A stretch of DNA of 64,000 nucleotides from Candidatus Micrarchaeia archaeon (lineage in GTDB: Archaea > Micrarchaeota > Micrarchaeia > Anstonellales > VGKX01). Under the pieces are notes generated by a model, which was not told where the DNA came from, did no database searches, and worked only from the letters and a program-made list of their open reading frames with translations. The position numbers and the translations under genes were made by a program. Where the stretch lies: positions 63,050-127,049 of the forward strand of contig JBAZLG010000002.1 of NCBI GenBank assembly GCA_041650395.1, given 5' to 3'. This document shows positions 1 to 64,000 of this stretch, one piece after another (the stretch's first letter is position 1; the number at the start of each line of letters is the position of its first letter).

Positions 1-100
1 ATTTTATCTTGCCTGCGAGGGACTCGACCTGCGACTTCTTTTTCGCGATGGCCGCCCTCTCATGTTTCTGCACGTTTGTTTTGCGTTTGATTTTAGTCAT
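1..100 (-). CDS. rplP0: 50S ribosomal protein uL10 / stalk protein P0, N-terminal 33 codons (gene runs off window start)
   Basis: ATG at 100 on the minus strand reads MTKIKRKTNVQKHERAAIAKKKSQVESLAGKIK. It lies 27 nt downstream of uL1, matching the conserved archaeal L1-L10(P0)-L12 order. Too short to appear in the ORF track. Confidence 0.55.
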   Translation of the reverse strand, partial: MTKIKRKTNVQKHERAAIAKKKSQVESLAGKIK

Positions 101-126
101 AATTATCACGACACCTGGAGGATTTT

Positions 127-762
127 TCAAGCCACCTTGATTGCCTTGCCCATTGAAAGCTTCACGTAAATGGACTTAATGGACGGCTCGCTGACCTTCG
201 CCTTGACGCGCTCGTATACGGACTCGATGTTCTCGACAAGGTCCTCTGCGCTCATGTCTTCGGAGCCCACAAGGCACTGGGCTACCGGCAGGTATTTGCC
301 CTTTGAGGCAATTTTCACGCGGTTTCTTGCCTGCCTGACAGCCTCCGTGGGGCTGATGCCCACGATTGGCTTTGGCAGCTTGCCCCTGGCGCCAAGTACC
401 TGGCCCATGTTCTTGCCGACCAATACCATCATGCTTGGCTGGGCGAGGAATTCGCTCTCCTTGACAAGCTTTTTCAGCCTTGCCTGGTCTGCGACGAGTT
501 TCGGGATGCCAGGCCCGTCAATGACCTCTTCGGCGCCCGCATTTTTAGCCTCGAGAGCCACGCTCGTGTCCGCAAAGACTACGACTTTCTGGGGCTTGCC
601 CTTCCCTTTCGGGAGGACAACGTCAAGATTAAGCCTGTTTTCCGGCTTGGAAAAGTTGATTCCGCGGAAATTCATTATGAGCTCGACGCTCTGCTTGAAC
701 TTCTTCTTCCCTTTGTCCTCAAGCGCAAGGCTCACTGCCTGCGCGAACTTTGATTTGTCCAT
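127..762 (-). CDS. rpl1: 50S ribosomal protein uL1
   Basis: The 211-aa ORF has typical uL1 sequence (KFKQSVELIMNF, VLGARGKLPKP, GKYLPVAQCLVG). A GGAGGG Shine-Dalgarno-like motif lies 6 nt upstream of the ATG, and the P0 start follows downstream. Confidence 0.9.
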   Translation of the reverse strand: MDKSKFAQAVSLALEDKGKKKFKQSVELIMNFRGINFSKPENRLNLDVVLPKGKGKPQKVVVFADTSVALEAKNAGAEEVIDGPGIPKLVADQARLKKLVKESEFLAQPSMMVLVGKNMGQVLGARGKLPKPIVGISPTEAVRQARNRVKIASKGKYLPVAQCLVGSEDMSAEDLVENIESVYERVKAKVSEPSIKSIYVKLSMGKAIKVA

Positions 763-1017
763 TATGTTCCCTCCTGCTTTCCCTTGAAACGTTTTATGCC
801 TGTACTTGAAATACAGCAGTAAGACGGGATAACAAGTAGGTATTGTTTGGCAAGAAATCTTTTTAAACCTGATTTAGGCCCCCGCCAGGCGATACGAGGA
901 CAAAATCGCCCCCAAAATGAAGGAAAAACAAATGAAAAATGGACAGAAATGAACGTTGCACGCGTTGAGGCATGGCTGCCGGGAAATGACGGTTGCACGC
1001 GTTTAGGATTCTCTGCC

Positions 1018-1335
1018 CTAAGCCTGCGTGCTCGTGAACGTCAGTGTCGCAGTGCTTGTCTGCGGCGGGCTGTCCGAGTCGATTTTCACAAGAACATAAG
1101 CCCAAATCCTGTCCGATGCGTCATTGAACGCCAGGCCGGGGCAGACAGTGATGCTTGCTGTGCCCAAGTCCTGCATGGACTGGTTTATGCCGGCGCAAGA
1201 GCCTGCCTCGCTTTCAGACCCAAACATCCGGAACAAAGGCGCGGAACCGCCTATGAAACCCGCAGCATCCTTGTCGGACGCCACTGTTATGGAGACATTG
1301 ACATTCCCCTGGTTCTCCACAAGGAAGCCAAGCTC
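1018..1335 (-). repeat. Dispersed repeat copy 1: near-identical 3' coding end shared with 5784-6101
   Basis: By eye there are only scattered substitutions between 1018-1335 and 5784-6101. A more diverged third copy lies at 44081-44400. Confidence 0.8.
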
Positions 1336-4300
1336 CCCGCCTGTGGTGTTCGAGGTCTCATTGGACATCAGGGTAATCGAGCCTGCCGCGGGCGGAGTCA
1401 CGGAAACGAAACTGAAAGTGCTGTCATTCGCGCCATTGGAAGTGTATACCGCAATCTGGTTGGTGGAAGTGATGTTTATCCCTATAGTGCCATTGTTTGT
1501 CCATGCTATTTGCGCGCCAGTGTTGTTGTCATAAATGCCATAGCCTGAAAACCCGGTGGCATTGAAGGCCAGGAGCCTGTCCGCCTGGTCCCATGAGATG
1601 CCCGTGCACCTTGGCGAAGTGCAAGGCACGCCGTTTTGCTGGATGGTTGAAAGGTCGCCTGCAACGCCGGAATAGTAATATATGTCAGGCGCGGCCTGCT
1701 TCGAGTATACCCCTGTGAGGTTCAGGGTTATAGTAGTAGAAGAATTGAATGACGGGTCGAGAGCGGAGGAATTCACAGACACGAAGCCAGAGCCTATCAC
1801 AACATTGGAGTCGTAATCCTGCGAAACCGTGTTGACGCCGTGGGTCGGAGGGAAGCGTATCCTGCCTTTCCCCGGCTTCTCAAGCGTGAGGTTTGTAACA
1901 TTCCCCAGGTCTGCCAGTGCAGTGAAATCAGTAGTGGCGCCTCCGTAATTGCTTACCACCGGATTGTATGAGAGCCTGACAGACACCATGCCTGTTGTGT
2001 CCGAATATCCGGCAATGTCGGCCGCATAAGCGCCATAGGCGTAAGTCCCGTCTGATAGGTTTGTCAGGTTTGTGTCAAACTCCCATGATGTTGAATTGAT
2101 TTTTTTCAGGTTCGAATAGTAAAGCTGCCTTACCTCTTCGGATGAAAAGGAGCGGTTGTATATCCTGACTTCGTCAATAGTGCCGTTGAAGAACCTGCCT
2201 GCTACCATTGAATCCGTCCCGATTTGCACTGGCGAGGCAGTGTCCGCCAGCGTGCCTGACACAGGGCCTGTGTTAGAAAGGGCGCCATTGACGTAAATGC
2301 TGACATTTGTCGCGTTGAGAACCGCTACCACGTGGCTCCACGTGCCTGCCGGCACTGCGGTCGATGCCTGCGTGTTGAATATGACGTTCTGTCCGGAATC
2401 CCAGCCAGCAAGAGCGGGCAGGCCCGCATTCAGTGTGAAACGCCATTCGTTTTGCGGGCTTAGGCGCTTGCCCAATATGCCGCAGGTGGTCGCGGCAGCG
2501 CATTGCGCAGTTGGCTTCACCCATGCGGACACGGTAAATTTGTTTGAATAGAACATGTCGCTTGCGTTCACGTACTGCGAATTGCCATCCAGATATAGGC
2601 CGCTGCCAAACTCGCCGGGCCCAGAAGCTGCATTGTAAAGTCCCGTGATATTGTTTCCCCTGGCGCCAGAGTCAATTCCCGCAAGTTCCCCCTTGTTGAC
2701 AATGAAGTTGTCAAAGTAGGTGGTGATAGACTTGGCATTGTTGCGGTTGAGGGTGAATATCTTGACCTGCATGTTCTGGTTGGAAGCGCCGGTCACATTG
2801 GTATATCCATAATATGTCCAGCCGCCCGTGGTGCTGTTGTAATAATAACATGAAACTATTGTGCCGACGCGCGTCATCCTCATCTTCCCAACAGGAGTTG
2901 AGGCCACTATAAGGCTTCCGAACCTGTTGGATATCTGGGAATCCCAGGAGGCATATTCCATACTCCCGGACCACCTGAAGTAATCGCATTCATATGAATA
3001 GGAAGTGCCGGATACCTGGAGCGACGCCTGGTAGCCGTCCGTAGGGGTGCCCCACGCGCTGGCGTCATAGTCCACCTGTATGTCAAAATCGCCGGAGAGC
3101 CTGTAAGTGCTCATTATCTGGCCATAACTCCACGTGGTCGCAGCGGTCGTGGTCACAAGCCTGTTGCCTGAAACTGCCGCGGTCCCATAGGTGCTCCAGC
3201 GGCTTGTGTTCAAGGACGCGGCGTTGAATGCGTCCGAATAAATGGGGCCCTCGAAACCCCACATGCCCATGAGGGAAGAATCGTACAATGAATAATTCGT
3301 GCCATTCCAGTTCCAGACGAAGTCCCTAAGCTGGGTGGACGCGTTGACAGTCACGTTGGCAAACAGGCTGTTTGACTGCAGGACAGAGCCGTTTGCGGCA
3401 TTGCCAGCGCCAAAGCCCGGGCATGCCCTGCCGCAGTCGCCAAAATAATTGCGTATGCCATCCCTGGAATTATTGTAGAGCAGAGATATTTCCGTGCCAT
3501 TCAAAGAGCGGTTGAAAATGGCGACCTCATCGATTGTGCCGTTGAACGATGAATAGCCATTGTACCCCTTGCCGATGTAGAGGGGCTTTGCGGGGAGCGC
3601 GAAGCCTGTTATTGCCGCAGTGCTTGAAGATACCAATGCGCCGTCAACATAGAAACTCCTTGAATGGCCGGGTATGTCATAGGCAAAGGCGATGTGGTGC
3701 CATTCATTGGCGCTCCAGTTCTGGGTGTTGAAGTAGACGTTCGCGCCAATGGTCGAGGAATTGACAATGTCGCAGTCTATGCCGCCCGTTCCGTAATCAG
3801 TTGGGCGGAAGACGCAGCCAAGGCCGCTTCCAGAAGCGCCCCAGAAGTTGTAGTCAAGGAAAATCTCGTGGTTGGCATAGTTGTAAGCATTCCATCTGGG
3901 CTTTATCCAGAACGAAAGCGTCCCCGCGCTGCTCAAATTGAGGCTTGGCGAGTAGCTGACATTCACAAGGCCGTTGAACACGTATGCGCCGCCTACCTTG
4001 CCCGCGGACGAGGTGAGCGACGCGCCCGATACTGCGCCATTGTTCAAGCCCATTGCGTCATTGGCATTGGAATCGAATGGCCAATATGAGACAAGGCCCG
4101 CCGGGTATTTGGATGGCGGGCTTAGAAGCACGTAATAAGTGGAGCCAAAGCCGGCATTGCCGAAACTGTCATTAGACCAGACGCGATAGGAATAGAGCCC
4201 ATAGGACAGGTTGGATTTTGCAGATGCGTTGAAGGAAGTGCCAGACAACTGCAATGTCTCATTCGAGGTCCCGTTCCATTCAAGCATTGCCGAACTGACA

Positions 4301-5736
4301 GCCTTGTTGAATGCGCCCGAAATCTGGACAGAGGTGGCTGTGATGTTTGAATTATTGGCGGGCGTTGAACCGGAATATGCGGCCTCTGCCGGGAACGTGT
4401 CCGATGCCGCAAGGAATGGGTAGACATTGAGACGCGGGTAAGAATAGCCATTGACCTGAACCCTCTTGCCGGTCTGGTTTAGCTTCTGGTAAATCTGGTC
4501 GGGGGTCAGGGACCTGCCCTGCGCCCCAAGCTCGCTTTGAACTATGGCGACAGCGGCCGAAACGAAAGGTGTCGCCTGCGAAGTTCCGCCCATGTCAAGA
4601 GTGCCGCCAAGCCTGTAAGTGGAAGTGATGATGGCGCCGGGGGCCAGTATGTCGAGGTTGGGGCCATAATTGGTGAAGCACGCCAACTGGTCGGCCTGTG
4701 GCGAGCTGTCGGTGCACGTGCCGGGGCTGGTGCTCCAGGTCTGCGAACTGTAGTTGGAAGCGTAGACAGCGCCAACTGAAAAAGCCGCTGCCTCGCACGC
4801 GGGGCTTGAAACGCCGGAAGTGAAATGGTTGTTGCCTGAAGCCACTGCCACGAAAATGCCATTGGACTTGGCTGTGTTGAGGCTTGATGAAAAGCCGGTG
4901 GAGCAGCTGGTGTTGTACTGCGCGTTGTCGGTGATGCTCATTGAAATGACGCTGATGTTGTAAGCCGCACGGTTGGAATTGCACCAGTCAATGCCTGACA
5001 AGATGCTTGAGAGTGTGCCGGAATTGGAAGAGTCGAGGACCTTGACCACGGCTATCCGCGCCCCGGGGGCGGTCCGGTTGATTATGCCTGCGATGTGGGT
5101 GCCGTGGTTGTTGTCGTCCATCGGGTCGGAGTCGGAGTTGATGAAGTCATAACCCCCTACGAACTTGGCGCACGTGCCAGCCGCAAAGGCGGCTGCGCCG
5201 GAGCACCCGCCGAAATCGCTCTGGTTGTAATTAACGCCGGTGTCAAGAAGGCAGATGGTCTTGCCGACCCCTGTGGAATTGACGCCATTGACCTGAACGG
5301 AATATGCGGGAGTGACATTTATCATAGGCCAGGCAGCGCTGTCTGCGCCATAAAACGGCCGGTCGTAGTAAATGTCCTGAACAGAAGGGTCGGAGGCGAG
5401 TTGCGAGAGCTGGGCAGAGTCGAGGCTGGCGGCAAAACCATTGAAGCTCGAATACTGCGCCTTGACGGAAGTGAGCTTTCTTGAAGAGATAAGACGGTTC
5501 TGCGCTGTGGAATAGATAGCCCTCTTTGTGGCCTGCAAGGAGTCCTTTTGCGCCTCGGACATGGAAGGGCTTGATAGGGGCGATGTGTCACTAAGGATGA
5601 TGACAACAGGGGCCCTGCCCGACTTGGATATCTCGGAGGATACCAGGGGGTCGACGTAAGAGTGCGCAATCCCAGTCAAAAGCGAAAGCGCCACGAATGC
5701 AATGAATATTGCCCTAAACTGATTTTGCTGTGCCAT
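1018..5736 (-). CDS. Secreted subtilisin-like (S8) serine protease fused to LamG-type lectin domains and a shared C-terminal surface module
   Basis: The 1572-aa ORF has a signal peptide (MAQQNQFRAIFIAFVALSLLTGIAHS) and S8 triad motifs LLDTGV, HGTHIAG and GGTSQATPFV. LamG_3-like blocks follow (LVSYWPFDSNANDA, GTIDEVAIFNRSL, GTIDEVRIYNRSF). It is rich in N-X-S/T sequons. Confidence 0.85.
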   Translation of the reverse strand: MAQQNQFRAIFIAFVALSLLTGIAHSYVDPLVSSEISKSGRAPVVIILSDTSPLSSPSMSEAQKDSLQATKRAIYSTAQNRLISSRKLTSVKAQYSSFNGFAASLDSAQLSQLASDPSVQDIYYDRPFYGADSAAWPMINVTPAYSVQVNGVNSTGVGKTICLLDTGVNYNQSDFGGCSGAAAFAAGTCAKFVGGYDFINSDSDPMDDNNHGTHIAGIINRTAPGARIAVVKVLDSSNSGTLSSILSGIDWCNSNRAAYNISVISMSITDNAQYNTSCSTGFSSSLNTAKSNGIFVAVASGNNHFTSGVSSPACEAAAFSVGAVYASNYSSQTWSTSPGTCTDSSPQADQLACFTNYGPNLDILAPGAIITSTYRLGGTLDMGGTSQATPFVSAAVAIVQSELGAQGRSLTPDQIYQKLNQTGKRVQVNGYSYPRLNVYPFLAASDTFPAEAAYSGSTPANNSNITATSVQISGAFNKAVSSAMLEWNGTSNETLQLSGTSFNASAKSNLSYGLYSYRVWSNDSFGNAGFGSTYYVLLSPPSKYPAGLVSYWPFDSNANDAMGLNNGAVSGASLTSSAGKVGGAYVFNGLVNVSYSPSLNLSSAGTLSFWIKPRWNAYNYANHEIFLDYNFWGASGSGLGCVFRPTDYGTGGIDCDIVNSSTIGANVYFNTQNWSANEWHHIAFAYDIPGHSRSFYVDGALVSSSTAAITGFALPAKPLYIGKGYNGYSSFNGTIDEVAIFNRSLNGTEISLLYNNSRDGIRNYFGDCGRACPGFGAGNAANGSVLQSNSLFANVTVNASTQLRDFVWNWNGTNYSLYDSSLMGMWGFEGPIYSDAFNAASLNTSRWSTYGTAAVSGNRLVTTTAATTWSYGQIMSTYRLSGDFDIQVDYDASAWGTPTDGYQASLQVSGTSYSYECDYFRWSGSMEYASWDSQISNRFGSLIVASTPVGKMRMTRVGTIVSCYYYNSTTGGWTYYGYTNVTGASNQNMQVKIFTLNRNNAKSITTYFDNFIVNKGELAGIDSGARGNNITGLYNAASGPGEFGSGLYLDGNSQYVNASDMFYSNKFTVSAWVKPTAQCAAATTCGILGKRLSPQNEWRFTLNAGLPALAGWDSGQNVIFNTQASTAVPAGTWSHVVAVLNATNVSIYVNGALSNTGPVSGTLADTASPVQIGTDSMVAGRFFNGTIDEVRIYNRSFSSEEVRQLYYSNLKKINSTSWEFDTNLTNLSDGTYAYGAYAADIAGYSDTTGMVSVRLSYNPVVSNYGGATTDFTALADLGNVTNLTLEKPGKGRIRFPPTHGVNTVSQDYDSNVVIGSGFVSVNSSALDPSFNSSTTITLNLTGVYSKQAAPDIYYYSGVAGDLSTIQQNGVPCTSPRCTGISWDQADRLLAFNATGFSGYGIYDNNTGAQIAWTNNGTIGINITSTNQIAVYTSNGANDSTFSFVSVTPPAAGSITLMSNETSNTTGGELGFLVENQGNVNVSITVASDKDAAGFIGGSAPLFRMFGSESEAGSCAGINQSMQDLGTASITVCPGLAFNDASDRIWAYVLVKIDSDSPPQTSTATLTFTSTQA

Positions 5737-5783
5737 AAAACCCCCGAAGTGTATGTTTGATTATCATGAATTGCCGCAGGCGC

Positions 5784-6101
5784 TCACGCCTGCGTGCTCG
5801 TGAAAGTCAGCGTCGCCGTGCTTGTCTGCGGCGGGCTGTCCGAGTCGATTTTCACAAGAACATAAGCCCAAATCCTGTCGGAAGCGTCATTGAACGCCAG
5901 GCTGGGGCAGACAGTGATGCTTGCTGTGCCCAAGTCCTGCATGGACTGGTTTATGCCCGGGCAAGAGCCTGCCTCGCTTTCAGACCCAAACATCCGGAAC
6001 AAAGGCGCGGAACCGCCTATGAAACCAGCAGCATTCTTGTCGGACGCCACTGTTATGGAGACATTGACATTGCCCTGGTTCTCAACAAGGAAGCCAGTGT
6101 C
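5784..6101 (-). repeat. Dispersed repeat copy 2 (see 1018-1335)
   Basis: Near-identical DNA to 1018-1335, offset by 4766 bp. Confidence 0.8.
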
Positions 6102-8954
6102 GCCTCCCGTGACATTGCCGGATTCGTTTGACGTCAGGACAATTGAACCGGCAGCAGGCGGAGTAACTGGAATGAAAGAGAATGCGCTGTTATTTGATGA
6201 GCTTGAGGTATAGACAGCGATCTGGTTGGTTGACGTGATGTTTATCCCGATTGTGCCGCTCGTATTAGTAGGCGAGCCGCCGGCGCCAGTGAAATTGCCC
6301 GAGCCGTTCACGCCGTAATCCGAGAAACCAGTGACATTGAATGTCAAGATTCCTGTCCCCTGGTTCCATGAGACGCCAGTGCACCTGGGGGCGGAGCAGA
6401 CCTGCCCGTTCTGGAGAATCGTTGCAAGGCTTGAGGCGAATGCCTCGTAATAATATATCGTGGGCGCAGTTGCGCTCGAATAAACGCCTGTCAGGTTCAT
6501 TGTAAGCATTGCCGTTGAGTTAAAGCTGGAATCCAGGGCAGAGGAGTTGACTGAAATGAACCCATTGCCTATGATTACTTGCGTGTCATAGTCAGCGCCA
6601 GCCGCATTGACGGAATGGGTGGACGGGAACTTGATTTTTCCTGCGCCTGCCTTCTCAAGCGTCAGGTTCGTGACATTCGTTATGTCCGCCACTGCGGCGA
6701 AATTGGTCGTCTCGCCGCTATATGTTGAGACGACCGGGTTGTATGCGAGTGTCACGGAGCGCAAGCCGGTCGAATCTGTGTAGCCAGACGTGTCGGTTGA
6801 ATATGCCGCATAAGCATAAGTGCCGTCAGTGAGATTCGTCTGGTTTGTGACAAATTCCCATGCAGTGGAATTAAGCTTTCTTAGGTTTGAGAGGTAGAGC
6901 TGTTTCACCTCTGCCGCCGATAAGGAGCGGTTGTAAATCCTGACCTCGTCTATGGTGCCGTTGTAAGAATACACTCCAGATGCATAGCCAATTTGAAGGT
7001 TCGAGGCAATGTTTGGCATAGAGGATGTTTCAGCTTTCGGCGTGCCTATAGCCGAACCATCCAGGAAAAGCCTAAGATGCGTGCCATTTGCCACTGCGGC
7101 CAGATGGTGCCACTGCCCGTCATTAAGAGCAAGGCCAGCGACTTCAAGCGGGCTCCAAACGCCGTTTGCAAAAGCCCACCTGACCACTCCGGAGTTTGCC
7201 GGCATGTAGAGGAGGAGACCCATATTGTTAGCATTGTCCCATTTGGATACGAAGACGTTTTGAGAATTAGTGTTGGGCTTTGCCCAAACAGAGACGGTTG
7301 CCTGTGACGAACCGTCAAGGACCGAAACGTCCCCCATGTCAGAGTAGCCGGAAGAGAGCTGGATGCCATTGCCGTACTTGCCGGGCTGGCTGGAATACGC
7401 GCTTGACAGGGTGCCGTTGTTGCCGTACTTGCTCGAGTCTGAAATGGACTGGCCGCTGTTGACCTGGAAATTGTCAAAATCTACAGTCAGGGCTGGATAC
7501 GAGCCCCAGTTCCAAGCGCCAAGCCAGAGGTAATACGATGCCGTGGGGCTGATTGAACACGAGCCTGACTGTTTCCATGCGCCGCTGTCGTAATAATAGG
7601 AAGATATAGTAGAGCCTGAACTCACCAGCCTGAACTTGCCCGAAGTCAGGGAGGTCGCGTTGTTGCTGACCTGCGTGCCGGAGCAATACATCTGGTAATA
7701 ATCCGTGCCTGCCAGGATGTTCTTTTTTATTTCATAATAATTGGAAGCATTGGCGTAATTGTAGAGGCGCAGGGCATAATCGCTCTCGGTCACGTCAGAA
7801 GTTGAGACCTCTGTGAAATCCACCTGCATGTCAAAGCTGCCTGAAAAAGACATTGTGCCATAAGAGTTGAGCGCCCTGGCAGTTGAACTGCTTCCTGACG
7901 GGATTGAATACCTTGCCTTTCCCGCATTGGCTGTGACGCCATTGTTGTTGTTCCAGTGCGCGGAATTTATGCCTGAATCGAAATTGTCGCTGTAGTTCAT
8001 GTCCTCGAAGCTCCACATGCCCACAAGGGAGGAGTCGTAGAATGAATAGTTGGTGCTGTTCCAGTTGAAAGTGAAATTTGCCAGGCTTAAGGGGGGGTTG
8101 AGAGTGATATTGGCAAATACGGACGTTGACGCCAGTGTCGAGCCATTGGCTGGCGTGCCAGTGCCAAAGGACGGGCAGGAGGAAACGCAGGCCCCGAAAT
8201 AGTTTCTCGCGCCGTCTTTGGAATTGTTGTAGAATTGCGCTATCTCCGAAGCGGAAAGTGTCCTGTTGAAAATGGCGACCTCGTCTATCGAGCCGTTGAA
8301 ATCCACCATGCCCACGCTTGGGCTGTCAAAGCCTGTCCAGCCCTTGCCTATGAGCAGGTCGTTAGTGGTGTTGGTAAAAGTGACATTGCCGCTCTTGAAT
8401 GTCGCAAAAGGGGTTACAAACGCGCCGTCCACTGCTATTTGCGTCCCCGTGCCGTTCCAGACAAGCGCAAGAAGGTGCCAGGCATTGTTGTTGACTGAAG
8501 AAGGCGAGTCGGCAAGGTTCCATATCGCATAGCCGCTGTTGGCCCCGGCCCTCACAAGGCCCGAAGACCCAAGCACGTCGATGTACCACCCGTAATATTC
8601 CGCATTCGCGGGGTTGAAGAATTTCTGGATTATCGTAGAGCGGTTGGTATTGTTGCCCGCCTTTGCCCATGCAAGAATTGAAAAATTGCCGGGCCCGAAA
8701 TTCAGGGAAAGGCTGCTTGGGACAAGTATGTAATTGTTTGAGCCGCTAAAAACGTAAGTGCCGCCGACCCTGCCGCCGGAGGCGGCGAGAGTGGCGCCCA
8801 CAACAGTGCCGTTGTTCATCCCAAGCGCGTCATTCGCATTGGAATCAAAGGGCCAATAAGAAACAAGCCCGGATGGATATGCTGCCCATGAAACTGAAAA
8901 AAGCAAGATAACTAGTATTGGAAATGCCTGCCTCGTCCCCGAACAAATGCCCAT
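5784..8954 (-). CDS. Secreted LamG-domain surface protein, paralog of 1018-5736 without the protease domain
   Basis: The ORF track extends to 9182. I prefer the ATG at 8954 (MGICSGTRQAFPILVILLFSVSWAAYP, a signal peptide) followed by LVSYWPFDSNANDA. LamG_3 ends are IDEVAIFNRTL and IDEVRIYNRSL, and the C-terminal module is shared. Confidence 0.8.
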   Translation of the reverse strand: MGICSGTRQAFPILVILLFSVSWAAYPSGLVSYWPFDSNANDALGMNNGTVVGATLAASGGRVGGTYVFSGSNNYILVPSSLSLNFGPGNFSILAWAKAGNNTNRSTIIQKFFNPANAEYYGWYIDVLGSSGLVRAGANSGYAIWNLADSPSSVNNNAWHLLALVWNGTGTQIAVDGAFVTPFATFKSGNVTFTNTTNDLLIGKGWTGFDSPSVGMVDFNGSIDEVAIFNRTLSASEIAQFYNNSKDGARNYFGACVSSCPSFGTGTPANGSTLASTSVFANITLNPPLSLANFTFNWNSTNYSFYDSSLVGMWSFEDMNYSDNFDSGINSAHWNNNNGVTANAGKARYSIPSGSSSTARALNSYGTMSFSGSFDMQVDFTEVSTSDVTESDYALRLYNYANASNYYEIKKNILAGTDYYQMYCSGTQVSNNATSLTSGKFRLVSSGSTISSYYYDSGAWKQSGSCSISPTASYYLWLGAWNWGSYPALTVDFDNFQVNSGQSISDSSKYGNNGTLSSAYSSQPGKYGNGIQLSSGYSDMGDVSVLDGSSQATVSVWAKPNTNSQNVFVSKWDNANNMGLLLYMPANSGVVRWAFANGVWSPLEVAGLALNDGQWHHLAAVANGTHLRLFLDGSAIGTPKAETSSMPNIASNLQIGYASGVYSYNGTIDEVRIYNRSLSAAEVKQLYLSNLRKLNSTAWEFVTNQTNLTDGTYAYAAYSTDTSGYTDSTGLRSVTLAYNPVVSTYSGETTNFAAVADITNVTNLTLEKAGAGKIKFPSTHSVNAAGADYDTQVIIGNGFISVNSSALDSSFNSTAMLTMNLTGVYSSATAPTIYYYEAFASSLATILQNGQVCSAPRCTGVSWNQGTGILTFNVTGFSDYGVNGSGNFTGAGGSPTNTSGTIGINITSTNQIAVYTSSSSNNSAFSFIPVTPPAAGSIVLTSNESGNVTGGDTGFLVENQGNVNVSITVASDKNAAGFIGGSAPLFRMFGSESEAGSCPGINQSMQDLGTASITVCPSLAFNDASDRIWAYVLVKIDSDSPPQTSTATLTFTSTQA

Positions 8955-9100
8955 ACCATATAATATGATAAGGGGATTAATAAGAATTGCGCCATTATAC
9001 CCCGAAAGCCCAAAAGCACATGGAGCGGGGAAAGGCGAGCGGGAAAAAGGCTGGAAAAATAAGGAATGCGGGCAAAATATTGAAAAAGCCAAAGAAAAGG

Positions 9101-9129
9101 AAAGGAAAAAACAGGAAAAAAAAGGGGGA
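9101..9129 (-). terminator. Oligo-T termination signal downstream of ppsA
   Basis: The minus strand reads a T8 run starting about 7 nt after the ppsA stop (plus-strand A-run 9116-9123). Further T-rich tracts lie downstream. Confidence 0.45.
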
Positions 9130-11577
9130 TTAGTCCGTGTGGACCATCCTGCCATGCTGGAGGCCGTCGGCAATCTTTGCAAGCCTCTTTAACATGACCT
9201 TTTTCTCGGCGGACGCCACTATCTTCTTGGTGGACTCCACGGCGTCCGGGTTTACCGATACGGATGTTATGCCGAACTCGATGAGCCTCTCCGTGAAGTC
9301 AGGGTAGACGGACGGGCCCTGGCCGCATATGGAGCACGTAACGCCATTGGCATTGCACGACTTTATCACTGTCTCGATTGCCTTGAGGACCGCATGGTTG
9401 CGCTCGTCGAAGCCTTCCGCAAGCGTTGAATTGTCCCTGTCAATGCCGAGGATGAGCTGCGTGAGGTCGTTCGAGCCAATGGACACGCCGTCGATCCCTT
9501 CCTTGCAGAACTCGTCGATGAGGAAGACTGTAGAGGGCACTTCTACCATTATCCAGAGCTTGAAGTCCCTGGTCCTGTGTATCTGGACTTCCTTTAGCAT
9601 GTCCTTTATCGCCCTGATTTCGCCAATCCTCCTCACGAAGGGTATCATCAGGTGGAGGTTTTTCAGCCCGAACTCCTCGCGCACCTTCTTCATGGCCAGA
9701 AGCTCCATCTTGAACACGTCAGGCTCGGAGATGTAGCGGGCGCAGCCCCTGTACCCCATCATGGGGTTTGCCTCCTCCGGCTCGTATTTCTCGCCGCCTT
9801 TGAGGTTCCTGTACTCGTTCGTCTTGAAGTCAGTGGCGCGGTAGACGACCTGCCTCGGGTAGAACGCCTGCGCGAACGTGCGCAGCTTGTCTGCAAGCTT
9901 GTCGATGTATTCCTGCTGGCGCCCCTCCTCTATTATCTTTTTCGGGTGTTCGCCGATGTCCGCTATCATGAATTCCGCGCGAAGCAGGCCAATGCCGTCG
10001 CATGGGAGCTTTGCCACCTTTTCAGCCAGGTCGACCTCGGCGAGGTTCACGTATACCTTTGTGCCCGTGACAGGAGCCTCGGCAGCGACAGCGACCACTG
10101 TCCCCGCCTGCGCCCCGCCCGCCGACGCGGCGGACGCCTGCGCCACCTCGTCTTTGGACTTGAGGTCGGCTACGTTGCCGTCGTAGATTATGCCCCGCGT
10201 GGAGTCCACTGTGACGAACATCCCGTTCTTGAGAAGGTCTGTGGCGCCTTTGGCGCCGACAATGCAGGGTATGCCCATCTCGCGGCTCACGATGGCTGCG
10301 TGGCATGTCCTGCCGCCCGTGTTGGTGACAATGGCTGCGGCCTTTTTCATGGCAGGCACGAAGTCAGGGGTGGTCATGTCGGTTACAAGTATCTCGCCTT
10401 TCTCCATCATGCCTATGTCCTTTGGCGTCGGGATGTACTTGACCTTGCCCTTGCCCACGCCCGGGGACGCACCAAGCCCTTTCAGGATAATCTTCGCCTC
10501 TTCCATTGCCACTGCATCACCACCGATAGTATTAGATTGCGCCATTGCCGCTGCCGGGGCTGCCTCCTGCTCGGCCGCCGGATGTTTCTTAAGCGTAGTA
10601 ACAGGCCTGCTCTGGACTATGTAGAGCTTGCCATTTGCAAAAGCCCATTCCATGTCCTGGGGCTTGCCGTAATGCTCCTCGATCTTCTTGCCGACCTTTG
10701 CCAGTTCGACAATCTCCTGGTCGGATAGCTTCTGCCTGCCCTGCATTTCCTCCTTTATGCGCGCGCGGACGTTCTTCTCGTTTATCTTGACTATCATGAC
10801 GTCCTGCTTGAACACGTCCTTCCTCACTATGGACATGTCGGTCTTGGACACAATGTAATTGTCGGGCGTGACCTCGCCTGAAACCACAAGCTCGCCAAGG
10901 CCGTATGCCGCCTCTATGGATATGTGGTCGTAGTTCTCCTCCACTGGGTCGACAGAGAACATGACGCCAGCCTTTTCCGACTGTATCATTTCCTGCACAA
11001 CGGCCGCGAGGCCAACCTTGAGGTGGTCGAACTTGTTCTCCGTCCTGTAATATATGGAGCGCGGCTCGAAAAGCGACGCCCAGCATTCCTTCACTGCCTG
11101 GACCGTGTTGTCAGGGCTTTTGATGTTGAGATAAGTTGACTGCTGGCCGGCAAACGACGCCTCGGGCAGGTCCTCCGCTGTGGCGGACGAGCGCACGGCG
11201 ACGTATGGCTCGTTGCCTGGGGAGAGCTGTTTGTAGGCCGTCTTTATCTCCTCCTTCATTTCCGCCGGGATTTCGCCAGCGAGCATCCGCGCCTTTACGT
11301 GGTCCGACGCCTTGTTGAGAGCGTCGCTGTTTGAAGTGTCAAGCCCGTCCGTGACGTCCTTTATGACCTTGTCAAGGCCGTTGGCCCTGACGAATTCGAA
11401 ATACGCGTTGGCGGTCACTATGAAGCCTGGCGGGATAGGGAAGCCCGCCTTTGTCATCTCGCCGAGGTTCGCGCCCTTGCCGCCGGCCTCTGCAAGGTTG
11501 TGCTTGTCAATCTCGGAAAACCATTTTACAAATCTCACAAGTATCACCTTTTTTTTGCGTTCAAGCCGCGTTATCAT
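9130..11577 (-). CDS. ppsA: Phosphoenolpyruvate synthase (pyruvate, water dikinase)
   Basis: The 815-aa ORF has the N-terminus VKWFSEIDKHNLAEAGGKGANLGEM, the phosphohistidine motif GGRTCHAAIVSREMGIP and a C-terminal PEP-utilising domain. The start may instead be the GTG at 11538, which is preceded by GGTGAT. Confidence 0.9.
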   Translation of the reverse strand: MITRLERKKKVILVRFVKWFSEIDKHNLAEAGGKGANLGEMTKAGFPIPPGFIVTANAYFEFVRANGLDKVIKDVTDGLDTSNSDALNKASDHVKARMLAGEIPAEMKEEIKTAYKQLSPGNEPYVAVRSSATAEDLPEASFAGQQSTYLNIKSPDNTVQAVKECWASLFEPRSIYYRTENKFDHLKVGLAAVVQEMIQSEKAGVMFSVDPVEENYDHISIEAAYGLGELVVSGEVTPDNYIVSKTDMSIVRKDVFKQDVMIVKINEKNVRARIKEEMQGRQKLSDQEIVELAKVGKKIEEHYGKPQDMEWAFANGKLYIVQSRPVTTLKKHPAAEQEAAPAAAMAQSNTIGGDAVAMEEAKIILKGLGASPGVGKGKVKYIPTPKDIGMMEKGEILVTDMTTPDFVPAMKKAAAIVTNTGGRTCHAAIVSREMGIPCIVGAKGATDLLKNGMFVTVDSTRGIIYDGNVADLKSKDEVAQASAASAGGAQAGTVVAVAAEAPVTGTKVYVNLAEVDLAEKVAKLPCDGIGLLRAEFMIADIGEHPKKIIEEGRQQEYIDKLADKLRTFAQAFYPRQVVYRATDFKTNEYRNLKGGEKYEPEEANPMMGYRGCARYISEPDVFKMELLAMKKVREEFGLKNLHLMIPFVRRIGEIRAIKDMLKEVQIHRTRDFKLWIMVEVPSTVFLIDEFCKEGIDGVSIGSNDLTQLILGIDRDNSTLAEGFDERNHAVLKAIETVIKSCNANGVTCSICGQGPSVYPDFTERLIEFGITSVSVNPDAVESTKKIVASAEKKVMLKRLAKIADGLQHGRMVHTD

Positions 11578-11588
11578 GATTTTTCATT

Positions 11589-12548
11589 TCAGGACGATTC
11601 AAATGCCGATACTCCCGCCTTGACGTCGGAGACATTGCCGTGGAACGAGATTATCGCATAAGCGCCCTGTTGGGACACCTGCGTGTTTCCAAGCAGGCGC
11701 ATTGCGGGCGATTCCGCCCCGTCCTTGGCCTGCACTGCCAGCTGCATCGAGGCGAGGGCCGCCTGTATTTTCCCCACGGCGGCGGAGGATTCGGTTTCGC
11801 CGGGATAGAGTGCATAGCCTGTGCCCGTAACATTGCCCGAGGAGGATATCGAGGCGCCAAGCGCGAAAAAATCGGGCTTGGGGATTGGGCCTGTGCCGCC
11901 GGAGGGTTTAGAGCTGAATGTCACAAACGAGCCCCTGTCTGCGAGCTTGAATGCCTGGGAATTGGAAGCAGTGATAAAGCCCGCCGTGCCGTTCGACACG
12001 TCTATAGCGTCCATGACAGCCTGCGAACTGCCTGCGATGGCTACGCCCGTGCCGAGTATGGCGACAGCTGACGAATTCGTGCCGTTCCCGAATGAATATA
12101 CAGCCACCCCCTTGTAATCGTAGCTCGAGTCAGATATGCTTTTTGCAAGGAAAGTGTTGGCCGAGAAGTTCCCGTCAAGTATGACAAGCCTGTAAGGGCT
12201 GGAGATGGAGCCAGAAGAGCCGGCTGTGGCAAGAGTGACCGAATCTATCATGTTCCTGCTGACTCCGGCAGCCAGGCCGAGGGCCCTGACGTTCTCGTCA
12301 ATCCCGGGGCCGAAGAATTCCGAAACTGCCGAGGAGAAGGCAGGGTCGTCCCTGTACTTGTCGAAATGGACGTAAATAAGTATGTCCGCGCCTGCCGGGG
12401 CGAGCATGTACGACCTCGGGCCGGAATAAGCGGCCTGGGTAGGGGGCAGTTGTGAAGCCGCAGCGCAGCCGAAAATGAACGCGAAAAGCATGGGAAGGGC
12501 TAGAAGCAAGCCGAGGGATTTCAACCTGGTAGTATTTGTGCTGCCCAC
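11589..12548 (-). CDS. Hypothetical secreted lipoprotein
   Basis: The 319-aa ORF has a lipobox-like signal (LKSLGLLLALPMLFAFIFGC). The start is uncertain: GTG at 12548 or TTG at 12524. The TATA-like TTTATATAG at 12571-12580 (minus) lies just upstream. No family recognised. Confidence 0.65.
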   Translation of the reverse strand: MGSTNTTRLKSLGLLLALPMLFAFIFGCAAASQLPPTQAAYSGPRSYMLAPAGADILIYVHFDKYRDDPAFSSAVSEFFGPGIDENVRALGLAAGVSRNMIDSVTLATAGSSGSISSPYRLVILDGNFSANTFLAKSISDSSYDYKGVAVYSFGNGTNSSAVAILGTGVAIAGSSQAVMDAIDVSNGTAGFITASNSQAFKLADRGSFVTFSSKPSGGTGPIPKPDFFALGASISSSGNVTGTGYALYPGETESSAAVGKIQAALASMQLAVQAKDGAESPAMRLLGNTQVSQQGAYAIISFHGNVSDVKAGVSAFESS

Positions 12549-12580
12549 GATTCTTCTTATTTATTCATAAACTATATAAA

Positions 12581-12730
12581 AGAGGGGGCTTTGCCCCCCT
12601 CTACCCCCCCGTATTTATCATTAAGAAGAGGGGGCTTTGCCCCCCTCTACCCCCCCGTATTTATCATTAAGAAGAGGGGGCTTTGCCCCCCTCTACCCCC
12701 CATATTTATCATTAGTAAGAGGGGGCTTTG
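12581..12730. repeat. 46-bp tandem direct repeat, 3 full units plus a partial one, each with a GC hairpin and an AT-rich TATA-like tail
   Basis: Units lie at 12581-12626, 12627-12672 and 12673-12717, with a partial unit at 12718-12730. The unit is AGAGGGGGCTTTGCCCCCCTCTACCCCCCCGTATTTATCATTAAGA, in which AGAGGGGGC and GCCCCCCTCT form a stem. It sits in the divergent intergenic region. Confidence 0.95.
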
Positions 12731-12865
12731 AAGCTGTCCAAATCCACCTAAATTGCGCGTGTTTGCCACCAACCCAACGCCATCAGTCGCGCTTAATAAC
12801 ATGTTATGCCGAATTACTTTAAGGCCACGCGCCAGAAAAAAAGAGCGGTTTGAAACGGTGTAGTC

Positions 12866-13393
12866 ATGAATTGCAAGTCCGGCTTGTTCATAGGCAGATT
12901 CCAGCCTGTCCATAATGGCCACATGGAAGCCATAAAGTTCGCGTGCTCGAAGTGCGAAAAGCTCATAGTGGTGGTGGGCAGCTCGCAAAAGTCCTACGAG
13001 CTTGACGACCCGTTCACCGTGGGCGAGAGGATAGAGATGGTCAGCGACGCCATAGCAGGCGCCGGGCTTTTGGCAAAGTGCAAGGTCCTCTCTGTCCCTG
13101 ACATACAAAACAACGCGTTGTGGGTGGCACACGTGGAATCCCTTGTCCCGCCCTTTGACTCCGTGTTCTCAAACAATTCCCTTGTAAAGACTCTCTTTTC
13201 CGATGCAGGCTACAAGGTGTTCCCGGTCCCCATGGCTAACAGGAAGGAATATGAGGGGACGAAGATTAGGAAGCTCATGCTTGAAGGCAGGGGCATATCA
13301 AAATTAATTCCGCCGCAGGCGCACGCGGTCATTGAGAGGATAGGGGCCACAAAGAGGATGCGCTCGATAGCCGACCTTGGCGAATCAGGATAG
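12866..13393 (+). CDS. nadM: Nicotinamide-nucleotide adenylyltransferase, archaeal type
   Basis: The 175-aa ORF has GLFIGRFQPVHNGH (the HxGH nucleotidyltransferase motif) and VVVGSSQKSYELDDPFTVGERIEM, typical of archaeal NMNAT. Confidence 0.9.
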   Translation: MNCKSGLFIGRFQPVHNGHMEAIKFACSKCEKLIVVVGSSQKSYELDDPFTVGERIEMVSDAIAGAGLLAKCKVLSVPDIQNNALWVAHVESLVPPFDSVFSNNSLVKTLFSDAGYKVFPVPMANRKEYEGTKIRKLMLEGRGISKLIPPQAHAVIERIGATKRMRSIADLGESG

Positions 13394-13401
13394 CTGTTTT
13401 T

Positions 13402-13821
13402 ATGATCAAGACAAAATCCGCAGGCGGCATAGTCATAAGCCCCGCCGGGCTCGTGCTCGTGGTGAACCAGAAGGGCACGTCATGGTCGCTGCCAAAGGGG
13501 CACATTGACCCGGGCGAGGACGAGCTTGCGGCCGCGAAAAGGGAGATATACGAGGAGTCCGGCATCAAGCCCGCAAGCCTCGAATTCCAAGGCGTCCTTG
13601 GCACATATTCGAGGTACAAGATAGGCAAGGACGGCGGCGAGGACAGGGGCGAGCTGAAGGAAATAACAATTCTCCTTTTCAGGACAAGCCAGGGCGAACT
13701 CAAGCCCATAGACCCCGAGAACCCGGAGGCGCGCTGGGTCGAGAAGGAAAAAGTGGCGGGCCTGCTCACCCATCCGAAGGACAAGGAGTTCTACCTTTCA
13801 GCCCTAAAGAAGATAAGATAG
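13402..13821 (+). CDS. NUDIX hydrolase
   Basis: The 139-aa ORF contains a full Nudix box, GHIDPGEDELAAAKREIYEESGI. It starts 8 nt after the nadM stop. Confidence 0.85.
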   Translation: MIKTKSAGGIVISPAGLVLVVNQKGTSWSLPKGHIDPGEDELAAAKREIYEESGIKPASLEFQGVLGTYSRYKIGKDGGEDRGELKEITILLFRTSQGELKPIDPENPEARWVEKEKVAGLLTHPKDKEFYLSALKKIR

Positions 13822-13892
13822 GCGCAAGTGCAAGTATTGTAGATTGCTAGCTTAGCCAAAGCCATGAAAAAACTGGAAAGAAAAGGAAAAAA

Positions 13893-15437
13893 TCAGCCCG
13901 AAAAATTCATGCTCGAATTGTCGGAAGGCGGAATGCCCGCCCCGGGGGCGACTCCAGTGGAGTTCAGCGGCGGCATTGCGGACGGCCCGCTCTCGTTTTG
14001 CATGGCATCAGGCGCGGTGGCATTGCCCGACACATTAGCTGGAATCATGGGCGCATTGTAATCAGTCTGGTTTGAGCCTGCCACAACAGTCCCGTTCATT
14101 GCAGGGGCAGTCTGGTTTGAGGCAGCCATCCTGGCGCTTGATATGTCCACTATTATCCCCGCGACCTCATACGCTGTGATTGTAACCGGCACCATGTCGC
14201 CTGGCGCAAGCTCGCCATCATAGGCGATTGATATGTTTTGTAAGTTGAGCATTGTGGAATACGTGGCATTGCCCGGCCCTGTGACAGTGGCAGGCACGCC
14301 AAGCAGGTAAGTCTGCGAGGCATAGGGCTTTGACTTGACCCCTTTCGAGCCGAGGTAGGCGGAGAGGGCCGTTATTGCCTGCGCCGGGTCAGCCCCTGTC
14401 TCGAACGAGACTGTGGAGGAGGGGAAGCCGGGGCCGTAGGGCGTCAGTTCCCCGACTGCAAGAGTGATGTTGGTGAAATCGTCGCTGACGCCGGCATATG
14501 CCTGCTGGAGGGCGGTTATGTAAGATGGCTTTGCCGCGCTCAAGGCATTGTACTGGTCCTGCGTGAGCCCGGGGTTGAATTCAATGTATGATTTCTTCGA
14601 ATATGATACATTTGACACATTGAACCCGGCCATTGCGTCAATCACGCCCTGCCTTGTCACAAGCGACCTGTCCTGCCACAGTATCGAAGCAGAGACAATG
14701 TCCGACTTCTTTGCGACCACGGGCAGGCTCGTGTCAAGCGTAAGCTGCGTGGGTATGACTGAAATAGTGCCCCATCCAGTCAGGGAATATTCGTTGGTGG
14801 CGCTTCCCTGGACCAGGTCGCCCCTGGCATTGAACGAAACGAGTATCCGCGCGCCCCTGTGTATGGATGGCAGGAGCTGGTATGAGATTGAGGCGGGTAT
14901 CAGGCTGTAGTGCGTGCCATTGTCGTCCACGAGGTCGAGGTTGCCATTGAACTGGATTTGAGCCGGCGCGTAGACAGACACGTTTATGCCGCCGAACTCG
15001 GAGGCGGCCTTTTGCACGTCTGATTCTGACGCGAGGTTGACAAGCATTGTGGAATTGTCCGCATTGACCGCGTAAGTGGCAATGCCCTGGGATATCAGCT
15101 GGTCCTTGATTTCCTGCGCCTTCGCCATGTCAGCGCCTGACACGTACAGCACCGGGTCGTAGGACACCACAGTGCCGTTTGCAGTGATTACGCCAAAGAC
15201 TGTCTGGGGCACGTTGGCAGGCGCCGTGGTGCCGGAATTTCCGGAAGAGTTGCCGTTTGAGAGCCCGCCAAGATAGCCAAGAGAGACCATCTCCAAAACG
15301 AACGCTATGACCATGACAAAAACGAATATCTTTATCGCATTGTCCTTGAGCATTTTCTTGAAATCCGCCCCATCAAATACCTTTAATAGCTTGTCCATGT
15401 CCATAATTAACACCAAAGAATAGTTATCATACTCCAT
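13893..15437 (-). CDS. Hypothetical membrane-anchored extracellular protein
   Basis: The 514-aa ORF has one N-terminal TM helix (IKIFVFVMVIAFVLEMVSLGYLGG), many N-X-S/T sequons and an S/P/N-rich tail. No family recognised. Confidence 0.65.
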   Translation of the reverse strand: MEYDNYSLVLIMDMDKLLKVFDGADFKKMLKDNAIKIFVFVMVIAFVLEMVSLGYLGGLSNGNSSGNSGTTAPANVPQTVFGVITANGTVVSYDPVLYVSGADMAKAQEIKDQLISQGIATYAVNADNSTMLVNLASESDVQKAASEFGGINVSVYAPAQIQFNGNLDLVDDNGTHYSLIPASISYQLLPSIHRGARILVSFNARGDLVQGSATNEYSLTGWGTISVIPTQLTLDTSLPVVAKKSDIVSASILWQDRSLVTRQGVIDAMAGFNVSNVSYSKKSYIEFNPGLTQDQYNALSAAKPSYITALQQAYAGVSDDFTNITLAVGELTPYGPGFPSSTVSFETGADPAQAITALSAYLGSKGVKSKPYASQTYLLGVPATVTGPGNATYSTMLNLQNISIAYDGELAPGDMVPVTITAYEVAGIIVDISSARMAASNQTAPAMNGTVVAGSNQTDYNAPMIPANVSGNATAPDAMQNESGPSAMPPLNSTGVAPGAGIPPSDNSSMNFSG

Positions 15438-15544
15438 AAAACACTGCGAAGGATACTGACTGCTCGGCCTGCTTTTTTCTCATAAAAATCGGGCTTGCAG
15501 GCTTTGATTAGCAATATGCAAATATTTAAACATGGTGATATAGG

Positions 15545-16288
15545 ATGGCATCAGGCAATTCAGCACTTACCCCGAAAACAGGGGATTTTGTCAAGATAAA
15601 CTACACAGGCAGGGTGGCGCAGACAGGCGCGATTTTCGACACTACAAGCCCGGACGACGCCAAGAAGTTCGGCGTGTATGACCCTGAAAAGACATACATG
15701 CCCGCCATAGTGGCGTTTGGCAGGGGCAAGCTCCTCAAAGGCGTCGAGAACACGCTGTCGGAGATGAAGGAAGGCGACCTGAAGGAGGTCATACTAGAGC
15801 CGGCCGACGCGTTTGGCTCCAGGATGAAGGAGCTTGTCAGGGTCGTCCCGATGTCCACGTTCCGCAAGAACGACATCATGCCGTTTCCTGGCCTGATAGT
15901 GGAGCTTGACGGCACGCAGGCGATAGTGAAAAGCGTGAGCGCAGGCAGGATACTTGTGGACTTCAACCATCCGCTTGCGGACGAGGACGTGATTTACACC
16001 ATAAGGCTCGAGAAGGTGTTCCACGAGACCATAGAGAAGGTCGCCGCGCTTATGGAGATGCACCAGATAAAGACGGAGTGCGAGATGGCCGGGGACAAAT
16101 TGAAAGTCAAGTTCATTAACCCCGAGACAAGCCAGGAATACCAGATAAAGCGCTTCCTGTTCCTCGAGAGCATAAAGCAATACGTCCCTGAAATCAAGGG
16201 CTTTGAAATAGACGAGCCAAAGGCGGATGCCAAGAAGGAAGAGGCAAAGCCCGCAGAAGGCAAGGCCGAGCCTGCCAAAAAGCAGTAA
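15545..16288 (+). CDS. FKBP-type peptidyl-prolyl cis-trans isomerase (long archaeal type with insert-in-flap domain)
   Basis: The 247-aa ORF contains FVKINYTGRV...GAIFDTT, GRGKLLKGVENTLSEMKEGD and VDFNHPLA, plus a Lys/Glu/Ala-rich C-terminal tail. Confidence 0.85.
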   Translation: MASGNSALTPKTGDFVKINYTGRVAQTGAIFDTTSPDDAKKFGVYDPEKTYMPAIVAFGRGKLLKGVENTLSEMKEGDLKEVILEPADAFGSRMKELVRVVPMSTFRKNDIMPFPGLIVELDGTQAIVKSVSAGRILVDFNHPLADEDVIYTIRLEKVFHETIEKVAALMEMHQIKTECEMAGDKLKVKFINPETSQEYQIKRFLFLESIKQYVPEIKGFEIDEPKADAKKEEAKPAEGKAEPAKKQ

Positions 16289-16297
16289 AGCGGCCAT

Positions 16298-16325
16298 GGG
16301 GCTTTCCAAAGCCCCCTATTTTTCC
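16298..16325 (+). terminator. Hairpin plus T-run downstream of the FKBP gene
   Basis: GGGGC (16298-16302) pairs with GCCCC (16311-16315) around the loop TTTCCAAA and is followed by TATTTTT. It starts 10 nt after the stop codon. Confidence 0.5.
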
Positions 16326-16373
16326 ATAAAGATTTAATTTGTGGGCTGTGATTCCTTCCTTTGGTAGAAGGAA

Positions 16374-17117
16374 ATGTGCAAAATCTGCGATATTGCCGCG
16401 TCAAGCCCTTATGCCTCCAAGATGGAGGAGTGGGTGAAGCGCGACATTGAAAAAGTCAAAAAGCACAAGGAAAATGGCGGGGAGGCCGAGCTTTGGTCCT
16501 CCCTCAAATGGCCGTTGAGGATGAATTTCCCCATATTCGAGCCGCGCGTGCCCCTTGCTGTGCCGACCAATTATTTCCAGGGGCTCTCCATTGATTCCCA
16601 GATGCAGCCGAAGAAATGGGCGCACGATTGCACGCGCGCCATAGGCTTCAAGTCAGGCAGGCTGGTCGTGATTTCAAAGTTCGCGGCAAAAAGCGGGTTT
16701 GAGGACACGTTCCAGTCATACTACCTGTTCTCCGCCGGGCTGGACGAGATTGAATCGGGCGTGGAGGCCAATGGCTCCATAACAATCAGGCTTGAAAAAG
16801 AGATAAATTTCCAGAACCTCGTAGACGGCAGGATTGAGAAAAAGCAGGCGCATTTCACGTTCTCGCACAAGCCAGTGCAAAACGCCATAGTGTCGCAGGA
16901 GCAGGCGCGGACAAACTCGCGCGTGCAGCAGGTATATGGCAAGGAAGGGTTTTCACTTCCACATTCGGACATTGAGGATTACTTCGTCACTGTCCCGAAC
17001 TTCTTCCCCCACCCCTACCTTCTCGAGCAATACGCCCAGCTTGGCTATGCGTCAAGGCGGGAGTTCCAGATTGCCGGGCCTATAGACTACTTTAAGGCTC
17101 ATTTGAAAAAACAATAG
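16374..17117 (+). CDS. Hypothetical protein
   Basis: A 247-aa ORF with coding-like composition and no recognisable motif. The start may instead be the internal MEEWVKRD. Confidence 0.55.
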   Translation: MCKICDIAASSPYASKMEEWVKRDIEKVKKHKENGGEAELWSSLKWPLRMNFPIFEPRVPLAVPTNYFQGLSIDSQMQPKKWAHDCTRAIGFKSGRLVVISKFAAKSGFEDTFQSYYLFSAGLDEIESGVEANGSITIRLEKEINFQNLVDGRIEKKQAHFTFSHKPVQNAIVSQEQARTNSRVQQVYGKEGFSLPHSDIEDYFVTVPNFFPHPYLLEQYAQLGYASRREFQIAGPIDYFKAHLKKQ

Positions 17118-17227
17118 CCTCCCATGGAAAAAAGCGGGAAATCCCGCAAAAAACAAGCCCGAAAAGGGCAAAAAAACAAAAAAGCCCGGAGAAAAAAACG
17201 GGCAATGAAAGGCAAAAAAACCAATGC

Positions 17228-17410
17228 CTAGAATATGCTCTCAATCCCCTGCACTGCCAGAAGGCGCGGCGCAGGGGCGGTTTTTGATACCTGTTCCCTT
17301 TCAAGGTACGCAAAGCCCCTGTCGGTTGTCAGGGCGACTTCCACCCAGCCCATCTTGCTTGCGATTCTTGCGACCTCGTTTATCGTCAGGTTATTGATTG
17401 ATATTTTCAT
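17228..17410 (-). CDS. Small hypothetical protein (60 aa)
   Basis: The ATG at 17410 is preceded by AGGTGAT 5 nt upstream (a strong SD). It reads MKISINNLTINEVARIASKMGWVEV. Several oligo-T runs lie on the minus strand in 17150-17225, downstream of the stop. Confidence 0.5.
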   Translation of the reverse strand: MKISINNLTINEVARIASKMGWVEVALTTDRGFAYLEREQVSKTAPAPRLLAVQGIESIF

Positions 17411-17537
17411 GCATATCACCTGACAAAAGATGTGCCTGAATCCCCCTATTTAAAGGTTCAAGGCGGCTCTTTTCCAGTGGTGTTATAGAGGGGATGATAT
17501 GAGAGTATTTATATCATTCAAAGGGGAAAGGGATTGC

Positions 17538-18083
17538 ATGGAAAAAACCGGCCCCTGTGCCCCTTCATTGCCGAGAACGGCTGCCATCCTGATTCCTGCA
17601 ATCCTGCTTGCCGTCTTCGCGCTTGCCGGATGCCTTGGGAACAGCCAAAGCCCCGCAGAGGCAGGCATGTTCACTTATCCGAATGCCACTGTTTACATAA
17701 TCAGCACTACGGGCAACTATAATGTCACCGCGCAGGTGGCGGCAACGCAGGAACAGCAGGAGTTCGGCCTGATGTTTCGCGACAGCCTGCCTGAAGGCGC
17801 TGGCATGATATTCCCTTTTTCCTCTCGGGGCAATTACGCGTTTTACATGAAAAACATGAGAATCCCCCTTGACATAATATACGCGGCGCCAGTTGCCGAG
17901 GGATTGAAGGACAACTATGCAGTGGTAAAAGTGACTGAAAACATCCAGCCCTGCTCAAAAGACCCCTGCCCCCTCGACTATTCTGGCGATGGGGTGTCAA
18001 TAGTGCTTGAAGTCCCTGCCGGATACGCGCAGGCGCGAGGGATTGGACCGGGCGATAGGTTAATAGTAACATATTCCAAGTAA
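17538..18083 (+). CDS. DUF192 (COG1430) family protein, lipoprotein-like
   Basis: The sequence EQQEFGLMFRDSLPEGAGMIFPF...YAFYMKNMRIPLDIIY resembles the DUF192 core. I prefer the start MEKTG at 17538, which gives a signal ending in LAGC. Confidence 0.7.
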   Translation: MEKTGPCAPSLPRTAAILIPAILLAVFALAGCLGNSQSPAEAGMFTYPNATVYIISTTGNYNVTAQVAATQEQQEFGLMFRDSLPEGAGMIFPFSSRGNYAFYMKNMRIPLDIIYAAPVAEGLKDNYAVVKVTENIQPCSKDPCPLDYSGDGVSIVLEVPAGYAQARGIGPGDRLIVTYSK

Positions 18084-18121
18084 ATGCTTGTGCATTCCCT
18101 CCAGCAACGCGAATTAAGGGA

Positions 18122-19036
18122 ATGCCGTTTGGAACAAAAAAAACAAGGAGTGGAACATTGGCGCAAAGGGCATCGACAAGGAAACGTCCCGACAGGGAGG
18201 TCAAGGTAGTAAAGCCTGAGAGGAAGATAGAGACCGGCGTGTTTGACCGGCACACCCTGCTGGTCATATCAAGGTTCATAAAAAGGAAGGTGTTTGACAG
18301 CCTCGACTACCCGATTTCAACTGGCAAGGAGGCCGACGTGTTCCACGCCACAACCCTGGACGGGAGGAACCTGGCGGTCAAGATTTTCAGGATTGAGACG
18401 TCCACCTTCAGGGCCATGGAGGATTACCTGATAAGCGACCCGCGCTTCAAGGGCATTTCCGACAACAAGTTCGACATAATCAACGCATGGACGAGAAAGG
18501 AGTTCAAGAACCTGCAAATCATGGAGGCCGCGGGAGTCCACTCGCCGCATCCGCTCATATGCAATGCCAACGTGCTTGTCATGGAATTCCTAGGCACAGG
18601 CGGCATGGCGTATTCGACACTTTTCCAGACTGGCTCGGAGTCCCCGGAATCCGACGCGAGAAGCATACTCGAGGACATCAAGAAAATGTACATCGCCGGC
18701 CTTGTCCACGCCGACATTTCCGAATACAACATAATGATGACGGACAACGGCCCCTACATAATAGACGCCGGGCAGGGCGTTGTGGTGAAGCATCCGAAGG
18801 CCCTTGAATTCCTAAAAAGGGACATTGACAACATTGCCAGGTATTTCAGGAAGTACAAGCTCGCCCTCGACACCGAAGAGGAGTACCAGAAAATCCTGAA
18901 AGCCGGCGAGGAAGCCTCGAAAAAGGAGAGGAGGATTTATTCCTGGGAACTCAAAGAGGACGAGGGCGACTGGGAAGCGGAAGGCGGGGAAGCGCCTGAA
19001 AGCGAAGATGGAAAGGAAAAGAAAGGCGAAGGCTAA
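18122..19036 (+). CDS. rio1: RIO-type serine/threonine protein kinase (Rio1-like)
   Basis: The 304-aa ORF contains ISTGKEADVFHA, LAVKIFR, WTRKEFKNLQ, VLVMEFLG and GLVHADISEYNIMM...IIDAGQGV, plus an acidic/Lys-rich C-terminal tail. Confidence 0.85.
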   Translation: MPFGTKKTRSGTLAQRASTRKRPDREVKVVKPERKIETGVFDRHTLLVISRFIKRKVFDSLDYPISTGKEADVFHATTLDGRNLAVKIFRIETSTFRAMEDYLISDPRFKGISDNKFDIINAWTRKEFKNLQIMEAAGVHSPHPLICNANVLVMEFLGTGGMAYSTLFQTGSESPESDARSILEDIKKMYIAGLVHADISEYNIMMTDNGPYIIDAGQGVVVKHPKALEFLKRDIDNIARYFRKYKLALDTEEEYQKILKAGEEASKKERRIYSWELKEDEGDWEAEGGEAPESEDGKEKKGEG

Positions 19037-19159
19037 TTAGATAATTTGGAAGACCTCAAAGCGAAGATGAGAAGGAAAAAAATGACAGCGGCTAAGCCTA
19101 TAATTGGAAGCCCATGTAGGCGAATAAGCTGGGACATGCTGGAAAGTTCTGCTGATTTT

Positions 19160-19522
19160 TCAAAAAATCCTGTATATCGCAAACCCCAATGCGAAGGACA
19201 CGAGATTGCACGCCAGCGAGAGCAGGAGGGCGCGCCTGAATTCCTGTTTAAGCAGGACGTGGTAGATTGCGGCTTCAACGATTATGGCGAATGCCTCGGA
19301 AAAAAACACGTATTCCCAATAGTTCCCGATAAAATACGGCAGGACGAACCAGAGATAGGGCAGGGTGAGAGCCGACGCGAGCACGCCTGAAAATGCCACT
19401 AGCCTGTTTCCGAGTTTTTTGGCAGGGAGATGGAGATGTTTCCTTACAAGCGCGAATAGCACGAGGGTTTCAACTGCCACTGTGATTAGAAGGGCGAATA
19501 TGAACTGCATTTCATATTGCAT
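19160..19522 (-). CDS. Hypothetical integral membrane protein
   Basis: A 120-aa ORF with 3-4 predicted hydrophobic helices. I prefer it to the overlapping plus-strand ORF 19046-19390, which has a poor composition. Confidence 0.55.
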   Translation of the reverse strand: MQYEMQFIFALLITVAVETLVLFALVRKHLHLPAKKLGNRLVAFSGVLASALTLPYLWFVLPYFIGNYWEYVFFSEAFAIIVEAAIYHVLLKQEFRRALLLSLACNLVSFALGFAIYRIF

Positions 19523-19546
19523 TCGGACACACCAGAAAAAAACCTC

Positions 19547-20155
19547 TTAGCAGGCCCCTCCGAAAAACGAGAGTATGGAGCAGAAAAGGCTCTCAAAGAA
19601 AGTCCTGCCCGCCGGCGTGCCGGTAATTTTTACAAGTGCGTAGGAGCCGTCCGGCTTTTGCGCGAGCATGTATTCAATGGTCTCGCTTCTTCTCGAATCG
19701 GAGTCTGGCACAGTGCCGCCGTAAGGCTCTATGGAGTCGGAGAGCAGCTTGACTTGCGAGTCTGCAAATGTGTATTCAAGGGTATAGACGCTGTCCCCGG
19801 ACGAAGTAGAGAATTGCTCGCTTGCCTTCTTCGTCTCGTTCATTGCGAGGGATTCCACGCCGCCAGCGGGTATAATGCCTTTCGGGACGGCGTATACGGA
19901 AAAGTGGTTGAACTTGTACCCCTTTGTCAGGCACTCGCCCTGCTTTATCAGGTAAATCTCGTAATTGTCAATCATGGGGCCTGTCACATAGCCAATTAGA
20001 ACAATGTCCGGGAACTGGTCGAGATTGGTTATTTTCACGCACCTGTCAAGTGGGTGCGTGCCGGGCATGATTACGTCCGCGAAAACCGCAGGTGAGAAAA
20101 TGGAGAAGGAAAACATGGAAATTGACAATATCAAGAGAATATGATTGATTTTCAT
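19547..20155 (-). CDS. Hypothetical secreted protein
   Basis: The ATG at 20155 gives the signal peptide MKINHILLILSISMFSFSIFSPAVFA. No family recognised. Confidence 0.6.
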   Translation of the reverse strand: MKINHILLILSISMFSFSIFSPAVFADVIMPGTHPLDRCVKITNLDQFPDIVLIGYVTGPMIDNYEIYLIKQGECLTKGYKFNHFSVYAVPKGIIPAGGVESLAMNETKKASEQFSTSSGDSVYTLEYTFADSQVKLLSDSIEPYGGTVPDSDSRRSETIEYMLAQKPDGSYALVKITGTPAGRTFFESLFCSILSFFGGAC

Positions 20156-20251
20156 GCCACACACCTGAAGATACTGGCCCTAAGGACAATAAAAACCCGG
20201 CGGGTTTGATTAGCCCAAAGCCGAACACGAGTTAATGGATAAAAATAAATC

Positions 20252-20297
20252 AGAACTCAAGATATCCTCGTCCTACGGGACAAGTCTCTTGAGTTCT
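20252..20297. repeat. Inverted repeat (11-bp stem) containing a partial copy of the neighbouring sRNA guide/D-box segment
   Basis: AGAACTCAAGA (20252-20262) pairs with TCTTGAGTTCT (20287-20297), and the loop holds an inner GTCC/GGAC stem. The 17-nt direct repeat AAATCAGAACTCAAGAT occurs at 20247-20263 and 20334-20350. Confidence 0.8.
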
Positions 20298-20336
20298 TAC
20301 ACTGAACTCACTACTCTAGTTAAGCAATAATAAAAA

Positions 20337-20406
20337 TCAGAACTCAAGATCTTCATCACGGGTTTCTTCTTTTGGAAGAAGCATCAGCAAATCTAGTGTT
20401 CATCAC
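20337..20406 (-). ncRNA. C/D-box sRNA candidate (2'-O-methylation guide)
   Basis: The minus strand reads GUGAUGA-ACACUAGAUUUG-CUGA-N24-GUGAUGA-AGAUCUUGAGUU-CUGA. Both C boxes and both D boxes are perfect and both spacers are 12 nt. The N24 segment contains a CUUCUU/AAGAAG hairpin. It lies in an AT-rich intergenic island. Confidence 0.65.
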
Positions 20407-20520
20407 TATTAGGAGATAGGAAAAATAAAGTTAATAAAACGGAGTTTTAATGCCACCAGTATTTTTAACCACCCAGCACAAATAGGACTAGCAGAGGGGG
20501 CAGAGAGTTGATAATTACAA

Positions 20521-22698
20521 ATGGGCCATCACAAGAAACACGGCAGGGACAGGGGAAAAAACAGGCAATCCGGCACTAATTACAGCGGGCAGGGCGCCAG
20601 GCAGGACAGGAATCCGCGAAATTCCAATAATCCGCGCTATTCAAATTATTCAAGAGATTCCGATTCTTCAAGATATTCCAATAATTCACGATATTCCGAT
20701 TCTTCATATAGGGGCAGGGACTCCAATTCCAAAAACAGGCCATGGCAGGACAGGACTTCCGGATATTCCGGCAGGGACAGCGGCGACAGGGCAGGCCAGC
20801 AAAGCCCGGGCGGCAGGGAAATCCCGAAGAGGGGGACAGGCCCGGCCGCGAGATATTACACCAAACTCCCAAGCTATGCTCGGGAAATCGGGCCGGTTGG
20901 CAGGGACGAGCTTGAGAACAGGGAGAAGAGCAAGGAAACCCCTGGCACCTACGACGCTTCAGGGAAACAGCAGCCTTGGCGCGGGCAGAACCAATCATCC
21001 AGCCAGGGCAGGGCCTATTCGGGGAAACCCGGACAGCAATCCGGATTCAGGCAGGATAGGCAAAACACAAGGCAGGATTCAAGAAGCTATAATGCGCCTG
21101 ATTTCAAATCCTCCAGGAGGAACAAGGCAGGGAAGTTCAGGAGGAGCGAGCAATGGAAAGAGGCCGAAGGCACTTACTCTGAAGAGCTGAAAAAAGCCAA
21201 TTGGATTCGCAGGAAAGGCCGCTCAGCCGCAAAGCGGGATTTTAGGGACATCAACCTGAAGGACATAGCAAGGCAGGCGATGAAAAGGTACGGCTTTATT
21301 GCGGATTTCCCAAAGCCTGTAATCAGGCAGGTGGACACGCTTGACCCCGCAACGCCTGAAAGGGCGATGCAGGGCGGGCGAATCAGGGATTTGAGGAACC
21401 TTCTTTGGTCGTCCATTGACAATGAGGACTCAATGGATTTGGACCAGATAGAATACTGCGAGCAGGGCCAAAACGGCGAGATACACGTCAAGGTCGCAAT
21501 AGCCGACGTTGACGCGTACGTGCCAAAATCGTCGCCTGCTGACTTGCACGCTTATGAGAACACCACTTCGGTCTATACTGGCATTGAGGTATTCCCCATG
21601 CTGCCTGACAGGCTGTCAAAGGACCTCTCGTCCCTCCCAGTAGCGGGGAACAGGCTTGCGATGGTTGTGGAATTCACTGTCATGCCAAACGGTTCCGTGA
21701 AGCCCGGGGGAATCTACCGCGCGGTTGTGAGGAACAAGGCGAAACTCGTCTACGAGACGCTTGGCGCGTGGCTTGAGGGGACTGGGCCCATGCCAAAAGT
21801 CATAGGCATAGTGCCCGGGCTATTGGAGCAGGTGAAACTGCAGGACCAGGCGTCGCTGCTTTTGGGCGGGTACAGGACAAGGCAGGGGGCGCTTGAACTC
21901 CAGACAATAGAGGCACGGCCTGTAATACAGGACGAGAAAGTCCTCGGGCTGGTAGTGATAGAGGCCAACAGGGCAAGGCATATAATCGAGAATTTCATGA
22001 TTGCTGCGAACGGCGTCATGTCGGGATACCTGGAGGACAGGGGCATACCCACAATCCAGAGGGTCGTCAGGGTGCCAAAGAACTGGCCCGAAATAGTTGA
22101 TTTTGCAAGGCAGAGGGGGACAAAACTGCCAGTGAAACCCAATGCCCGGGCGCTTACAATATTCCTTGCCCAGCAAAAACAGCTTGACGCTTTGAGGTTC
22201 CCGGACCTCTCACTTGCCATAGTGAAATTGCTTGGCGCCGGGGAATACGTCATGTATGACCAGAAAAACCCGCTCGGGCATTTCTGCCTGGCGGTGACAA
22301 GCTATACCCACGCCACAGCCCCCAACAGGAGATACGTGGACCTGATTATCCAGCGGCTTTTGAAGGCCGCCCTGTCAGGCGCCAGAAGCCCCTACGGCAA
22401 AAACGAGCTTGGCCAGATTGCCGAGCACTGCACTGAACGTGAAATGGCGTCAAAGAAGGCCGAGAGGTTCATGACAAAGGCGGAAGCCGCACTGGTTCTC
22501 GCAGGCAAAATAGGCATGGAATTCGACGCGCTTATCACAGGCTCTTCTGAAAAGGGCGTTTACGCACGGCTTTTGGACCCGCCGGTTGAAGGCAAGCTCA
22601 TGCTTGGACCCGGGAGCATGAAGGTAGGCTTGCAGGTGAGGGTTAGGCTTGTCAACCTCGACCCCGAAAAGGGCTTTATAGACTTCGAGCTTGCCTGA
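20521..22698 (+). CDS. RNB-family 3'-5' exoribonuclease (RNase R/RNase II-like) with a long disordered N-terminal extension
   Basis: The 725-aa ORF has RNB motifs (DLRNLLWSSIDNEDSMDLDQ and HFCLAVTSYTHATAPNRRYVDLIIQRLL) and an S1-like C-terminus (GVYARLLDPPVEGKL). The first ~230 aa are R/S/N/G/Q-rich low complexity. Confidence 0.8.
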   Translation: MGHHKKHGRDRGKNRQSGTNYSGQGARQDRNPRNSNNPRYSNYSRDSDSSRYSNNSRYSDSSYRGRDSNSKNRPWQDRTSGYSGRDSGDRAGQQSPGGREIPKRGTGPAARYYTKLPSYAREIGPVGRDELENREKSKETPGTYDASGKQQPWRGQNQSSSQGRAYSGKPGQQSGFRQDRQNTRQDSRSYNAPDFKSSRRNKAGKFRRSEQWKEAEGTYSEELKKANWIRRKGRSAAKRDFRDINLKDIARQAMKRYGFIADFPKPVIRQVDTLDPATPERAMQGGRIRDLRNLLWSSIDNEDSMDLDQIEYCEQGQNGEIHVKVAIADVDAYVPKSSPADLHAYENTTSVYTGIEVFPMLPDRLSKDLSSLPVAGNRLAMVVEFTVMPNGSVKPGGIYRAVVRNKAKLVYETLGAWLEGTGPMPKVIGIVPGLLEQVKLQDQASLLLGGYRTRQGALELQTIEARPVIQDEKVLGLVVIEANRARHIIENFMIAANGVMSGYLEDRGIPTIQRVVRVPKNWPEIVDFARQRGTKLPVKPNARALTIFLAQQKQLDALRFPDLSLAIVKLLGAGEYVMYDQKNPLGHFCLAVTSYTHATAPNRRYVDLIIQRLLKAALSGARSPYGKNELGQIAEHCTEREMASKKAERFMTKAEAALVLAGKIGMEFDALITGSSEKGVYARLLDPPVEGKLMLGPGSMKVGLQVRVRLVNLDPEKGFIDFELA

Positions 22699-22755
22699 CG
22701 GGGAAAAGGCTGGAAAGGCATATCCATACACCCAGTGCCACAGCCGCAAGAAAGG

Positions 22756-22770
22756 ATATATTATTAAAAA
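22756..22770 (+). promoter_or_regulatory. TATA-like box upstream of the DUF4382 lipoprotein gene
   Basis: ATATATTATTAAAAA lies about 35-48 nt upstream of the ATG at 22804, and AGGTGG (SD) lies 6 nt upstream of that ATG. Confidence 0.4.
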
Positions 22771-22803
22771 GGTCATGTATCACCAAATTTCCAGGTGGTC
22801 TAC

Positions 22804-24192
22804 ATGAAAAAGCCATTGGCAATGGCATTGCTCATATTGGTTCTGCTATTCGCAGGCTGCGCGCAGCAGCAGGCAAGCCCCCCGGCTGGAGGGGCCGGGA
22901 CAGGAGGCTCATATCCGCCTGCTGCAACGCAAGGCAGGGCGGTTTTCACTATAGCTGACAAGGCGGCGGACATGGGAGCTGTCACAAGCGTCAAGGTGAC
23001 AGTTGACAGCGTCAGCGTCCAAAGCGCTACAAAGGGATGGGTCACTGTATCCACGGCACCGCATACCTACGACCTGCTCCAGCTGAAAGCAAGCGGCAAC
23101 CAGCAGGTGCTTGCGGATTCCAGCCTTGACCAGGGCGCATACAGCCAGGCAAGGCTGCAGATATCAAGCGTGATGGTAACAGACGCGAGCGGAGAGCACG
23201 AGGCAAAACTGCCATCGGGAGACATGAAGATTGAAGGGAATTTCAATGTGGATGCCAATTCAACTTCGGCAGTGTCCTTTGACTTCCTTGCTGACAAGTC
23301 ATTGCACGTGACAGGCAAGGGCGAGTACATACTCGCGCCAGTGGTGCACATGCAGGCGAGGGAGAGGGCGCAGGTTTCAGCTGGCGCCGGGGCGAACGTG
23401 CAGGTCAGCGGCGGGACACTCACAATCGACAAGACAGTGGGCATGGACGAGAACGGCACTGTCGGGGTGAACGTCCAGATTCCCGCGGGCGCGGACCTGT
23501 CAATAGGCTCCGGCGGAGGCATAATGATAGGCGCGATGAATGCCGGCGCAAAGGCGCAAGGCAGGCTAGCCATCGGCATAGGAGGGGCGCAGGCTGGCAC
23601 TGGTGGCATAACTAGCCTCAAGCTGACAGTTGAGAGCATAAGCGCGCAAAGCTCCGAGAACGGCTGGGTCACTGTGTCGTCAATGCCAAAGACATACGAC
23701 CTTGTGCAGCTTCAGGGCAGGGAAGAGCTTGCTGCCGACGCCAACCTTGATGCGGGCACTTACAACCAGATAAGGCTTGTGGTGTCAAAGGCGACTGTCA
23801 CGGACGCAAACGGCGAGCACGAGGCTGTCATGCCCTCAGGCGAGCTGAAAATCCTTGGCAACGTGGAGGTCGAAGGCAACCAGACAGCCACCGTATCCCT
23901 GGACTTTTTCGCAAACGACTCTGTCAGGGAAACGGGCAATAGCGAATACATAGTTGCTCCGGAAGTCAGGCTCGAGACAAGGAGGAATGCCCAGGCGCAG
24001 GTCAATGCCAATAACGAACTTTACATCACTGGCGGCACAGTTGTTACAAGCACCACTGTTGGCATGAATGAGAAGGGCGAGGTCGGGGTGGGCCTTGGCC
24101 TGCCGGAAAACATCGGCATAGGTGTCGGGAACGGCCTAGTAATCAGGGGCAATGGCTCCGCAGGAGCAGGCCTCGGGCTTGGCTATGGCTAA
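22804..24192 (+). CDS. Secreted lipoprotein with two tandem DUF4382-like domains
   Basis: The signal is MKKPLAMALLILVLLFAGC. Two homologous halves are visible: ITSVKVTVDSVSVQS..GWVTVS..TYDLLQL...GAYSQARLQISSV..TDASGEHEAKLPSG and SLKLTVESISAQS..GWVTVS..TYDLVQL...GTYNQIRLVVSKA..TDANGEHEAVMPSG. Confidence 0.75.
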   Translation: MKKPLAMALLILVLLFAGCAQQQASPPAGGAGTGGSYPPAATQGRAVFTIADKAADMGAVTSVKVTVDSVSVQSATKGWVTVSTAPHTYDLLQLKASGNQQVLADSSLDQGAYSQARLQISSVMVTDASGEHEAKLPSGDMKIEGNFNVDANSTSAVSFDFLADKSLHVTGKGEYILAPVVHMQARERAQVSAGAGANVQVSGGTLTIDKTVGMDENGTVGVNVQIPAGADLSIGSGGGIMIGAMNAGAKAQGRLAIGIGGAQAGTGGITSLKLTVESISAQSSENGWVTVSSMPKTYDLVQLQGREELAADANLDAGTYNQIRLVVSKATVTDANGEHEAVMPSGELKILGNVEVEGNQTATVSLDFFANDSVRETGNSEYIVAPEVRLETRRNAQAQVNANNELYITGGTVVTSTTVGMNEKGEVGVGLGLPENIGIGVGNGLVIRGNGSAGAGLGLGYG

Positions 24193-24234
24193 GCCTTTCC
24201 TTTTTTTTCTTTTCCATTCAAAAGCCGGACGTGC

Positions 24235-24795
24235 ATGCGGATGGAAGGGCTGGCGATTTTCACCATAGGGCATTCGACCCGCGACTTGGCGGAATTTGAA
24301 AAAATCCTGCTTGGGCACTCAATAAGCCTGCTTGTGGACATAAGGACAATCCCGCGCTCCAGGCACACGCCGCAGTTCAACAGGGAAGGGCTTGAAAAGG
24401 CCCTGCCCCGGCTTGGGATAGGCTATTTGCACATGGAAGAGCTTGGCGGGTACAGGAAGGCGAGCAGGGATTCCATAAACACAGCGTGGCGCAACGCGAG
24501 TTTCCGGGGCTACGCTGATTACATGCAGACAGGGGAATTCGCGGCAGGGATTGAAAGGCTCATAACCCTTGCCAAAGGGCAAAAAACCGCAATCATGTGC
24601 GCGGAGGGCAACCCTTTCAGGTGCCACAGGTCGCTTGTGGCAGACGCTCTTGAGGCGAGGGGCGTGAAGGTCATGCACATATCGGGCGCATCCTCGGCAA
24701 GCCCCCACGCAATGACGAAGTTCGCGCTGGTGAAGGGGAAAAAGGTTTCCTACCCGAAGGGGCGGGAAGACGCTGGAAAGCTTGCGGGCTGGTAG
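24235..24795 (+). CDS. DUF488 family protein
   Basis: The 186-aa ORF contains IFTIGHSTR...LVDIRTIPRSR, YLHMEELGG and CAEGNPFRCHRSLVADAL, matching the DUF488 signature as I recall it. Confidence 0.7.
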   Translation: MRMEGLAIFTIGHSTRDLAEFEKILLGHSISLLVDIRTIPRSRHTPQFNREGLEKALPRLGIGYLHMEELGGYRKASRDSINTAWRNASFRGYADYMQTGEFAAGIERLITLAKGQKTAIMCAEGNPFRCHRSLVADALEARGVKVMHISGASSASPHAMTKFALVKGKKVSYPKGREDAGKLAGW

Positions 24796-24797
24796 GG

Positions 24798-25466
24798 TCA
24801 GGAAGACTTGCAGTCAAAGCGCGACACAATGTCGTCCACGCTATGAAGCCCTTCAAGCTTCGTGTCCTCGCCAATGAGTATTGTCGGGGAGCTTGTGACA
24901 TTGTACTGCGACTTCATAAGCTCGACTATGTCAAGCCCTATGTCCGACGCCACGGTTATGACGCGGGCATTTGAGCATTTGTTCCTGACCTGGTCCAAGA
25001 CGTCGCCCTGCACGGAGCACTCCGCGCATGGGGAATTGACGTTCGTGAAATAGACTATCGGGACTATGTCCGTGGCATTGCACATCTTTTTCTGCTGGAG
25101 CGTGTAAATCCAAAGCTCTATGTTTGAGAGGTAATAATTGTCCCTCGTCCTCTGGTAATCCGAGAGCAGGTTGGCGCTTTCAAAGTCCTTCAGCTGCCTG
25201 ACAAGGTAGTAGCCCTTGTCCATCTGCTGGCGCGTGGCAAAGTCAATGTAATTGCACACCTTTTGGGGATTGGCGTCGGCGACGTACTGGCCGTAGAGGA
25301 AGAAAAGGCGGGTCGCCTCCGACTGGGTGGTCAAATCCTCTATGCGGGAATTGACCGAGCGCTGGCGCGCGTCGTCTATGAACCAGATTATGGCTATTAT
25401 GGCAAGTATTGCCACGAATGTGCCCAGGGCGGCCTTCTTGTACACGTCTTTTGACAGTTTTACCAT
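24798..25466 (-). CDS. Membrane-anchored thioredoxin-fold protein (CxxC)
   Basis: The 222-aa ORF has an N-terminal TM helix. The C-terminal part (IVYFTNVNSPCAECSVQ ... SSPTILIGEDTKLEG) looks like a thioredoxin/DsbA-like fold. Its start overlaps the upstream GT2 gene's stop by 7 nt. Confidence 0.55.
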   Translation of the reverse strand: MVKLSKDVYKKAALGTFVAILAIIAIIWFIDDARQRSVNSRIEDLTTQSEATRLFFLYGQYVADANPQKVCNYIDFATRQQMDKGYYLVRQLKDFESANLLSDYQRTRDNYYLSNIELWIYTLQQKKMCNATDIVPIVYFTNVNSPCAECSVQGDVLDQVRNKCSNARVITVASDIGLDIVELMKSQYNVTSSPTILIGEDTKLEGLHSVDDIVSRFDCKSS

Positions 25467-26809
25467 TTCAACTCACTCTGTGAAACCTCTTTTACCAGGC
25501 TTGTTACGTAGAACCATGAGATGATTGCCGGATAGATTATTAAAATGAAGATGGCTGGCAGTATGTGCTCCGGGCCAAGCTTCACCTTGGCTATCTTGAT
25601 GGATGCGTGCAGGAAATAGACCCAGACAATCATGGACATGGCGAAAAGTATCATGGTGGAATTGGTGGCGAGTATGGACTCGAAGAACATGGGGGCGAAA
25701 TACACGGAATGCACTGACGCGGACAGGTATATTTCAAGCAGGCTCGAGAAAATCGAGGTGGCTATCCTGAAAAACAGGATTGAAAAAATCATCCATGTGA
25801 AGAAAACATATATGACCACCGCGGGGTAGGAGAATATGCCGAAATCGCCAAAGCGCGTGTCAAGCATCATATGCCCGTATTTTTGCAGGTTGAATATCGT
25901 GCCCCGAAACCAGCGTATCCTCTGCCTGTAGAGTGCCTTGAAAGTCTCAGGCACTTCGGTCGGTATGAGGACGTCCGTGCAGCATTCTATGTGATAGCCG
26001 TGGGACTGGATGCGCAGGCCCATCTCCATGTCCTCCGTTATGTTGTGCTCGTCATAGCCGCCTATTTTGGCAAGCACCTCGCGCCTGTATATTGACATGG
26101 GGCCGGGGGTCACCATCAGCCCGTTTATCTTTGCCATGATTTTCGATACGAACCCGAATGACGAGTAGTATTCGAGTTCCTGCACGCGCGTGAGGAGGTT
26201 CTTGGCCTTGTTGGCGACTATTATGTAAAGCGTGACAGCGCCCACGTTCTCCTTCCTGTAGAAATACGGGACCGACACCATCAGGGTCTTGGGGTCGGGA
26301 TAAGTGTCGGAGTCTATGCAGGCTATCAGGTCGGTGTCGCACATGCCTATGCCCCTGTTGAGAGCCGCAGCCTTGCCGCCGTTTTTCTCAAGCGTGACGA
26401 CCTCGACGCCCTTAATGGGGCGAATCTGCTCAATTGAGCCGTCGGTGCTCGCGTCGTCCATCACAATGACCCGGAAAGGGTGGGGATATTCCATCGCCCT
26501 TATGGCCTCGATGGAGCGCTTGAGGGTCCTGCCGGAATTGAAGGAGGGGACAAGGACGGTAATAGTGGGGTATTTGCCAAGCTTTGGCACGGGCAGGTCG
26601 GGCATATCCTTGTGTATCACCACGTATACAAGGCTTGAGAAGAGGGAGACTATGCTCATGATTATGAGCGCTGCGTAAATCGCGAAATTGTATGTGTAGA
26701 ACACCCACATGACAAGCAGGAAAACCAATAAAATCAGGGAAAGCTTGAGCTTTGGATGGGACAGGATGCCCCTGGGGGCTGGAGAATAGGGGGTTTGGGA
26801 CAATCCCAT
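25460..26809 (-). CDS. Family 2 glycosyltransferase, processive polysaccharide-synthase type
   Basis: The 449-aa ORF contains TVLVPSFNSGRTL, VMDDASTDGS, CIDSDT, TEDMEMGLR and QRIRWFRG (the Q(R/Q)xRW motif), with TM helices at both ends. Confidence 0.85.
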   Translation of the reverse strand: MGLSQTPYSPAPRGILSHPKLKLSLILLVFLLVMWVFYTYNFAIYAALIIMSIVSLFSSLVYVVIHKDMPDLPVPKLGKYPTITVLVPSFNSGRTLKRSIEAIRAMEYPHPFRVIVMDDASTDGSIEQIRPIKGVEVVTLEKNGGKAAALNRGIGMCDTDLIACIDSDTYPDPKTLMVSVPYFYRKENVGAVTLYIIVANKAKNLLTRVQELEYYSSFGFVSKIMAKINGLMVTPGPMSIYRREVLAKIGGYDEHNITEDMEMGLRIQSHGYHIECCTDVLIPTEVPETFKALYRQRIRWFRGTIFNLQKYGHMMLDTRFGDFGIFSYPAVVIYVFFTWMIFSILFFRIATSIFSSLLEIYLSASVHSVYFAPMFFESILATNSTMILFAMSMIVWVYFLHASIKIAKVKLGPEHILPAIFILIIYPAIISWFYVTSLVKEVSQSELKW

Positions 26810-26827
26810 ATAGCAATCCCTTGCCGG

Positions 26828-27136
26828 CTAGCCGAAAATCGCGCCAAAGCCCTGCTGCGCGGAGGAGTCCTCGTCGTCAATGAATTTCATGAAGGCTTCC
26901 TTTTGGGGCGCGGGGGCCTCTGCCGCCAGGGGCTTGGCGATTTCGACAAGCTTTTTCACGTCCTCGTCGGAGCCGCTGAAGTGGACGTAGACCTTGTCCT
27001 TGTCAAGGCCGCACAGGGCGCCGTCTTTCACCTTGTAGCCCGCCCTCGAGAATGAGACGGGGTTGTACGGGTCGGCCTCAAGCAGCTTGACTAGTTCCGC
27101 CTTTTTTTCAATTGGAGCGCAAATTACCATTCTCAT
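26828..27136 (-). CDS. Small acidic protein with a ribosomal stalk (P1/L12)-like C-terminal tail
   Basis: The ORF track extends to 27454, but that extension is Arg/Pro-rich. I prefer the ATG at 27136 (MRMVICAPIEKKAELVKLLE). It ends AAEAPAPQKEAFMKFIDDEDSSAQQGFGAIFG. Confidence 0.55.
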   Translation of the reverse strand: MRMVICAPIEKKAELVKLLEADPYNPVSFSRAGYKVKDGALCGLDKDKVYVHFSGSDEDVKKLVEIAKPLAAEAPAPQKEAFMKFIDDEDSSAQQGFGAIFG

Positions 27137-27240
27137 GATTGACACCTTGCCTAGAAAGGCCAGCAAAACAATAAAAGGGGGCGTGGTTTGGCGCGCCCCG
27201 CGCCATAGGGGGAAATCCCGGAAAAAACGGGCGGGGGAAC

Positions 27241-27573
27241 CTAGTTCCTCGCCTCGATGCAGGTGAATATCATCGCGAGGCCGAGGATGATGACGACCAC
27301 GGGGCCCACGGAGAAGCCAAGCGGCACCCACCCGACGTCGCTTGCAAGCCAGAGAAGGCCCAGCACTGCTATTAGCAGGCCAAAGACAGTGTAGCCCTGC
27401 TTCATCTCGCTGTCCATGTGGAGATGGCTGTCGCAGCACGTGTCGCATGAGCACTCTTCCATGCTTGCGGGTTTTGGAGCGGATTTTTTGGTTGTTTTCC
27501 TTGCTGATTTGCGGGATTTCATAGAATCACTTTGAGCGTTATTAAATTCCGGCATTATTAAGGTTTTCGGCAA
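27241..27573 (-). CDS. Small membrane protein with a Cys/His-rich N-terminal segment
   Basis: The 110-aa ORF has a basic N-terminus, then MEECSCDTCCDSHLHMD, then two hydrophobic helices. The start is uncertain. Confidence 0.5.
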   Translation of the reverse strand: MPKTLIMPEFNNAQSDSMKSRKSARKTTKKSAPKPASMEECSCDTCCDSHLHMDSEMKQGYTVFGLLIAVLGLLWLASDVGWVPLGFSVGPVVVIILGLAMIFTCIEARN

Positions 27574-27748
27574 GGGAGGCGGATTTTACCTCTGGGAACA
27601 CACGCCCGGCGACATATGTTGCGCGCGATGGGATGGGCAGGCTGGCGCGCTTTGCCTGGAAGCATGGCAGGGCGGTTGCGGGCTTTTTTGGCGCAATGGC
27701 AAGGCTGGGGCTGGAAATGAAGAAAAAGAACCGGGAAAAAGGGAAAAA

Positions 27749-28963
27749 CTAGTATGTGACCTGTATCATGTCAAAGGGCCTTGACGAGCTTATGGTCACG
27801 TAGGCGGTCGAGTTGTCCACTGCGCACAGGGACGCGTAAAGCCCCTTGGCTCCGGGTATCTCGGTCTGGTTGGAATCCGGAGCCAGCGTGAAGGGCTTGA
27901 GAGTGGAGCGCTCGCGCAGCGTGGCGCCGCTTTCATTGACTGCGGTTGCCAGGTATTCGACATAGCTTTGCATGGTGCCGGCCTTGACTTTAAGGGACTT
28001 TTTCTGGCTGACAGGGATGCAGGGCAGGGTGTAGGCATTGAACGCGAACCTTGCCCACTGGTACCTTGTGTCCATGTTGAAGCCCGCGCCGGTGAGAGTG
28101 AAATTCACATAGCCTATGTTGCTTATGCGCTTTGCCACTGTGGTGCCCACCGGGACCATGTCGAATGTCTCCATAGTGACGCCATTGGAGTCTGCCAGGG
28201 AGAATGACACGTTCCTGTCAACGCTTACAAGCTTTGGCACGAGCCTTATGCCGTAATTGTCGACCGGCTGGTAGAGTGGCGTCGCGTCCGCGGGTATGGT
28301 GGCGTTAGCAGGCGGAGCGCACTTGCCGTCCACGCATGCCACCCCGCCCTGGCAGCCGCACATGGAACAGTCGGTTGTGACCTCCACGTTGAAATCGCAA
28401 AAGGGCCTCTCGTTGCTGTCATTGTAATAGGACGCGGAGCACTCGCCAGGAGAGAGCTTCTCGCTTCTTCCCCCGCCCCAGTCTATTATGCAAAACGATT
28501 TCTTGCACGCGCCGTTCACGGGCAGGTCCGACTCATTGAGGCACACGCATTTCCCGTCAACCATGCTGCCGCCGGCGCAGGCTATGGCGCCGGGGTCGCA
28601 CTCGGGCGTGGACTTTCTCACGTGTATGCATTCGTAGTTTGTCTGGCTTGAGCATATGTCGACCGTGCACGGGTCGGAATCGTCGCAGCTTGTCTTGCAC
28701 GAGCCGCAGTCCGATGCGGAGAGGACAATCTTGCCGTCAGGGCATACGTATGACGCGTTCTGGCCCGACAGGTCGCACTCGCTTGCGTCAGTGACAAGCG
28801 TGCCGTCGGGGCATGTGAATACGATTACCGGCTGTGAGGCGTTCATTGAAACTGCGGAGGAATTATTGGTAAAGCCCGCCTGCCCCTGCTGGGCCGTGGA
28901 GGCGCAGCCGAAAAAGAAGAGCGCCAGGGCGGCAATCAATGCGAAATAGAAGTATCTTGACAT
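27749..28963 (-). CDS. Cysteine-rich secreted lipoprotein
   Basis: I prefer the ATG at 28963 (MSRYFYFALIAALALFFFGC). It has repeated CPDG(T/K).V...S(E/D)C motifs and many Cys in the N-terminal half. No family recognised. Confidence 0.65.
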   Translation of the reverse strand: MSRYFYFALIAALALFFFGCASTAQQGQAGFTNNSSAVSMNASQPVIVFTCPDGTLVTDASECDLSGQNASYVCPDGKIVLSASDCGSCKTSCDDSDPCTVDICSSQTNYECIHVRKSTPECDPGAIACAGGSMVDGKCVCLNESDLPVNGACKKSFCIIDWGGGRSEKLSPGECSASYYNDSNERPFCDFNVEVTTDCSMCGCQGGVACVDGKCAPPANATIPADATPLYQPVDNYGIRLVPKLVSVDRNVSFSLADSNGVTMETFDMVPVGTTVAKRISNIGYVNFTLTGAGFNMDTRYQWARFAFNAYTLPCIPVSQKKSLKVKAGTMQSYVEYLATAVNESGATLRERSTLKPFTLAPDSNQTEIPGAKGLYASLCAVDNSTAYVTISSSRPFDMIQVTY

Positions 28964-29231
28964 CGTATCACGGGAATATCGCTCTTGCAACGTATAAATT
29001 AGTTGCCCCGGGCATGTAAAAATTATAACCCGGCGTGAGAGCCGGGGCATAATGCCGGGCGCGGGTTTTCATAACCCTGGAACAGGAGCATGAGCGATTG
29101 CAGGATGAGTGCGGTTCCCTTTTCCATATCCATCACCAAAAAGAGGTTGAATTATGACCTTTTTAATGGAATATGGTTTTGTCCGTGAGCCAAAATGGCT
29201 TTTCGGGCGGGAAGCGCGGACAGGAGCCCGG

Positions 29232-30140
29232 TTAAAATGGATAGGATGGCCTGTTAGGCTGGATTTTCGCCTTTGCGGCGTATTCCTCCGGGCTTGCAAT
29301 CTCGCCAAGCTTTGCAGGAGGGGAAAAGAGGGTGAGAAGCATGGCATCCTCAAGCCCGACAATGGATGCCAGGCCCTCCATGAATCCAAGCCCCACGTCA
29401 TAAACGCTTTGGGGCAGGCGAAGGAGTGTTGCGGAGAGGAGGCTGTCGCGCGACGCGGCTGCAAGCTCATTGGCATGCTGCGGTTCCACGCCTTCCAGAT
29501 AGATGAGGGAAAAAAGCCGGGCCCGGCCTTCCTTGACTATTTTGAGCACTACGGACTGTTCATGGGCAGAGTCCGAGATTTCGGAGAGGAGCTTGAGCCT
29601 CGAGACAAAGAGCCTCGCATAGTCAAGTGAAAGGCTTGCGATGTTTTTCCCGCGCGCATTCCTTTTTGCAGCCCTGAAGCACTGTTTCAGGTTGGGGATG
29701 ACAGGCGAGGATGCCATTGACTCAGTTAAATTGTTGAACTCGATTTTCTTGTAAGCAGGGTCGTCGTGGGCGTGGACAAGCTCGTGGACAGCGCGGAATT
29801 CAAGCATCGCTGGAGTGGTTTCAGGCCCGTGCTTGAGCCAGATGGAACTGCCCGACTGGCACGAGCGGGTCTCCTTGTTGTAGAGCTTTTCTGGGTACTT
29901 GCCGTCGGGCCTGCCTGAAAGTTCCGAGGAATTTATTACAAAAATTGACACGTTTGAGAGTGCCTTGTAGAACGGATTGGCATGCGCGCTGTGCCGTGCG
30001 CTGCCAAGGGCCCTGCCATAAGGGCCGTTGTCCCCGGCATCCTCGAGCAGGCGTTTTTTTACAAACGCGTCAGCCTTGTCAATTGACTTTATCAGGCTAA
30101 ATGCCGGCTGCGCCCCGATGACAGTGATGCTTTTTGGCAT
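29232..30140 (-). CDS. Hypothetical protein with an HExxH motif (possible Zn-metallopeptidase-like)
   Basis: The 302-aa ORF contains FRAVHELVHAHDD as its only recognisable motif. It starts 3 nt after the stop of 30144-31010, so the two genes likely form an operon. Confidence 0.5.
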   Translation of the reverse strand: MPKSITVIGAQPAFSLIKSIDKADAFVKKRLLEDAGDNGPYGRALGSARHSAHANPFYKALSNVSIFVINSSELSGRPDGKYPEKLYNKETRSCQSGSSIWLKHGPETTPAMLEFRAVHELVHAHDDPAYKKIEFNNLTESMASSPVIPNLKQCFRAAKRNARGKNIASLSLDYARLFVSRLKLLSEISDSAHEQSVVLKIVKEGRARLFSLIYLEGVEPQHANELAAASRDSLLSATLLRLPQSVYDVGLGFMEGLASIVGLEDAMLLTLFSPPAKLGEIASPEEYAAKAKIQPNRPSYPF

Positions 30141-30143
30141 TGT

Positions 30144-31010
30144 TTAGCCTTCCGTTTGCATTGCAAGCTCTGACATGTCCTTCTCGGTTATTTCCTGCAC
30201 GTGCTTGTATTTCCCCTTGAAAAAACCAGTAAGCCCGTTCCTGTAGACCTTGATGTACAGGCCCCAGCCCTGTTCGCTCCCTGTGAGCTGGTTGAGGTTC
30301 TCCGAGCCCTCCTCCCTCATGCGCTTCTTGACGTAATTTACTATCTGGACACTGTCCATGCCCGCCCAGTCAATGTGGGAATTGACCTCAAGACCCGCCT
30401 TCTCAAAAAGGTTCCTGTTCTGGAGAAGGTCGTAAAACGCCGGGTCCATGTGCAAAAGCTCCTTCGCGGTCGTGATTCCCGACCCCTCCTTGATTTCCAC
30501 AGCGCGCTTGACATGGGCGTTCTCATTATGCCTAAGCCCCGTCTGGTCGGTTATGCCCCTCGAGAGAAGCTCATCGTAGAGCATGTTGAACTTTTCCTTG
30601 AGTTCCCAAATCCAGGAAATGCCCGTTTCCTTAGCGTATGCCCTGGTGTAATTGACAAGCTCGTCATTGTTCATGTGCTCCCATGAAAGGCTTGGCGCGC
30701 GCACCCTCTTGCAGTCGAGGTTTGGCACAAGGCCCCTGTTATAGAGCCTGAAATAGAAAGCATTGTCCGCAGCCTTAAGGCCTGTCGGAGTCTTATCCTC
30801 GAGTTTTGAGAGAAGAAGGTTGCCTTTCGCTATCATTTCCCTGTCCTTTTCAGTCAGCTCTTCGCTTGCGACGCCGGGCATCTTGGGGCCCTTGATGTTC
30901 TCGAAGAAAAGCACTATGTTCCTGCCCATCTTGACCTGCTTGGGCTTGCCATTTCCCTGCACAGGGAGGGCCTTGCCAGGCGCAATGGGTTTTATTTCGG
31001 GCTTGAACAT
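30144..31010 (-). CDS. Hypothetical protein with four degenerate ~45-aa repeats
   Basis: The 288-aa ORF has a recurring pattern, W..M....VNY.....G.....L......LY..L..RG..D..GL. Examples are SWEHMNNDELVNYTRAYAKETGI...LYDELLSRGITDQTGL and DWAGMDSVQIVNYVKK...VYRNGLTGF. Confidence 0.5.
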   Translation of the reverse strand: MFKPEIKPIAPGKALPVQGNGKPKQVKMGRNIVLFFENIKGPKMPGVASEELTEKDREMIAKGNLLLSKLEDKTPTGLKAADNAFYFRLYNRGLVPNLDCKRVRAPSLSWEHMNNDELVNYTRAYAKETGISWIWELKEKFNMLYDELLSRGITDQTGLRHNENAHVKRAVEIKEGSGITTAKELLHMDPAFYDLLQNRNLFEKAGLEVNSHIDWAGMDSVQIVNYVKKRMREEGSENLNQLTGSEQGWGLYIKVYRNGLTGFFKGKYKHVQEITEKDMSELAMQTEG

Positions 31011-31207
31011 GGTTTTTGCCTATGGGCGGTTTTTGCACTGCAGGTTTATTGTGTGGTAATTCAGGAAAGTTCGTATATTAATTACTATTAGATTATATAT
31101 AAATATAGTAGGAGGAATAAGCCCAAGCCAATGCCTGAAAATTAATTTTTAAACCTCTCATGCATAATGTATCCCTCATCAATACTATGTTTTAGAGAGC
31201 ATCATGC

Positions 31208-31279
31208 GCCCCTGTAGCTCAGAGGTAGAGCGTCTGTCTCGTAAACAGAAGGCCGTGGGTTCAATTCCCACCGGGGGCT
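31208..31279 (+). tRNA. tRNA-Thr (anticodon CGU)
   Basis: It folds by hand: acceptor GCCCCUG/CGGGGGC, D arm GCUC-AGAGGUA-GAGC, anticodon arm UCUGU-CUCGUAA-ACAGA, variable loop AGGCC, T arm GUGGG-UUCAAUU-CCCAC, discriminator U. CCA is not encoded. Confidence 0.9.
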
Positions 31280-31340
31280 TGTGTTTCCAAGTGGGGGTGA
31301 CACCTAAGGGGGAGCTGATTTTTGCGCCTGCCCCCTAGGT

Positions 31341-31361
31341 GTTCAATTCCCACCGGGGGCT
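31341..31361 (+). repeat. 21-nt direct duplicate of the tRNA-Thr 3' end
   Basis: GTTCAATTCCCACCGGGGGCT occurs at 31259-31279 (within the tRNA) and again at 31341-31361. The second copy lacks a 5' half and a T-stem partner. Confidence 0.9.
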
Positions 31362-31389
31362 ATCCGGTTTTCAAAAAAAAGTGGCATAC

Positions 31390-32724
31390 ATGGCAAAATC
31401 GCATTTTACGCAGCTCGTTGAGGCGAAAAGGGGCAAGGCGACGCCGCAGATGAAGGCTGTCGCAAAGGCCGAGGGCATGCCCCTTGCACGGCTGCGCACG
31501 CTTATAGCGTCAGGCAGGCTTGTAATCCCCGCCAACAGGGTGCACATTGAAAGGGGCCTCAAGCCGATAGGGATAGGCGAAGGGGCAAGCGTGAAAATAA
31601 ACGCCAACATTGGCGCGTCGCAGGAGAACTCCTGCGTCCAGATGGAACTTGAAAAGGCAAGGGTGTGCGCCAAATACGGCGCCGACACGCTGATGGACCT
31701 GTCAGCGGGCGTGAAAAACCTGGACGAAATCAGGACTGAAATAATAAGTCACTCGCCAATGCCCGTGGGCACAGTGCCGATTTACCAGGCAGTGGAGTCG
31801 GTCAAAAACCTTGAAGACCTGACAAGCGAACTCATCCTGAAGGTCATTGAAAAGCAGGCAAGGCAGGGCGTGGACTACATGACTATTCATGCGGGGATAC
31901 TCAAATCCCACTCGCGCCTTGCGAGAAACAGGGTGACGGGCATTGTTTCAAGGGGCGGGGCGCTTATCAACGGCTGGATGGCAAACACGGGCATGGAAAA
32001 CCCCCTTTACACCGGCTTTGCCGACATACTCGGCATAGCGGGAGAATACGACGTCACAATCAGCCTTGGCGACAGCCTGAGGCCCGGAAGCATTGCGGAC
32101 AACACGGACAGGGCGCAGCTTGCGGAACTCAAGACGCTTGGAAGACTTGTCAAGGAGTGCAGGAAGGCTGGCGTGCAGTCAATGGTTGAAGGCCCGGGGC
32201 ACATACCAATGCACATGATAGAAAAAAACGTGAAGCTTGAGAAAAAATACTGTTTTGGCGCGCCTTTTTACGTGCTCGGCCCGCTTGTGTGCGACATAGG
32301 GGCAGGATACGACCACATAACAGCAGCCATTGGCGGGGCCATTGCGGCATATCACGGCGCGGATTTCCTCTGCTACGTCACGCCGAAGGAACACCTCGGC
32401 CTGCCGGACGCGGAGGACGTCAGGCAGGGCATTATCGCAAGCAAGATTGCGGCCCATGCGGCAGACATAGCGCGCGGCATCCCAGGCTCTGCAAAAAGGG
32501 ACAGGGAAATGTCAAAGGCGCGCTATGACATGGACTGGGAAAGGCAGATTTCACTCGCGCTCGACCCGGAGAGGGCGGCGCAGTACAGGAAGGCGTCCGG
32601 CCTGTCGGTCAGGGCAGACTTTTGCAGCATGTGCGGCCCTAAATTCTGCGCAATGCGTCTGCACCACCAGGCAACCGGCAAAAAGACATTCAACCAGCGC
32701 GGCGGCGTGCCCGGGAAAAAATAG
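31390..32724 (+). CDS. thiC: Phosphomethylpyrimidine synthase ThiC
   Basis: I prefer the ATG at 31390 (MAKSHFTQLVEAKRGKATPQM). The ORF-track start at 31339 is a GTG inside the tRNA-like repeat. The body is typical of ThiC and includes the C-terminal cluster CSMCGPKFCAM. Confidence 0.9.
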   Translation: MAKSHFTQLVEAKRGKATPQMKAVAKAEGMPLARLRTLIASGRLVIPANRVHIERGLKPIGIGEGASVKINANIGASQENSCVQMELEKARVCAKYGADTLMDLSAGVKNLDEIRTEIISHSPMPVGTVPIYQAVESVKNLEDLTSELILKVIEKQARQGVDYMTIHAGILKSHSRLARNRVTGIVSRGGALINGWMANTGMENPLYTGFADILGIAGEYDVTISLGDSLRPGSIADNTDRAQLAELKTLGRLVKECRKAGVQSMVEGPGHIPMHMIEKNVKLEKKYCFGAPFYVLGPLVCDIGAGYDHITAAIGGAIAAYHGADFLCYVTPKEHLGLPDAEDVRQGIIASKIAAHAADIARGIPGSAKRDREMSKARYDMDWERQISLALDPERAAQYRKASGLSVRADFCSMCGPKFCAMRLHHQATGKKTFNQRGGVPGKK

Positions 32725-32779
32725 CCGCGCGATAAGTATAATATAAATCAATATAAACAGGGACAAGAATAAGGCATGC

Positions 32780-33196
32780 ATGGCATACATGCGCGGCCAG
32801 GGAAGCACTGAATTCCTCTATGCCGCAATCTTCTCGCTACTTTTCTTCACAATTGCAATCATTGTCTACGTCCAGAGCCAAAACGACGCCAATGCCCTTT
32901 ACGCCAGCGCGAGCCTGCAGAGGGTGTGCATAGCCCTTGCAAGCCAGGTGTCGGCGGTCTCGGCTGCAGGGGACGGCACGGGCGCAGCAATAGACCTGCC
33001 GGAATTCCAAAACGGCGTGGCTTACGGCATATTCGTGAATGGCAGCGCTTCGGGCATATCGGTTTACAGCGGCAACAGGACGCAGGGGTGCAGGATGACG
33101 ACGATGCTTGTCTCAAACGGCACTGCCGCCGCTTTCCCTGCCACTAATTTCACAAGGATTGAAAACAGGGGCGGGACAGTATATTTCGAGGCGTGA
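32780..33196 (+). CDS. Class III signal peptide (type IV pilin-like) protein, putative minor pilin
   Basis: The N-terminus MAYMRGQGSTEFLYAAIFSLLFFTIAIIVYV has an RGQ cleavage-type motif followed by a hydrophobic helix. Its C-terminus resembles the partial ORF at 63849-64000. Confidence 0.7.
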   Translation: MAYMRGQGSTEFLYAAIFSLLFFTIAIIVYVQSQNDANALYASASLQRVCIALASQVSAVSAAGDGTGAAIDLPEFQNGVAYGIFVNGSASGISVYSGNRTQGCRMTTMLVSNGTAAAFPATNFTRIENRGGTVYFEA

Positions 33197-33200
33197 GACC

Positions 33201-33677
33201 ATGCGCGGGCAATCACTCATCATCGACTACATGGCGGGGGCTTTCCTGTTCCTTGTCATGTTCGCGTTCTTTTTCGTAATCTGGGGGATTTACGCCAACA
33301 TGTACTTCTCCGCCCAGGCGAGGATGGAACTTGACAGCACGGTGCTTTCCGTGTCCCAGTCCCTGCTCTCCTCCGGCGGCGAGCCAGTCAACTGGACCGC
33401 CGACCCCATGGCGGCAAAAAGGATAGGGCTTGCCTCGAGGCAGAACGTGCTTGACTGGGCAAGGATAGACTCGCTCTCCTCGCTTTCCTATGCGGAGCAG
33501 AAAATCAAGCTGGGCATAGACAGGGATTTCGTGATAAGGATTGACAGCGCGGAAGGCGCGCGGCTTGCGACAATAGGCAATGAGCCGAATTCCACAAGCA
33601 GGTCTGCGGAGATTTCGAGGTTTGCGGTCCTGGACAACAAGCCGGTAAGGGTAAGGCTGATGGCTTATGAGGCTTAA
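33201..33677 (+). CDS. Pilin-like protein, putative minor pilin
   Basis: The ATG at 33201 gives MRGQSLIIDYMAGAFLFLVMFAFFFVIWGIY. It is homologous by eye to 63308-63859 (HRGQILSNDLVIALSVFMAIVLVSFYIWNL). Confidence 0.7.
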   Translation: MRGQSLIIDYMAGAFLFLVMFAFFFVIWGIYANMYFSAQARMELDSTVLSVSQSLLSSGGEPVNWTADPMAAKRIGLASRQNVLDWARIDSLSSLSYAEQKIKLGIDRDFVIRIDSAEGARLATIGNEPNSTSRSAEISRFAVLDNKPVRVRLMAYEA

Positions 33678-34095
33678 GGGATTCGTGTTCACGCTGGACG
33701 CCACCTTGGGCGTTTTCCTAATGGTGCTCGCGCTATTGGCAATCACGCTCATATCGAGCCAGGCCGAATCCGACCCCTACGCGTCTATAAACGCGCTTCG
33801 CCAGTCGCATGACATGCTCGCCGTTCTTGACGCGCAAGGCTACCTTTCCCAGTCCAATTGCACTGCCATAGGCGGGTACCTCAACCAGACATTGCCAAAA
33901 GGCATGGGCGGCGCAGTCCAGATTGACACGTATTACAAGGACATAGGCGGGTTCGCGTTCCTCTCAAGCGTCGCCTGCGGCGCGGCAGTGCCGCAGAACA
34001 AGAGCGTTTATTCGGTGGAATACGGGCTTGCAAACATGAAAAACGGAAGGGCTTCGAACTATTCAATAGCGAGGATGCAGTCATGGCAGGAATAA
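33667..34095 (+). CDS. Pilin-like protein, putative minor pilin
   Basis: The N-terminus is MRLKGFVFTLDATLGVFLMVLALLAITLI. Its counterpart in the second locus is 62683-63297 (RRPGFILTFEAVFALSVLFLAG). Confidence 0.65.
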   Translation: MRLKGFVFTLDATLGVFLMVLALLAITLISSQAESDPYASINALRQSHDMLAVLDAQGYLSQSNCTAIGGYLNQTLPKGMGGAVQIDTYYKDIGGFAFLSSVACGAAVPQNKSVYSVEYGLANMKNGRASNYSIARMQSWQE

Positions 34096-34916
34096 CGCAA
34101 AAGTCAGGCAGGAAGGGGATTTTCTTCGCCTTGTCAGCCCTGCTGCTGGCATCCGTGCTCATAGCCCTCGCGTCAGGGGTGTCGGACGTCTCATCGAGGA
34201 CAAGGAGGACTGCGACCGCGCTCTTGGACACCGACTTTGCCGCGAACGCGCACGCTGACGCGCAGGCGCAGGTGGCAAAGATAATGTCGGAATGGGCGAA
34301 TGTCACATGCGAGAACAATTCCGTCTCCATATCCGAATCCCTGCCGATTAAGGCCGGATTCGGTTCGGACCTGCAAACGCTTTCGGAGTTCTACTCCCAG
34401 TATGCCAGGGCGAATGTGACCGTGAACATGACAACGCTGGCGCAGGGGAGCTATGTGATAGAGCCGCAGGGGCTTGAAGTCTCGCATACGCCCGAACTCG
34501 TGGATTTCAGGAATCCCGGGCCAGGCGAGGGGGGCCTGGTCAGGTCGATAAACATGACACTGCTTTTCCCGGCAGGGGCCATTGACTCCGCGGAGTGGGA
34601 CCAGCTTTCAAGCGCCGCGCCCGGAACAGGCATGAACGTGTCTGTCAGGGTCATGGACGCGAGCTATACAGTGTACAGGACATTCACCGCGGAGGTCCAG
34701 CGCGATGCAACAAGCGAAATCAACATAAGCCAGGGAGGGGTCGAGGTGGCCCATGTCAGGTTCTACGACCCATCTTCTTGCCAGATATACCACACGAACA
34801 TGCTGAATTTAAAAGCAATGATTGAGATGTCAAACCCCGTGTACGTGCAGGCGCATGACAACATAACCGCTTCGGTCGGCAGGGCGGCAAAAAGCGCGCC
34901 TGCCAGGATATGCTAG
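34083..34916 (+). CDS. Pilin-like protein, putative minor pilin
   Basis: The N-terminus is SGRKGIFFALSALLLASVLIAL. Its counterpart is 61674-62678 (GISRGFIFTLSTILLVSSLVML). It overlaps the upstream gene by 13 nt. Confidence 0.65.
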   Translation: MAGITQKSGRKGIFFALSALLLASVLIALASGVSDVSSRTRRTATALLDTDFAANAHADAQAQVAKIMSEWANVTCENNSVSISESLPIKAGFGSDLQTLSEFYSQYARANVTVNMTTLAQGSYVIEPQGLEVSHTPELVDFRNPGPGEGGLVRSINMTLLFPAGAIDSAEWDQLSSAAPGTGMNVSVRVMDASYTVYRTFTAEVQRDATSEINISQGGVEVAHVRFYDPSSCQIYHTNMLNLKAMIEMSNPVYVQAHDNITASVGRAAKSAPARIC

Positions 34917-34923
34917 GTGGAAA

Positions 34924-35595
34924 ATGATGAAGATTTCCGAAATAATGAGGAAAAAATACCTCTCCTTTGACGCTAACGACAATTTCTACCACTCTGCGAT
35001 AAAGCTCTTGCGCAAAAAACAGAGGGAGGCGCCCGTAACGAGGGCAGGCAGGCTGGTAGGCGTGTTCTCGGTTTCAGACATAGCAGGCTCGCTTGTGCAC
35101 AAGGACCTTATCGGAAAAGTGGTCAGGGAAGACCTGAAAAAGGCGAGGGCGGAGACTGTCAGGAAACACATGACAAAAAAGACGCTTTACCTTTCAGAGG
35201 ACGCCGACCTGGTGTCCGCGTTCCTGTTCATAACCCACAAGAACCCTGACTCGATACCCGTTGTCGACAGGAAGGGCAACCTGGCAGGCGTGGTGCTTGC
35301 CGCCGACCTCAAGCGCGAGATGCTGAAAACCCTGTCCGAAGGCGCAAGCGCCGGGGAGGAGGAGAAGGCAGTCGCGGACGTAGTCAAGGCGGACGAGAGC
35401 GCGCCTGCGCAGACTGCAATAGACAGGATACTTTTCCACGTGCAGAAAAACGGCTCCGCGCAGGCCGACGAGCTTGCAAAGACATTCAAGATACCAGTAG
35501 AGGAGGTAGAGGAATACGCCGAAAGCCTTGAAAAGCACGGCCTGCTGAAGGTGGAATACAGCCTGCTTGGAAAAATGACCCTGAAAAAGATATGA
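34924..35595 (+). CDS. CBS-pair domain protein with a C-terminal winged-helix-like domain
   Basis: Two CBS-like repeats are visible (GRLVGVFSVSDI and IPVVDRKGNLAGVVLAADL). The C-terminal ~60 aa (IDRILFHVQKNGSAQADELAKTFKIPVEEVEEYAESLEKHGLLKVEY) resemble the N-terminus of the ATPase at 59880-61631. Confidence 0.7.
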   Translation: MMKISEIMRKKYLSFDANDNFYHSAIKLLRKKQREAPVTRAGRLVGVFSVSDIAGSLVHKDLIGKVVREDLKKARAETVRKHMTKKTLYLSEDADLVSAFLFITHKNPDSIPVVDRKGNLAGVVLAADLKREMLKTLSEGASAGEEEKAVADVVKADESAPAQTAIDRILFHVQKNGSAQADELAKTFKIPVEEVEEYAESLEKHGLLKVEYSLLGKMTLKKI

Positions 35596-35617
35596 AAAAG
35601 CGCGGGACACGATTACA

Positions 35618-37108
35618 ATGGCAACAAAAGTTTCCGATAAACCCCTTGAGAGCTACAAGATAGTGGCGGACGGCGTCGAGGCCTCAATCACGATAACCAA
35701 GGAGGCCGGCAGCGTCCCGATTTATTCCGTCAAGGCGCCGCGCCCCGAAAGCGCCACAGCGGCATACCTGGAGACAATCAAGGGCGAGCTCTTGAGAAAC
35801 ATCAGGCTCACGTCGGCGGAAGTGCTCGACATCAAGCTGATGGAGGAGCTCAAAAAGAAGTTCTACGGCCTCGCGGTAAAGCTTGTGAACGAGAGAATAC
35901 CCAACCTGCCGGAAGCCAAGGCCGCAGAGTTCGCAGGCATAATGGTGCAGGACCTGTTGGGCCTTGGCGACATAGAATTCCTTCTCCGCGACGACCTGCT
36001 CGAGGAAATTTGCGTCAACACCGCCCGCGAGCCTGTCTGGGTATACCACAAGAAATACGGCTGGTGCAAAAGCTCCATCAGGATCGACACGGAAGCCAAG
36101 ATATGGGACTACGCGAGCCTCATAGGCAGGCGCGTTGGCAGGCAGATAACTGCCCAGGACCCGCTCCTTGACGCCTTCCTCGCCACTGGCGACAGGGTGA
36201 ATGCGACCCTCGCGCCCATATCGATGTTCGGCAACACGATTACGATCAGGAAATTCGCGAGGAAGCCGTGGACTATAACGGACCTGATACTCTCAAAGAC
36301 CATTTCAGAGGAGGTCGCGGCCTTCATCTGGCTTGCGATGCAATACGAGCTCAACATAGTGGTGTCTGGCGGCACGGGCGCGGGTAAAACGTCCATGCTC
36401 AACGTGCTCTGCTCGTTTCTCCCCCAGAACCAGCGCGTGATTTCAATAGAGCAGACAAGGGAAATCACGCTCCCGTCATACCTGCAATGGGTGCCAATGG
36501 TAGTCAGGCAGGGCGGCAGGGACGGCAGGGGCGACGTCACAATGCTTGACCTGATGGTAAACTCCCTGCGCATGAGGCCCGACAGGATAATAGTCGGCGA
36601 GGTCAGGCGCTCGGAGGAGGCGGAAGTGCTCTTCGAGGCGATGCACACGGGCCACTCCGTCTACGCCACGATGCACGCGGAAACCGTGTTCGAGACCTTC
36701 AAGAGGCTTGTCAGCCCTCCGATTGAACTGCCAGAAGTGGTATTGGAATCCCTCCATTTCGTGCTCGCCATGTACAGGGACAGGAGAAGCGGCATAAGGC
36801 GCGTGTTCGAAATCGGCGAGCTTGTGCCCTCCGAGAGGGGCGGCAATGTCAGGGCGAACATAGTCTACCGCTGGCGCTCCTCGCGCGACAAGATAGAGCA
36901 GCAGAACCCCAGCGTCAGGATGCTTGACACCCTGCGCACCTACACGCGCATGGACGACGACGAGATAAAGGAGTCCATGAAGGAGAGGGCCGCGGTGCTC
37001 TCCTACCTCGCGGCGAAAAAGATAAACGACGTCGACAGCGTGGGCAGGACAATCGTCGACTTCTACGAGGACCATGACGGACTGATGAAAAAGATAGGGT
37101 ATAAGTGA
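35618..37108 (+). CDS. Type IV pilus/secretion ATPase (FlaI/PilB/TadA family)
   Basis: The 496-aa ORF has Walker A (GGTGAGKTS), SIEQTREI, RMRPDRIIVGEVR and EAMHTGHSVYATMHA. Confidence 0.9.
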   Translation: MATKVSDKPLESYKIVADGVEASITITKEAGSVPIYSVKAPRPESATAAYLETIKGELLRNIRLTSAEVLDIKLMEELKKKFYGLAVKLVNERIPNLPEAKAAEFAGIMVQDLLGLGDIEFLLRDDLLEEICVNTAREPVWVYHKKYGWCKSSIRIDTEAKIWDYASLIGRRVGRQITAQDPLLDAFLATGDRVNATLAPISMFGNTITIRKFARKPWTITDLILSKTISEEVAAFIWLAMQYELNIVVSGGTGAGKTSMLNVLCSFLPQNQRVISIEQTREITLPSYLQWVPMVVRQGGRDGRGDVTMLDLMVNSLRMRPDRIIVGEVRRSEEAEVLFEAMHTGHSVYATMHAETVFETFKRLVSPPIELPEVVLESLHFVLAMYRDRRSGIRRVFEIGELVPSERGGNVRANIVYRWRSSRDKIEQQNPSVRMLDTLRTYTRMDDDEIKESMKERAAVLSYLAAKKINDVDSVGRTIVDFYEDHDGLMKKIGYK

Positions 37109-37112
37109 GGCC

Positions 37113-37988
37113 ATGAAAGTCCCGTTTTTGCTCCTCCCGCCAAGGTTCGCAAAGCCCATGTCGAGGCCTTTCGTGGGCATAGGCTCGGCCCTTGCAAAAA
37201 GGTTCAAGTTCATTGAAAAGGAGATTTACAAGACAGACCAGTCGGCAAAGGCAAAGGACTACGCGACCCTGTGCGTGTTCAACGCGTTCGTCTATTTCGC
37301 CCTGGTCGCAATACTCGCGTGGGCGATGCTTCACAGGCTCGAATTCGACAGGGACTGGCTCTGGGCGCTTGTCTCCGGCGCGACTGTCGGCATCATAGTC
37401 TTCATGGTCAGCATGGTATACCCGCGCTGGCTTGCGAACAAGAGGATAGCGTCTATTGACAAGGAACTGCTATTTGCCGCCAGGCACCTGAGGATACAGG
37501 TCACGGCTGGCGTGCCGCTTTTCGAGTCTATCGTGTCCGCCTCGCACGGCTACGGCTCCGTGTCTGACGAATTCGAGAAGGTGGTGACGCAGGTCCAGGC
37601 GGGGATGAACCTCGCGGACGCGCTTGAGGATTCCGCCATGAGGACGCCGTCGTATTATTACAGCAGGATACTCTGGCAGATGGCAAACGGCGTCAAGGCG
37701 GGGACTGAAATCGGCCCGGTGCTCTCGGACATAGTGGAATTCCTCGCGGAGGAGCAGAGGATAGAGGTGAGGAACTACGGCGCGCAGCTCAACACCCTTG
37801 CCATACTCTACCTGATGGTGTGCATCATTGTCCCGACAATCAGCCTGATTTTCCTCATGGTCATATCCTCTTTCGTGGACCTGCCGATAACTGACACGGT
37901 GCTTGGCGGGATACTCGGCGCCATGATATTCATACAATACATGTTCATCGGCCTGATAGAGAGCAGGAGGCCGGCGGTGTCCATATAA
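37113..37988 (+). CDS. Type II secretion system F-domain membrane protein (TadB/FlaJ-like platform subunit 1)
   Basis: The 291-aa ORF is polytopic with a single T2SS-F-like cytoplasmic domain (LLFAARHLRIQVTAGVPLFESI...). It is homologous to 58940-59842. Confidence 0.8.
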   Translation: MKVPFLLLPPRFAKPMSRPFVGIGSALAKRFKFIEKEIYKTDQSAKAKDYATLCVFNAFVYFALVAILAWAMLHRLEFDRDWLWALVSGATVGIIVFMVSMVYPRWLANKRIASIDKELLFAARHLRIQVTAGVPLFESIVSASHGYGSVSDEFEKVVTQVQAGMNLADALEDSAMRTPSYYYSRILWQMANGVKAGTEIGPVLSDIVEFLAEEQRIEVRNYGAQLNTLAILYLMVCIIVPTISLIFLMVISSFVDLPITDTVLGGILGAMIFIQYMFIGLIESRRPAVSI

Positions 37989-38956
37989 TGGCGACAAACC
38001 CGGCGTTCTCCGCACTTTCAAAGTATAAGGCCTACTGGCAGGACATGCTCAAATACAACAACAGGGAGAGCAAGGACTTCCATTACAAGCTGCTTTTCGG
38101 CTCCCTGGCGGCTTCCGCAGCGGCAGCCGCGTTTTTCATCGGCAGGCCGGCAGAAGGCTTCGCAGCCGCCATTGGCGCTTTTGGAGTCGTGCACCTTTTC
38201 GAATACGTCAGCCTTACCCTTGGCGCCAACTCGCGCGCGTCAAAGATAGAGGAGGTGCTTCCCGATTTCCTCTCGCTTGTGGCAAGCAACATCCGCTCGG
38301 GGCTCACGCCGGACAAGGCGCTCATAGTCTCCGCCAGGGACGAGTTCGGCCCGCTCACCGAAGCCATAAACAGCGCGGGCAAGAAAAGCATCACGGGCAT
38401 GCCCCTTGACCAGGTCATGCTTGGCATGCGCGAGAACATCAAGTCACCCATACTCGAGAAGACCATAAACCAGATAGTCGAGGGCATGCACTCCGGAGGC
38501 GACATGGCGGAGCTTCTTGAGAAGACGGCGCTTGACATAAGGAAGTTCAGGTCCGTGAAAAAAGAGGTCAATTCCGTAATACTCAATTACGAGCTTTTCA
38601 TCATTGCCGCGATAACCTTCGGCGCGCCGCTGCTCTACGGGGTTTCAACCTTCCTTGTGGACATCATGATAAGGATAAGGGGGAACATAGACACCAGCAG
38701 CGCGTCTTCCATCGCCGGGGGCGTGAGCATATTCAAGGGCAAGCTGCTTTTGACTGCCGACGGCGTGACGTTCTTTGCAGCGCTTGCCATCATGATAACC
38801 GTCTTTTTCGGCTGCATGGCTGTCGGGATAATGGGTTCTGGCAAGCGCGTGGACGGAATAAAGTATTTCCCCATACTCGCCCTGATAGGCCTTGCCCTTC
38901 TCTTTGGCATAAGGCTTGGGCTCAATGCCATGCTTAGCGGAATAGCAGGGTTCTAG
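37988..38956 (+). CDS. Type II secretion system F-domain membrane protein (TadC/FlaJ-like platform subunit 2)
   Basis: The 322-aa ORF starts in a TAATG overlap with the upstream gene. IEEVLPDFLSLVASNIRSGLTP...GGDMAELLEKTA is homologous to 57886-58926. Confidence 0.8.
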   Translation: MATNPAFSALSKYKAYWQDMLKYNNRESKDFHYKLLFGSLAASAAAAAFFIGRPAEGFAAAIGAFGVVHLFEYVSLTLGANSRASKIEEVLPDFLSLVASNIRSGLTPDKALIVSARDEFGPLTEAINSAGKKSITGMPLDQVMLGMRENIKSPILEKTINQIVEGMHSGGDMAELLEKTALDIRKFRSVKKEVNSVILNYELFIIAAITFGAPLLYGVSTFLVDIMIRIRGNIDTSSASSIAGGVSIFKGKLLLTADGVTFFAALAIMITVFFGCMAVGIMGSGKRVDGIKYFPILALIGLALLFGIRLGLNAMLSGIAGF

Positions 38957-39199
38957 GAAGGGAACAGGATAAAGGCAAGGGAAAGCAAAAGCCTGGCCTG
39001 CGCAAGGCAGGCGCAAAGCGCGGGAAGGGGGGAAGAAAGGCAAAAACATAGCCTGCGCCACGCAGGATGCCGCCTGGCATGAAAGCAGGGTTGGATAGAA
39101 AAAACACATCGGCCGCCATGAATCGCAGCATCAGCGCATGGACTGGGCCGCATATTTGAGAGTTAGAAAAATTATATCATGCCAACATGGATGGAATAA

Positions 39200-39241
39200 A
39201 GTGGAAAAAAGAATAAGAAAAAAGAAGAAGGAAGGATGCCC
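39200..39241 (-). terminator. Oligo-T tracts downstream of the pilin gene
   Basis: The minus strand carries T6-T7 runs (plus-strand A-runs at 39205-39210 and 39217-39223) directly after the stop at 39242. Confidence 0.45.
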
Positions 39242-39700
39242 TTAAGCAACCTTGCCTGTCAGTGTGCCGTCTGTCACATAGGCGAAATTGGACGTCAGGT
39301 CCGTGTAGCCAATCCTCACCTTTGCAGTGTAGCCGGAACCGGTTGTCAAGCCAGTGGAGTTGCCAAGGTCAACCACGAGGTTGTCCGTTGTAGAGCCGCT
39401 TGCAAGTGTAACTGCCGGTGAAAGCGTGCCAGTCGACTGGCCTATTGTGACGTTTAGCGTGTCAAGCCTGATCTGCTGGCCCACCTGGTTTGAAAGCTTC
39501 ATTGTAAGCTGGCCGTTTGAGCCCATCTGCCATCCCGCGACCGCGACGCCTGAAAATCCGCTTGCCTTGTTGCCAACGAAATTGCTGACATCAAATATTC
39601 CAAGCGCGAAAAGCACTGCCGCGATTATCACAACAAGTGCGATTGCCCAGCCGTACGTCATGAGAAAGTCAAGCGCTGCTTGCCCTTTTCTAGAATTCAT
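39242..39700 (-). CDS. Type IV pilin (class III signal peptide), probable major pilin of locus A
   Basis: I prefer the ATG at 39700 (MNSRKGQAALDFLMTYGWAIALVVIIAAVLFALG), with GGTGATC (SD) 3 nt upstream and CTTTATTAAG (TATA-like) about 35 nt upstream. The ORF-track extension to 40027 is implausible. Confidence 0.85.
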   Translation of the reverse strand: MNSRKGQAALDFLMTYGWAIALVVIIAAVLFALGIFDVSNFVGNKASGFSGVAVAGWQMGSNGQLTMKLSNQVGQQIRLDTLNVTIGQSTGTLSPAVTLASGSTTDNLVVDLGNSTGLTTGSGYTAKVRIGYTDLTSNFAYVTDGTLTGKVA

Positions 39701-39896
39701 CTGATCACCTTGAATTTTGCTTTCAATTTTCCCCTTAATAAAGCTTTTGCCCCGTAGAGCGTGCCGGGGCGCGCCAGCCGCGGGCGCGCCATGCGGCAGG
39801 GCAAGACACGCATTTACCCCTGCTGACACAACTTGCCCGCCCAACGGCGCCGGACTTATGCAAGGTTTAAATAGTGAAGGTCTCAAAGCAAAATGC

Positions 39897-40742
39897 ATGG
39901 TACAAAGCATAGAAAGGGTGCCCACAGGCCTGCCCGAATTCGACAAGATGGTAGAAGGCGGCCTGCCCCGCGAAAGCGTAAACCTGGTCTCGGGCGGATG
40001 CGGCACGGGCAAGAGCACGTTCGCCATGCAGTTCCTCTACTACGGCGCAATGTATTGCGAAGAGCCGGGCGTCTACGTTACCCTCGAGGAAGAGCCTGAA
40101 AAGCTTGTCAGGAACATGGCTCTTTTCGGCTGGGACATTGAAAAGCTCATAACGGACAAGAAGCTCACGGTCATAAAGCCCGAAGTGTACAAGTTCGATT
40201 CCATAAAGCAGATAATAAGCGACGCCATAGACAGGGTCGGCGCCAAGAGGCTTGTTGTGGACTCCTACTCCGTGCTTCTCACCTACTTCTCCGACCCGTA
40301 CGAAATCCGAAACGGCCTTGTCCAGCTGGACAGGGAAATCAAGAAAATGGGCTGCACTGCGCTTATCATATCCGACATAAAGGACAAGTCGGAGATATTC
40401 TCCACAACGGGTGTCGAGGAGTTCATAGTCGACGGCGTCATAGTATTGCACATGCTAAAGGACAAGGGCAGGCCATACGAATACAGGCGCGCCATATCCG
40501 TGCGCAAAATGAGGGCCACCAAGCACCCGCTGACATATTACCCGTTCGGCATAACCGAGAAGGGCGTGTCAGTCAAGGGCAAGGGCATGTCTGGCATGGG
40601 TTCCGGCACAGGGACCGGCACTGGCGGCGGCGCCCCGGTGAAGAGGCAGAAGGCGAAGAAGGAGGAGCCAAAGGAGGACATAATAGACCTCGGGGAACTC
40701 AAGGCCAAAGGCAGCCACTCATGGAAATGGAAACATCTTTGA
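39897..40742 (+). CDS. KaiC/RecA-superfamily ATPase (single domain, FlaH/ArlH-like)
   Basis: I prefer the ATG at 39897 (MVQSIERVPTGLPEFDKMVEGGLPRESVNLVSGGCGTGKSTFAMQF). It has a Walker A motif, a Walker B-like LVVDS, and a Gly/Lys-rich tail. Confidence 0.8.
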   Translation: MVQSIERVPTGLPEFDKMVEGGLPRESVNLVSGGCGTGKSTFAMQFLYYGAMYCEEPGVYVTLEEEPEKLVRNMALFGWDIEKLITDKKLTVIKPEVYKFDSIKQIISDAIDRVGAKRLVVDSYSVLLTYFSDPYEIRNGLVQLDREIKKMGCTALIISDIKDKSEIFSTTGVEEFIVDGVIVLHMLKDKGRPYEYRRAISVRKMRATKHPLTYYPFGITEKGVSVKGKGMSGMGSGTGTGTGGGAPVKRQKAKKEEPKEDIIDLGELKAKGSHSWKWKHL

Positions 40743-40749
40743 AGGTTGA

Positions 40750-43155
40750 ATGCCGCAGGGGTGTTGGAACTTGAAGGCGCAGGCATCGCTTGAACAGCTC
40801 GTGGTCATCGGCGCGGCGCTGGCATTCATCGCAATCGCATTCTACATAGCAGCAAGCATGTCGGCGGAGAGCATCAAGCTCGCGCAGGCGCAGGATTCGG
40901 TCGAGCGCCTCGCCTCCGCGGCGGATTACGTTTATTCCATAGGGCCCAACACGAAGGAATACGTGACAGTTTTCCTCCCTGCCGGGATAATCTCGACCAA
41001 CACAACGGGGAAGAGGGTCTTGATCAGCCTTTCGACCACCGCGGGCAGCACGGACGTTTACGAGAACACCAGGGCAGACCTGACAGGCACGCTTGAGCCA
41101 AAGCCAGGCAGGCAGAAAGTGCTTGTCGAATACCTGCCGACAGGGAAGGTAAGGCTTGGCGAGGCGGGGCTGACATGTTACCCGAGCTACATAGTTAAGC
41201 AGCTCAATGCAGGCGACACCGCGCAGGACGCCCTCGCATTCTCAAACAACGCGGAATTCAACGTGACCGGGATAAGCTTCAATTACACGGGCTCGGCAAA
41301 GGATTTCACCACCCTCGGCTTAGTGCCAGGCTCGCTTCTGGCAGGCGAATCCGCCAATTCCACGCTCTCATACGACATACCGGCCCAGACGCAAAGCGGC
41401 GTGTACGGCGGGGTCATATCGCTCGATTCCGCGAACGGCGGCTCGTGCACGATACAGGTGTCCCTGAAAGTCAATGGCGTGCCCACGTGCGCCGGCCTTT
41501 GCGCAAACGGCGGCTATGCCACAGGCACGTGCAGGGCGTCCCCGTCCCAATGCGTTGCAAATGGCGAGGACTATTCAAGCCCCGGCGACATCGGATGCGC
41601 TGGCGGCTCGCCAAGCTGCTGCTGCGGGCCGACCCAGGACTTTTTCGGGCCGATTGTGACAAGCATATACCACACTCCGGAAAACGCCAGCACCGCGGAC
41701 AATGTCAGCATATATGCCACTTGCAACGACTCGGAGACCGGCGGGCTGTACATCAGCTCTTCCATGCTGCAGGTAGACGGCGGCGCGTGGATAAGCATGA
41801 ACGCGACGGACGGGACGTTCTCGGACTCGGTGATCGAAAGCTCCAGCGCGTTTGTCGGGATGCTTGCGGCCGGGCAGCACATCGCCATAGTCAAGTGCGC
41901 CGACACTGCGAACAACACCGGGCCACTCGGATATTACTATTTCAACGTGTCCCTCGCGGACGTATACGGGCCGATAATAACGAAACTCAACCATACAGAA
42001 AGCGCGCCCACGACCCTTGTCAACCTGACCGAGGACGCGACGGCAACGGACTATTTCACTGGAAACAACGACATAACCGCTTGCTACATGAAGCTTAGAA
42101 GCCCAGGGGGGGTAGAGACTGCTTGGCTTCCAATCCCCGCGTCGGACGGCGCCTATGACTCGCCAACGGAGGACTTCTCGCACGATTTCGGGCAGCTCTC
42201 CTCCGGCATACATACCATAAGCGCCTACTGCACGGACTCCAAGGGGAACAACGGCGGCCAGTTCAACGACACCTTCGGCGTCGTGACCGTGGACATGATG
42301 CTGATAATAGACAGGTCGGGCTCAATGGCATGGCCCATAACAAACTACACGGACGGCAGCCTGGATTCGACAAAGAACACCGACCTGACCCTCGTCAAGA
42401 GCCTCGTAGTCGGGACCAAAAACGGCGACCTTGCCAACGTGTCCATAGAAACCAGGACAGACACCTCCGGCTGCAGCGCGCTCTACGAGGCGCGCATTGG
42501 CTCGAACGTGATAGCAAGCGGGAACAGGACGTCGACTTCCTATGGCTACAACTATTTCTATAATATCAACATTTCCGCGTACAGCCCGCCATACACTGTG
42601 GATTTCTACCTTGCAAAGTATCCCAATGGCGGCTGCACGGCATACATGCGCGGCGTCGGTGTGACGCAGATGCCCGACAAGATGCAAAGCGCCCAGGACG
42701 CGGCGGATTATTTCGTTGACATTGTGAGCAACACGTCAAAGGTCGGGCTGGTGTCCTACTCGTCAAGCGGGACAACTGACATGCAGCTTGCGGACATGAG
42801 TTCCATCGCGAACAAGAATTCCCTGAAAAGCGCGATAAACGCGCTTTACGCCAGCGGCGGCACGTGCATAGAATGCGGGCTTGACAACGCGGTCACGGAA
42901 CTGATATCTTCAAGGGGGAGAAGCGACTCCGTAAGGGTGGCAATACTTCTCACGGACGGCGTGAGCAATTACGGCAATTCTGTCGACGGCGCGGTCTACG
43001 CCAGGAACAACAACGTTACAGTATATACCATAGGGCTTGGAAACGACGTGGACGACACGGAACTCACAAACATAGCGCTTCTGACAAACGGCAAGTATTA
43101 CAAGGCCCCCGACGCGGCGACGCTTTTGCAGATATACAGCAACATAGGGCAGTAG
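40750..43155 (+). CDS. Pilin-signal protein with a Cys-rich region and a C-terminal von Willebrand factor A domain (putative pilus adhesin)
   Basis: The N-terminus NLKAQASLEQLVVIGAALAFIAIAFYIAAS is class III signal-like. The vWA MIDAS motif is MLIIDRSGSM, with LLTDGVSNYG and VYTIGLGNDVD. A Cys cluster reads CAGLCANGG...GSPSCCCG. Confidence 0.8.
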   Translation: MPQGCWNLKAQASLEQLVVIGAALAFIAIAFYIAASMSAESIKLAQAQDSVERLASAADYVYSIGPNTKEYVTVFLPAGIISTNTTGKRVLISLSTTAGSTDVYENTRADLTGTLEPKPGRQKVLVEYLPTGKVRLGEAGLTCYPSYIVKQLNAGDTAQDALAFSNNAEFNVTGISFNYTGSAKDFTTLGLVPGSLLAGESANSTLSYDIPAQTQSGVYGGVISLDSANGGSCTIQVSLKVNGVPTCAGLCANGGYATGTCRASPSQCVANGEDYSSPGDIGCAGGSPSCCCGPTQDFFGPIVTSIYHTPENASTADNVSIYATCNDSETGGLYISSSMLQVDGGAWISMNATDGTFSDSVIESSSAFVGMLAAGQHIAIVKCADTANNTGPLGYYYFNVSLADVYGPIITKLNHTESAPTTLVNLTEDATATDYFTGNNDITACYMKLRSPGGVETAWLPIPASDGAYDSPTEDFSHDFGQLSSGIHTISAYCTDSKGNNGGQFNDTFGVVTVDMMLIIDRSGSMAWPITNYTDGSLDSTKNTDLTLVKSLVVGTKNGDLANVSIETRTDTSGCSALYEARIGSNVIASGNRTSTSYGYNYFYNINISAYSPPYTVDFYLAKYPNGGCTAYMRGVGVTQMPDKMQSAQDAADYFVDIVSNTSKVGLVSYSSSGTTDMQLADMSSIANKNSLKSAINALYASGGTCIECGLDNAVTELISSRGRSDSVRVAILLTDGVSNYGNSVDGAVYARNNNVTVYTIGLGNDVDDTELTNIALLTNGKYYKAPDAATLLQIYSNIGQ

Positions 43156-43163
43156 GAAAAAAA

Positions 43164-43180
43164 TCGCCGAGGAGGAGATT
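43164..43180. repeat. 17-nt direct duplicate of the tRNA-Ser 3' end
   Basis: TCGCCGAGGAGGAGATT occurs at 43164-43180 and at 43294-43310; the latter is the tRNA-Ser T-arm/acceptor 3' end read on the plus strand. Confidence 0.9.
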
Positions 43181-43213
43181 GAGCAGGCAGAATGCCTGCG
43201 AGAGATTTAGGCA

Positions 43214-43281
43214 GAATTTATATGCACGGGGGGGGTAGAGGGAAATCAAGGAAAAACCGTTAGGGGGGTGAAACCCCCCTA
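43214..43281 (-). repeat. Diverged, inverted copy of the 46-bp repeat unit seen at 12581-12730
   Basis: The minus strand reads AGGGGGGTTTCACCCCCCT, then a ~22-nt insert, then CTCTACCCCCCCCGTGCATATAAAT. The repeat unit reads AGAGGGGGCTTTGCCCCCCTCTACCCCCCCGTATTTATC. Confidence 0.6.
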
Positions 43282-43294
43282 TGAGGTTTGTCTT

Positions 43295-43421
43295 CGCCGA
43301 GGAGGAGATTTGAACTCCTACTCCACGGAAGTGGAACTAGATTTCGCGCGCGGGATTTTCCCGCATGCTAGTGTTTTGTTGATCTCGAGTCTAGCGCGTT
43401 ACCGGGTTCCGCCACCTCGGC
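43295..43421 (-). tRNA. tRNA-Ser (anticodon CGA) with a ~41-nt intron in the anticodon loop
   Basis: The hand fold gives acceptor GCCGAGG/CCUCGGC, a 3-bp D stem, anticodon stem CUAGA/UCUAG with loop CUCGAGA interrupted after position 37, long variable arm UCCAC-UUCC-GUGGA, T arm AGGAG-UUCAAAU-CUCCU and discriminator G. The mature length is 86 nt. Confidence 0.85.
43343..43383 (-). other. tRNA-Ser intron (approximate boundaries)
   Basis: AUCAACAAAACACUAGCAUGCGGGAAAAUCCCGCGCGCGAA lies between the anticodon and the 3' strand of the anticodon stem and contains the hairpin GCGGG-AAAAU-CCCGC. The exact splice sites are ambiguous by 1 nt. Confidence 0.65.
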
Positions 43422-43579
43422 ATTATGAACGGTAATATCTGCCATAAGAATGCTTATATTGGTGGCGGGACCTTTACCGCAGGCAAAATGGGCCGCCAGC
43501 CTGGCAGAATCAAGGCATGAGATAGAGAAGTGAAGATTAATATTCATGGCGGCTACATTGCTGCCAAATAAAAGGACAT

Positions 43580-44005
43580 GTGATGCCAATGCCCGAAAAA
43601 GACGCAGGAAAACTCGTGAAGGGGATGCACCCGTCAGCGTCCACGGAGAAATACTACTTTGCGCTCGTGGGCGAGGGCCAGATGATGGCGCTTGCGGGCT
43701 ACCTGCAATACGTGTTTTGCGTGTGCAGGGAGCCGGAGGGGCTCTCGGCAGTCGTCAATGAGATTGGAAAGGACGGGATAGAATCCATTTCCCTCGAGAA
43801 AGCGCAGGGGCCGTTCTCGCTCGTGTCGGTCGGGGTGGAATCCGACCTGATGGCAGTGGGCTTCCTTGCGAAAATAACCTCGGCCCTGGCAAAGGAAGGC
43901 ATATCCGCAAACGCCGTAAGCGCGTACAAGAGGGATTACCTGCTTGTGCCTTATGAAAAAAGGGAGCAGGCGCTAAAGGCCCTGGCGAAACTATCAGTGA
44001 AATAG
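43580..44005 (+). CDS. ACT-domain protein (ACT_3/ACT_7-like)
   Basis: The 141-aa ORF contains FSLVSVGVESDLMAVGFLAKITSALAKEGISANAVSAYKRDYLLVPYEKREQALKAL, which matches the ACT-domain small-protein pattern as I recall it. Confidence 0.55.
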   Translation: MMPMPEKDAGKLVKGMHPSASTEKYYFALVGEGQMMALAGYLQYVFCVCREPEGLSAVVNEIGKDGIESISLEKAQGPFSLVSVGVESDLMAVGFLAKITSALAKEGISANAVSAYKRDYLLVPYEKREQALKALAKLSVK

Positions 44006-44080
44006 GCTGGAAAGGAAAAAGCGCGATGCGGCAGTTTCCCGCATAGAAATGAACGTTGCGCGCGCCAGTGAAATGCCGCC

Positions 44081-47000
44081 CTAGGCCTGCGTGCTCGTGA
44101 ATGTCAGGGTCGCGGTGTTGGTCTGCGGCGGGCTGTCGGAATCTATTCTTACAAGCACATAAGCCCAGATAGTGTCCTGCGAGTCGGAGAATGCGAGGCT
44201 TGGGCAAATAGTGATTGCAGAGGCAGACAAGTCCTGCGCGCTAGCATTGATTGAGGGGCACGAGCCTGTCTTGTTCTCCGCGCCAAACATCCGGAAAAGG
44301 GGGCTTGAGCCGCCTATGAAACCTGCAGCTGCCTTGTCAGAGGCGACCGTGATTGAAACATTGACATTCCCCTGGTTTTCAACTAGGAAGCCTGTGTCCC
44401 CGCCAGTCACATTTGAAGATTCGTTTGACGTAAGCGTAATCGACCCGGCAGCGGGCGGGATTACCGGCACAAACGAGAATGCGCTGTTGTTCATGGCGCT
44501 TGAAGTGTAAACCGCAATCTGGTTTGTCGAGGTAATGTTTATGCCTATGGTGCCGCTGGAATTGGAAGGGCCGCTGCCTGCGCCGCCGAATTCGCCGGAG
44601 CCGTTCACGCCGTAGTCGGAAAAGCCCGAGACATTGAAAACAAGGGTTTGCGAGGTTGAATTCCAGGAAATGCCAGTGCAGCGCGGCGCAGAACACGCAG
44701 TGCCATTTTGTATTATAGTGGCAAGGTCCTGCGCGAATGGCTCATAATAATAGATGACAGGAGTGGCAGCGCCGGAATATACGCCGGTAAGGTCCATCAC
44801 AAGTGTTGCCGTGGAATTGAAGCTCGAATCCAGGGCAGAGCTGTTGACAGAGATGAAGCCATTGCCTATGACAACGTGAGAATCAAAGTCCTGGTTTGCG
44901 GCATTGACAAAATGCGCAGGCGGGAACCTTATCCTGCCCTTGCCCGGCATGTCAAGGGTCATGTTCTCAACCCTAGTCAGGTCTGCGATTCCAGAAAAAT
45001 TGGTGGTAAGGCCGCTGAAAGTCGAGAATGCCGGGGAAGTCACCTGGCTTATGCTTATCTGGCCGCCAGGGAGCCATGCTACGAGCATGGCCGCAGGCAC
45101 TGCGCTTGCCTGCGTGGAGTTGGAGCCTGACGGGAAACCGCCGGAGCCCATGTAGCCGAAGCCGACCAGCGAGCCGAGGGTTATGCCGCTTACTGAAACA
45201 CCGTAATTGTTGCCTGCGGCAAGGGTGGAATTTGACACGCCTATGCCGCTCGAGTCAGTGGCAAAGGAGGAAACCGCTTGCTGGCTCGAACTGTTGGTTA
45301 TGTTGAAATTAGCTGACTGGACGGGCTTTGAATAAGCATCAAGTGTTGCGCCAAATGCCTTTTCGGGCTTGTATGTGGCAGAAAGGCCTGAAAACGCGCT
45401 TGAGGAATTGACAAGGTAGAGGTCTGCAAGGCCGGAAGCATAGCCGGAGGAGCTTATGCTGAAAGTCGAGCCGGAAGGCACGTAGGAATTGTAAATCCTT
45501 ATGTTCCTTGCAGGATTGGCATTGGAAGTCATGCACGGAGTGCCGCAGTCGCCAGCGTGTGCGCCGGTGCCGCCGGAACCGCCGCCCGTGCCGCCGTAAT
45601 ACACGCCGCCGCCGCGCTTGCCTGAGCCTTCGCCCGCGCTGCACCTGCTATTTGCAGTGTTGAGCTGCGTGCCTCCATTGAAATTCATTGAGCCTGAAGC
45701 GAGGCTTGCTGACTGGAACGGGACGAAGAGAAGGCTGCCGCCCGCGCCGCCGCCGCCGCAGCCCGAACCGCCGCTGCCGCCGCCCTGGCCGCTTGTGCCG
45801 CCCACGCCTGAAAGCGTGCCTGTGAAGTTAATCCTGCCCGCTACAAGCCTGATGGTGCCGCCGGAACCTCCGCCGCCCGGATGGTCGCCTGCTGCCGGAG
45901 CGCCCTGGCCGCCGCTCACATTTATTGTTCCTGCCATATTGATGTTCTTGGCATAAATGGAAACAAGGCCGCCCCCTGCGCCGCCTGCCGCGCCAGTGTC
46001 GGAAGTGCCGCCTGCATAGCCCCCGCCGCTTGGATTGGAGGCAGCCACAGCGTATGCGCCGATGGCATTTATCGTGCCTGAAATGTTGGCGTCGTTTTGG
46101 ATGTAAAACCATACAGAGCCGCCTGCGCCCCCATTGACGCTTGCGACAGTTACAGTGACGCCCGGGTTTATCACGAGGGACGAAAAGTTATACGCCACGC
46201 TCTGGTTGATAGTCTGGGAAGAGCTTATCACACAGTCGCCGCCGCTTACGCACCCGGCGCCGTTTAGCAGGTAGACTGCCGGGCTCACGCTGAAATTCAC
46301 GCCTGCGGAAAATATCCTGTTTTGCGAGTCATTGCATTTAACATAAATGGAATACGACTTGTTGCTTTGCAGGCCTGTGATTGTTGCAGTGTGGCTTGCC
46401 GTGCCGGCCCCGGACATGAGAGTCCCCGCGCCCGCATAAGCAAATGCCGAGTCATTGGACCATTTGCAATACGACGGCCCGCTGGTGGCTGCTTCTAGAG
46501 ACGCCTGGGTCACGGCCGAGTCAAAGGCAGCGTTAGGGGAGGGCGAGGTTATTGAAACAGACATGTTCTGGATAAAAAACGTCACATTGCTTTCGGTAAT
46601 CGTGCCGCTTGAGTTGCACCTGACAAAAAACGTGTTGGAGCTGCCGTCAAGGAGCCCGTTGAGGGTTGAACTGTGGTCAGTGGTCCCCGCGCCTGCCATG
46701 AGGGTGCCGGAGGAAGAAAAGTCAAAGCCGCTTGTTGTTCCGTATTTGCACGTCGCGCTGTCAAGCGTGGTGGCATTGAGGGAGACGCTGGATGTGCCGT
46801 ATGGGAAGGACTGGGACTGGACAGGATAGGCTATGCCCTGAGCCACGTTTGGATACCTGACAATCACTATGCCGGAGCCGCCATTGGCGCCAGAAGCGTA
46901 TTGCCGCGAACCGCCGCCGCCACCGCCTGTGCTGGCAGTGCCGGAAGTGGGGCTGGTGCCGCCATTGCCTCCGCTCCCGCCGCCGCCGGAGCCGCCCGAT

Positions 47001-47743
47001 GCTGTGCCGCTGTTGCCCGAACCGCCGCCGCCGCCTGCGTAGTATACTGACGAGCCGGTTATGGAAAACGCCATACCGGCCCCGCCTGCGCCGCCGATGT
47101 CGCCTGAAACCGACGCCTGGCCCGCTGCGCCAGCGCCGCCGCCGCCGCCTGCGGATTGCCCTCCGCTGCCAGGGCCTGCGCCGCCGCTGTTGCCATACGA
47201 GTTGGAGCCGTTTATCGAGTTCTGGTTGCTTGAACCGCCTGGCGACACGCGCGAGCCGCCGCCGCCAGAGCCGCCGTTGTTGCCCGGATTGTAGTTGGAA
47301 TTGGCATAATTCGCGCCTCCGCCGCCGCCATTCGCCACCAGTGCGTCAAAAGCGGAATTGCCGCCGTTTGCGCCATTGGAGGATGACGAAGAGCCCGCCC
47401 CGCCGCCGGAACCGCCCAAGCCCACAGTGACAGAATACGAGCCCGAAGATACCGGGAATGAAGAATGGTATTGGACCCCGCCTGCACCGCCGCCAGCCCC
47501 TTCCCAGCCGCCCGCGCCGCCTCCGCCGCCTGCGACCACCAGGACTTCAACTGTGCCCGCGCCGGAAACATTGAATGAGCCGCTGGAAGTGAAAGTGTGA
47601 ACCGTGTAATTCGTACCATTCACGATTATGGAACTCACGGAGCCTCCGGTGGCGCTGATGGCGAAAGAAAAGTGGCATAGGTAAAAAGCCGTGAGAAAAA
47701 AGGCAAATGCGGAGTATAAGACAATTATTCCTGTTTTGCGCAT
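44081..47743 (-). CDS. Giant secreted protein: glycine-rich domain, repetitive beta-rich middle, shared C-terminal surface module
   Basis: I prefer the ATG at 47743 (MRKTGIIVLYSAFAFFLTAFYL). The N-terminal domain runs YTVHTFTSSGSFNVSGAGTVEVLVVAGGGGGAGG ... GGSGIVIVRY, typical of 'glycine-rich domain' proteins. The last ~310 aa are homologous to 1018-5736 and 5784-8954. Confidence 0.8.
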   Translation of the reverse strand: MRKTGIIVLYSAFAFFLTAFYLCHFSFAISATGGSVSSIIVNGTNYTVHTFTSSGSFNVSGAGTVEVLVVAGGGGGAGGWEGAGGGAGGVQYHSSFPVSSGSYSVTVGLGGSGGGAGSSSSSNGANGGNSAFDALVANGGGGGANYANSNYNPGNNGGSGGGGSRVSPGGSSNQNSINGSNSYGNSGGAGPGSGGQSAGGGGGAGAAGQASVSGDIGGAGGAGMAFSITGSSVYYAGGGGGSGNSGTASGGSGGGGSGGNGGTSPTSGTASTGGGGGGSRQYASGANGGSGIVIVRYPNVAQGIAYPVQSQSFPYGTSSVSLNATTLDSATCKYGTTSGFDFSSSGTLMAGAGTTDHSSTLNGLLDGSSNTFFVRCNSSGTITESNVTFFIQNMSVSITSPSPNAAFDSAVTQASLEAATSGPSYCKWSNDSAFAYAGAGTLMSGAGTASHTATITGLQSNKSYSIYVKCNDSQNRIFSAGVNFSVSPAVYLLNGAGCVSGGDCVISSSQTINQSVAYNFSSLVINPGVTVTVASVNGGAGGSVWFYIQNDANISGTINAIGAYAVAASNPSGGGYAGGTSDTGAAGGAGGGLVSIYAKNINMAGTINVSGGQGAPAAGDHPGGGGSGGTIRLVAGRINFTGTLSGVGGTSGQGGGSGGSGCGGGGAGGSLLFVPFQSASLASGSMNFNGGTQLNTANSRCSAGEGSGKRGGGVYYGGTGGGSGGTGAHAGDCGTPCMTSNANPARNIRIYNSYVPSGSTFSISSSGYASGLADLYLVNSSSAFSGLSATYKPEKAFGATLDAYSKPVQSANFNITNSSSQQAVSSFATDSSGIGVSNSTLAAGNNYGVSVSGITLGSLVGFGYMGSGGFPSGSNSTQASAVPAAMLVAWLPGGQISISQVTSPAFSTFSGLTTNFSGIADLTRVENMTLDMPGKGRIRFPPAHFVNAANQDFDSHVVIGNGFISVNSSALDSSFNSTATLVMDLTGVYSGAATPVIYYYEPFAQDLATIIQNGTACSAPRCTGISWNSTSQTLVFNVSGFSDYGVNGSGEFGGAGSGPSNSSGTIGINITSTNQIAVYTSSAMNNSAFSFVPVIPPAAGSITLTSNESSNVTGGDTGFLVENQGNVNVSITVASDKAAAGFIGGSSPLFRMFGAENKTGSCPSINASAQDLSASAITICPSLAFSDSQDTIWAYVLVRIDSDSPPQTNTATLTFTSTQA

Positions 47744-47860
47744 GGTTATCCTCAAGTATAATTGAATGCAATGAATTATGCACATTTAATATATAAGTAT
47801 AACCCCTGCCAGATGAGCAGGGAAGCGTCCCCGCTGCAACGCATGGACCGCGACATCGTG

Positions 47861-47868
47861 TTTTATAA
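47861..47868 (+). promoter_or_regulatory. TATA box for tpiA (leaderless-type spacing)
   Basis: TTTTATAA lies 24-31 nt upstream of the ATG at 47892, and no SD lies in between. Confidence 0.45.
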
Positions 47869-47891
47869 CCAGTTTAGTCCAATAAAAACCC

Positions 47892-48560
47892 ATGGAACCG
47901 TTCATTGCCATAAATTTCAAGACATACAGGGAATCCCTCGGGAACAGGGGGCTTGCGCTTGCAAAGGCGGCCCGCGAAGTCGCGGCAGGCACAGGAGTCC
48001 GCATCATTGTCTGCCCGCAGTTTGTCGACCTCTGGAATGTATCGGCGATAGGGGTTGAAACATTCGCCCAGGGCGCATCCGACGCGGAGCCCGGGGCGCA
48101 TACGGGTTCAGTGTCCCTCGAGTCCGTGAAGGACGCGGGGTGCAGGGGATTCCTTCTCAACCATGCTGAAAACAGGATGCCGCACGCTGCCATAGCAAAG
48201 ACAGTCGAAAGGGCGAAAAGGCTCGGGCTCGAGTCAATGGTGTGCGCCAAGGACGTTGCGGAGGCTGTCGAGCTTGCCAGGCTCAACCCGACTTACGTTG
48301 CAATAGAGCCGCCGGAGCTGATAGGCTCTGGCGTATCTGTCTCCACTGCGAAGCCGGAGATTGTAAAAAACGCGGTGGCTGCAGTGGCTAAGGTGTCAAA
48401 AAGCCCAGTAGTTTGCGGCGCCGGGATATCGACAGCGCAAGACGTTGCAAAGGCCATCGAACTTGGCGCCGCAGGAGTGCTCCTCGCGTCCGCGTATGTG
48501 AAATCTGAAAACCCCAAGGCGCTTTTGGAAGGGTTTGCGAATGCGATTGCGGGCGAGTAA
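47892..48560 (+). CDS. tpiA: Triosephosphate isomerase, archaeal type
   Basis: The 222-aa ORF contains IAINFKTY, GAHTGSVS, LLNHAENR, VAIEPPELIGSG and VVCGAGIS. Length and motifs fit archaeal TIM. Confidence 0.9.
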   Translation: MEPFIAINFKTYRESLGNRGLALAKAAREVAAGTGVRIIVCPQFVDLWNVSAIGVETFAQGASDAEPGAHTGSVSLESVKDAGCRGFLLNHAENRMPHAAIAKTVERAKRLGLESMVCAKDVAEAVELARLNPTYVAIEPPELIGSGVSVSTAKPEIVKNAVAAVAKVSKSPVVCGAGISTAQDVAKAIELGAAGVLLASAYVKSENPKALLEGFANAIAGE

Positions 48561-48578
48561 AAACAACATTTCAATGAT

Positions 48579-50135
48579 TTGATGGGAACGTTCTCTCCGC
48601 CTCAAAACGTCGACACTGCGTTCAGGCAGCTTTGCGCGATTCTTTTCGGCAGGGAAGTGGGGGAACTTGCCGGTTTTGGCGAATACCTGCGCGAGGCCAT
48701 GATGCCATACACATTGGCCAAGTCGGAAAACACAGGCAGCGACGTATTCCTCTCAAACCCGTATTACCCGAAAAAGGCGCGCTTTGCCTCCCAGCAGGAA
48801 CTTGAAAAGGCGAAGCCCGCCAAGGCATCCGTAAACGACATCAAGGACATTGACTCCCTTTTCCGCGCCGCGTCGGAGAGCATGGTCTATTGCGGGGACA
48901 AGGTATTTGGCAGGAACGCGAACACGGCGCTTGTGGACAATGCGATAGACTGCATTGATGTCTATTATTCGCATAACGTGAGGAATGTCAAGCGCGGGGC
49001 CTTCATATCCTATGTGCGCGAGTCGGAATGCGTGTTCGGCATACCCGCTTTCCCGAAAATACGCTATTCGATGCGCTGCCTCGAGGGGATAAACGCAAAC
49101 AGGATGTTCGAGACGTATTACACCAACAATTCCTCTGACATGTATTATTCGTTCAACTGCAACAACTGCTCCGACTGCATATTCTGCTTCAACCTGCGCG
49201 CGAAAAGGCACGCGATTGGCAACATGGAGCTTGAGAAGGGCAAATATCTGGAACTCAAGAAAAAGCTCGCTTCCGAGATGGCGGAGCTGCTTGAGAAGAA
49301 CAGGCGCCTGCCCTCGCTTTCAGACCTGGCAGGCGGCTCAAAAGGCAAGGACATGAAAAAAGAGGAACTCATACCCACATCAAGCCCGCCGGCCTCGGTC
49401 GAGAAGGCGTGGTCCGAGGCAACTGGCATAGTGGTGGGCAGGCGGCTTCCTGGAATTTCGGATTACGAGCCATGGCTCCAGGCGCGCGCGCTGAAGGTGT
49501 TCAGGCTGAAAGGCAAGACAGGAAAATACACATACAAGCCCCAGCTGCCCCTTGTGAGGGACATACCCGGCGCAAGCCTGTGCACGAGGGACGAGGCAGT
49601 GAATATGTGCCAGCCCCTGATAACGCTTGCGGATGCGGGCGAGGGGTTTGAGAAGCTTGGCAAAAAGGCGGCAGGCAAGGCGTCTATAACCATGGAGATG
49701 ATGGAAGGCGCGTGCATGGAAGTGCCTGAAGTCACGCAGGCCATAGACTCCACCGAGAGCTGGTCCATGTGGGACGCCACGAACTCGTCAAGGTCGGCCT
49801 GCACCACCGCTGCAATCCAGTCAAAATACGCATTTGGCGGGTTTTTCAGGATGCTTGACAGCGAGTTCACGATAAACTGCTACGACGTGGTGGAATGCAA
49901 GAGGTGCCTCGAGGTCGACAGCTCGTCACGCTGTTCGGACTGTTACTTCTGCCACAACTGCGAGGCGTGCGAGAACTGCATATTGTGCTCCAATGCCAAG
50001 GGGCTGCGCTTTGCAGTCCTTAACGTGGAAGTGGGCAGGGAAAAATACATGGAAATCAGGAAAATGCTGCTTGCCCACATAGCTGACGGGCTTGAAAAGG
50101 ACAAAAGGATAGACGAGAGCATATTCGACATGTGA
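48579..50135 (+). CDS. Hypothetical cytoplasmic protein with two Cys-ladder modules
   Basis: The 518-aa ORF has an internal duplication: FNCNNCSDCIFCFNLRAKRHAIGNMELEKGKYLELKKKL and CSDCYFCHNCEACENCILCSNAKGLRFAVLNVEVGREKYMEIRKML. No family recognised. Confidence 0.6.
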   Translation: MMGTFSPPQNVDTAFRQLCAILFGREVGELAGFGEYLREAMMPYTLAKSENTGSDVFLSNPYYPKKARFASQQELEKAKPAKASVNDIKDIDSLFRAASESMVYCGDKVFGRNANTALVDNAIDCIDVYYSHNVRNVKRGAFISYVRESECVFGIPAFPKIRYSMRCLEGINANRMFETYYTNNSSDMYYSFNCNNCSDCIFCFNLRAKRHAIGNMELEKGKYLELKKKLASEMAELLEKNRRLPSLSDLAGGSKGKDMKKEELIPTSSPPASVEKAWSEATGIVVGRRLPGISDYEPWLQARALKVFRLKGKTGKYTYKPQLPLVRDIPGASLCTRDEAVNMCQPLITLADAGEGFEKLGKKAAGKASITMEMMEGACMEVPEVTQAIDSTESWSMWDATNSSRSACTTAAIQSKYAFGGFFRMLDSEFTINCYDVVECKRCLEVDSSSRCSDCYFCHNCEACENCILCSNAKGLRFAVLNVEVGREKYMEIRKMLLAHIADGLEKDKRIDESIFDM

Positions 50136-50237
50136 TGGCAGCGGAACCTGCAAGAGAGCGGCAGCAGTTTCGCAGCAATCTTATTTTTGGGAGCGGGGGG
50201 CAAGGGGCAGAAGCCCCTAAATCCAGCCGGGCAGAGT

Positions 50238-51053
50238 TTAGTAGAGGTTTGCCAGGAGGCCTGCCAGGGAATACAATGGCGAGAGCATTACTGGGAAAAT
50301 CATCACGCCGTTGTTTGTCGCCTTGAGGTCGGAGAGAAGGTTGGAATGCACTGTGAACTTCAGGTTTTCCGACTGGGATATGAGCGGCGAGGAGGTGGAG
50401 ACGGCAGTGATGTTTATGTCGTATTCGGACTCGTCATAGCCCACGACCTCGTATTCCACGGTCTTTGATGACATCGCGGGGACGAATATGTCGCGCTTGA
50501 ACTCCCAGCCGCGCACGCCCTGGCTCGTGATTGTGTAGACGTCGTTGGTGTCGGCCTTGTTGTTTATGGTTATCTCGAACCTGGCGGGCTGGCCCGCTGA
50601 AACCGTCTGGGACTTTGGCGACATGCCGACCGAGAGCACGTCCCTTGTGACGTGGACTTTAACCTTGAACCCGATTGTGGGAAGCCCTTCGCCCTGCCCC
50701 TCGTCAAGAGCGTGGGCGTAAAGCGTGTATTCGCCCTCCTGGGCGTCGGGCGCGACTGTGAACTCCGCCTGCAGGGGGTTCGAGGTTATCTTGCTTGATT
50801 TCGCGCCCCATCCTTCAGGGGCTGAATAGAACTCGAGCTGGTCATAGACTCCGCCAATGCCGAACTTGCCGCCCGTTGATACGCGCGGGTCCACTGAAAC
50901 CGCCATTGTCTGGCCCGGGCCTATAGTGCCCGCGTCTATGGTGGCGCCCTGCGAGAGCTCGATAGCCTGCGGGGCTATCATCTTCAGGGGGTAGGCAATG
51001 CCTGCCAGCAGTGCCAGCACAAGAACAGAGAACACAAACGACTTACGGGCCAT
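50238..51053 (-). CDS. Surface protein with signal peptide and C-terminal TM anchor
   Basis: I prefer the ATG at 51053 (MARKSFVFSVLVLALLAGIA). It has beta-rich repeats and a C-terminal hydrophobic segment (GVMIFPVMLSPLYSLAGLLANLY), resembling COG1470-type archaeal membrane proteins. Confidence 0.6.
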   Translation of the reverse strand: MARKSFVFSVLVLALLAGIAYPLKMIAPQAIELSQGATIDAGTIGPGQTMAVSVDPRVSTGGKFGIGGVYDQLEFYSAPEGWGAKSSKITSNPLQAEFTVAPDAQEGEYTLYAHALDEGQGEGLPTIGFKVKVHVTRDVLSVGMSPKSQTVSAGQPARFEITINNKADTNDVYTITSQGVRGWEFKRDIFVPAMSSKTVEYEVVGYDESEYDINITAVSTSSPLISQSENLKFTVHSNLLSDLKATNNGVMIFPVMLSPLYSLAGLLANLY

Positions 51054-51144
51054 ATCCACACAACCTTTTTGCAAAACCATGCCTTTTCCGGGGCGCGCCT
51101 TGTCCCCAACAACCTTTTTTCATTGCACGAGTATATAACACTTA

Positions 51145-53001
51145 TCAGGGCGAGGCCTGCGCAGGCTTCCTCGCATCCCGCGCCCTGGCGGCCTTTTCAT
51201 AGGCTTCAAAATAATTGGCTATCAGCTCGTTCCAGTCAAGCGCCCTGGCCATAGAAAACGCCTCGGTTTTCATGGCCGCCAGCCTCGAGGGGGGCATCAT
51301 GTAGAGGGATTCGAGGAAATCCGTTAGCTCCTGTGCAACCGTGGAGTCGCCCTTGCCCGCCATGTCAAGCACGCTTATGCCCTTGTCCTTCACGTCGAGC
51401 TTGGTCTTGAGGAACCTGCCTATGCCCGTGGTGTCCGAAGTGACCGAGATGCTCCCGTGCAGGGCCGATTCGGCAGGGGTGTAGCCGAAAGGCTCGTACC
51501 TGGAGAGGAACACCCCGACGTCCATGCCAGATATGACGTCATAATACGGCAGGTCCAGCAGGCCGTCGTAGGGCTTGACATAGGTGGGGTAGAATATTAC
51601 CTTGACCACGTCGTCCTGCGAATTTGTCAGGCCGCCCTCTATGCAGGAATTCACAATCTTGTCATTGGAATATGCGAGGTCGTAGGCGTTTATCAGGGGC
51701 ATGCTGCCTTCCCTGTCAAACGAGCGCATCATGGACACTATGTCCGCTTTTGTCTTGCCCACTAGGCTTGACGTCGCGGCCTGGAGGTTAGAATAGTTCT
51801 CGTCCATGGCGCCCACGCTGCCCTTTGGCAGGGTGGAGAGGAACTCGTGTATCTTGTCAAGCGTGAGGTAGTTCCTTATCACGGACTGGCGCGGGCCTAT
51901 TGTGGCGGACGGCGCGAATATGAAGGCGAACACCCTGCGCTCCGGGGCTGGCGAGAGGCGCTTGAGCTTCTTGTTGAGCAGGCCAAGGGCGGCTATGAAC
52001 AGGTCGAACCCCTTGTTGGTGAACTCGTACCTGCCCGAGGTATAGACAAGCAGGGGGTTCTTGTAATTCTGCGCGTAATAGGGTATGAAGTAGGACTCGC
52101 AGAACTGTATGAGCTCCGCGCGCACGTATTTCGACACCGGCGCTGCCAAGCTTGGTGCGGACGCATCGGACAGGTCGAGCCCGTTGGTGGTTATGACGTC
52201 GGGATACCTGCCCAGGAAATACCTGACCTCCTGCGCCACTGTCTGGCTCACGGTCGTGAACACGTCAGCGTTTATCGCGGCCGCGGCCTCGAGCAGGTGC
52301 TTCGCCTCCACGCCGAACCTGTAGGCGTTGGAAACGTTCACGCGCGCCTGCGGGTCGGCGGAGAGCGAGAGCACGTCATAGCCAGACGATGCCATGCTCC
52401 TGCCAAGCACAGTCGCGTGGGTGGTGAACACCGTGCCGCAGGGGAGGTCGTGCATCCTGCAATAGAGCAGGCCGGCCCCGGATATCCATTCGTGGAACTG
52501 CGCGACCGCCTTCTTGCCGGAATATTCGGGCATTGCAAGCAGTTTTTCAATCAGCATGCCGCACGCGTATGCCCATGCCACGTTCTCCGTGAAGTCCCAC
52601 TCGCGCGACATAAGCGAGTCGACGCCGAAATTCTTCCAGAGCAGGAACTTGACGTAATTGGAATTTGTGTCGTGCTTCTCATAGCCGTCGTAATAGCTTA
52701 CGGGCTTTTTGGCGAACTTGGACGCGTTGACGAGTATGAGCCTCGCGTTAGAGCCGTATATCCACCTGCCGACCTTGCAGGTTATGCCCTGCTCCTCCAG
52801 CGAGCGGAAGACCTTTTCCATCGAGTCGGACGGGATTTCCTCCTTGAAGTCGCCCTCGCACTTGTCGTCGCAAAAGCCCACAAGCAGGTAATCGTCGCCA
52901 AAACGCTTCACAAGGGACGCCGACTTTGACTGGAGGACGGTGTAAATGCCGCCTATCTGCCGCCCCGCCTCGGAGGAAACTTCGATTACGGCGTCAACCA
53001 T
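51145..53001 (-). CDS. Glycogen synthase-like glycosyltransferase, eukaryote-type (GT3)
   Basis: The 618-aa ORF contains EVSSEAGRQIGGIYTVLQSK and QFHEWISGAGLLYCR...TVFTTHATVLGR, which match the hallmark N-terminal blocks of GT3 glycogen synthases rather than GT5 GlgA. Confidence 0.75.
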   Translation of the reverse strand: MVDAVIEVSSEAGRQIGGIYTVLQSKSASLVKRFGDDYLLVGFCDDKCEGDFKEEIPSDSMEKVFRSLEEQGITCKVGRWIYGSNARLILVNASKFAKKPVSYYDGYEKHDTNSNYVKFLLWKNFGVDSLMSREWDFTENVAWAYACGMLIEKLLAMPEYSGKKAVAQFHEWISGAGLLYCRMHDLPCGTVFTTHATVLGRSMASSGYDVLSLSADPQARVNVSNAYRFGVEAKHLLEAAAAINADVFTTVSQTVAQEVRYFLGRYPDVITTNGLDLSDASAPSLAAPVSKYVRAELIQFCESYFIPYYAQNYKNPLLVYTSGRYEFTNKGFDLFIAALGLLNKKLKRLSPAPERRVFAFIFAPSATIGPRQSVIRNYLTLDKIHEFLSTLPKGSVGAMDENYSNLQAATSSLVGKTKADIVSMMRSFDREGSMPLINAYDLAYSNDKIVNSCIEGGLTNSQDDVVKVIFYPTYVKPYDGLLDLPYYDVISGMDVGVFLSRYEPFGYTPAESALHGSISVTSDTTGIGRFLKTKLDVKDKGISVLDMAGKGDSTVAQELTDFLESLYMMPPSRLAAMKTEAFSMARALDWNELIANYFEAYEKAARARDARKPAQASP

Positions 53002-53017
53002 TTTCCATTCACCCGCC

Positions 53018-53749
53018 TTAAGGCAGGATGGTGTACTTGCTAAGGTATACCTGCGTCGAAAGGACTATCAGGAAAGGCATGATGACGACGGAGTTTATGA
53101 ACATCGCGGCATATGTCGAATACGGCTGGGGCAGGATTGCGTAGAACACAAGCTCGTTTAGTGCAAGCATTGCAAAGCCGAGAACGAGCCACATGAGAAA
53201 GAGCGGGAACTTGCTGATTGAATAGCTCACAGACTTCTGTATGGCCCTCCAGGGCCTGTAATCGTCAATGACAAGCGCGGACGGCGTGTAGAAGAAGGGC
53301 AGCGCCGCCACAAGCGTCAGTATGGGGTAGAGCAGGGAGGAATACTGCATGCCAAAGAGCATGAGCTGGATTATGAAAAGGATAATCTGCAATGTCAGGA
53401 AAAGCCAGAACACGTTTATCGTGTACTTGCCTATGCCCGCTATCACCTCGCGCTTTATCAGCACCGAGGTGCGCATGGATTTTATCACCAGGTTGATATT
53501 GACCATGGCGAAGGAGATGAGGAAAAGGGAAACCAGGAAGGAGAACGCCATTATGCCCACGTCCCAGCTCGTGACGTCGGGTATGCTGCCCGTGCGCAGG
53601 AAAACCCCGCCAAGGGCGAGATAGACGGGCGTCTGGATGAAGAGGGGTATCAGGATGGCAAAGAGCAGGGGGATTGAGAAAAAGGAAATCAGGGTGATGT
53701 TCTTGAAGTAGGCGGAAACGGAGTATTTCAGGACCTTGAACATATGCAT
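53018..53749 (-). CDS. Hypothetical polytopic membrane protein
   Basis: A 243-aa ORF with about 6 hydrophobic helices. I saw no peptidase A24 (GxGDxK) motif. Confidence 0.6.
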   Translation of the reverse strand: MHMFKVLKYSVSAYFKNITLISFFSIPLLFAILIPLFIQTPVYLALGGVFLRTGSIPDVTSWDVGIMAFSFLVSLFLISFAMVNINLVIKSMRTSVLIKREVIAGIGKYTINVFWLFLTLQIILFIIQLMLFGMQYSSLLYPILTLVAALPFFYTPSALVIDDYRPWRAIQKSVSYSISKFPLFLMWLVLGFAMLALNELVFYAILPQPYSTYAAMFINSVVIMPFLIVLSTQVYLSKYTILP

Positions 53750-53767
53750 ACACCTTTTGCAAGCGCT

Positions 53768-54670
53768 CTAGTTCTTCTTTCTTTTCCCTGTTTTTGAATC
53801 TTTCTTTGCGGGGTTCTGGCTTTTTGGCGCCTTCCCGGCCTTTTTCGCGGGGGGCGGTTTCGGCGCGTGCCTTGCCGCGAACGATTCGAGTGTCTTGGCC
53901 TGCGGGGGCGCTGGCTGTTTGGGGGCTTGAGAGCCGGGCTTAGCGTTCGCCAGCTGGTCTATGGATGGGAAAACCTCGAAGCCGCCGGAGGATATCCTGT
54001 AATTGTGCATTTCCCTGTCCGCCCCTATGACGCCGAGCACGAAGAGCTTGTCGCCCTCGAACTCGATTACCCCGTCCATCAGGTGGCGAACCATCGTGAC
54101 GGTCTTCTCGTCGTGCATCCCCTCCTCGAGGACGAAAAAGACAGTGGCGCCGGAATTCCTGAACTTGCCGATTATGAACTGGAGGAACTTGAACACCGAG
54201 GACGCGGGCAGGGTCTCGAAAAGGGTCGAGAGCGAATGCACGCCCACCCGGAAGCTAAGCGGGCATTCCTTCTCGCACAACTCGTCCACAGCCCGGGAGA
54301 TTTTAAGCGAAATCGAGCTTAGCGCAGTGGAGGAGTCGGCGTAGGAGACTATCTCGGTGTCCCGAAGCGACAGGTCGAACTGCTTTGAGTAGCAGTCTAT
54401 GACGCGGACAAGCCCTTTTTTCTCGTATTCGCCGACGCTCTCGCCAGTCTTTTCCATCATGCGCTTCCAGTCGTCGTAGCCGAAGTCGGTGAGCAGGTAG
54501 AGGGCTGGTATGCCCTGTTTCATGCCGTTGTAGACAAGCTCCATCAGAAGCGGCCTCTTGCCGCACATGGGGGAGCCGTAAATGAGCAGGTTGGAGGGCG
54601 ACTCAAGCCCGCCGCCAAGGACGATGTCCAGCCCTTTAACTCCGGTCTTGATTTTTGTGCCCTGCGCCAT
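53768..54670 (-). CDS. KaiC/RecA-superfamily ATPase-like protein with a deviant P-loop and a Lys/Pro-rich tail
   Basis: The sequence reads KTGVKGLDIVLGGGLESPSNLLIYGSPMCGKRPLLMELVYNG. The Walker A motif ends GKR rather than GK[ST]. The C-terminus is APKQPAPPQAK...KKDSKTGKRKKN. Confidence 0.7.
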   Translation of the reverse strand: MAQGTKIKTGVKGLDIVLGGGLESPSNLLIYGSPMCGKRPLLMELVYNGMKQGIPALYLLTDFGYDDWKRMMEKTGESVGEYEKKGLVRVIDCYSKQFDLSLRDTEIVSYADSSTALSSISLKISRAVDELCEKECPLSFRVGVHSLSTLFETLPASSVFKFLQFIIGKFRNSGATVFFVLEEGMHDEKTVTMVRHLMDGVIEFEGDKLFVLGVIGADREMHNYRISSGGFEVFPSIDQLANAKPGSQAPKQPAPPQAKTLESFAARHAPKPPPAKKAGKAPKSQNPAKKDSKTGKRKKN

Positions 54671-54767
54671 GAAAAACCCATTCGATTATTTTTTGATGCC
54701 CGCCACGGCTGGCATGGAACCTGTCCTTGCACGCCTTTATCGGGATATGAAGACTTGCACGCTCATA

Positions 54768-54775
54768 TTTATAAA
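54768..54775 (+). promoter_or_regulatory. TATA box for the KaiC-like gene 54799-55548 (leaderless-type spacing)
   Basis: TTTATAAA lies 24-31 nt upstream of the ATG at 54799, in the AT-rich divergent intergenic region between two KaiC-like genes. Confidence 0.45.
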
Positions 54776-54798
54776 GATTTTTAAAAATATAGTCATAG

Positions 54799-55548
54799 AT
54801 GGCAACGAAAAACAAAAAAGCCCAAAAAGAGCCCGCGGCAGTAGACCCCAACCGGGTGCCGACAGGCATACCCGGCCTTGACGACCTTATAACAGGCGGG
54901 ATTGAAAAGGAGTCCAATGTCCTTGTCATGGGCGGGCCGGGCTCCGGCAAGACCACTTTTCTTGTCCAGTTCCTAGTCCAGGGCGCGCTCAAGTACAACG
55001 AGCCGGGGCTTTTTTTGACGTTTGAGGAGCAGAAGGAGACGCTTGTCAAGCACATGGGTAATTTCGGCTGGGACCTCAACGCGCTCGAAGACGAGGGCAT
55101 GTTTACCGTCATAACCTACAAGCCGCACGAAGTGAAAAAGCTCCTTGACGAGGGCGGCGGCATGATTTGGGACTCCATACATTCCATCAAGGCCAAGAGG
55201 CTCGCCGTGGACTCGCTTTCTACCTACGCCATGCTCTTCGACACGAATTACCAGATGCGCGAGAGCCAGCTATTGCTTTTCGACCTGTTGAGAAAATGGA
55301 ACATCACCACGCTTCTTTCAGGGGAGGCGCAGAACGCCTCATTGATCAGGAAATTCACGGGCATGGAATACCTCACTGACGGCGTGATACTCCTGCACCA
55401 CCCGAGGCAGGGAAACGCAAGGGTCAGGGCGCTTGAGGTGCTCAAGCTAAGAGGCATTGGCCATTCCCAAAAAATCTGCCCGTTCGAGTTCATAGAGGGC
55501 AGGGGCATAGAGGTCTACCCGGACGAGGACGTTTTCTCGGAAATGTGA
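54799..55548 (+). CDS. KaiC/RecA-superfamily ATPase (single domain, FlaH/ArlH-like)
   Basis: The sequence RVPTGIPGLDDLITGGIEKESNVLVMGGPGSGKTTFLVQFLVQGA has a canonical Walker A motif and a Walker B-like LAVDS. It is homologous to 39897-40742. Confidence 0.8.
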   Translation: MATKNKKAQKEPAAVDPNRVPTGIPGLDDLITGGIEKESNVLVMGGPGSGKTTFLVQFLVQGALKYNEPGLFLTFEEQKETLVKHMGNFGWDLNALEDEGMFTVITYKPHEVKKLLDEGGGMIWDSIHSIKAKRLAVDSLSTYAMLFDTNYQMRESQLLLFDLLRKWNITTLLSGEAQNASLIRKFTGMEYLTDGVILLHHPRQGNARVRALEVLKLRGIGHSQKICPFEFIEGRGIEVYPDEDVFSEM

Positions 55549-55564
55549 TTCGGCATTCCCCACC

Positions 55565-56086
55565 CTATTTTTTCCTTCTGTTTTTCCTGGATTTTTTCTT
55601 CTTGACAGGGTACAAAGCATCAACGAGCCAGAGCAGAGCGGAAAAGCCAATAACCATAACCTGAAAGGCTATTATGATATAAAAGAGGAATACGACCAGA
55701 TGAAAACTCGGGGCATTCCAGTCACTAAAATGCTCGCCATATTTCTGCGTAGTAGTAATAGAGAAAACAACGAACGCGAGAAGGAAAAAAAGCATTAGCA
55801 GAAATTGAACTTTGACCGCAGTGTATTCTATTTGCCGGATGTAGCCTGCAGACTGGAAAAGAAATCTAGACGAGAGTAACATGAAGAGAAGGAGAAAAAA
55901 ACTCACATTGAACAAGTTAATCCCTAAATCAGAGCCAGAACCGGCCATCTGAAAGACAAGAGTGAAAATCAAGAGAAGTATGCTTATCAATACGAGTTGG
56001 GCATCCTGCCTGTCCTCTTTAGAGATGCCCCGCTTCAACTGGCCCGAAACAACCGTATTTGCTCCTTTTTTAAGATTCTCAAACAC
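55565..56086 (-). CDS. Hypothetical membrane protein
   Basis: A 173-aa ORF with about 4 hydrophobic helices and a poly-Lys/Arg C-terminus. No family recognised. Confidence 0.55.
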   Translation of the reverse strand: MFENLKKGANTVVSGQLKRGISKEDRQDAQLVLISILLLIFTLVFQMAGSGSDLGINLFNVSFFLLLFMLLSSRFLFQSAGYIRQIEYTAVKVQFLLMLFFLLAFVVFSITTTQKYGEHFSDWNAPSFHLVVFLFYIIIAFQVMVIGFSALLWLVDALYPVKKKKSRKNRRKK

Positions 56087-56118
56087 GTTATAACCCCAGA
56101 TACGGCTCCTTCATCGCG

Positions 56119-56589
56119 TCACTGGCATAAACCTACAAGGTCCTTTGAATAGCCGTCAAAGCCCTGTACCTTGTCAAGGCCGTCAGACTCAATGTAACTG
56201 AAGGTTATCTCGCGCGAGCTTATGGAATAGGCAAGGCCGGGCGCGCAGGCGAGGTAACCGCCGTGCATCACTATCTGGGTTTTCTCGCCCGCGAAAAGGT
56301 CAATCGGCAGGGCGGGGCTTGTGGAATTGAAGCCCGCCACGCGCAGGCCGGTCAGTGTGAGCCTTTCAGGCTCCGAGTTCTGTATGACAAGGGATAGGGT
56401 GCCGTTGCCCGCGTTCTCGTGCGAGAGCACGTGGAAAGGCCTTGCGATGCCTCGCCAGTAGACGCTCGACTGCGTGATGCGCGCGCCCTGCTGGAGCGGA
56501 GGGAACAGGCTTAGCAGGACAAAGAAGACTAGGACTATCACAAAGCCGATCAATATCGCAAGCAGGAACTTGTCGAGTTGGAAAGCCAT
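56119..56589 (-). CDS. Pilin paralog lacking the canonical prepilin cleavage motif
   Basis: I prefer the ATG at 56589 (MAFQLDKFLLAILIGFVIVLVFFVLLSLFPP). The body is homologous to the two upstream pilins (SSVYWRGIARPFHVLSH...LSLVIQNSEPERLTLTGLRV...KDLVGLCQ), but it has no K/R-G-Q site. Confidence 0.65.
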   Translation of the reverse strand: MAFQLDKFLLAILIGFVIVLVFFVLLSLFPPLQQGARITQSSVYWRGIARPFHVLSHENAGNGTLSLVIQNSEPERLTLTGLRVAGFNSTSPALPIDLFAGEKTQIVMHGGYLACAPGLAYSISSREITFSYIESDGLDKVQGFDGYSKDLVGLCQ

Positions 56590-56721
56590 TTGCCAGGTCA
56601 CCTGTGAAGCATAAAGGCGGCAGGGTTTTAATTTGCATTGGGTCGCAGGAGTGCGCCATGGCGATTCGCGCATGGGAAAAAGGAATGGAAAAAGGCGCGC
56701 GCAAAGCAGAGGCTAAGGGAT

Positions 56722-56757
56722 GGTGAAAATAAAAAGAAAAAAAGTGGGGAAATGGGC
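56722..56757 (-). terminator. Oligo-T tracts downstream of pilin gene 56758-57231
   Basis: The minus strand reads CCCACTTTTTTTCTTTTTATTTTCACC immediately after the stop. Confidence 0.45.
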
Positions 56758-57231
56758 TTAGCCGCACGTCCCTATGAGGTCCTTCACTGCAGCGTCGCCG
56801 CCCTGTTTCTGCCCTGCGATTGAGGCGGAGTCGTAGGTGAAGGAAATCGCATTGCCCGCAATGTCGTACCTTGTGGACCCGTTGCCGCAAACGCCCGTGT
56901 TGTTTATGACAAAGGCAGCCTTCTTCTCGCCGCCAAGGAACTCAATGCTCGAGTTTGTGGAGCCATTGCCGACCGTCATGCTGGTCAGTGTCAGCTTCTT
57001 GGAGTCCGCGTTCTGCAGCACTACTGTGAGTGCGCCATTGCTTGCCTTGTGCTCAACAATCCTGAACGGGTAGGCAGTTCCCTGCCAGTACGAGTCGGAC
57101 TGCGCTTTCTGGGCGTCGGTTGAAAGGCCCGGGAAGAATCCGAGTAGCGCTATTGCCACGAGTGCGACAATGAGCACGACTGCCAGGATAACCAGGTATT
57201 CAGTCGAGCCTTGGCCTTTTCTTGTGTTCAT
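56758..57231 (-). CDS. Type IV pilin (class III signal peptide)
   Basis: The N-terminus is MNTRKGQGSTEYLVILAVVLIVALVAIALLGFFPGL, with a conserved body (DSYWQGTAYPFRIVEH...LTVVLQNADSKKLTLTSMTV...KDLIGTCG). Confidence 0.85.
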   Translation of the reverse strand: MNTRKGQGSTEYLVILAVVLIVALVAIALLGFFPGLSTDAQKAQSDSYWQGTAYPFRIVEHKASNGALTVVLQNADSKKLTLTSMTVGNGSTNSSIEFLGGEKKAAFVINNTGVCGNGSTRYDIAGNAISFTYDSASIAGQKQGGDAAVKDLIGTCG

Positions 57232-57253
57232 TCAAATCCCTCTAAAATACTGT

Positions 57254-57712
57254 TTATGCGCACTTGCCTATGAGCGTCTTGGTGCCCTGTTCAAGCTTTG
57301 AGAGGCCCGAACCAGTTGTGTAGGAGATGTTCACCTGGTACTCATAAGTGTCGCCTGCCGTGCAGGAAGTGAGCCCGGTAAAGTTGCCTATTGTCTTTTG
57401 CTGGCCGCCCGCGAACGTTATTGTCGTGGAGTTGCCGATTGTGCCGTTGCCAACTGCCATCGCCGTGATTGTGAGGGCCTCTGATTCAGAGTTGAGCATC
57501 ACGAGGCTAAGCGTTGTGCCGCTCTGGACGTGGTCCTTTATCTGGAATGGCCTTGCCTCTCCCCTCCAGTAGGAGTCAGACTGGGTGATTTTCGCGTCGC
57601 CTGCGAGCCCCGGGAAGAACCCAAGAAGCGCGATTGACACGAGCGCTATGATAAGCACTACTGCCAACAGAACTAGATATTCTGTGGCGCCTTGACCTTT
57701 TCTAAATTCCAT
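57254..57712 (-). CDS. Type IV pilin (class III signal peptide)
   Basis: I prefer the ATG at 57712 (MEFRKGQGATEYLVLLAVVLIIALVSIALLGFFPGL), with GGAGG about 10 nt upstream. It is a paralog of 56758-57231. Confidence 0.85.
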   Translation of the reverse strand: MEFRKGQGATEYLVLLAVVLIIALVSIALLGFFPGLAGDAKITQSDSYWRGEARPFQIKDHVQSGTTLSLVMLNSESEALTITAMAVGNGTIGNSTTITFAGGQQKTIGNFTGLTSCTAGDTYEYQVNISYTTGSGLSKLEQGTKTLIGKCA

Positions 57713-57762
57713 GCGAGTATCGCCTCCGAAATGTAATGTCGTTCTCTTATTTCTGGATGCTG

Positions 57763-57770
57763 TATATAAA
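57763..57770 (-). promoter_or_regulatory. TATA box upstream of the pilin gene pair
   Basis: The minus strand reads AAGATTTATATACAG. The box lies about 50-58 nt upstream of the ATG at 57712, leaving a short leader that carries GGAGG. Confidence 0.45.
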
Positions 57771-57885
57771 TCTTTGCACAATCACCGAGGTAAAAACATG
57801 CAAAACTCCGTGAAAAACCACTTTAAAAAACAGGGAAAATAATACTGTTTAGATGGCATATCGCAGGCGCCGCGCCCAATCCGGC

Positions 57886-58926
57886 CTAAAATATGGAGCC
57901 GATGAATGATGAGACAAGTGCCCTTATGACAAGGTAGATAATCGACGTGGCTATGGCGAGGGGCAGGACATATTTTACGCCGTAGAGGAACTTGCCTTCG
58001 GATATCACACCTATGAGGAGGCTGACAAGCGTGCACGTGCCGAATATGATTACAAAGGCCATCTGGAAAACGAAGTTCGGCGAGAGCGTCAGCTTGGGGG
58101 CGGTCAGGGCCGTAGTGGCGCTCGTGATGGAGCCAGCGTCGAGGCTCGACTGGATTTTCGCGAAGGTGGTCAGGAACTGGCCCGATATGGCAAGCAGCAG
58201 GGGCAGGCCCACGATTACCACGAAGAACAGGAATATTGTGTAGGAGCGCGTGTTGAGGGCAAGCTCCTTTTTGAGCTGCTCCATCTCGCGCAACTCCTCC
58301 GCGGCCGATTCCAGAAGCTCCGCGAGCTTGCCGCCCGAGCGCAGCCCCTGCTCGAAGAACGTGATTGTCCTGCCGAGAAGCGGCGAGTCTATGCGCGCGG
58401 TGAGCTGGAGCAGGGAAGTCGAAAGCGACTCTGTTCCCAGGGACTTCGCAGCGACTATCTTGATTTCCTTCTCAAGGGGCCCGAATTCCGGGCGCGCGGC
58501 GAGCCTGAAGGCCGCGAACGGCGCCATGCCGGAGCGCAGGTTGGCGGCCACCATCATCAAAAAGTCCGGGAGCACCTCCTCGACCCTGCTCGTCCTGCCA
58601 TGGACAAGGTAGTAAAGGTGCATGTATATCAGCACAATGGAGATTACAGCGAACAGGCCGGCAAAAAGCAGGCCCACGCCGGTTATGAACACGATTTCGG
58701 AGCCTGAAAGGCCGACGAGGTCGAACGAATATACCCCCAGGTGCGGCAGTATGCTGAACGGCACGAGGAAGCCGACAACGGAGAAAAGCGCCACCACGAG
58801 GACCATCGAGCCTATCCAGACCTCCGGCTCGGCCTCTATGCCTGCATGCGCCAGCCTGCGCTCTATTATGCCGGCGCTCTGGTTGTCAAGGACCTTCGAG
58901 AACCTCTTGTAAAGTACGTATTTCAA
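57886..58926 (-). CDS. T2SS-F-domain membrane protein (TadC/FlaJ-like platform subunit 2)
   Basis: The 346-aa ORF contains VEEVLPDFLMMVAANLRSGMAP...GGKLAELLESAA and is homologous to 37988-38956. Confidence 0.8.
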   Translation of the reverse strand: MKYVLYKRFSKVLDNQSAGIIERRLAHAGIEAEPEVWIGSMVLVVALFSVVGFLVPFSILPHLGVYSFDLVGLSGSEIVFITGVGLLFAGLFAVISIVLIYMHLYYLVHGRTSRVEEVLPDFLMMVAANLRSGMAPFAAFRLAARPEFGPLEKEIKIVAAKSLGTESLSTSLLQLTARIDSPLLGRTITFFEQGLRSGGKLAELLESAAEELREMEQLKKELALNTRSYTIFLFFVVIVGLPLLLAISGQFLTTFAKIQSSLDAGSITSATTALTAPKLTLSPNFVFQMAFVIIFGTCTLVSLLIGVISEGKFLYGVKYVLPLAIATSIIYLVIRALVSSFIGSIF

Positions 58927-58939
58927 AGATATTACCTTC

Positions 58940-59842
58940 CTATATTATGTTGGGCCTCTGCATTTTTATGAACCCTATCAAAAGCACCTGCATGAAAAAC
59001 GATGCCAGGATTACGCCAGCGAACACGAGCTCGTTTATGCCGAGTATGCCGAACACGGAAAAAATGACAAGCACAGTGATGCCCACAGTGGGGACCACGG
59101 CCGCAAGAAGCAGGTAGATGAGCACGAGGAAGTTCAGCTCCGAGTTGTATTTCTTTATCAGCCCGAACTGGTAATTGACAAGCATCGTCACCATGGACTT
59201 GAGCGCGGAGGAAAGGTTGGCCCCTGCCCGGATGGTGGTCACAAGCTGCCAGACAGTCTTTTTCAGGTATTGCGAGCGCGTGCGCACAGCCATGTCCTCC
59301 AGAGAATCCACGGTCGACCTGCCAAGGGATATGTCCTTGTATGCCTTCTCGAACTCCGCGGATACGTAGCCATAGCCCGCGCCGCCCACATTGCCCATAG
59401 CGCCGTAAAGAGATATGCCGGACTTGACCTGCACGAGTATGTCCCTTACCGCGTAGACAAGGTCGCGGTCAATCTGGGATTCCACCTTCTGCGCCACTAT
59501 GCGCGGGTAGGAGGCGAGAAGCACGAACACAAGGATGAAGACGAAGAAAAAGCCCAAAAACGGGGCCAAAAGCGCCTGCGTCTCGGTTATTGTAGTCGAG
59601 AACGACACTAGAACGCGCATGAGCACGCCGAAAAAGGCGGCATACGCAACGGACGAGATGAATGCGGAAATCAGGAACTGGTCAGAGGAATAGGTCTTTA
59701 TGCCCGCGTCGCGCAGGTCGTATTCCACGAACGGCAGTATGCCCTTGAGCCTGTAGCCTATGGGCTTGAGGAACGAGAGCCTCTTTTTCACGTATTCCGG
59801 GTTTACGAGAATGAACGGGATTGTTTCCTGAGCCATTGGCAT
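58940..59842 (-). CDS. T2SS-F-domain membrane protein (TadB/FlaJ-like platform subunit 1)
   Basis: The 300-aa ORF contains LVYAVRDILVQVKSGISLYGAM...VDSLEDMAVRTRSQYLKKTVWQL and is homologous to 37113-37988. Confidence 0.8.
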   Translation of the reverse strand: MPMAQETIPFILVNPEYVKKRLSFLKPIGYRLKGILPFVEYDLRDAGIKTYSSDQFLISAFISSVAYAAFFGVLMRVLVSFSTTITETQALLAPFLGFFFVFILVFVLLASYPRIVAQKVESQIDRDLVYAVRDILVQVKSGISLYGAMGNVGGAGYGYVSAEFEKAYKDISLGRSTVDSLEDMAVRTRSQYLKKTVWQLVTTIRAGANLSSALKSMVTMLVNYQFGLIKKYNSELNFLVLIYLLLAAVVPTVGITVLVIFSVFGILGINELVFAGVILASFFMQVLLIGFIKMQRPNII

Positions 59843-59879
59843 CCTACCTTCTTGCCGGCATCGCCCCGGCAGGCGGCCC

Positions 59880-61631
59880 CTATTCCTTGGGGATTACGGA
59901 ATCCGGCTTTTTCTTCTTCTGCGCCGCCTCGATTATCTCGTCGGGGTTGAGGTAATATGCGTTGAACACGGCCCCCACCTGGTTGATGTCGGACAGGTTG
60001 TTGGCCTTCATCCAGTCGAGCACTCCGGCGCGCGACTTTATCTCCTCGTCTATCTCGCGCTCCGTCATGCCCGTGTGCAGGTTGAGCTCGTTGTAGAACT
60101 TGGTCGGCGGGGCTATCTTGTCAAACGTGTCCGAGCGGGGCCTCCACCTGTATATGATGTTGGGGGTCAGCTCGTTGGACTGCGAGCCGGAAACGACCTC
60201 GGAAATCTCAAGTGTGCGCCTTAGGTTCTTCCTCCTGTCCCTGTACTGGACTATGAGCAGGTGCAGCGAGGAAAGTTCAGACGGCGGGATAGCCATTGGC
60301 GGCTGGGTGAGCCTGCGCAGCACCTGCGCGGACGTGTCGGCGTGCATCGTCGAATACGTGGAATGGCCCGTATGCATGGCCTCGAAAAGCACTTCCGCCT
60401 CCGGGGCGCGCCTCATCTCGCCCAGGATGATGCGGTCAGGCCTCATCCTCAACGACGTCACGAGAAGGTCGAGCATAGTGACCTCGCCAAGGCCCTCGGC
60501 ATTGGGGTTCCTGGTGATTAGGGGCACCCAGTTCCACTGGTGCTCCGGAAGCATGATTTCCCTCGTGTCCTCGATTGTGACAATCCTCTGGTTTGGCGGG
60601 AAGAACGCGCACAGGGCGTTGAGGGCGCTCGTCTTGCCCGATGCCGTGCCGCCTGCGACTATGACGTTCAGTTCATAATGGAATGCAATCCAGAGCGTGG
60701 CGGCCATCTCGGACGTCATCGTGTTGGACTTGTCCGAAAGCAGGCTGATGATTGTCCACGGGTTCCTCGCAAACCGCCTGATGGTTATGGTGTTGCCGTG
60801 CGATGAAATAGGCGAGAGCGTGGCGCATACCCTGTCGCCCGACTCGAGCCGGGCGTCCATGATAGGGTTGAGTATGGCAATCTGCCTGCCGACCTTCCTG
60901 CCTATCTGGGACGCGAAGTTGAGGATTTCCTCCTCGTTTGGCAGGTAGAGGTTAGTGCGCAGCCACCCGAACTTCCTGTGATAGACCGAGATGGGGGTGG
61001 AAGAATTGTTGATGGCTATTTCCTCGAGCCAGTCGTCGTGCGTCAGCACGTCTATCTCGCCAAGCCCGAACATCCTGTGCAGCAGCAGGCCAGCGAACAG
61101 GTTGGTGCTCTTCTCGTCGAACTGGAAATTCCCAAGGTACTGCTGCGTGCTCTTGAAAAACTGGTTTTTCATCTGCGTAGTCTTCTCGATATCGGAATAC
61201 TCTACGGAAATCGCGGGCATCTTGTTTGAAAGCTCGTCCCTAATCTGGTCCAAGAACGCGCGGGTGGGGAAGCTTAGGCCCTCGAACTCCACCATGTAAT
61301 ACGACGAGTCGTTGAGCCGCGCCACGCGTATGTTGGCGGGCACGTAGTCAGCCTCGATGGAGTACGAGTCCAGCATGGCCGACTTTGAAATCTGGGGCTC
61401 CGCGGGCGGCTCCTTGTAGCTGACCTGCCTGGGGGTGACATAGGGCTTCTGGAGTATGTTGAGGGGGTAATGGACCTCCACAAGCCGCGCCTTCTCCATC
61501 AGGGAGGCGAGATATTCGGCGGATGTAGAAGAGATGTTGAGCGTGTGGGCGAGGAAAGGTATGCTCGGGCGCTTCCTTGCGCGCACAATGTCCATGAATG
61601 AGTCGACGGTCGTATGCAACATGTTTCTCAC
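59880..61631 (-). CDS. Type IV pilus/secretion ATPase (FlaI/PilB/TadA family) with an N-terminal winged-helix-like extension
   Basis: The 583-aa ORF has Walker A (GGTASGKTS), TIEDTREI, RMRPDRIILGEMR and EAMHTGHSTYSTMHA. It is about 85 aa longer at the N-terminus than 35618-37108. Confidence 0.9.
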   Translation of the reverse strand: MRNMLHTTVDSFMDIVRARKRPSIPFLAHTLNISSTSAEYLASLMEKARLVEVHYPLNILQKPYVTPRQVSYKEPPAEPQISKSAMLDSYSIEADYVPANIRVARLNDSSYYMVEFEGLSFPTRAFLDQIRDELSNKMPAISVEYSDIEKTTQMKNQFFKSTQQYLGNFQFDEKSTNLFAGLLLHRMFGLGEIDVLTHDDWLEEIAINNSSTPISVYHRKFGWLRTNLYLPNEEEILNFASQIGRKVGRQIAILNPIMDARLESGDRVCATLSPISSHGNTITIRRFARNPWTIISLLSDKSNTMTSEMAATLWIAFHYELNVIVAGGTASGKTSALNALCAFFPPNQRIVTIEDTREIMLPEHQWNWVPLITRNPNAEGLGEVTMLDLLVTSLRMRPDRIILGEMRRAPEAEVLFEAMHTGHSTYSTMHADTSAQVLRRLTQPPMAIPPSELSSLHLLIVQYRDRRKNLRRTLEISEVVSGSQSNELTPNIIYRWRPRSDTFDKIAPPTKFYNELNLHTGMTEREIDEEIKSRAGVLDWMKANNLSDINQVGAVFNAYYLNPDEIIEAAQKKKKPDSVIPKE

Positions 61632-61673
61632 TTTGTTTGTATTACTTATTAATATTTGCGAAGGATGCGGCCC

Positions 61674-62678
61674 CTAGCCGTAGCCCCCCGCAGTCGAATT
61701 CCTGGACGCGCCGAAAAGCGTGAAGTTGAGGGCCAGCGCAGGGACAGGGGCGAATGGGCTTTTCCTGTATGCCGAATAGAGCCCGCCAGCGTCGGATATG
61801 CCCGTGCGCACCAGGTAAGAGCAGCCCGGCGCGTTGGTGAAAGTCACGCGCACCCCGTTCGAGCCGCCCCAGGCGCTCGAGAACTCCACGTCCACCGTCC
61901 CGCCGCTGGAGAGCAAAAACGACGCGTACGGGGCAGACGCGTACGAGGATACAGCCTGCTGGTAGGCAGTGGAGCCTCCCGCGGAGATTGTGGCATTGAA
62001 AGCCACGCAGGACAGGCCGCAGGAGCTGTTGGAGAGGTAATGGGTTTGGGAAGAGAGGCCCTGCGGGCAGTCCACCCGCACAGACTGGGAATACGCCTGG
62101 ATTGCAGGCGGGAAAACGAAATAATGCCTTTCAACGCCGGGCAGGGACTGGTTGGAGTAATAGCGTATCCCGTTTCCAAGGTAGTTTGTCGGGACGCTCA
62201 TGTTGTCCATGCAGAAATACGCCATGCCCGGGCCGAATTGCGCAGCGTTGTAGCCGAGGGACGACTCCGCGTGCGTGAGGTTTGAAAACCTGCCCGTGAA
62301 ATAGGCGGAATAGTTGGCATACGCCGCAGCCTGCGAGAGGTTGGCGGATGCGGCCTGCGAGAATCCGCCGGAGCAGTTGAGCGTGAAATTGCCCGATGCC
62401 GCGTGTGAGAAGAATTCCGTGGAATTGCCGTGGTTGTACGCCCACGTGGTGCCGTTGGGCTGGATTGACAGGTAGCTGGGGTTGAGAGACATCGCGCGCA
62501 GGTTCGACGCCATGTCGTCATAGGCGAAGGAGACTGTTTCCGCGGGGTATATGGAGCGCATTGAAAGCGAGCGGGCGTTGGAGTCCAGTGAAAACTGGTA
62601 TGCCAGCATGACAAGCGACGACACGAGAAGTATCGTGGAAAGCGTGAATATGAATCCCCTGCTTATTCCATGCCCCAT
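61674..62678 (-). CDS. Pilin-like protein, putative minor pilin
   Basis: The N-terminus is MGHGISRGFIFTLSTILLVSSLVMLAYQF. It is the syntenic counterpart of 34083-34916. Confidence 0.65.
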   Translation of the reverse strand: MGHGISRGFIFTLSTILLVSSLVMLAYQFSLDSNARSLSMRSIYPAETVSFAYDDMASNLRAMSLNPSYLSIQPNGTTWAYNHGNSTEFFSHAASGNFTLNCSGGFSQAASANLSQAAAYANYSAYFTGRFSNLTHAESSLGYNAAQFGPGMAYFCMDNMSVPTNYLGNGIRYYSNQSLPGVERHYFVFPPAIQAYSQSVRVDCPQGLSSQTHYLSNSSCGLSCVAFNATISAGGSTAYQQAVSSYASAPYASFLLSSGGTVDVEFSSAWGGSNGVRVTFTNAPGCSYLVRTGISDAGGLYSAYRKSPFAPVPALALNFTLFGASRNSTAGGYG

Positions 62679-62682
62679 GCTC

Positions 62683-63297
62683 TCACTCGTGCACCGAATC
62701 GCGGTACCACATTGTCAGCGCCGCTATGCCGTAGGAATAGGACGCGGAGGACGTAGTGGTCCTGTTTATGTCAGTATGGGTTATGTTGTAATAATAGGTC
62801 GTGTTGTAGGTGACGTTCGTCAGCACCAGGACACGCCTCGAGACCGCGTAGTCCCCGCCGGTCAGGGCGCAGCCGGACTTGTAGACGGGGCTGAACAATG
62901 AAGAGGAGTTGTCAAGCTCGAATTCGAATTTGGCGCAATACCTGGAGGGTATCAGGCCGAGCGCTGATTCGACACGGGGCTGGGACACGCGGCTTGACAC
63001 GGTGGTGATGTTGGTCACCCGGGTGTAATTGCCAGGGAGCGTGTTGTATGTTATGATGGTTGAAACCTGCGAATATAGAAGCGTGCCAAGCTTGTCGTGC
63101 ACGGAAAGGAAGTCCATGGAGTATTTCGACAGCCTGATGCCTGAAAACGTGTCGGCCTGGGCAAGCTGGATATAATAGTATATGATATAGCCTGCGAGGA
63201 AGAGAACTGACAGGGCGAATACGGCCTCGAATGTGAGGATAAAGCCTGGCCTCCTGCCCGCGCCCGCGGGATGTGAGCATTTTTGCGCCTTTGCCAT
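62683..63297 (-). CDS. Pilin-like protein, putative minor pilin
   Basis: The N-terminus is AGRRPGFILTFEAVFALSVLFLAGYIIYYYI. It is the syntenic counterpart of 33667-34095. Confidence 0.65.
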   Translation of the reverse strand: MAKAQKCSHPAGAGRRPGFILTFEAVFALSVLFLAGYIIYYYIQLAQADTFSGIRLSKYSMDFLSVHDKLGTLLYSQVSTIITYNTLPGNYTRVTNITTVSSRVSQPRVESALGLIPSRYCAKFEFELDNSSSLFSPVYKSGCALTGGDYAVSRRVLVLTNVTYNTTYYYNITHTDINRTTTSSASYSYGIAALTMWYRDSVHE

Positions 63298-63307
63298 GAT
63301 TACGCCT

Positions 63308-63859
63308 TCAGTATTTCTCCTGCCACGCCTCCACTATCAGGGTGGATGGGGTGTTGTTGTATGCCACCGGCCTTTCAACCACGTAGGCAATCACAGTGCT
63401 GTTGTTGAAGTGCAGCGGGACGCCTTCGCCAAAGGAATATGCGGTGCCATTGCCCTGCTCAATGCCTATGTGGAACCCCATGCCGCCCACGCCGAGTATT
63501 TCCTTGACGCGCTCGTACTGCGAATTGTTCGGCGGCGTTGGGCTATTGTACGCCTGCAGCGCGTCAAGCTTCTGCTGGCTTATGACGTTCCTCTCGCTTG
63601 CAAGCCCTATGGATACGGTGGAATTCAATGGGTAATATTCCCAGTCGGGGGGATTGCCCTGCGACTGGACAAGGCTGTCGGACGCGAAGAGGGCCGCCTG
63701 CTCCACGGAATTGACCTGGCGCGCCGAGCCTATCTGCTCGTTTGCCAGGTTCCAGATGTAAAACGACACGAGCACTATAGCCATGAAGACCGAAAGTGCG
63801 ATGACCAGGTCGTTGGAGAGTATCTGCCCCCTGTGGCATCCGCGTTTGTCATTGGACAT
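63308..63859 (-). CDS. Pilin-like protein, putative minor pilin
   Basis: I prefer the ATG at 63859 (MSNDKRGCHRGQILSNDLVIALSVFMAIVLVSF), which overlaps the upstream gene's stop (ATGTCCAATGA). It is homologous to 33201-33677. Confidence 0.65.
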   Translation of the reverse strand: MSNDKRGCHRGQILSNDLVIALSVFMAIVLVSFYIWNLANEQIGSARQVNSVEQAALFASDSLVQSQGNPPDWEYYPLNSTVSIGLASERNVISQQKLDALQAYNSPTPPNNSQYERVKEILGVGGMGFHIGIEQGNGTAYSFGEGVPLHFNNSTVIAYVVERPVAYNNTPSTLIVEAWQEKY

Positions 63860-64000
63860 TTTCAAGCCTCACAGTGCCGTTTAGCATGTATATCCTGACA
63901 TAGGAATTGAGCGTGAAATTGGCCGGTACGGCTTGCGTCATGTTGGTCACGGCAGAAAAGGAATAGCGCGTGTAATTTGTGGTCACAACCACCGAATGGT
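63849..64000 (-). CDS. Pilin-like protein, C-terminal fragment (gene starts beyond window end)
   Basis: The minus-strand frame reads ...SAVTNMTQAVPANFTLNSYVRIYMLNGTVRLENVQ*. This resembles the C-terminus of 32780-33196 (...FPATNFTRIENRGGTVYFEA*). Not in the ORF track because it is truncated. Confidence 0.5.
   Translation of the reverse strand, partial: HSVVVTTNYTRYSFSAVTNMTQAVPANFTLNSYVRIYMLNGTVRLENVQ

Follow-up and report, generated by a model that had tools for sequence, protein, structure and literature searches.

Three large secreted proteins (ORFs A, B and C) of a Candidatus Micrarchaeia archaeon, encoded in a 64-kb stretch of DNA (64,000 nucleotides, analysed as a whole and referred to here as the window), carry different N-terminal cargo and end in the same tail, which consists of two domains, namely N-sub, with sequence similarity to the Nup98-Nup96 autopeptidase, and C-sub, with a predicted fold resembling that of the pilin FimA. 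Surface retention is the best reading of the tail's role. It is proposed that N-sub forms a self-cleaving joint between the cargo and a pilin domain (C-sub) joining a surface fibre, and that the cargo could be shed; the chances of this model being right or wrong are judged to be balanced. Its components are of known kinds (the ZU5/GPS/Nup98 superfamily, MAIN domains and archaeal donor-strand pili), and neither the N-sub/C-sub fusion nor its expansion in Micrarchaeota was found described in the literature.

Three Proteins With Different Cargo and a Common C-Terminus

In agreement with the original prediction, three ORFs with a common C-terminus exist, all of them on the minus strand (Table 1), and tblastn found exactly three copies of the tail within the window, those of A, B and C. 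The last 327 aa are 65–74% identical, while the N-terminal modules differ as had been claimed, with Pfam matches to Inhibitor_I9, Peptidase_S8 and two LamG domains in A, two LamG domains in B and Gly_rich_2 in C; the NCBIfam TafC model matches LamG of ORF A and also of locus L019. A and B are 49% identical across 1073 aa (BLASTP), hence B is essentially A minus the protease part, and C aligns to A and B solely in the final 327 aa (A–C 65%, B–C 73%, E 1e-130 to 1e-157; BLASTP). Since the identity of the B–C module equals that of A–B (74%, tblastn) though B and C share no cargo, the constant C-terminus on unrelated cargo goes beyond simple whole-gene paralogy, as had been supposed.

N-terminal Sec signal peptides of ordinary type are present in all three proteins, which are also as rich in N-x-S/T sequons as first noted (54, 40 and 38 in A, B and C). 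A, B and C end directly after ...TLTFTSTQA, and a TM segment or sorting tail, including the PGF-/PEF-CTERM signature (motif, TM helix and basic tail), is absent from all three C-termini, as described before. The surrounding genes have housekeeping functions (ribosomal protein L1, a putative PEP synthase read from the translation, and TIM).

Table 1. Features of ORFs A, B and C, with nucleotide positions counted from the first letter of the window.
Feature	Protein (aa)	Window (nt)	Strand	Remarks
ORF A	1572 aa	1018..5736	(-)	Identical to database protein P0105 (1,104,519-bp Micrarchaeia contig); order: signal peptide, Inhibitor_I9, Peptidase_S8, LamG/TafC-like, LamG, N-sub, linker, C-sub
Inhibitor_I9 of A	73-127
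Peptidase_S8 of A	158-429	4450-5265
LamG/TafC-like of A	~577-760
LamG of A	1050-1202	2131-2589
N-sub of A	1257-1413	1498..1968	(-)	hmmsearch with A3 profile, E 5e-64
Predicted scissile bond of A	F1396↓S1397	1546-1551 (codons)		NATGF↓SGYG
C-sub of A	1416-1572	1021..1491	(-)	hmmsearch with A1, E 1e-83; start GTIGINITSTNQIAVYTS, end TATLTFTSTQA at stop codon
ORF B	1056 aa	5784..8954	(-)	Identical to P0237; order: signal peptide, two LamG, N-sub, linker, C-sub
LamG of B, best stretch	536-684	6903-7349
N-sub of B	738-892	6279..6743	(-)	AF2 model, pLDDT 90.1
Predicted scissile bond of B	F877↓S878	6321-6326		NVTGF↓SDYG
C-sub of B	900-1056	5787..6257	(-)	Copy modelled with AF2, pLDDT 89.2
ORF C	1220 aa	44081..47743	(-)	Order: signal peptide, Gly_rich_2, further Gly-rich/beta-helix-like region, N-sub, linker, C-sub
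Gly_rich_2 of C	52-297	46853-47590
N-sub of C	902-1056	44576..45040	(-)	hmmsearch with A3 profile
Predicted scissile bond of C	F1041↓S1042	44618-44623		NVSGF↓SDYG
C-sub of C	1064-1220	44084..44554	(-)	hmmsearch with A1

The Tail Consists of Two Domains With Separate Distributions

The tail had been described as one module, a view that had to be revised, as it comprises N-sub (~150 aa), a flexible, G/S/N-rich linker of ~20 aa and C-sub (~157 aa), and both domains occur independently, with separate distributions. The N-sub family has 1,347 cluster representatives at 50% clustering, drawn from DPANN archaea and some proteins with bacterial pilin N-termini, and the C-sub family comprises 71 homologues (about 70 clusters); related loci were searched with the C-sub alignment A1. 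The tail domains are found in other proteins as well, and their relatives bear many cargo types (DUF2341, β-helix, FG-GAP, IPT/TIG, S8 with Gly-rich, and LamG), with 51 Pfam families across 62 N-sub proteins. In genome WY5.bin13, at least 14 cargo paralogues are encoded. Among the best 140 of the 1,347 N-sub representatives, the median distance from the end of N-sub to the protein end is 162 aa, and a C-sub end is found in 18 and a PEF-CTERM end in 58. As these 58 end in ...PEFS-hydrophobic-RKK, N-sub normally adjoins a recognised archaeal surface anchor, and in A, B and C it is C-sub that takes the place of this PEF-CTERM/archaeosortase signal. In three proteins, a bacterial type IV pilin N-terminus immediately precedes N-sub.

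The statement that the tail belongs to no named family stands for curated models, as neither Pfam nor NCBIfam, searched with full-length A, B and C, has an above-threshold family on the last ~320 aa, but it does not extend to more distant similarity. The profile search and structure prediction that had been suggested as checks gave repeated sub-threshold matches of N-sub to PF04096 and a FimA-type fold for the C-sub model, while the N-sub model has no significant PDB match.

Sequence Similarity of N-sub to the Nup98 Autopeptidase

PF04096 (Nup98-96 autopeptidase, S59) is the only recurrent Pfam match of N-sub and was obtained for 10 of 15 members (best E 6.9e-6), spanning profile positions 20–148 of 148 with scores of 20–24 bits, under the curated cut-off of 28.4; at E ≤ 0.01 it is also found in 7 of 62 full-length N-sub proteins. 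By hhalign, A3 aligns to residues 733–894 of human Nup98 (the Nup98 sequence used is 100% identical to PDB 7f60_C) over 115–128 columns, with Prob 87.5, E 3.6e-6 and HFS on HFS, the N-sub triplet falling on H879-F880-S881. The score of 40.8 lies about 12 SD above that of 100 shuffles (11.3 ± 2.4, maximum 21.5). A larger N-sub alignment reached a Prob of only 60, with the first half alone aligned at default hhalign settings. The order of secondary structure elements also appears to match by eye (hhalign and AF2), and the strand downstream of the cleavage site, which stays docked after cleavage in Nup98 and would do so in N-sub, reads SKYGL in Nup98 and SDYGV in N-sub.

On the other hand, N-sub differs from Nup98 in being prokaryotic, extracellular, N-glycosylated and disulfide-containing, and in the GFS triplet of the copies in the window. 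Foldseek found nothing significant in the PDB for the N-sub model (best E 0.056, TM ≤ 0.32); the Nup98 structure (1KO6/2Q5X fold) was not retrieved, and Nup98, GAIN and ZU5 entries were all missing from the best 50 matches. As these searches gave just weak Ig V-domain matches, fold identity of N-sub with Nup98 or GAIN is not claimed. PDB sequences searched with the N-sub profile yielded chance matches only (NetB, PDZ) and not Nup98, and the GPS, GAIN and ZU5 Pfam families gave no N-sub match at E ≤ 10. The ZU5, GPS and Nup96/98 domains are united in one superfamily, which is present in bacterial surface proteins too (Zhang et al., 2012, PMC3482391). To judge from the profile comparisons, N-sub is probably homologous to the Nup98-type autopeptidases.

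The Predicted Cleavage Site and the Loss of the Motif Histidine

At the motif position, Phe is found in 169 and Ser/Thr in 168 of 176 N-sub copies, with HFT (79), HFS (52) and GFS (28) as triplets, HF[ST] totalling 131 of 176. The strand following the predicted cleavage site is conserved too. In the AF2 model of N-sub of B (pLDDT 90), the strand ILTFNV (133–138), the turn TGFS and the strand DYGV (143–146) follow each other, which places F↓S between the last two strands. N-sub would be a self-cleaving β-sandwich of the Nup98/ZU5/GPS kind, in which the turn preceding the last strand holds a buried Phe and the Ser/Thr that would act as nucleophile. Cleavage at F↓S would proceed by an N–O acyl shift, after which hydrogen bonds would keep the short strand S-D/G-Y-G-V/I in the sheet.

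In A, B and C, the motif His is replaced by Gly, hence N-sub could be merely a rigid stalk in an otherwise identical architecture, in which the joint stays uncut and the cargo forms a covalent, FimH-like two-domain tip subunit. This fits with His being the general base in MAIN/GAIN chemistry (bioRxiv 10.64898/2026.05.12.724683), with the distribution of the triplets, since the cargo-bearing Micrarchaeota copies are all GFS whereas the short cargo-less proteins P0005, P0006 and P0009 retain HFS, and with the cargo proteins of other DPANN operons, which have a C-sub-like end and no N-sub. However, the Phe and Ser, which are reported to be essential, are kept in all three proteins, as is the conserved post-cleavage strand, and elsewhere the H862A/Q exchanges barely alter cleavage of Nup98 (PMC3210808, citing Hodel 2002) and CARD8 and NLRP1 are cut at SF↓S (PMC3210808). 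An uncut joint is considered unlikely, if a serious competitor, and the GFS variants of A, B and C may cleave themselves.

C-sub, a Predicted Pilin-Like Domain With Stand-Alone Relatives

When the C-sub model of B was compared with 350,542 PDB chains by Foldseek, the top seven matches were all FimA (E 5e-5 to 4e-4, prob 1.0, TM 0.42–0.48), and further matches to CS20, PapE, AbpA (7ueg) and CsuA/B were interspersed with unrelated low-probability ones. Most matches of the pilin class, among them all seven that are significant, are donor-strand pilins. Sequence similarity to FimA is undetectable, as the C-sub profile had no match among PDB sequences, and no recurrent match was found in Pfam or NCBIfam (Fimbrial, DUF1102, TasA/PF12389, Taf). 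The homologues are mostly stand-alone secreted proteins of ~185–230 aa, one of which, P0013, is encoded by this MAG. C-sub is always C-terminal in its proteins, and conservation is highest in its first strand and in its last, which is obligatorily terminal. In the stand-alone subunits, a strand GT[IV]G[IV]NITSTNQIAVY is conserved at the N-terminus of the mature protein, with a pLDDT below that of the core.

In pilus-like operons elsewhere (L001, L017, L018-L022), stand-alone C-sub paralogues occur as 2–3 tandem copies, preceded directly upstream by large cargo proteins with a C-sub-like end and followed by a protein of ~390–415 aa that has a signal peptide and carries a TM helix at its C-terminus; L017 also encodes a pilin-like protein of 361 aa that contains a TM helix. 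The accessory ~390-aa proteins gave weak CARDB or WxLIP_HBD-like matches only, and the ~145-aa operon proteins only a weak PapD-like match (E 0.026); neither is called a chaperone. The 64-kb window lacks assembly genes, a stand-alone C-sub gene and any homologue of the L017 accessory or anchor genes. C-sub is read as a donor-strand-complemented pilin domain with an Ig-like fold, which would polymerise by strand exchange, and it is of the same family as P0013 and the DPANN operon subunits.

Alternatively, C-sub might not polymerise and instead be an Ig-like binding anchor for the S-layer, surface glycans or a membrane partner, with the stand-alone homologues as ordinary surface-associated proteins. 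The TM-scores to FimA are indeed only moderate, the number of cargo paralogues per genome (at least 14) lies far above that of typical tip adhesins and suits a general anchoring domain, and an S-layer is reported for Micrarchaeota in one preprint (bioRxiv 10.1101/2021.04.28.441871). This reading is nevertheless improbable in view of the predominance of donor-strand pilins among the pilin-class matches, the tandem small paralogues located beside a membrane-anchored pilin-like protein and downstream of C-sub-ended cargo proteins, and the strong conservation of just the first and the terminal strand.

The original prediction had likened the tail to the T9SS CTD, a terminal sorting domain of ~80–100 aa that is removed by PorU in Bacteroidota. 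A constant C-terminus on varied cargo, with neither a TM segment nor a sortase-type motif, would suit an export or sorting signal that is recognised by a secretion machine and removed, but the analogy fails because the tail domain itself also forms a family of free-standing secreted proteins, which have signal peptides of their own. In addition, A, B and C have ordinary Sec signal peptides, the tail measures 327 aa in two domains as opposed to a single β-sandwich, the host is an archaeon and Por-type genes are not nearby, which leaves this explanation with a very small probability. Hardly any credence is given to the stand-alone homologues being type IV pilins with class III signal peptides, and to the tail coupling cargo to type IV pili: although the homologue P0070 was named pseudopilin PulG by JGI, non-Micrarchaeota members have a hydrophobic N-terminal segment and N-sub also follows true bacterial type IV pilin N-termini, this identity was rejected on the signal peptides, with a permissive class III motif in just 6 of 61 members and classic AxA Sec signals in those of Micrarchaeota, and it is further opposed by a TG[FYA]A motif that is conserved in 39 of 61 immediately ahead of the first strand, by a fold search that yields chaperone-usher and bundling pilins and no archaeal type IV pilins, and by the absence of PilB/PilC genes from the operons examined.

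Comparison With Known Systems and Proposed Mechanism

A close parallel to the joint is offered by the MAIN domains, which cleave at HF↓S and are arranged in the order signal peptide, cargo, domain, anchor (Brogan and Rudner, bioRxiv 10.64898/2026.05.12.724683). Common to both systems are a signal peptide, an adhesion or enzyme cargo (lectins, Ig-like domains, hydrolases), a self-cleaving β-sandwich (predicted for N-sub) with H-F-S/T in the turn before the last strand, a surface anchor, and fragments that are expected to remain associated. In contrast to MAIN, the sequence similarity of N-sub points to Nup98 (PF04096) and not to GPS/GAIN, and its anchor is a pilin-like domain or PEF-CTERM instead of a sortase signal or SLH; neither DPANN nor Nup98 is mentioned in the MAIN paper (bioRxiv 10.64898/2026.05.12.724683).

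With the chaperone-usher system (FimH/PapG, FimA), A, B and C share an N-terminal cargo followed by a pilin domain obligatorily at the protein end; FimA is the best structural match, and the small stand-alone paralogues would be the shaft subunits. However, an outer membrane, an usher and a recognisable PapD chaperone are all missing here, the sequences show no similarity, A, B and C keep the conserved N-terminal strand, which FimH does not have, and a predicted self-cleaving joint is inserted, with many cargo paralogues per genome. Among archaeal filaments, the tafi pilus (TafA/E/C/F) has FimA-like subunits, TafA and TafE, that match the same PDB entries as C-sub, a tip subunit with a LamG domain, TafC, and a pilin-like membrane anchor, TafF, comparable to the 361-aa protein of L017 (PMC11821415), while the order of a pilin gene and a gene for a ~400-aa signal-peptide protein mirrors abpA-abpB of the AbpA-AbpB bundling pili (PMC9245690). 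Unlike in these systems, C-sub has no sequence match to the DUF1102, TasA (PF12389) or Taf models, export is by Sec and not Tat, and the lineage is DPANN; the cargo of TafC is C-terminal to its pilin domain, whereas that of A, B and C is N-terminal to C-sub, and an autoproteolytic joint is not described for tafi, AbpA-AbpB or TasA-TapA in the papers cited.

The proposed mechanism builds on where the domains begin and end, on their separate distributions, on the conserved motif, on the predicted folds and on the operon context. A, B and C would leave the cell via Sec, and their C-sub would then be inserted into, or cap, a fibre of stand-alone subunits. A pilin-like subunit would tether the fibre to the membrane by its C-terminal TM helix, and the fibre would display the cargo (protease, lectin or glycine-rich). 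After self-cleavage, the cargo would be kept only non-covalently and be open to shedding.

Implications

DPANN archaea rely on contact with host cells, and how their surface proteins are held and deployed is poorly known. The pilin-type tail offers a testable retention mechanism that would apply to at least five proteins of this genome and, in a related genome, to at least 14, and if the joint self-cleaves, proteases and lectins could be shed on demand. A bolder version of this model, which is tentative and on balance doubtful, is that donor-strand fibres are assembled in Micrarchaeota without a chaperone, with enzymes and lectins on many of the subunits, docked only non-covalently via a Nup98-type self-cleaved strand, as a display toward hosts that can be released by force or a signal, and that the N-sub family is the closest prokaryotic relative of the Nup98-Nup96 domain. 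N-sub and C-sub are both large families without a curated model. The principle of MAIN and GAIN domains would be extended to DPANN archaea as well as to proteins whose N-terminus is that of a bacterial type IV pilin, and the specific similarity in sequence between N-sub, a prokaryotic family, and the Nup98 autopeptidase bears on the origin of that nuclear-pore domain.

A Two-Domain Tail on Shuffled Cargo

The C-terminus common to three giant secreted proteins (A, B, and C) was originally predicted to be one unassignable module behind different N-terminal modules. The three ORFs and their divergent N-terminal parts are real (see the table), but the tail (last 327 aa) comprises two separable domains, each of a known kind, namely N-sub (~150 aa), which resembles the Nup98 autopeptidase, and the terminal C-sub (~157 aa), which resembles FimA-type pilins. 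A and B are 49% identical across 1073 aa (BLASTP), hence B corresponds to A minus the protease part, and the similarity of C to A (65%) and B (73%) is confined to the last 327 aa (BLASTP), the only part that C has in common with them. The whole window contains exactly three copies of the tail. Each protein has a Sec-type signal peptide, 38–54 sequons and a stop codon immediately after TLTFTSTQA. Whole-protein scans with Pfam and NCBIfam place no above-threshold model on the tail of A, B, or C, so that the claim of no named family stands at that level; however, the profile search and structure prediction that had been proposed for the tail lead from N-sub to sub-threshold PF04096 matches and from the AlphaFold2 (AF2) model of C-sub to FimA.

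Window ORFs and homologous loci (positions in the window unless a locus is named).
Feature	Position	Strand	Length	Content
ORF A	1018-5736	minus	1572 aa	I9 + S8 + two LamG (Pfam)
ORF B	5784-8954	minus	1056 aa	two LamG (Pfam)
ORF C	44081-47743	minus	1220 aa	Gly_rich_2 (Pfam)
Gene upstream of B	9130-11577			translation read as PEP synthase
ORF	12647-13132	minus	161 aa	no Pfam match at E <= 0.01
ORF	13893-15437	minus	514 aa	no Pfam match at E <= 0.01
ORF	40750-43155	plus	801 aa	VWA domain at C-terminus
ORF	48579-50135	plus	518 aa	no Pfam match at E <= 0.01
ORF	50238-51080	minus	280 aa	no Pfam match at E <= 0.01
P0010	L007:1579-2286		233 aa	~60 aa of adenylosuccinate synthase N-terminus (PF00709) in-frame with complete C-sub
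L001 (Micrarchaeota)			185 + 184 aa; 415 aa	tandem stand-alone C-sub copies, then protein with signal peptide and C-terminal TM helix
L017			361 aa	divergent C-sub + Ig-like domain + C-terminal TM helix
L018-L022				recurring order: large cargo protein, 1-3 stand-alone subunits, ~380-400-aa protein with signal peptide and TM helix

The start of B is the ATG at 8954, which yields a proper signal peptide and agrees with the database protein P0237 (1056 aa); the mechanical ORF (5784-9182) has a TTG start at 9182 and thereby reaches into the end of the upstream gene. Over their last ~240 nt, the tandem genes A (~1018-1260) and B (~5784-6025) have 95-98% DNA identity, against 51-73% in the remainder of their common module, which suggests, from the nucleotide comparison, a recent gene conversion limited to the C-terminal half of C-sub.

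With a 318-aa tail as homology query, Micrarchaeota proteins carrying the full tail on other cargos were recovered, together with proteins matching one half only, among them 183-212-aa proteins in which C-sub stands on its own behind a signal peptide. In Micrarchaeota the cargos include S8, LamG, Gly-rich, DUF2341, beta-helix and IPT/TIG domains as well as repeat arrays. Between the halves, A, B, and C have a G/S/N-rich linker of ~20 aa, disordered according to both models; one homologue (P0097) has two N-sub copies ahead of C-sub, and another (P0140) has a beta-helix inserted between them, which shows that the halves are separable. Further carriers exist: the window genome encodes at least P0001 (WC506_01800, on the same contig) and P0005 besides A, B, and C, and in the Micrarchaeota MAG WY5.bin13 the tail occurs at 14 or more loci. 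The P0010 fusion may reflect a chimeric assembly or be left over from recombination.

N-sub Is Probably Homologous to the Nup98-Type Autopeptidase

The sole recurrent Pfam match of N-sub is PF04096 (Nup98-96 autopeptidase S59), which is hit by 10/15 members (best E 6.9e-6) over profile positions 20-148 of 148, at 20-24 bits and thus below the 28.4-bit cut-off. Aligned by hhalign with human Nup98 733-894 (a sequence 100% identical to PDB 7f60_C), N-sub reaches Prob 87.5 and E 3.6e-6 over 115-128 columns, with a score of 40.8 versus 11.3 +/- 2.4 for 100 shuffles, and H879-F880-S881-K-Y-G of Nup98 falls on the N-sub consensus H-F-S-G-Y-A. Across 176 copies of the domain, 169 keep Phe and 168 keep Ser/Thr; the triplet is HFT in 79, HFS in 52 and GFS in 28. 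The predicted scissile bond of B is F877-S878, and in its AF2 model (pLDDT 90.1) T-G-F-S lies in the turn joining strands 133-138 and 143-146, the geometry described for the cleavage sites of GAIN, MAIN (microbial GAIN_B-like autoproteolytic domains) and Nup98. However, a Foldseek search of the model against the PDB gives zero significant matches, with no Nup98, GAIN or ZU5 entry among the matches listed, the hhalign match drops to Prob 60 with a larger N-sub alignment, and the N-sub profile does not retrieve Nup98 from PDB sequences, hence homology to the Nup98-type autopeptidase is likely but not established.

ZU5, GPS and Nup96/98 form one superfamily with versions in large bacterial surface proteins (Zhang et al., 2012; PMC3482391). 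MAIN domains self-cleave between F and S of HFS with the fragments remaining bound, in the order signal peptide, cargo, MAIN and anchor (Brogan and Rudner, May 2026 preprint, bioRxiv 10.64898/2026.05.12.724683); the preprint mentions neither Nup98 nor DPANN. In A, B, and C, Gly replaces the motif His. As Nup98 H862A/Q is described as cleaving near-normally, with Phe and Ser the essential residues, and the CARD8/NLRP1 site is given as SFS, cut between F and S (statements in PMC3210808, the former citing Hodel, 2002), cleavage of the GFS copies is plausible by analogy, without our leaning to either side. An N-x-S/T sequon (NVT, NAT, NVS) immediately precedes G-F-S in this subgroup (nt ~6327-6338 in B), its place being taken by A/P-H in HFS-type relatives; that a glycan adjoining the scissile bond might modulate cleavage is speculation.

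A profile of 15 N-sub sequences, searched against a 50%-clustered library, finds 1,347 representatives at E <= 1e-3 (576 at <= 1e-10), in proteins of up to 7,147 aa and with up to 7 copies in one protein. Of the best 140 of the 1,347, 58 end in PEF-CTERM, an archaeosortase-type sorting tail, and 18 in C-sub, while several others close with a TM helix plus basic tail; a median of 162 aa separates N-sub from the protein end. The cargo covers 51 Pfam families across 62 proteins, including LamG, Fib_succ_major, GLUG, FG-GAP, beta-helix and propellers. In DPANN proteins outside Micrarchaeota, a conserved Cys-containing domain of ~110 aa (FTAEYINSTDG, then YNVTCS), without Pfam match, comes after N-sub, with a PEF-CTERM-type tail behind it; in P0098 the unit of N-sub and ~110-aa domain occurs twice. 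Three proteins of 890-1081 aa (P0198, P0203, P0218) begin with the bacterial type IV pilin N-terminus KGFTLIELL, followed by N-sub (aa ~145-295) and LamG-type cargo, so that the joint again connects filament subunit and cargo, in reverse order to the window proteins.

C-sub Has a Predicted FimA-Like Fold and Occurs in Recurring Operons

The C-sub profile retrieves 71 proteins, almost all stand-alone and of 185-230 aa; the few with a named source come from Micrarchaeota, Parvarchaeota and Pacearchaeota, and further loci lie in Woesearchaeota, Nanoarchaeota and MAGs labelled Methanosarcinales. No recurrent Pfam or NCBIfam match and no PDB sequence match was found. All seven significant PDB matches of its AF2 model (64 sequences, pLDDT 89.2) are FimA, the type 1 pilus subunit (E 5e-5 to 4e-4, prob 1.0, TM 0.42-0.48), and the donor-strand pilins CS20, PapE, Pyrobaculum AbpA (7ueg) and CsuA/B follow at lower rank, mixed with unrelated low-probability matches. 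Stand-alone members mostly lack a class III signal, those of Micrarchaeota having classic AxA signals, and a TG[FYA]A motif just ahead of the first strand is conserved in 39/61. C-sub forms the protein end in every case, which would suit pilins with a groove lined by their last strand. P0013, a stand-alone subunit, is encoded on the second contig of the window MAG.

The gene order at the homologous loci, all outside the window, is similar to that of abpA-abpB, where abpA precedes the 410-aa abpB. The operon type recurs across L001, L017 and L018-L022, the 361-aa pilin-like TM protein being an addition in L017. In L019 the ~395-aa protein differs in lying upstream of the stand-alone subunits, and in L018, L020, and L021 the ~380-400-aa protein has a ~145-aa TM protein after it. 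The large cargo proteins of L018-L022, one with LamG, have a C-sub-like domain at their C-terminus (hmmsearch 2e-11 to 1e-8; hhalign Prob ~95). Matches of the ~380-415-aa accessory proteins (CARDB/WxLIP_HBD-like) and of the ~145-aa protein (PapD-like, E 0.026) are weak. The 361-aa protein of L017 is a candidate membrane anchor.

A Proposed Model for Releasable Surface Cargo

The domain boundaries, distributions, motifs, models and operons are observed; the Nup98-type homology of N-sub, cleavage, strand exchange and a place in the fibre are the inferred parts of the mechanism that we propose. After Sec export, the pilin-like tail would enter a fibre built of stand-alone subunits and fixed to the membrane by a TM-bearing pilin-like subunit, with the cargo facing outward. 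Self-cutting of N-sub between F and S would leave the cargo held by the short strand S-D/G-Y-G-V/I alone and hence releasable, and the C-terminal fragment (176-179 aa) would approximate a stand-alone subunit extended at its N-terminus. The original interpretation is partly right: shuffled cargos do carry a constant tail, most likely for surface retention. It is wrong in taking the tail for a single unassignable module and in the T9SS-like analogy. The novelty lies in a self-cleaving joint, as predicted here, being fused to a donor-strand-type pilin domain, in how this fusion has expanded in Micrarchaeota and in how large the unannotated N-sub and C-sub families of DPANN are.

Follow-up and report, generated by a model that had tools for sequence, protein, structure and literature searches.

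A non-archaellar type IV pilus gene cluster with a KaiC-family ATPase in a Micrarchaeota archaeon

The clade 2 / subclade 4B type IV pili surveyed by Makarova, Koonin & Albers in 2016 (PMC4858521) combine a secretion ATPase with a TadC-type platform, often encoded by two genes, several class III pilins, large adhesin-like proteins and KaiC-family ATPases. That census, in which the DPANN archaea were hardly sampled, already described KaiC-family genes within or next to non-archaellar pilus operons of archaea, as well as two tadC genes. In addition, kaiC has been noted within DPANN pilus clusters (PMC9563170), the two-platform 'System 1' TFF has been placed in DPANN (2026 preprint), and CBS and RecA-like proteins have been noted near 4B loci (preprint 10.64898/2026.04.22.720090).

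Three further systems invite comparison with the locus analysed here, which is carried by a 64,000-nucleotide stretch of DNA from Candidatus Micrarchaeia archaeon, termed the window. The Epd pilus system (System 1) of Methanococcus maripaludis likewise follows its ATPase gene with two platform genes and has numerous minor pilins; its class III signals, DUF361-like, place Q at +1 and an acidic residue at +5. Its major pilin, however, is ∼70 aa long and devoid of a globular domain (PMC4858521), whereas the major-pilin candidate of the locus has 152 aa, and a scan of all window ORFs revealed no short ORF with a class III signal. The EppA-type peptidase and the MinD/FleN gene of the Epd system are absent from the locus, whose KaiC and CBS/winged-helix proteins in turn do not feature in the published description of the Epd cluster. 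The bacterial Tad system (TadA/CpaF, TadB, TadC, TadE/F, TadG) shares the split platform, the pseudopilin set and a large vWA-type accessory protein (TadG), and CpaF is a clear homologue of the locus ATPase; in contrast, the locus, set in an archaeal single-membrane context, lacks a Flp-type pilin (a scan of window ORFs found nothing Flp-like), a secretin, TadZ and TadV. The archaellum motor (ArlI-ArlJ-ArlH with ArlX or ArlCDE) also pairs a homologous ATPase and platform with a single-domain KaiC-superfamily ATPase and extra cytoplasmic partner proteins, but locus A contains no archaellins, its platform is split and the KaiC protein is of the main family with its catalytic EE intact.

The cluster, locus A, occupies positions 32780-43155 of the window and is most probably a non-motility type IV pilus system of a Micrarchaeota (DPANN) archaeon, serving most likely in attachment to surfaces or host cells; this reading of the predicted machine is given a probability of about 0.75. 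A first-pass annotation had described eleven clustered genes as a type IV filament cluster. All 11 ORFs were recovered with the N-termini that it quoted, and Pfam and NCBIfam searches returned the domains that it had named, with three start codons amended (Table 1): the four small ORFs with class III signal-like N-termini, the CBS/winged-helix protein, the FlaI/PilB-family ATPase, two separate T2SSF platform proteins, and the single-domain KaiC/RecA-like ATPase. The platform is split, like TadB/TadC or EpdJ/K. The T2SSE ATPase, the T2SSF pair and the class III signals together uphold the filament assignment.

Table 1. Features of locus A, numbered from the first letter of the window (a slash marks the predicted signal cleavage site)
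Feature	Coordinates	Strand	Basis or remark
p1, minor pilin-like, 138 aa	32780..33196	+	signal MAYMRG/QGSTEFL; first operon gene
p2, minor pilin-like, 158 aa	33201..33677	+	signal MRG/QSLIIDY
p3, minor pilin-like, 142 aa	33667..34095	+	signal MRLKG/FVFTLDA
p4, larger minor pilin-like, 277 aa	34083..34916	+	signal ...GRKG/IFFALSA
CBS pair + C-terminal winged helix (wHTH), 223 aa	34924..35595	+	Pfam CBS 62.7 bits; wHTH weak
PilB/ArlI-family assembly ATPase, 496 aa	35618..37108	+	Pfam T2SSE 116.6 bits
Platform half 1, 291 aa, one T2SSF domain	37113..37988	+	Pfam; resembles N-terminal half of ArlJ
Platform half 2, 322 aa, one T2SSF domain	37988..38956	+	Pfam; resembles C-terminal half of ArlJ
Probable major pilin, 152 aa	39242..39700	-	signal MNSRKG/QAALDFLMTYGWA
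Divergent promoter region	39701..39896		archaeal promoter rules, predicted from sequence
Single-domain KaiC-family ATPase, 281 aa	39897..40742	+	PF06745 218.9 bits
Modular pilin-adhesin, 794 aa	40771..43155	+	Pfam VWA 84.8 bits, C-terminal

The genes fall into three blocks that resemble transcription units: an eight-gene run, the divergent pilin gene, and the KaiC gene with the vWA pilin gene. In the first block, ordered p1-p2-p3-p4-CBS/wHTH-ATPase-platform 1-platform 2, neighbours overlap or are tightly packed (p3 overlaps p2 by 11 nt, p4 overlaps p3 by 13 nt, and the start of platform half 2 overlaps the stop of half 1); a TATA-like element, AATATAAA, lies ∼25 nt 5' of the p1 start, and the run from p1 to platform 2 is a predicted eight-gene operon. 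The KaiC and vWA genes, 28 nt apart, are preceded by a TATA box of their own. The gene set of locus A is found again in dozens of DPANN genomes and is common to several DPANN phyla, so that its clustering is not due to chance; synteny is kept in relatives with 54–80% identical ATPases, where the KaiC-vWA block is permuted yet retained. This type of cluster is common in DPANN, and locus A is a real type IV pilus gene cluster of a Micrarchaeota archaeon, a tiny symbiont.

Walker A, Walker B and the His box of the assembly ATPase are all intact, and among solved structures its best sequence match is AfGspE (2oap; 210 bits), followed by FlaI (195 bits) and CpaF (157 bits). The two platform proteins score 64.7 and 47.3 bits against T2SSF, and half 1 precedes half 2 in every one of 80 related loci from DPANN.

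A class III signal, [KR][GA] followed by Q, F or I and then a hydrophobic helix, is present in six locus proteins and is kept in orthologues from related loci: the p1 motif persists in L001, L002, L007 and L008, and the p2 signal is the same in orthologues from 12 loci. The p2 start was amended to ATG 33201, and its match to DUF7287 is weak (E 0.003, under the Pfam cut-off). N-glycosylation sequons amount to 1.3–2.9 per 100 aa in the pilin-like proteins, with p1 at 2.9 and p4 holding eight, versus 0–0.4 in the cytoplasmic and membrane proteins, an excess that supports an extracellular location of the former. The inverted gene that the first-pass annotation named the major pilin is indeed an inverted pilin gene, and its rank as major pilin is probable on account of promoter, size and conservation: it has its own TATA box (TTTATTAA), a ribosome-binding site (GGTGAT) and an oligo-T run past the stop, and the N-terminus is nearly identical in L001. 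Simple loci contain one to three pilin copies 3' of TadC2.

The last gene of the cluster encodes a predicted modular pilin with an intact putative metal-binding site. Its probable start is TTG 40771 and the public gene call has 794 aa; the pilin signal and vWA domain noted on first pass stand, but the length of 801 aa probably does not. A class III signal (KA/QASLEQL) and pilin helix are followed by a beta domain, Ig-like domains, a Cys-rich region and the vWA domain; an AF2 model (pLDDT 85) places the helix at residues 7–57 and the vWA domain, into which a beta-sandwich is inserted, at 507–794. The MIDAS motif DRSGS...T...D is intact, with D514, S516, S518, T698 and D729 conserved in 33 sequences. 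Foldseek matches include the LapA vWFA domain and the S. sanguinis vWA pilin PilB (PDB 7b7p; E about 1e-9), which likewise joins a pilin N-terminus to a MIDAS-bearing vWA domain. The archaeal protein differs in being twice as long, in adding Ig-like and Cys-rich spacers and the beta-sandwich within the vWA domain, and in sharing only ∼10% identity; the two proteins are likely to be of independent origin. The archaeal protein is probably a tip adhesin.

The protein encoded 5' of the ATPase carries a winged-helix component that is mentioned neither in the text of PMC4858521 nor in that of preprint 10.64898/2026.04.22.720090, whether as a separate gene or in fusion with the ATPase. Its AF2 model (pLDDT 81) comprises a Bateman module (1–138), a linker and a winged helix (165–222), and Foldseek matches are CBS pairs that bind adenine nucleotides, SAM or c-di-AMP. 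CBS pairs typically serve as sensors, and the C-terminal domain matches DNA-binding winged-helix families (HTH_24, TrmB, IclR/Lrp), as would befit a transcription factor that regulates the operon in response to a ligand and has no role at the ATPase. The distribution of the winged helix, which is conserved better than the rest of the protein, makes such a regulator unlikely: it is encoded ahead of almost all DPANN pilus ATPases (30 of 32 and 26 of 35 related loci), by a gene abutting or overlapping the ATPase gene, and it occurs as an N-terminal fusion in the ATPase of the second pilus locus of the window, locus B (E 3.6e-10), and in eight further ATPases. In Woese- and Nanoarchaeota it is joined to membrane-spanning segments and elsewhere to long coiled coils, which would be odd for a repressor. 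As the winged helix precedes nearly every such ATPase and is fused to that of locus B, the winged-helix protein is probably an ATPase partner, and the CBS pair leads us to propose that it senses nucleotides in this capacity.

In the mechanism envisaged for locus A, all six class III signals would be cut after [KR][GA] by a prepilin peptidase encoded elsewhere, and a hexameric ATPase on the heterodimeric split platform would polymerise the 152-aa pilin. A priming or tip complex may consist of the four minor pilins together with the vWA modular pilin, whose MIDAS site would bind a ligand; the CBS protein would dock onto the ATPase through its winged-helix end while its CBS pair signals the status of adenine nucleotides or the like, and the KaiC-like ATPase may act as a regulatory switch or accessory ring for the motor. 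As noted on first pass, a prepilin peptidase is absent from the window: almost every ORF of 130 aa or more was scanned with Pfam without a match, and the two polytopic ORFs that remain, 53018-53749 and 55565-56086, both on the minus strand, are without a GxGD motif. It has been suggested that DPANN pili import DNA or nutrients (PMC9563170), and transformation of Methanococcus is reported to require Epd-type pilus genes (PMC10133366); the machine might accordingly be a short pseudopilus dedicated mainly to uptake or secretion, such as the import of DNA or nutrients from a host. This is distinctly unlikely, as the locus encodes a large vWA pilin with a MIDAS site and Ig-like spacers, a make-up typical of adhesins, and Pfam reveals in it no evident component for DNA binding or for a channel.

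The KaiC-family ATPase far exceeds the PF06745 cut-off of 26.6 bits. Its start was amended to ATG 39897 from the first TTG of the ORF at 39717; the TATA element TTTAAATA at 39867-39874 lies 23 nt 5' of this ATG, and the transcript is likely to be leaderless. The motifs GGCGTGKST (Walker A), TLEEE (catalytic EE) and LVVDS (Walker B) are kept in 15 orthologues; the C-terminal tail, ending in HSWKWKHL, is lineage-specific. The protein scores 231 bits against a solved KaiC from the PDB, where no FlaH chain appears among the matches at E≤1e-5, and falls short of the ArlH model NF052589 (55 bits, cut-off 215) and of FlaH PRK06067 (50.8 versus 194): by these comparisons it belongs to the main KaiC family and not to the ArlH subfamily.

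Archaea commonly have KaiC paralogues (PMC4858521), and a general signalling or repair ATPase might have settled beside the pilus genes by accident, as its own TATA box and the position and strand that differ between genomes would allow. The co-occurrence data render this very unlikely: KaiC is found within 10 kb in 14 of 15 loci whose upstream gene ends in the winged helix versus 1 of 16 of the sister type (Fisher p 8.6e-7), or in 14/16 versus 1/19 when counted by tree group. Moreover, it lies 1–58 nt 3' of platform gene 2 in four loci of other DPANN phyla (L009, L033, L062, L072), the pilin(-)/KaiC(+) pair travels as one block among relatives, and a KaiC-like domain is fused to the winged helix in L053. 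The link between KaiC and the pilus locus thus appears real; an independent promoter is indeed predicted for the KaiC gene, but the gene, far from lacking the conservation that would tie it to the locus, strongly co-occurs with loci of this type. Given its variable position and strand and its own promoter, a regulator fits better than a fixed structural subunit. The first-pass view that a KaiC-like ATPase marks the archaellum and gives the locus a hybrid composition is unsupported, because the ArlI and ArlH models fail and KaiC genes beside non-archaellar pilus loci are already on record; the protein is probably a known kind of pilus-linked regulator.

A broader model is advanced tentatively. 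In DPANN the pilus ATPase may be served by a dedicated cytoplasmic module, in which the winged helix would be a small adaptor, docked on the ATPase or fused to it, with interchangeable inputs (CBS pair, membrane anchor, coiled coil or KaiC-like domain), a KaiC hexamer co-occurring with the short-adaptor form, and the KaiC-ATPase partnership may be general in archaeal type IV machines. If so, an ArlH-ArlI-like partnership with an ArlX-like scaffold would not be special to the archaellum, would constitute a general, possibly older feature of these machines, and would here gate a vWA-tipped host-attachment pilus by cellular energy state.

That locus A is an ordinary archaellum, with its ATPase as ArlI, its KaiC-like protein as ArlH and the archaellins encoded elsewhere, is hardly conceivable: the best NCBIfam matches are indeed the FlaI model for the ATPase and ArlJ models for the platform halves, and homologues are annotated 'FlaI' at JGI, but FlaI (NF058587, 270.5 bits, cut-off 550) and ArlJ (54/550 and 21/400), like ArlH, remain far under their equivalog cut-offs, the platform occupies two genes instead of a single arlJ, KaiC is closest to true KaiC, and no archaellin, ArlF/G, ArlX or ArlCDE domain was detected in any locus protein by Pfam and NCBIfam, in agreement with the earlier annotation. 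The system is therefore classed, from its predicted proteins, as a non-archaellar type IV pilus. The ATPase also fails the TadA model TIGR03819 (179.9 bits, cut-off 373). In a neighbour-joining tree with FlaI, AfGspE and CpaF as PDB references and the S. acidocaldarius FlaI as the only ArlI reference, all 86 DPANN ATPases cluster apart from that FlaI with 99.5% bootstrap, and AfGspE pairs with FlaI outside the DPANN group. Groups within the DPANN clade are weakly supported (bootstrap 0.27–0.68), and the family spans Micr-, Woese-, Pace-, Nano-, Aenigmat-, Iain- and Nanohaloarchaeota.

Locus A, the eleven-gene type IV pilus cluster at window positions 32780–43155, has the composition that the first-pass annotation described. 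The list of open reading frames between 30 and 46 kb contains all eleven genes with the N-termini quoted there. Pfam and NCBIfam assign the ATPase to T2SSE and find, in the 223-aa CBS-wHTH protein encoded before the ATPase, a CBS pair and, C-terminal to it, a weakly scoring winged helix; Pfam further recognises one KaiC domain (218.9 bits) and a VWA domain at the C-terminus of the 801-aa reading frame. Three starts were amended. That of p2, one of the four minor pilin-like proteins p1–p4, moves to 33201 and that of KaiC to ATG 39897, with a TTTAAATA box 23 nt upstream; for the vWA gene TTG 40771 is the most likely start, the public gene call being 794 aa long and orthologues beginning MKGQ... 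or MKAQ.... The first eight genes are spaced by −13 to +22 nt, as expected for one operon.

An ordinary archaellum is the reading that fares worst. The ATPase reaches 270.5 bits on the FlaI equivalog model of NCBIfam, whose cut-off is 550, and likewise 180 on TadA, which requires 373, and 132 on BasE, which requires 1000. For the two platform halves the ArlJ models give 54 and 21 bits, with cut-offs of 550 and 400, and KaiC attains 55 bits on ArlH (cut-off 215), 181 on KaiC and 160 on an archaeal KaiC-domain model. Among solved structures KaiC matches true KaiC at 231 bits and PH0186 at 148 bits, and no FlaH chain at E ≤ 1e-5. As the FlaI, ArlJ and ArlH scores all lie under their cut-offs and the six pilin-like proteins show no match to an archaellin family in Pfam or NCBIfam, locus A is not an archaellum, in line with the first-pass annotation.

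The nearest homologues of the ATPase, at 94–80% identity, belong to metagenome bins of Micrarchaeota/Anstonellaceae. A scan of one genome per species retrieved 80 loci with ATPases 43–87% identical, every one of which carries two platform genes after the ATPase. These loci span the Micr-, Woese-, Pace-, Nano-, Aenigmat-, Iain- and Nanohalo-archaeota, with a few mislabelled bins, and this spread indicates that the ATPase family is DPANN-wide. In a neighbour-joining tree of 296 columns, 86 DPANN ATPases, including both from the window, form one group apart from FlaI and AfGspE with 99.5% bootstrap; the only references are partial sequences of Sulfolobus acidocaldarius FlaI, Archaeoglobus fulgidus GspE and Caulobacter CpaF taken from alignments in the PDB, and the tree resolves only this outer split, bootstrap values within the DPANN group being 0.13–0.68. 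Two Anstonellales loci (L004:17326-20426 and L005) encode a third, more divergent ATPase of 462 aa, 4 kb from the locus A-type cluster and accompanied by one unsplit platform gene (569 aa); in the tree it falls within neither the DPANN group nor that of FlaI plus AfGspE.

KaiC is a recurrent neighbour of pilus loci of the window's type. In L001, a related locus whose ATPase is 80% identical, the order is pilin (minus strand), KaiC, vWA, p1–p4, CBS, ATPase, platform 1 and platform 2, so that the same two blocks occur as in the window in reversed order. Locus A, with its swapped blocks, is flanked by tRNA genes: a tRNA-Thr lies 1.5 kb before p1, and just past the vWA gene there is a 127-nt tRNA (46 bits in Rfam, missed by ARAGORN) that probably represents an intron-containing archaeal tRNA. 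A relative with 56% ATPase identity retains vWA upstream and has the pilin (minus)/KaiC (plus) pair 2.3 kb downstream; in another, at 54%, a minus-strand KaiC is found 1.9 kb downstream, with three small reading frames between it and the minus-strand pilin. KaiC linkage was counted where ≥3 kb of sequence upstream and ≥5 kb downstream of the ATPase were available, a homologue being scored at ≥60 bits and ≤10 kb. By this measure KaiC is present in 14/16 loci near the window ATPase in the tree versus 1/19 in the sister group. Because the tree groups are weak, the test was repeated with a split based on winged-helix type, which is independent of the tree, and gave 14/15 versus 1/16 (Fisher p 8.6e-7). 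In four loci from Nano-, Woese- and Pacearchaeota, KaiC begins 1–58 nt past the second platform gene on the same strand. The counts and this adjacency in other DPANN phyla establish the association as real and old. The orthologues retain Walker A, the catalytic EE pair and Walker B, and are therefore probably active enzymes. The varying position of the gene, together with its own predicted promoter in the window, suits a regulatory or accessory role better than that of a fixed core subunit. A tail of ~50 residues, comprising a Gly/Thr-rich linker, a Lys-rich stretch and a conserved HSWKWKHL end, is found on KaiC in the window (40580-40742) and in L001 (L001:3344-4423), its nearest relative on a long contig, and is absent from 14 other orthologues.

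The first-pass annotation had taken the KaiC-like ATPase as a mark of hybrid composition. [quoted passage not shown] The same study describes two tadC genes in many clade 1 and clade 2 loci and the co-occurrence of vWA proteins with type IV pili. DPANN pilus clusters that include kaiC but no peptidase are noted in a Nanohaloarchaeota study (PMC9563170), and a 2026 preprint defines 'System 1', present in DPANN, by two platform genes and reports that 4B and 4F loci have CBS and RecA-like proteins nearby. Locus A extends this known pattern and does not break it. Neither PMC4858521 nor the 2026 preprint mentions an ATPase-linked winged-helix partner, which, together with the modular vWA pilin, is the most useful new detail.

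When the genes that precede the ATPase in the various loci are aligned, the conserved part proves to be the final ~60 residues of the product. What lies N-terminal to it differs: Micrarchaeota and one Aenigmatarchaeota locus have a CBS pair there, Woese- and Nanoarchaeota have transmembrane segments, and other loci carry long coiled coils. HMM searches detect the winged helix both encoded in a separate upstream gene, at 30/32 loci in one main group and 26/35 in the other, and fused to the ATPase N-terminus in locus B, the second pilus locus of the window (residues 7–57, E 3.6e-10), and in eight other ATPases. Longer ATPase homologues of 588–643 aa, considered as further fusions, carry only low-complexity Lys-rich extensions. 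Pfam recognises the domain only as a generic wHTH, so it may bind DNA; the fusions argue for a physical partner of the ATPase. In Ca. Iainarchaeum (L053:7518-9995, JAFGGZ010000056.1) an 825-aa protein directly upstream of the pilus ATPase combines C2H2 zinc fingers, two KaiC/DUF7504 domains and a C-terminal winged helix, the one example of a KaiC-like domain fused to this ATPase-partner domain. In the KaiC-poor sister type (L011, L015, L018, L019, L022, L074 and other 'simple' loci) the upstream protein, of 350–860 aa, has its winged helix at the N-terminus followed by a long coiled coil, an arrangement that might recall a scaffold such as ArlX. For the CBS-wHTH protein, a full phmmer scan was needed, a word-indexed search having given only 6 proteins; it yielded 65 representatives at E ≤ 1e-10, mostly matching end to end. 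In the structural model (pLDDT 81) a disordered linker joins a Bateman module to the wHTH, and in Foldseek the CBS part is similar to SAM/MTA-, c-di-AMP- or AMP/ADP/ATP-binding pairs.

The six pilin-like proteins and their orthologues share [KR][GA], then Q (or F/I), then a hydrophobic helix of ~20 residues, often with an acidic residue at +5; N-glycosylation sequons are abundant in the six, unlike in cytoplasmic proteins. A TATA box of its own and a GGTGAT ribosome-binding site precede the 152-aa pilin gene, and an oligo-T run follows its stop codon; in simpler loci, one to three homologues of it come after the platform genes. We infer from these features that this gene encodes the major subunit. 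The model of the 794-aa vWA protein (pLDDT 85) opens with a 50-residue N-terminal helix and a pilin-like beta domain, continues with three Ig-like domains and a Cys-rich stretch that is poorly modelled, and ends in a vWA domain interrupted by a beta-sandwich. Its MIDAS residues D514, S516, S518, T698 and D729 show little or no variation among 33 orthologues. Foldseek retrieved the vWA pilin PilB of Streptococcus sanguinis and the vWFA domain of LapA, the only informative matches, as the whole model otherwise returned mostly unrelated Ig-repeat proteins with low TM-scores. Short stand-alone pilins of other loci match only the N-terminal module, as fits a modular pilin. Between the window and one relative (P0144 and P0014, same contig) identity is 49% for the vWA protein and 80% for the ATPase; the former thus diverges much faster, as is usual for adhesins.

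What the analysis shows is gene content, conservation, fusions and folds. In the model suggested by these features, a peptidase encoded elsewhere would trim the signals of the pilin-like proteins and the ATPase, on its two-protein platform, would assemble the 152-aa pilin. The fibre would be primed and capped by p1–p4 and the vWA pilin, putting the latter at the predicted tip, and the CBS-wHTH protein and KaiC may tune or scaffold the motor, protein contacts and ligand binding being likewise predicted. DPANN archaea live attached to other cells. For the attachment device, a conserved pilus locus whose putative tip pilin bears a vWA domain with a MIDAS site is a concrete candidate, and the winged helix, CBS pair and KaiC offer testable handles on control of assembly.

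Two polytopic reading frames of locus B, considered as prepilin peptidases, have neither a GxGD motif nor a Pfam match. Three very large predicted surface proteins are encoded in the window, a 1572-aa subtilase with LamG domains, an 1132-aa LamG protein and a 1234-aa glycine-rich-domain protein; the L001 pilus locus is also flanked by LamG proteins. A 518-aa reading frame matches no Pfam family and carries many CxxC-type cysteine pairs toward its C-terminus.

Features of locus B and other elements of the window
Feature	Window position	Strand
Locus B, second pilus locus	53768-63865	minus
Three upstream pilin-like genes, locus B	63308-63865, 62683-63297, 61674-62678	minus
583-aa ATPase with winged helix fused at N-terminus, locus B	59880-61631	minus
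Two platform genes and small membrane proteins, locus B		
Two class III-signal pilins, locus B	57254-57781, 56758-57231	minus
KaiC/DUF7504 protein, locus B	53768-54670	minus
127-nt tRNA	43295-43421	minus
Three large predicted surface proteins	1018-9182, 44081-47785	minus
518-aa reading frame	48579-50135	plus

Follow-up and report, generated by a model that had tools for sequence, protein, structure and literature searches.

How does the pilus gene cluster that closes this window (the whole stretch of 64,000 nucleotides analysed here, set within a 1.10-Mb contig from a landfill metagenome) relate to the other pilus gene cluster in the same window, and what would the two do side by side? The initial annotation read the former, here locus B, as a syntenic copy of the latter, locus A, made by duplication of the whole locus. 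DPANN archaea rely on physical contact with their hosts. Pili-like connections to hosts have been reported for ARMAN/Micrarchaeota (PMC5864196), and the genes behind Micrarchaeota connections are usually reported merely as 'type IV pili present'. The top database matches here are to named Micrarchaeota/Anstonellaceae.

Locus B encodes a complete type IV pilus machinery

Every open reading frame first attributed to locus B is present at its position, and we conclude that the locus is a complete archaeal type IV pilus gene cluster of the TFF superfamily. Within the window it holds four minor pilin genes (mp1-4), a PilB/VirB11-type ATPase gene, two TadB/TadC-like platform genes (P1 and P2), three pilin paralogues (pil1-3) and two KaiC-like genes. 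On the source contig it runs past the window end, and the full unit opens with a pilin-like adhesin homologue of 376 aa and two LamG lectin proteins, continues with mp1-4, an ATPase that has a winged helix at its N-terminus and the two platform subunits, and ends with pil1-3 and the KaiC-like ATPases. The canonical order of such B-type loci in metagenome contigs is KaiC, adhesin, mp1-4, ATPase, P1, P2, pilins. Among the 29 B-type loci with enough flanking sequence, P1 and P2 are present in all, mp1-3 in 21 (with mp2 upstream of the ATPase gene), mp4 in 19 (its position being conserved), the adhesin in 18 and KaiC in 14.

The minor pilin genes lie on the minus strand. Only the 3' end of mp1 falls inside the window (the last 49 codons and the stop, 63849..64000); the full gene, taken from the source contig (locus L164, 9568-10011), reaches 292 nt past the window and encodes 147 aa with the class III signal RPG/QVTVEFVMIV (slash, cleavage site) and a weak TadE-like match (21.6 bits against a cutoff of 22.9). 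The partial gene could not be paired with locus A, whereas the recovered full gene made pairing possible. For mp2 (63308..63859, 183 aa), in which the signal HRG/QILS is followed by a hydrophobic helix, BLASTP found its locus A counterpart at 26% identity (E 1e-10), and a profile search did so at E 1e-45. Where BLASTP failed to pair proteins of the two loci, we used profile HMM searches: mp3 (62683..63297, 204 aa), with no BLASTP pairing in locus A, is matched by the profile of locus A mp3 at E 3e-17 (reciprocally at E 6e-29), and mp4 (61674..62678, 334 aa, with 13 N-x-S/T sequons) pairs by profile HMM only (E 9e-8).

The ATPase gene, previously placed at 59880-61631, is indeed there, but its start is the ATG at 61622, the form held in a public collection. 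The resulting B-type pilus assembly ATPase (59880..61622, minus strand, 580 aa) belongs to the PilB/VirB11 family (T2SSE, PF00437, E 2.8e-33, 115 bits against a cutoff of 24.9), and its nearest PDB structures are Archaeoglobus fulgidus GspE2 (2oap, E 5e-75), FlaI and CpaF (E 3e-43). Downstream of it on the same strand, P1 (58940..59842) and P2 (57886..58926) each carry one T2SSF domain (PF00482; E 2.8e-11 and 2e-15, 43.9 and 57.3 bits, cutoff 25.2). This two-gene platform is common to locus A, locus B and all 29 B-type loci with downstream flank.

All three pilin genes are also on the minus strand. The candidate major pilin, pil1 (57254..57712, 152 aa), begins with the class III signal RKG/QGATEYLVLL and scores 22.6 bits with PF04021, just under the cutoff of 23.7, which pil2 (56758..57231, 157 aa, 51% identical to pil1) exceeds with 24.7 bits. 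There are 1401 homologues of pil1, the named ones being Micrarchaeota. Its AF2 model (pLDDT 85) has an N-terminal helix and a beta-sandwich, and its best PDB matches are the archaeal type IV pili 8fk7, 8q30, 6w8u and 6nav. The class III motif KG/QGxTEYL is present in the locus B pilins except for the diverged paralogue pil3 (56119..56589, start as called on the source contig, 156 aa, 35-37% identical to pil1 and pil2), which lacks the [KR]G/Q cleavage motif and has the N-terminus MAFQLDKFLL. An archaeal BRE/TATA-like element, AAAGATTTATATA (57763..57775, minus strand), lies about 50 nt upstream of the pil1 ATG, and T-runs read from the sequence at 57821-57833 (after P2) and 56725-56744 (after pil2) flank the pair, an arrangement which suggests that pil1 and pil2 may function as a unit of their own. 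Our choice of major pilin, and of tip proteins, is one that we infer from gene order and promoter-like motifs. No class III signal (prepilin) peptidase came up among about 50 window ORFs scanned with Pfam (no Peptidase_A24/FlaK-type match), and none of the RNA runs contains the sequence.

Another way to view locus B is as an archaellum, or as a bindosome-like structure or short pseudopilus displaying or secreting the LamG, DUF2341 and glycine-rich surface proteins encoded next to it. Genes for large secreted proteins with lectin domains lie directly upstream, a KaiC-like ATPase recalls the archaellum protein ArlH, and pil3 is without a cleavable signal. However, the LamG proteins have Sec-type N-termini and not class III ones, the signals and fold of pil1 and pil2 are those of canonical pilins, and the ATPases reach just 145 bits with the bindosome BasE model (cutoff 1000). 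The sequences also speak against an archaellum, since the FlaI equivalog (263 bits for ATPase B and 270 for ATPase A, cutoff 550) and the ArlH equivalog (35, for the first KaiC-like protein, and 55 bits, cutoff 215) are far under cutoff and a Pfam scan of the window ORFs detected no archaellin or ArlF/G/C/D/E families. We regard a non-pilus identity as very unlikely.

A winged-helix domain links the locus B motor to the locus A CBS protein

The initial annotation assigned a vWA protein and a CBS sensor to locus A alone. For those Pfam domains inside the window this is correct, but the winged-helix half of the CBS protein has a counterpart fused to ATPase B. Residues 1-54 of the ATPase (61461..61622, minus strand), as identified by hhalign, AF2 and Foldseek, match the C-terminus of the CBS protein with an hhalign probability of 99.0% (E 3e-18, 53 columns). 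Residues 1-60 are modelled at a pLDDT above 90 with the topology H-S-H-H-hairpin, and Foldseek matches them to the winged helices of PapI, ArsR/CzrA and MarR (TM 0.6-0.7). The module appears at the ATPase N-terminus in B-type loci, with a CBS pair in A-type loci and with a TM anchor in sister loci. Furthermore, the adhesin-type genes of locus B start just past the window end, and B-type loci elsewhere often have vWA adhesins. Part of the contrast between the two loci in vWA and CBS content is artificial, produced by where the window ends and by a domain fusion.

Loci A and B are ancient paralogues

Locus A (32780..43155, plus strand) comprises mp1-4 (32780-34916), the CBS and winged-helix gene (34924-35595), the ATPase (35618-37108), P1 (37113-37988), P2 (37988-38956), an inverted pilin gene on the minus strand (39242-39700), KaiC (39897-40742) and a pilin-like vWA adhesin (40750-43155). 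The proposed gene-for-gene mirror with locus B holds for mp1-4, the ATPase, P1 and P2; it breaks down at the pilins (one on the opposite strand in locus A, three co-directional in locus B) and at the KaiC genes (one against two). What does stand is that there are two complete homologous machineries, each with its own ATPase, platform pair, minor pilin set and pilins, and with differing adhesin and regulatory parts. The counterparts had first looked similar yet clearly diverged; every core component is homologous, only distantly: BLASTP identity is 45% for the ATPases, 29% for P1, 34% for P2, 38% for KaiC and about 30% (E 1e-4) for the pilins. Both motifs quoted as an example exist: ATPase A has GNTITIRKFARKPWTI at residue 205 and ATPase B has GNTITIRRFARNPWTI at residue 276.

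The shared core order, the homologous accessory genes and the spacing of only about 11 kb between the loci could be explained by a recent whole-locus duplication within this genome followed by fast divergence. Consistent neither with this nor with the duplication in this lineage first proposed, the two ATPases are not each other's closest relatives, the outcome that the initial annotation itself had named as speaking against duplication. They belong to separate orthologous families of more than 100 sequence clusters each, whose named members are mostly Micrarchaeota, and they are 53-98% identical to cluster representatives of their own family (117 clusters for ATPase B) but 41-49% to those of the other. 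The split between the families was recovered in 60/60 neighbour-joining bootstraps, and in a comparison with 233 database sequences each window ATPase has 150 that are closer to it than its in-window paralogue. Both families include a protein from Ca. Gugararchaeum adminiculabundum (P0116 and P0173).

The other components behave alike. P1, P2, KaiC and the pilins are 52-64% identical to their equivalents in same-type loci elsewhere, as against 29-38% within the window (locus B P1 and P2, for instance, are each 57% identical to those of a B-type locus elsewhere). Far greater closeness to same-type loci was found for 7 of the 8 paired component types (11 of 12 proteins), among them the ATPase, P1, P2, KaiC, pilins and mp2, which argues that the paralogy is ancient and not the product of a lineage-specific duplication. 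At the DNA level the loci resemble each other only in the ATPase core (66% over 775 nt) and in 154 nt of KaiC, and the 50-80% identity spread of the 'orthologues' excludes mis-assembled copies. A-type synteny, including the CBS-winged-helix gene, is kept in three other loci (L007, L165, L166). A recent duplication is thus extremely improbable; judged from these sequence comparisons, locus B diverged from locus A long ago, as a paralogue that the whole phylum has kept, and is not a recent copy of it.

The sole exception is the adhesin. The locus A vWA adhesin resembles B-type adhesins (39% over 771 aa) more closely than A-type ones; modules have therefore been swapped, and neither locus has evolved strictly as one block. 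Mobility of this kind would suit a different history, in which Micrarchaeota received one locus horizontally from a euryarchaeal group or another DPANN group, without any duplication. The A super-group also holds Iainarchaeum and Woesearchaeota-labelled sequences (L004, L008, L023), the named A-type matches include Aenigmarchaeota and Marsarchaeota, and modular evolution and horizontal transfer of type IV pilus loci are documented (PMC4858521). Both families are, however, broad and deep in Micrarchaeota, and composition sets neither locus apart from the rest of the window (GC 0.55-0.56 for locus A, locus B and window alike). When a neighbour-joining tree is rooted on bacterial CpaF, the A and B super-groups emerge as sisters inside one DPANN-dominated clade, which points, weakly, to a common origin; the internode is only 0.005 and carries no support value, and so the tree falls short of proving one ancestral duplication over separate ancient acquisitions. 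The sequence data fit one very old whole-locus duplication, and we consider independent acquisition unlikely. We judge it highly probable that Micrarchaeota retain, side by side, two paralogous type IV pilus clusters of ancient divergence, and that locus B belongs to this pair.

Relation to known pilus systems

In archaea, two or more diverged type IV pilus loci per genome, split tadC genes and associations with KaiC and vWA proteins have been described (PMC4858521; 10.64898/2026.04.22.720090). The euryarchaeal Clade 2/System 2 pili (Haloferax volcanii PilB3-PilC3 and PilB4; Makarova, Koonin & Albers 2016, PMC4858521) likewise involve at least two diverged ATPase/platform loci per genome, attributed there to ancestral duplication. 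They too have their own minor pilin sets, associated KaiC-family ATPases, vWA proteins and large adhesins, and modular exchange of pilin and adhesin sets. At the sequence level, an A-type relative (P0169) reaches the PilB3_C family (PF23989) with 27.1 bits against a cutoff of 27, and locus A mp2 weakly matches DUF7287, a haloarchaeal minor pilin family; the window ATPases themselves have no PF23989 match at E<=0.01. Loci A and B differ from System 2 in that the single platform gene there is split into two here, the locus pilins carry a Q-x-S/A-x-E-x-x-x-L (PF04021) signal, the B-type ATPase is extended at its N-terminus by a winged helix (in sister loci a separate CBS-fused or TM-anchored protein), and the host belongs to DPANN, almost absent from the 2016 census (PMC4858521). 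With a split platform and no match to a PilB3-like C-terminal domain in the window ATPases, we do not class either locus as a PilB3-type pilus.

System 1, typified by the Epd pilus of Methanococcus maripaludis and reported in some DPANN archaea (PMC4858521; 10.64898/2026.04.22.720090), shares with locus B an ATPase with two platform genes, many clustered pilin and accessory genes, and pilins whose class III signal has Q in position +1. However, no gene for a dedicated EppA/EpdA peptidase occurs within or close to the extended locus B, and pil1 and pil2 contain a globular domain, a beta-sandwich, which the main Epd pilin is said to lack (10.64898/2026.04.22.720090). On this comparison of gene content and pilin model, locus B has the two-gene platform of an Epd-like system without its domain-less main pilin or its peptidase. 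The bacterial Tad pilus is similar in its CpaF, a clear homologue of ATPase B, in its TadB/TadC-like split platform and in the near-threshold TadE-like match of mp1; locus B differs in having archaeal class III signals and no secretin, TadZ or Flp-type short pilin. As outlined in PMC11623550, Saccharibacteria episymbionts are ultrasmall, host-dependent and likewise equipped with two separate type IV pilus systems, which are reported to have different roles in episymbiosis. The machinery outlined there is of the bacterial T4aP type with no homology of locus organisation, and Saccharibacteria might serve as a functional analogy for keeping two pilus loci.

A proposed model for two adhesive filaments

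In the mechanism we propose, a class III signal peptidase encoded elsewhere would cut prepilins bearing [KR]G/Q..E signals, and a hexameric ATPase docked on the split platform would polymerise pil1 and pil2, expressed from their own putative TATA-like promoter, into a shaft. The minor pilins mp1-4 and the 376-aa pilin-like protein would form a priming or tip complex and, together with the LamG proteins, set binding specificity, while the KaiC-like ATPases and the winged-helix domain would modulate the motor. Locus A would work in the same way, but with a vWA tip adhesin and with the winged helix on a separate protein fused to a CBS pair. CBS pairs sense adenosyl ligands. Given the differing adhesins and winged-helix/CBS arrangement, the two loci most likely produce two separate, differently controlled adhesive filaments, which in an ultrasmall symbiont would plausibly serve host or surface attachment. 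By analogy with Haloferax, where only one of several such loci makes visible pili (10.64898/2026.04.22.720090), one of loci A and B may be silent.

A bolder version is that Micrarchaeota keep two (in some genomes three) ancient pilus machines specialised by their adhesins, and that the winged-helix module is an undescribed, dedicated regulatory adaptor of DPANN pilus motors. We put this forward tentatively and lean against it at present. If true, exchangeable tip adhesins (vWA, LamG, beta-propeller, Ig) would allow recognition of different hosts or surfaces, and the adaptor would couple A-type filament assembly to the adenylate or SAM status of the cell. The general picture of archaeal type IV filaments is unchanged by these results. 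What they add is a map, component by component, of two conserved pilus systems of Micrarchaeota, evidence for old paralogues rather than local duplication, variable adhesin heads as likely specificity determinants, and a winged-helix fusion or fission tying the locus A CBS protein to the locus B motor. The pil1/pil2 pilins, the adhesins and the CBS-winged-helix protein are concrete targets in the few cultured Micrarchaeota.

Genes at the edge of locus B

Two membrane proteins encoded on the minus strand beside the KaiC-like genes have no Pfam match. The membership of the 243-aa protein (53018..53749) in locus B is doubtful, with no homologue in other B-type loci, and the small polytopic 173-aa protein (55565..56086) is not a conserved component, with no homologue among 82 B-type loci. 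KaiC1 (54799..55548), a single-domain KaiC-like ATPase with a canonical Walker A motif (PF06745, E 5e-57; nearest PDB structures KaiC and PH0186), had been read on the minus strand; it lies on the plus strand, convergent with the small membrane protein gene, and is 64% identical to a gene in the same position of another locus (L085), there on the reverse strand. The second gene (53768..54670, minus strand) encodes a diverged KaiC/RecA-like protein of the DUF7504 type (PF24336, E 1.7e-18; PF06745, E 1.4e-17) with an atypical Walker A, GSPMCGKR, and a Lys/Pro-rich tail. A KaiC and DUF7504 pair likewise follows the A-type locus L166.

Gene content and identity of the second pilus locus

The ORF map reproduces the genes that the initial annotation had listed for the second pilus cluster (locus B, 53768-64000), and the two motifs it quoted occur in the ATPases of both this cluster and the first (locus A, 32780-43155, plus strand). 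Locus B opens with the 3' end of the minor pilin gene mp1 (63849-64000), followed by mp2 (63308-63859), mp3 (62683-63297) and mp4 (61674-62678), a T2SSE-family ATPase (ATPase B, 59880-61622 from its ATG), two platform proteins with one T2SSF domain each (P1, 58940-59842; P2, 57886-58926), three pilin paralogues (pil1, 57254-57712; pil2, 56758-57231; pil3, 56119-56589, within an ORF of 56119-56673), a small membrane protein (55565-56086), a diverged KaiC/DUF7504 protein (KaiC2, 53768-54670) and a further membrane protein (53018-53749), the ATPase, platform and KaiC assignments resting on domain matches. All of these lie on the minus strand, as had been read, but the KaiC-like gene KaiC1 (54799-55548) is on the plus strand. 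The ATG-start form of ATPase B (580 aa) is on public record, and the GTG-start form (583 aa) had no match. The two membrane proteins were considered as prepilin peptidase or conserved components but rejected as core parts, since neither has a Pfam match or a counterpart in the 82 B-type loci (loci elsewhere resembling locus B). KaiC2 has an atypical Walker A motif (GSPMCGKR) and a 70-residue tail rich in Lys, Pro and Ala. Since a KaiC and DUF7504 pair likewise lies downstream of the A-type locus L166, this accessory pair may be ancestral to both systems.

Locus B does not encode an archaellum: the two ATPases score 263 and 270 bits on the FlaI equivalog (NCBIfam cutoff 550), KaiC1 reaches just 35 of the 215 bits required for ArlH, and archaellin and ArlF/G families were not detected. 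The nearest solved relatives of KaiC1 are KaiC and PH0186, not FlaH. A bindosome was also rejected, with 145 bits for the ATPases on BasE (NCBIfam cutoff 1000). Homology and synteny suggest that the loci would build two adhesive filaments differing in their adhesins and control.

The two loci are ancient paralogues

The counterparts in A and B are similar yet diverged, as had been noticed by eye. The core parts are homologous and far apart, with BLASTP identities of 45% for the ATPase, 29% for P1, 34% for P2, 38% for KaiC, 26% for mp2 and about 30% for the pilins. BLASTP gave no A-B pairing for mp3 or mp4, which were paired by profiles built from locus A seeds and 82 related loci (E 3e-17 and 9e-8, respectively). 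For mp1, the 49 residues inside the window did not score meaningfully with the corresponding profile, and pairing came with the full gene from the source contig. At the DNA level, 775 nt of the ATPase core (66% identity) and 154 nt of KaiC are all that aligns. GC content is equal in locus A, locus B and the whole window.

To place the ATPases, each was used as a search query, giving about 120 cluster representatives per query among the matches listed, and trees were built by neighbour joining from Kimura distances. When all 235 sequences were aligned together, the two match lists separated into two groups, a bipartition recovered in 60/60 bootstrap replicates. The window ATPases share 53-98% identity with members of their own group and 41-49% with the other. 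The remaining components behave in the same way: P1 of locus A is 64% identical to its counterpart from an A-type locus in a different MAG, P1 of locus B 57% to that of a same-type locus elsewhere, and the two are 29% identical to each other; the KaiC of locus A and KaiC1 reach 52% and 64%, respectively, with same-type loci, against 38% between the window paralogues; and pil1 is 63% identical to a pilin of a B-type locus. Because identity within each group exceeds that between A and B, the two loci are not mutually closest, the outcome that the initial annotation had named as refuting its whole-locus duplication, and a duplication in this lineage is not supported. The apparent duplication is an ancient paralogy common to Micrarchaeota.

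When the ATPase tree was rooted with 47 bacterial CpaF sequences, an A super-group, which also takes in sequences labelled Iainarchaeum and Woesearchaeota, and a B super-group came out as sisters inside a DPANN-dominated clade. The simplest reading of this arrangement is that one very old duplication gave rise to both. This falls short of proof over separate ancient acquisitions of A and B, against which the sister position of the super-groups argues weakly, across an internode of 0.005 that carries no support value. The name Ca. Gugararchaeum adminiculabundum is attached to proteins of both families (P0116, P0173), which does not imply that they come from the same assembly. A third ATPase, type C (L003, L005, L006), falls in the B super-group as sister of type B, and on other Micrarchaeota contigs an A- or B-type locus lies no more than 10 kb away from it (L006 3111-4610 and 12044-13513; L003 47-1015 and 9368-11680; L005), so that three or more such systems exist in some genomes.

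Among euryarchaea, type IV pilus loci occur in at least two diverged copies, which Makarova, Koonin and Albers (PMC4858521) trace to an ancestral duplication; they also report two tadC-like genes and an association with vWA proteins and ATPases of the KaiC family. A 2026 preprint (10.64898/2026.04.22.720090) describes several type IV filament superfamily loci per genome, variable N-terminal domains of the ATPases, a 'System 1' with split platforms in methanogens and some DPANN, and CBS proteins near some subsystems. The Micrarchaeota literature that we searched merely states that type IV pili are present or mentions pili-like host contacts. We found no description there of the A and B families or of the winged-helix fusion and fission set out below, a search of limited scope that does not prove novelty.

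A winged helix shared by the CBS protein and ATPase B

Compared with ATPase A, ATPase B has about 85 extra residues at its N-terminus. Residues 163-214 of the CBS protein of locus A, at its C-terminus, match residues 3-54 of several B-type ATPases in a single-sequence phmmer search, and hhalign of two small alignments pairs this C-terminus with the ATPase B N-terminus at 99.0% probability (E 3e-18, 53 columns). The segment on the A side has matches to DUF2250, TrmB and HTH_24, all of them sub-threshold. An AF2 model of the ATPase B N-terminus (pLDDT >90 over residues 1-60) has an H1-S-H2-H3-hairpin topology, and its Foldseek matches are the winged-helix proteins PapI, CzrA/SmtB, the MarR family and TFE (TM 0.6-0.7, rmsd 1.6-2.8 A). 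Locus B thus has a counterpart of half of the CBS gene, and the view that only locus A has the CBS sensor stands for the CBS pair, which is specific to A-type loci, but not for the winged-helix half. In some type-B-related loci (L125 8524-8925, L139 2625-3026, L158 8534-8917) the module takes a third architecture, a separate protein of 127-133 aa with a C-terminal TM helix, encoded directly upstream of a shorter ATPase. Searching 1.8 billion representatives by phmmer with the 82-aa winged helix gave 10 weak matches, mostly fragments, which carry no information on architectures.

Conserved gene order and exchange of adhesins

Motifs specific to type B, scanned against metagenomes, turned up 80 B-type loci, in which the usual order is KaiC gene(s), a large pilin-like adhesin, mp1-mp2-mp3-mp4, ATPase, P1, P2 and pilins. 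Among the 29 loci whose upstream flank reaches 5 kb or more, mp1-3 were present in 21, mp4 in 19, the adhesin in 18 and KaiC in 14; with at least 5 kb downstream (again 29 loci), P1 and P2 were found in every case and pilins in seven. A-type loci of other MAGs (L007, L165, L166) keep mp1-4, the CBS gene, ATPase, P1 and P2, and L166 additionally has an inverted pilin, then KaiC, then the DUF7504 gene. The B-type adhesin carries a class III signal; its N-terminal region resembles that of the locus A vWA protein, and its head varies: vWA (L117, L121, L104), LamG with fn3 (L108) or beta-propeller-like (L160), with an Ig-like head in the A-type L007. The vWA protein itself (40750-43155, plus strand) is nearer to B-type adhesins (39% over 771 aa) than to A-type ones (30% over 525 aa; compared with L121 4175-6457 and L166 7090-9069), and adhesin genes therefore appear to have been exchanged between the two system types, much as pilin sets are exchanged as modules (Makarova et al.; PMC4858521).

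The ATG-start ATPase B was located on a 1,104,519-bp ENA contig (ERZ27247363 k141_2656877), from which we took the 10 kb past the window end (L163 and L164; window position 64000 is L164 9860). Four genes lie there upstream of mp1, encoding two LamG_3 proteins with Sec-type N-termini (1077 and 970 aa), a 376-aa pilin-like adhesin homologue with the class III signal RRG|QNSVETIVIL, and a 663-aa DUF2341 protein. The 376-aa protein resembles the N-terminus of the vWA protein (28% identity, E 1.4e-5). That locus A alone has a vWA protein is thus correct as to the domain, but locus B has lectin proteins and a pilin of the adhesin family of its own, and vWA heads are frequent in other B-type loci. 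The locus is present in one public DNA run, from a landfill metagenome, and the public run search gave no RNA-seq run containing the pilin genes; the named best relatives of both ATPases and the pilin in the database search are Candidatus Micrarchaeota, Micrarchaeia or Anstonellaceae.

Four large secreted proteins (window 1018-5736, 5784-9182 and 44081-47785, all minus strand; L164 63-2054), two of which adjoin pilus loci, have differing N-terminal parts (S8 peptidase with LamG; LamG; Gly_rich_2; DUF2341) and share at their C-termini a module of about 316 aa (66-79% identical) with no terminal TM helix. Neither Pfam nor the PDB has a match for this module, which may serve the four proteins for anchoring or docking.

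Pilins and the region between the loci

The N-termini of pil1 and pil2 (RKG|QG(A/S)TEYL) carry the Q-x-S-x-E-x-x-x-L class III signal of PF04021, and in the minor pilins a hydrophobic helix comes after [KR]G and N-glycosylation sequons are abundant. An AF2 model of pil1 (43 homologues, pLDDT 85) combines a long N-terminal helix with a beta-sandwich, and its best PDB matches are subunits of archaeal type IV pili (8fk7 of Pyrobaculum calidifontis, E 2e-5; the Sulfolobus Aap filament 8q30; 6w8u; 6nav), and also FlaF, at TM-scores of 0.3-0.4 that are low because the helix orientation differs. The BRE/TATA-like AAAGATTTATATA (57763-57775) and T-runs after P2 and after pil2 bracket pil1-pil2, which fits a major-pilin unit that would be transcribed separately and strongly. 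The third pilin, pil3, starts with MAFQLDKFLL from the ATG at 56589 and has lost the [KR]G|Q cleavage motif. The protein may remain anchored in the membrane, or the gene may be a copy in decay.

Between the pilus loci, 48579-50135 (plus strand) encodes a 518-aa protein without a Pfam match that has several dense Cys clusters, for example CSDCYFCHNCEACENCILC. The 618-aa protein at 51145-53001 (minus strand) matches Glycogen_syn (PF05693, E 1.3e-85), a mainly eukaryotic family; a carbohydrate-storage enzyme of this kind would not be expected in a reduced DPANN genome.
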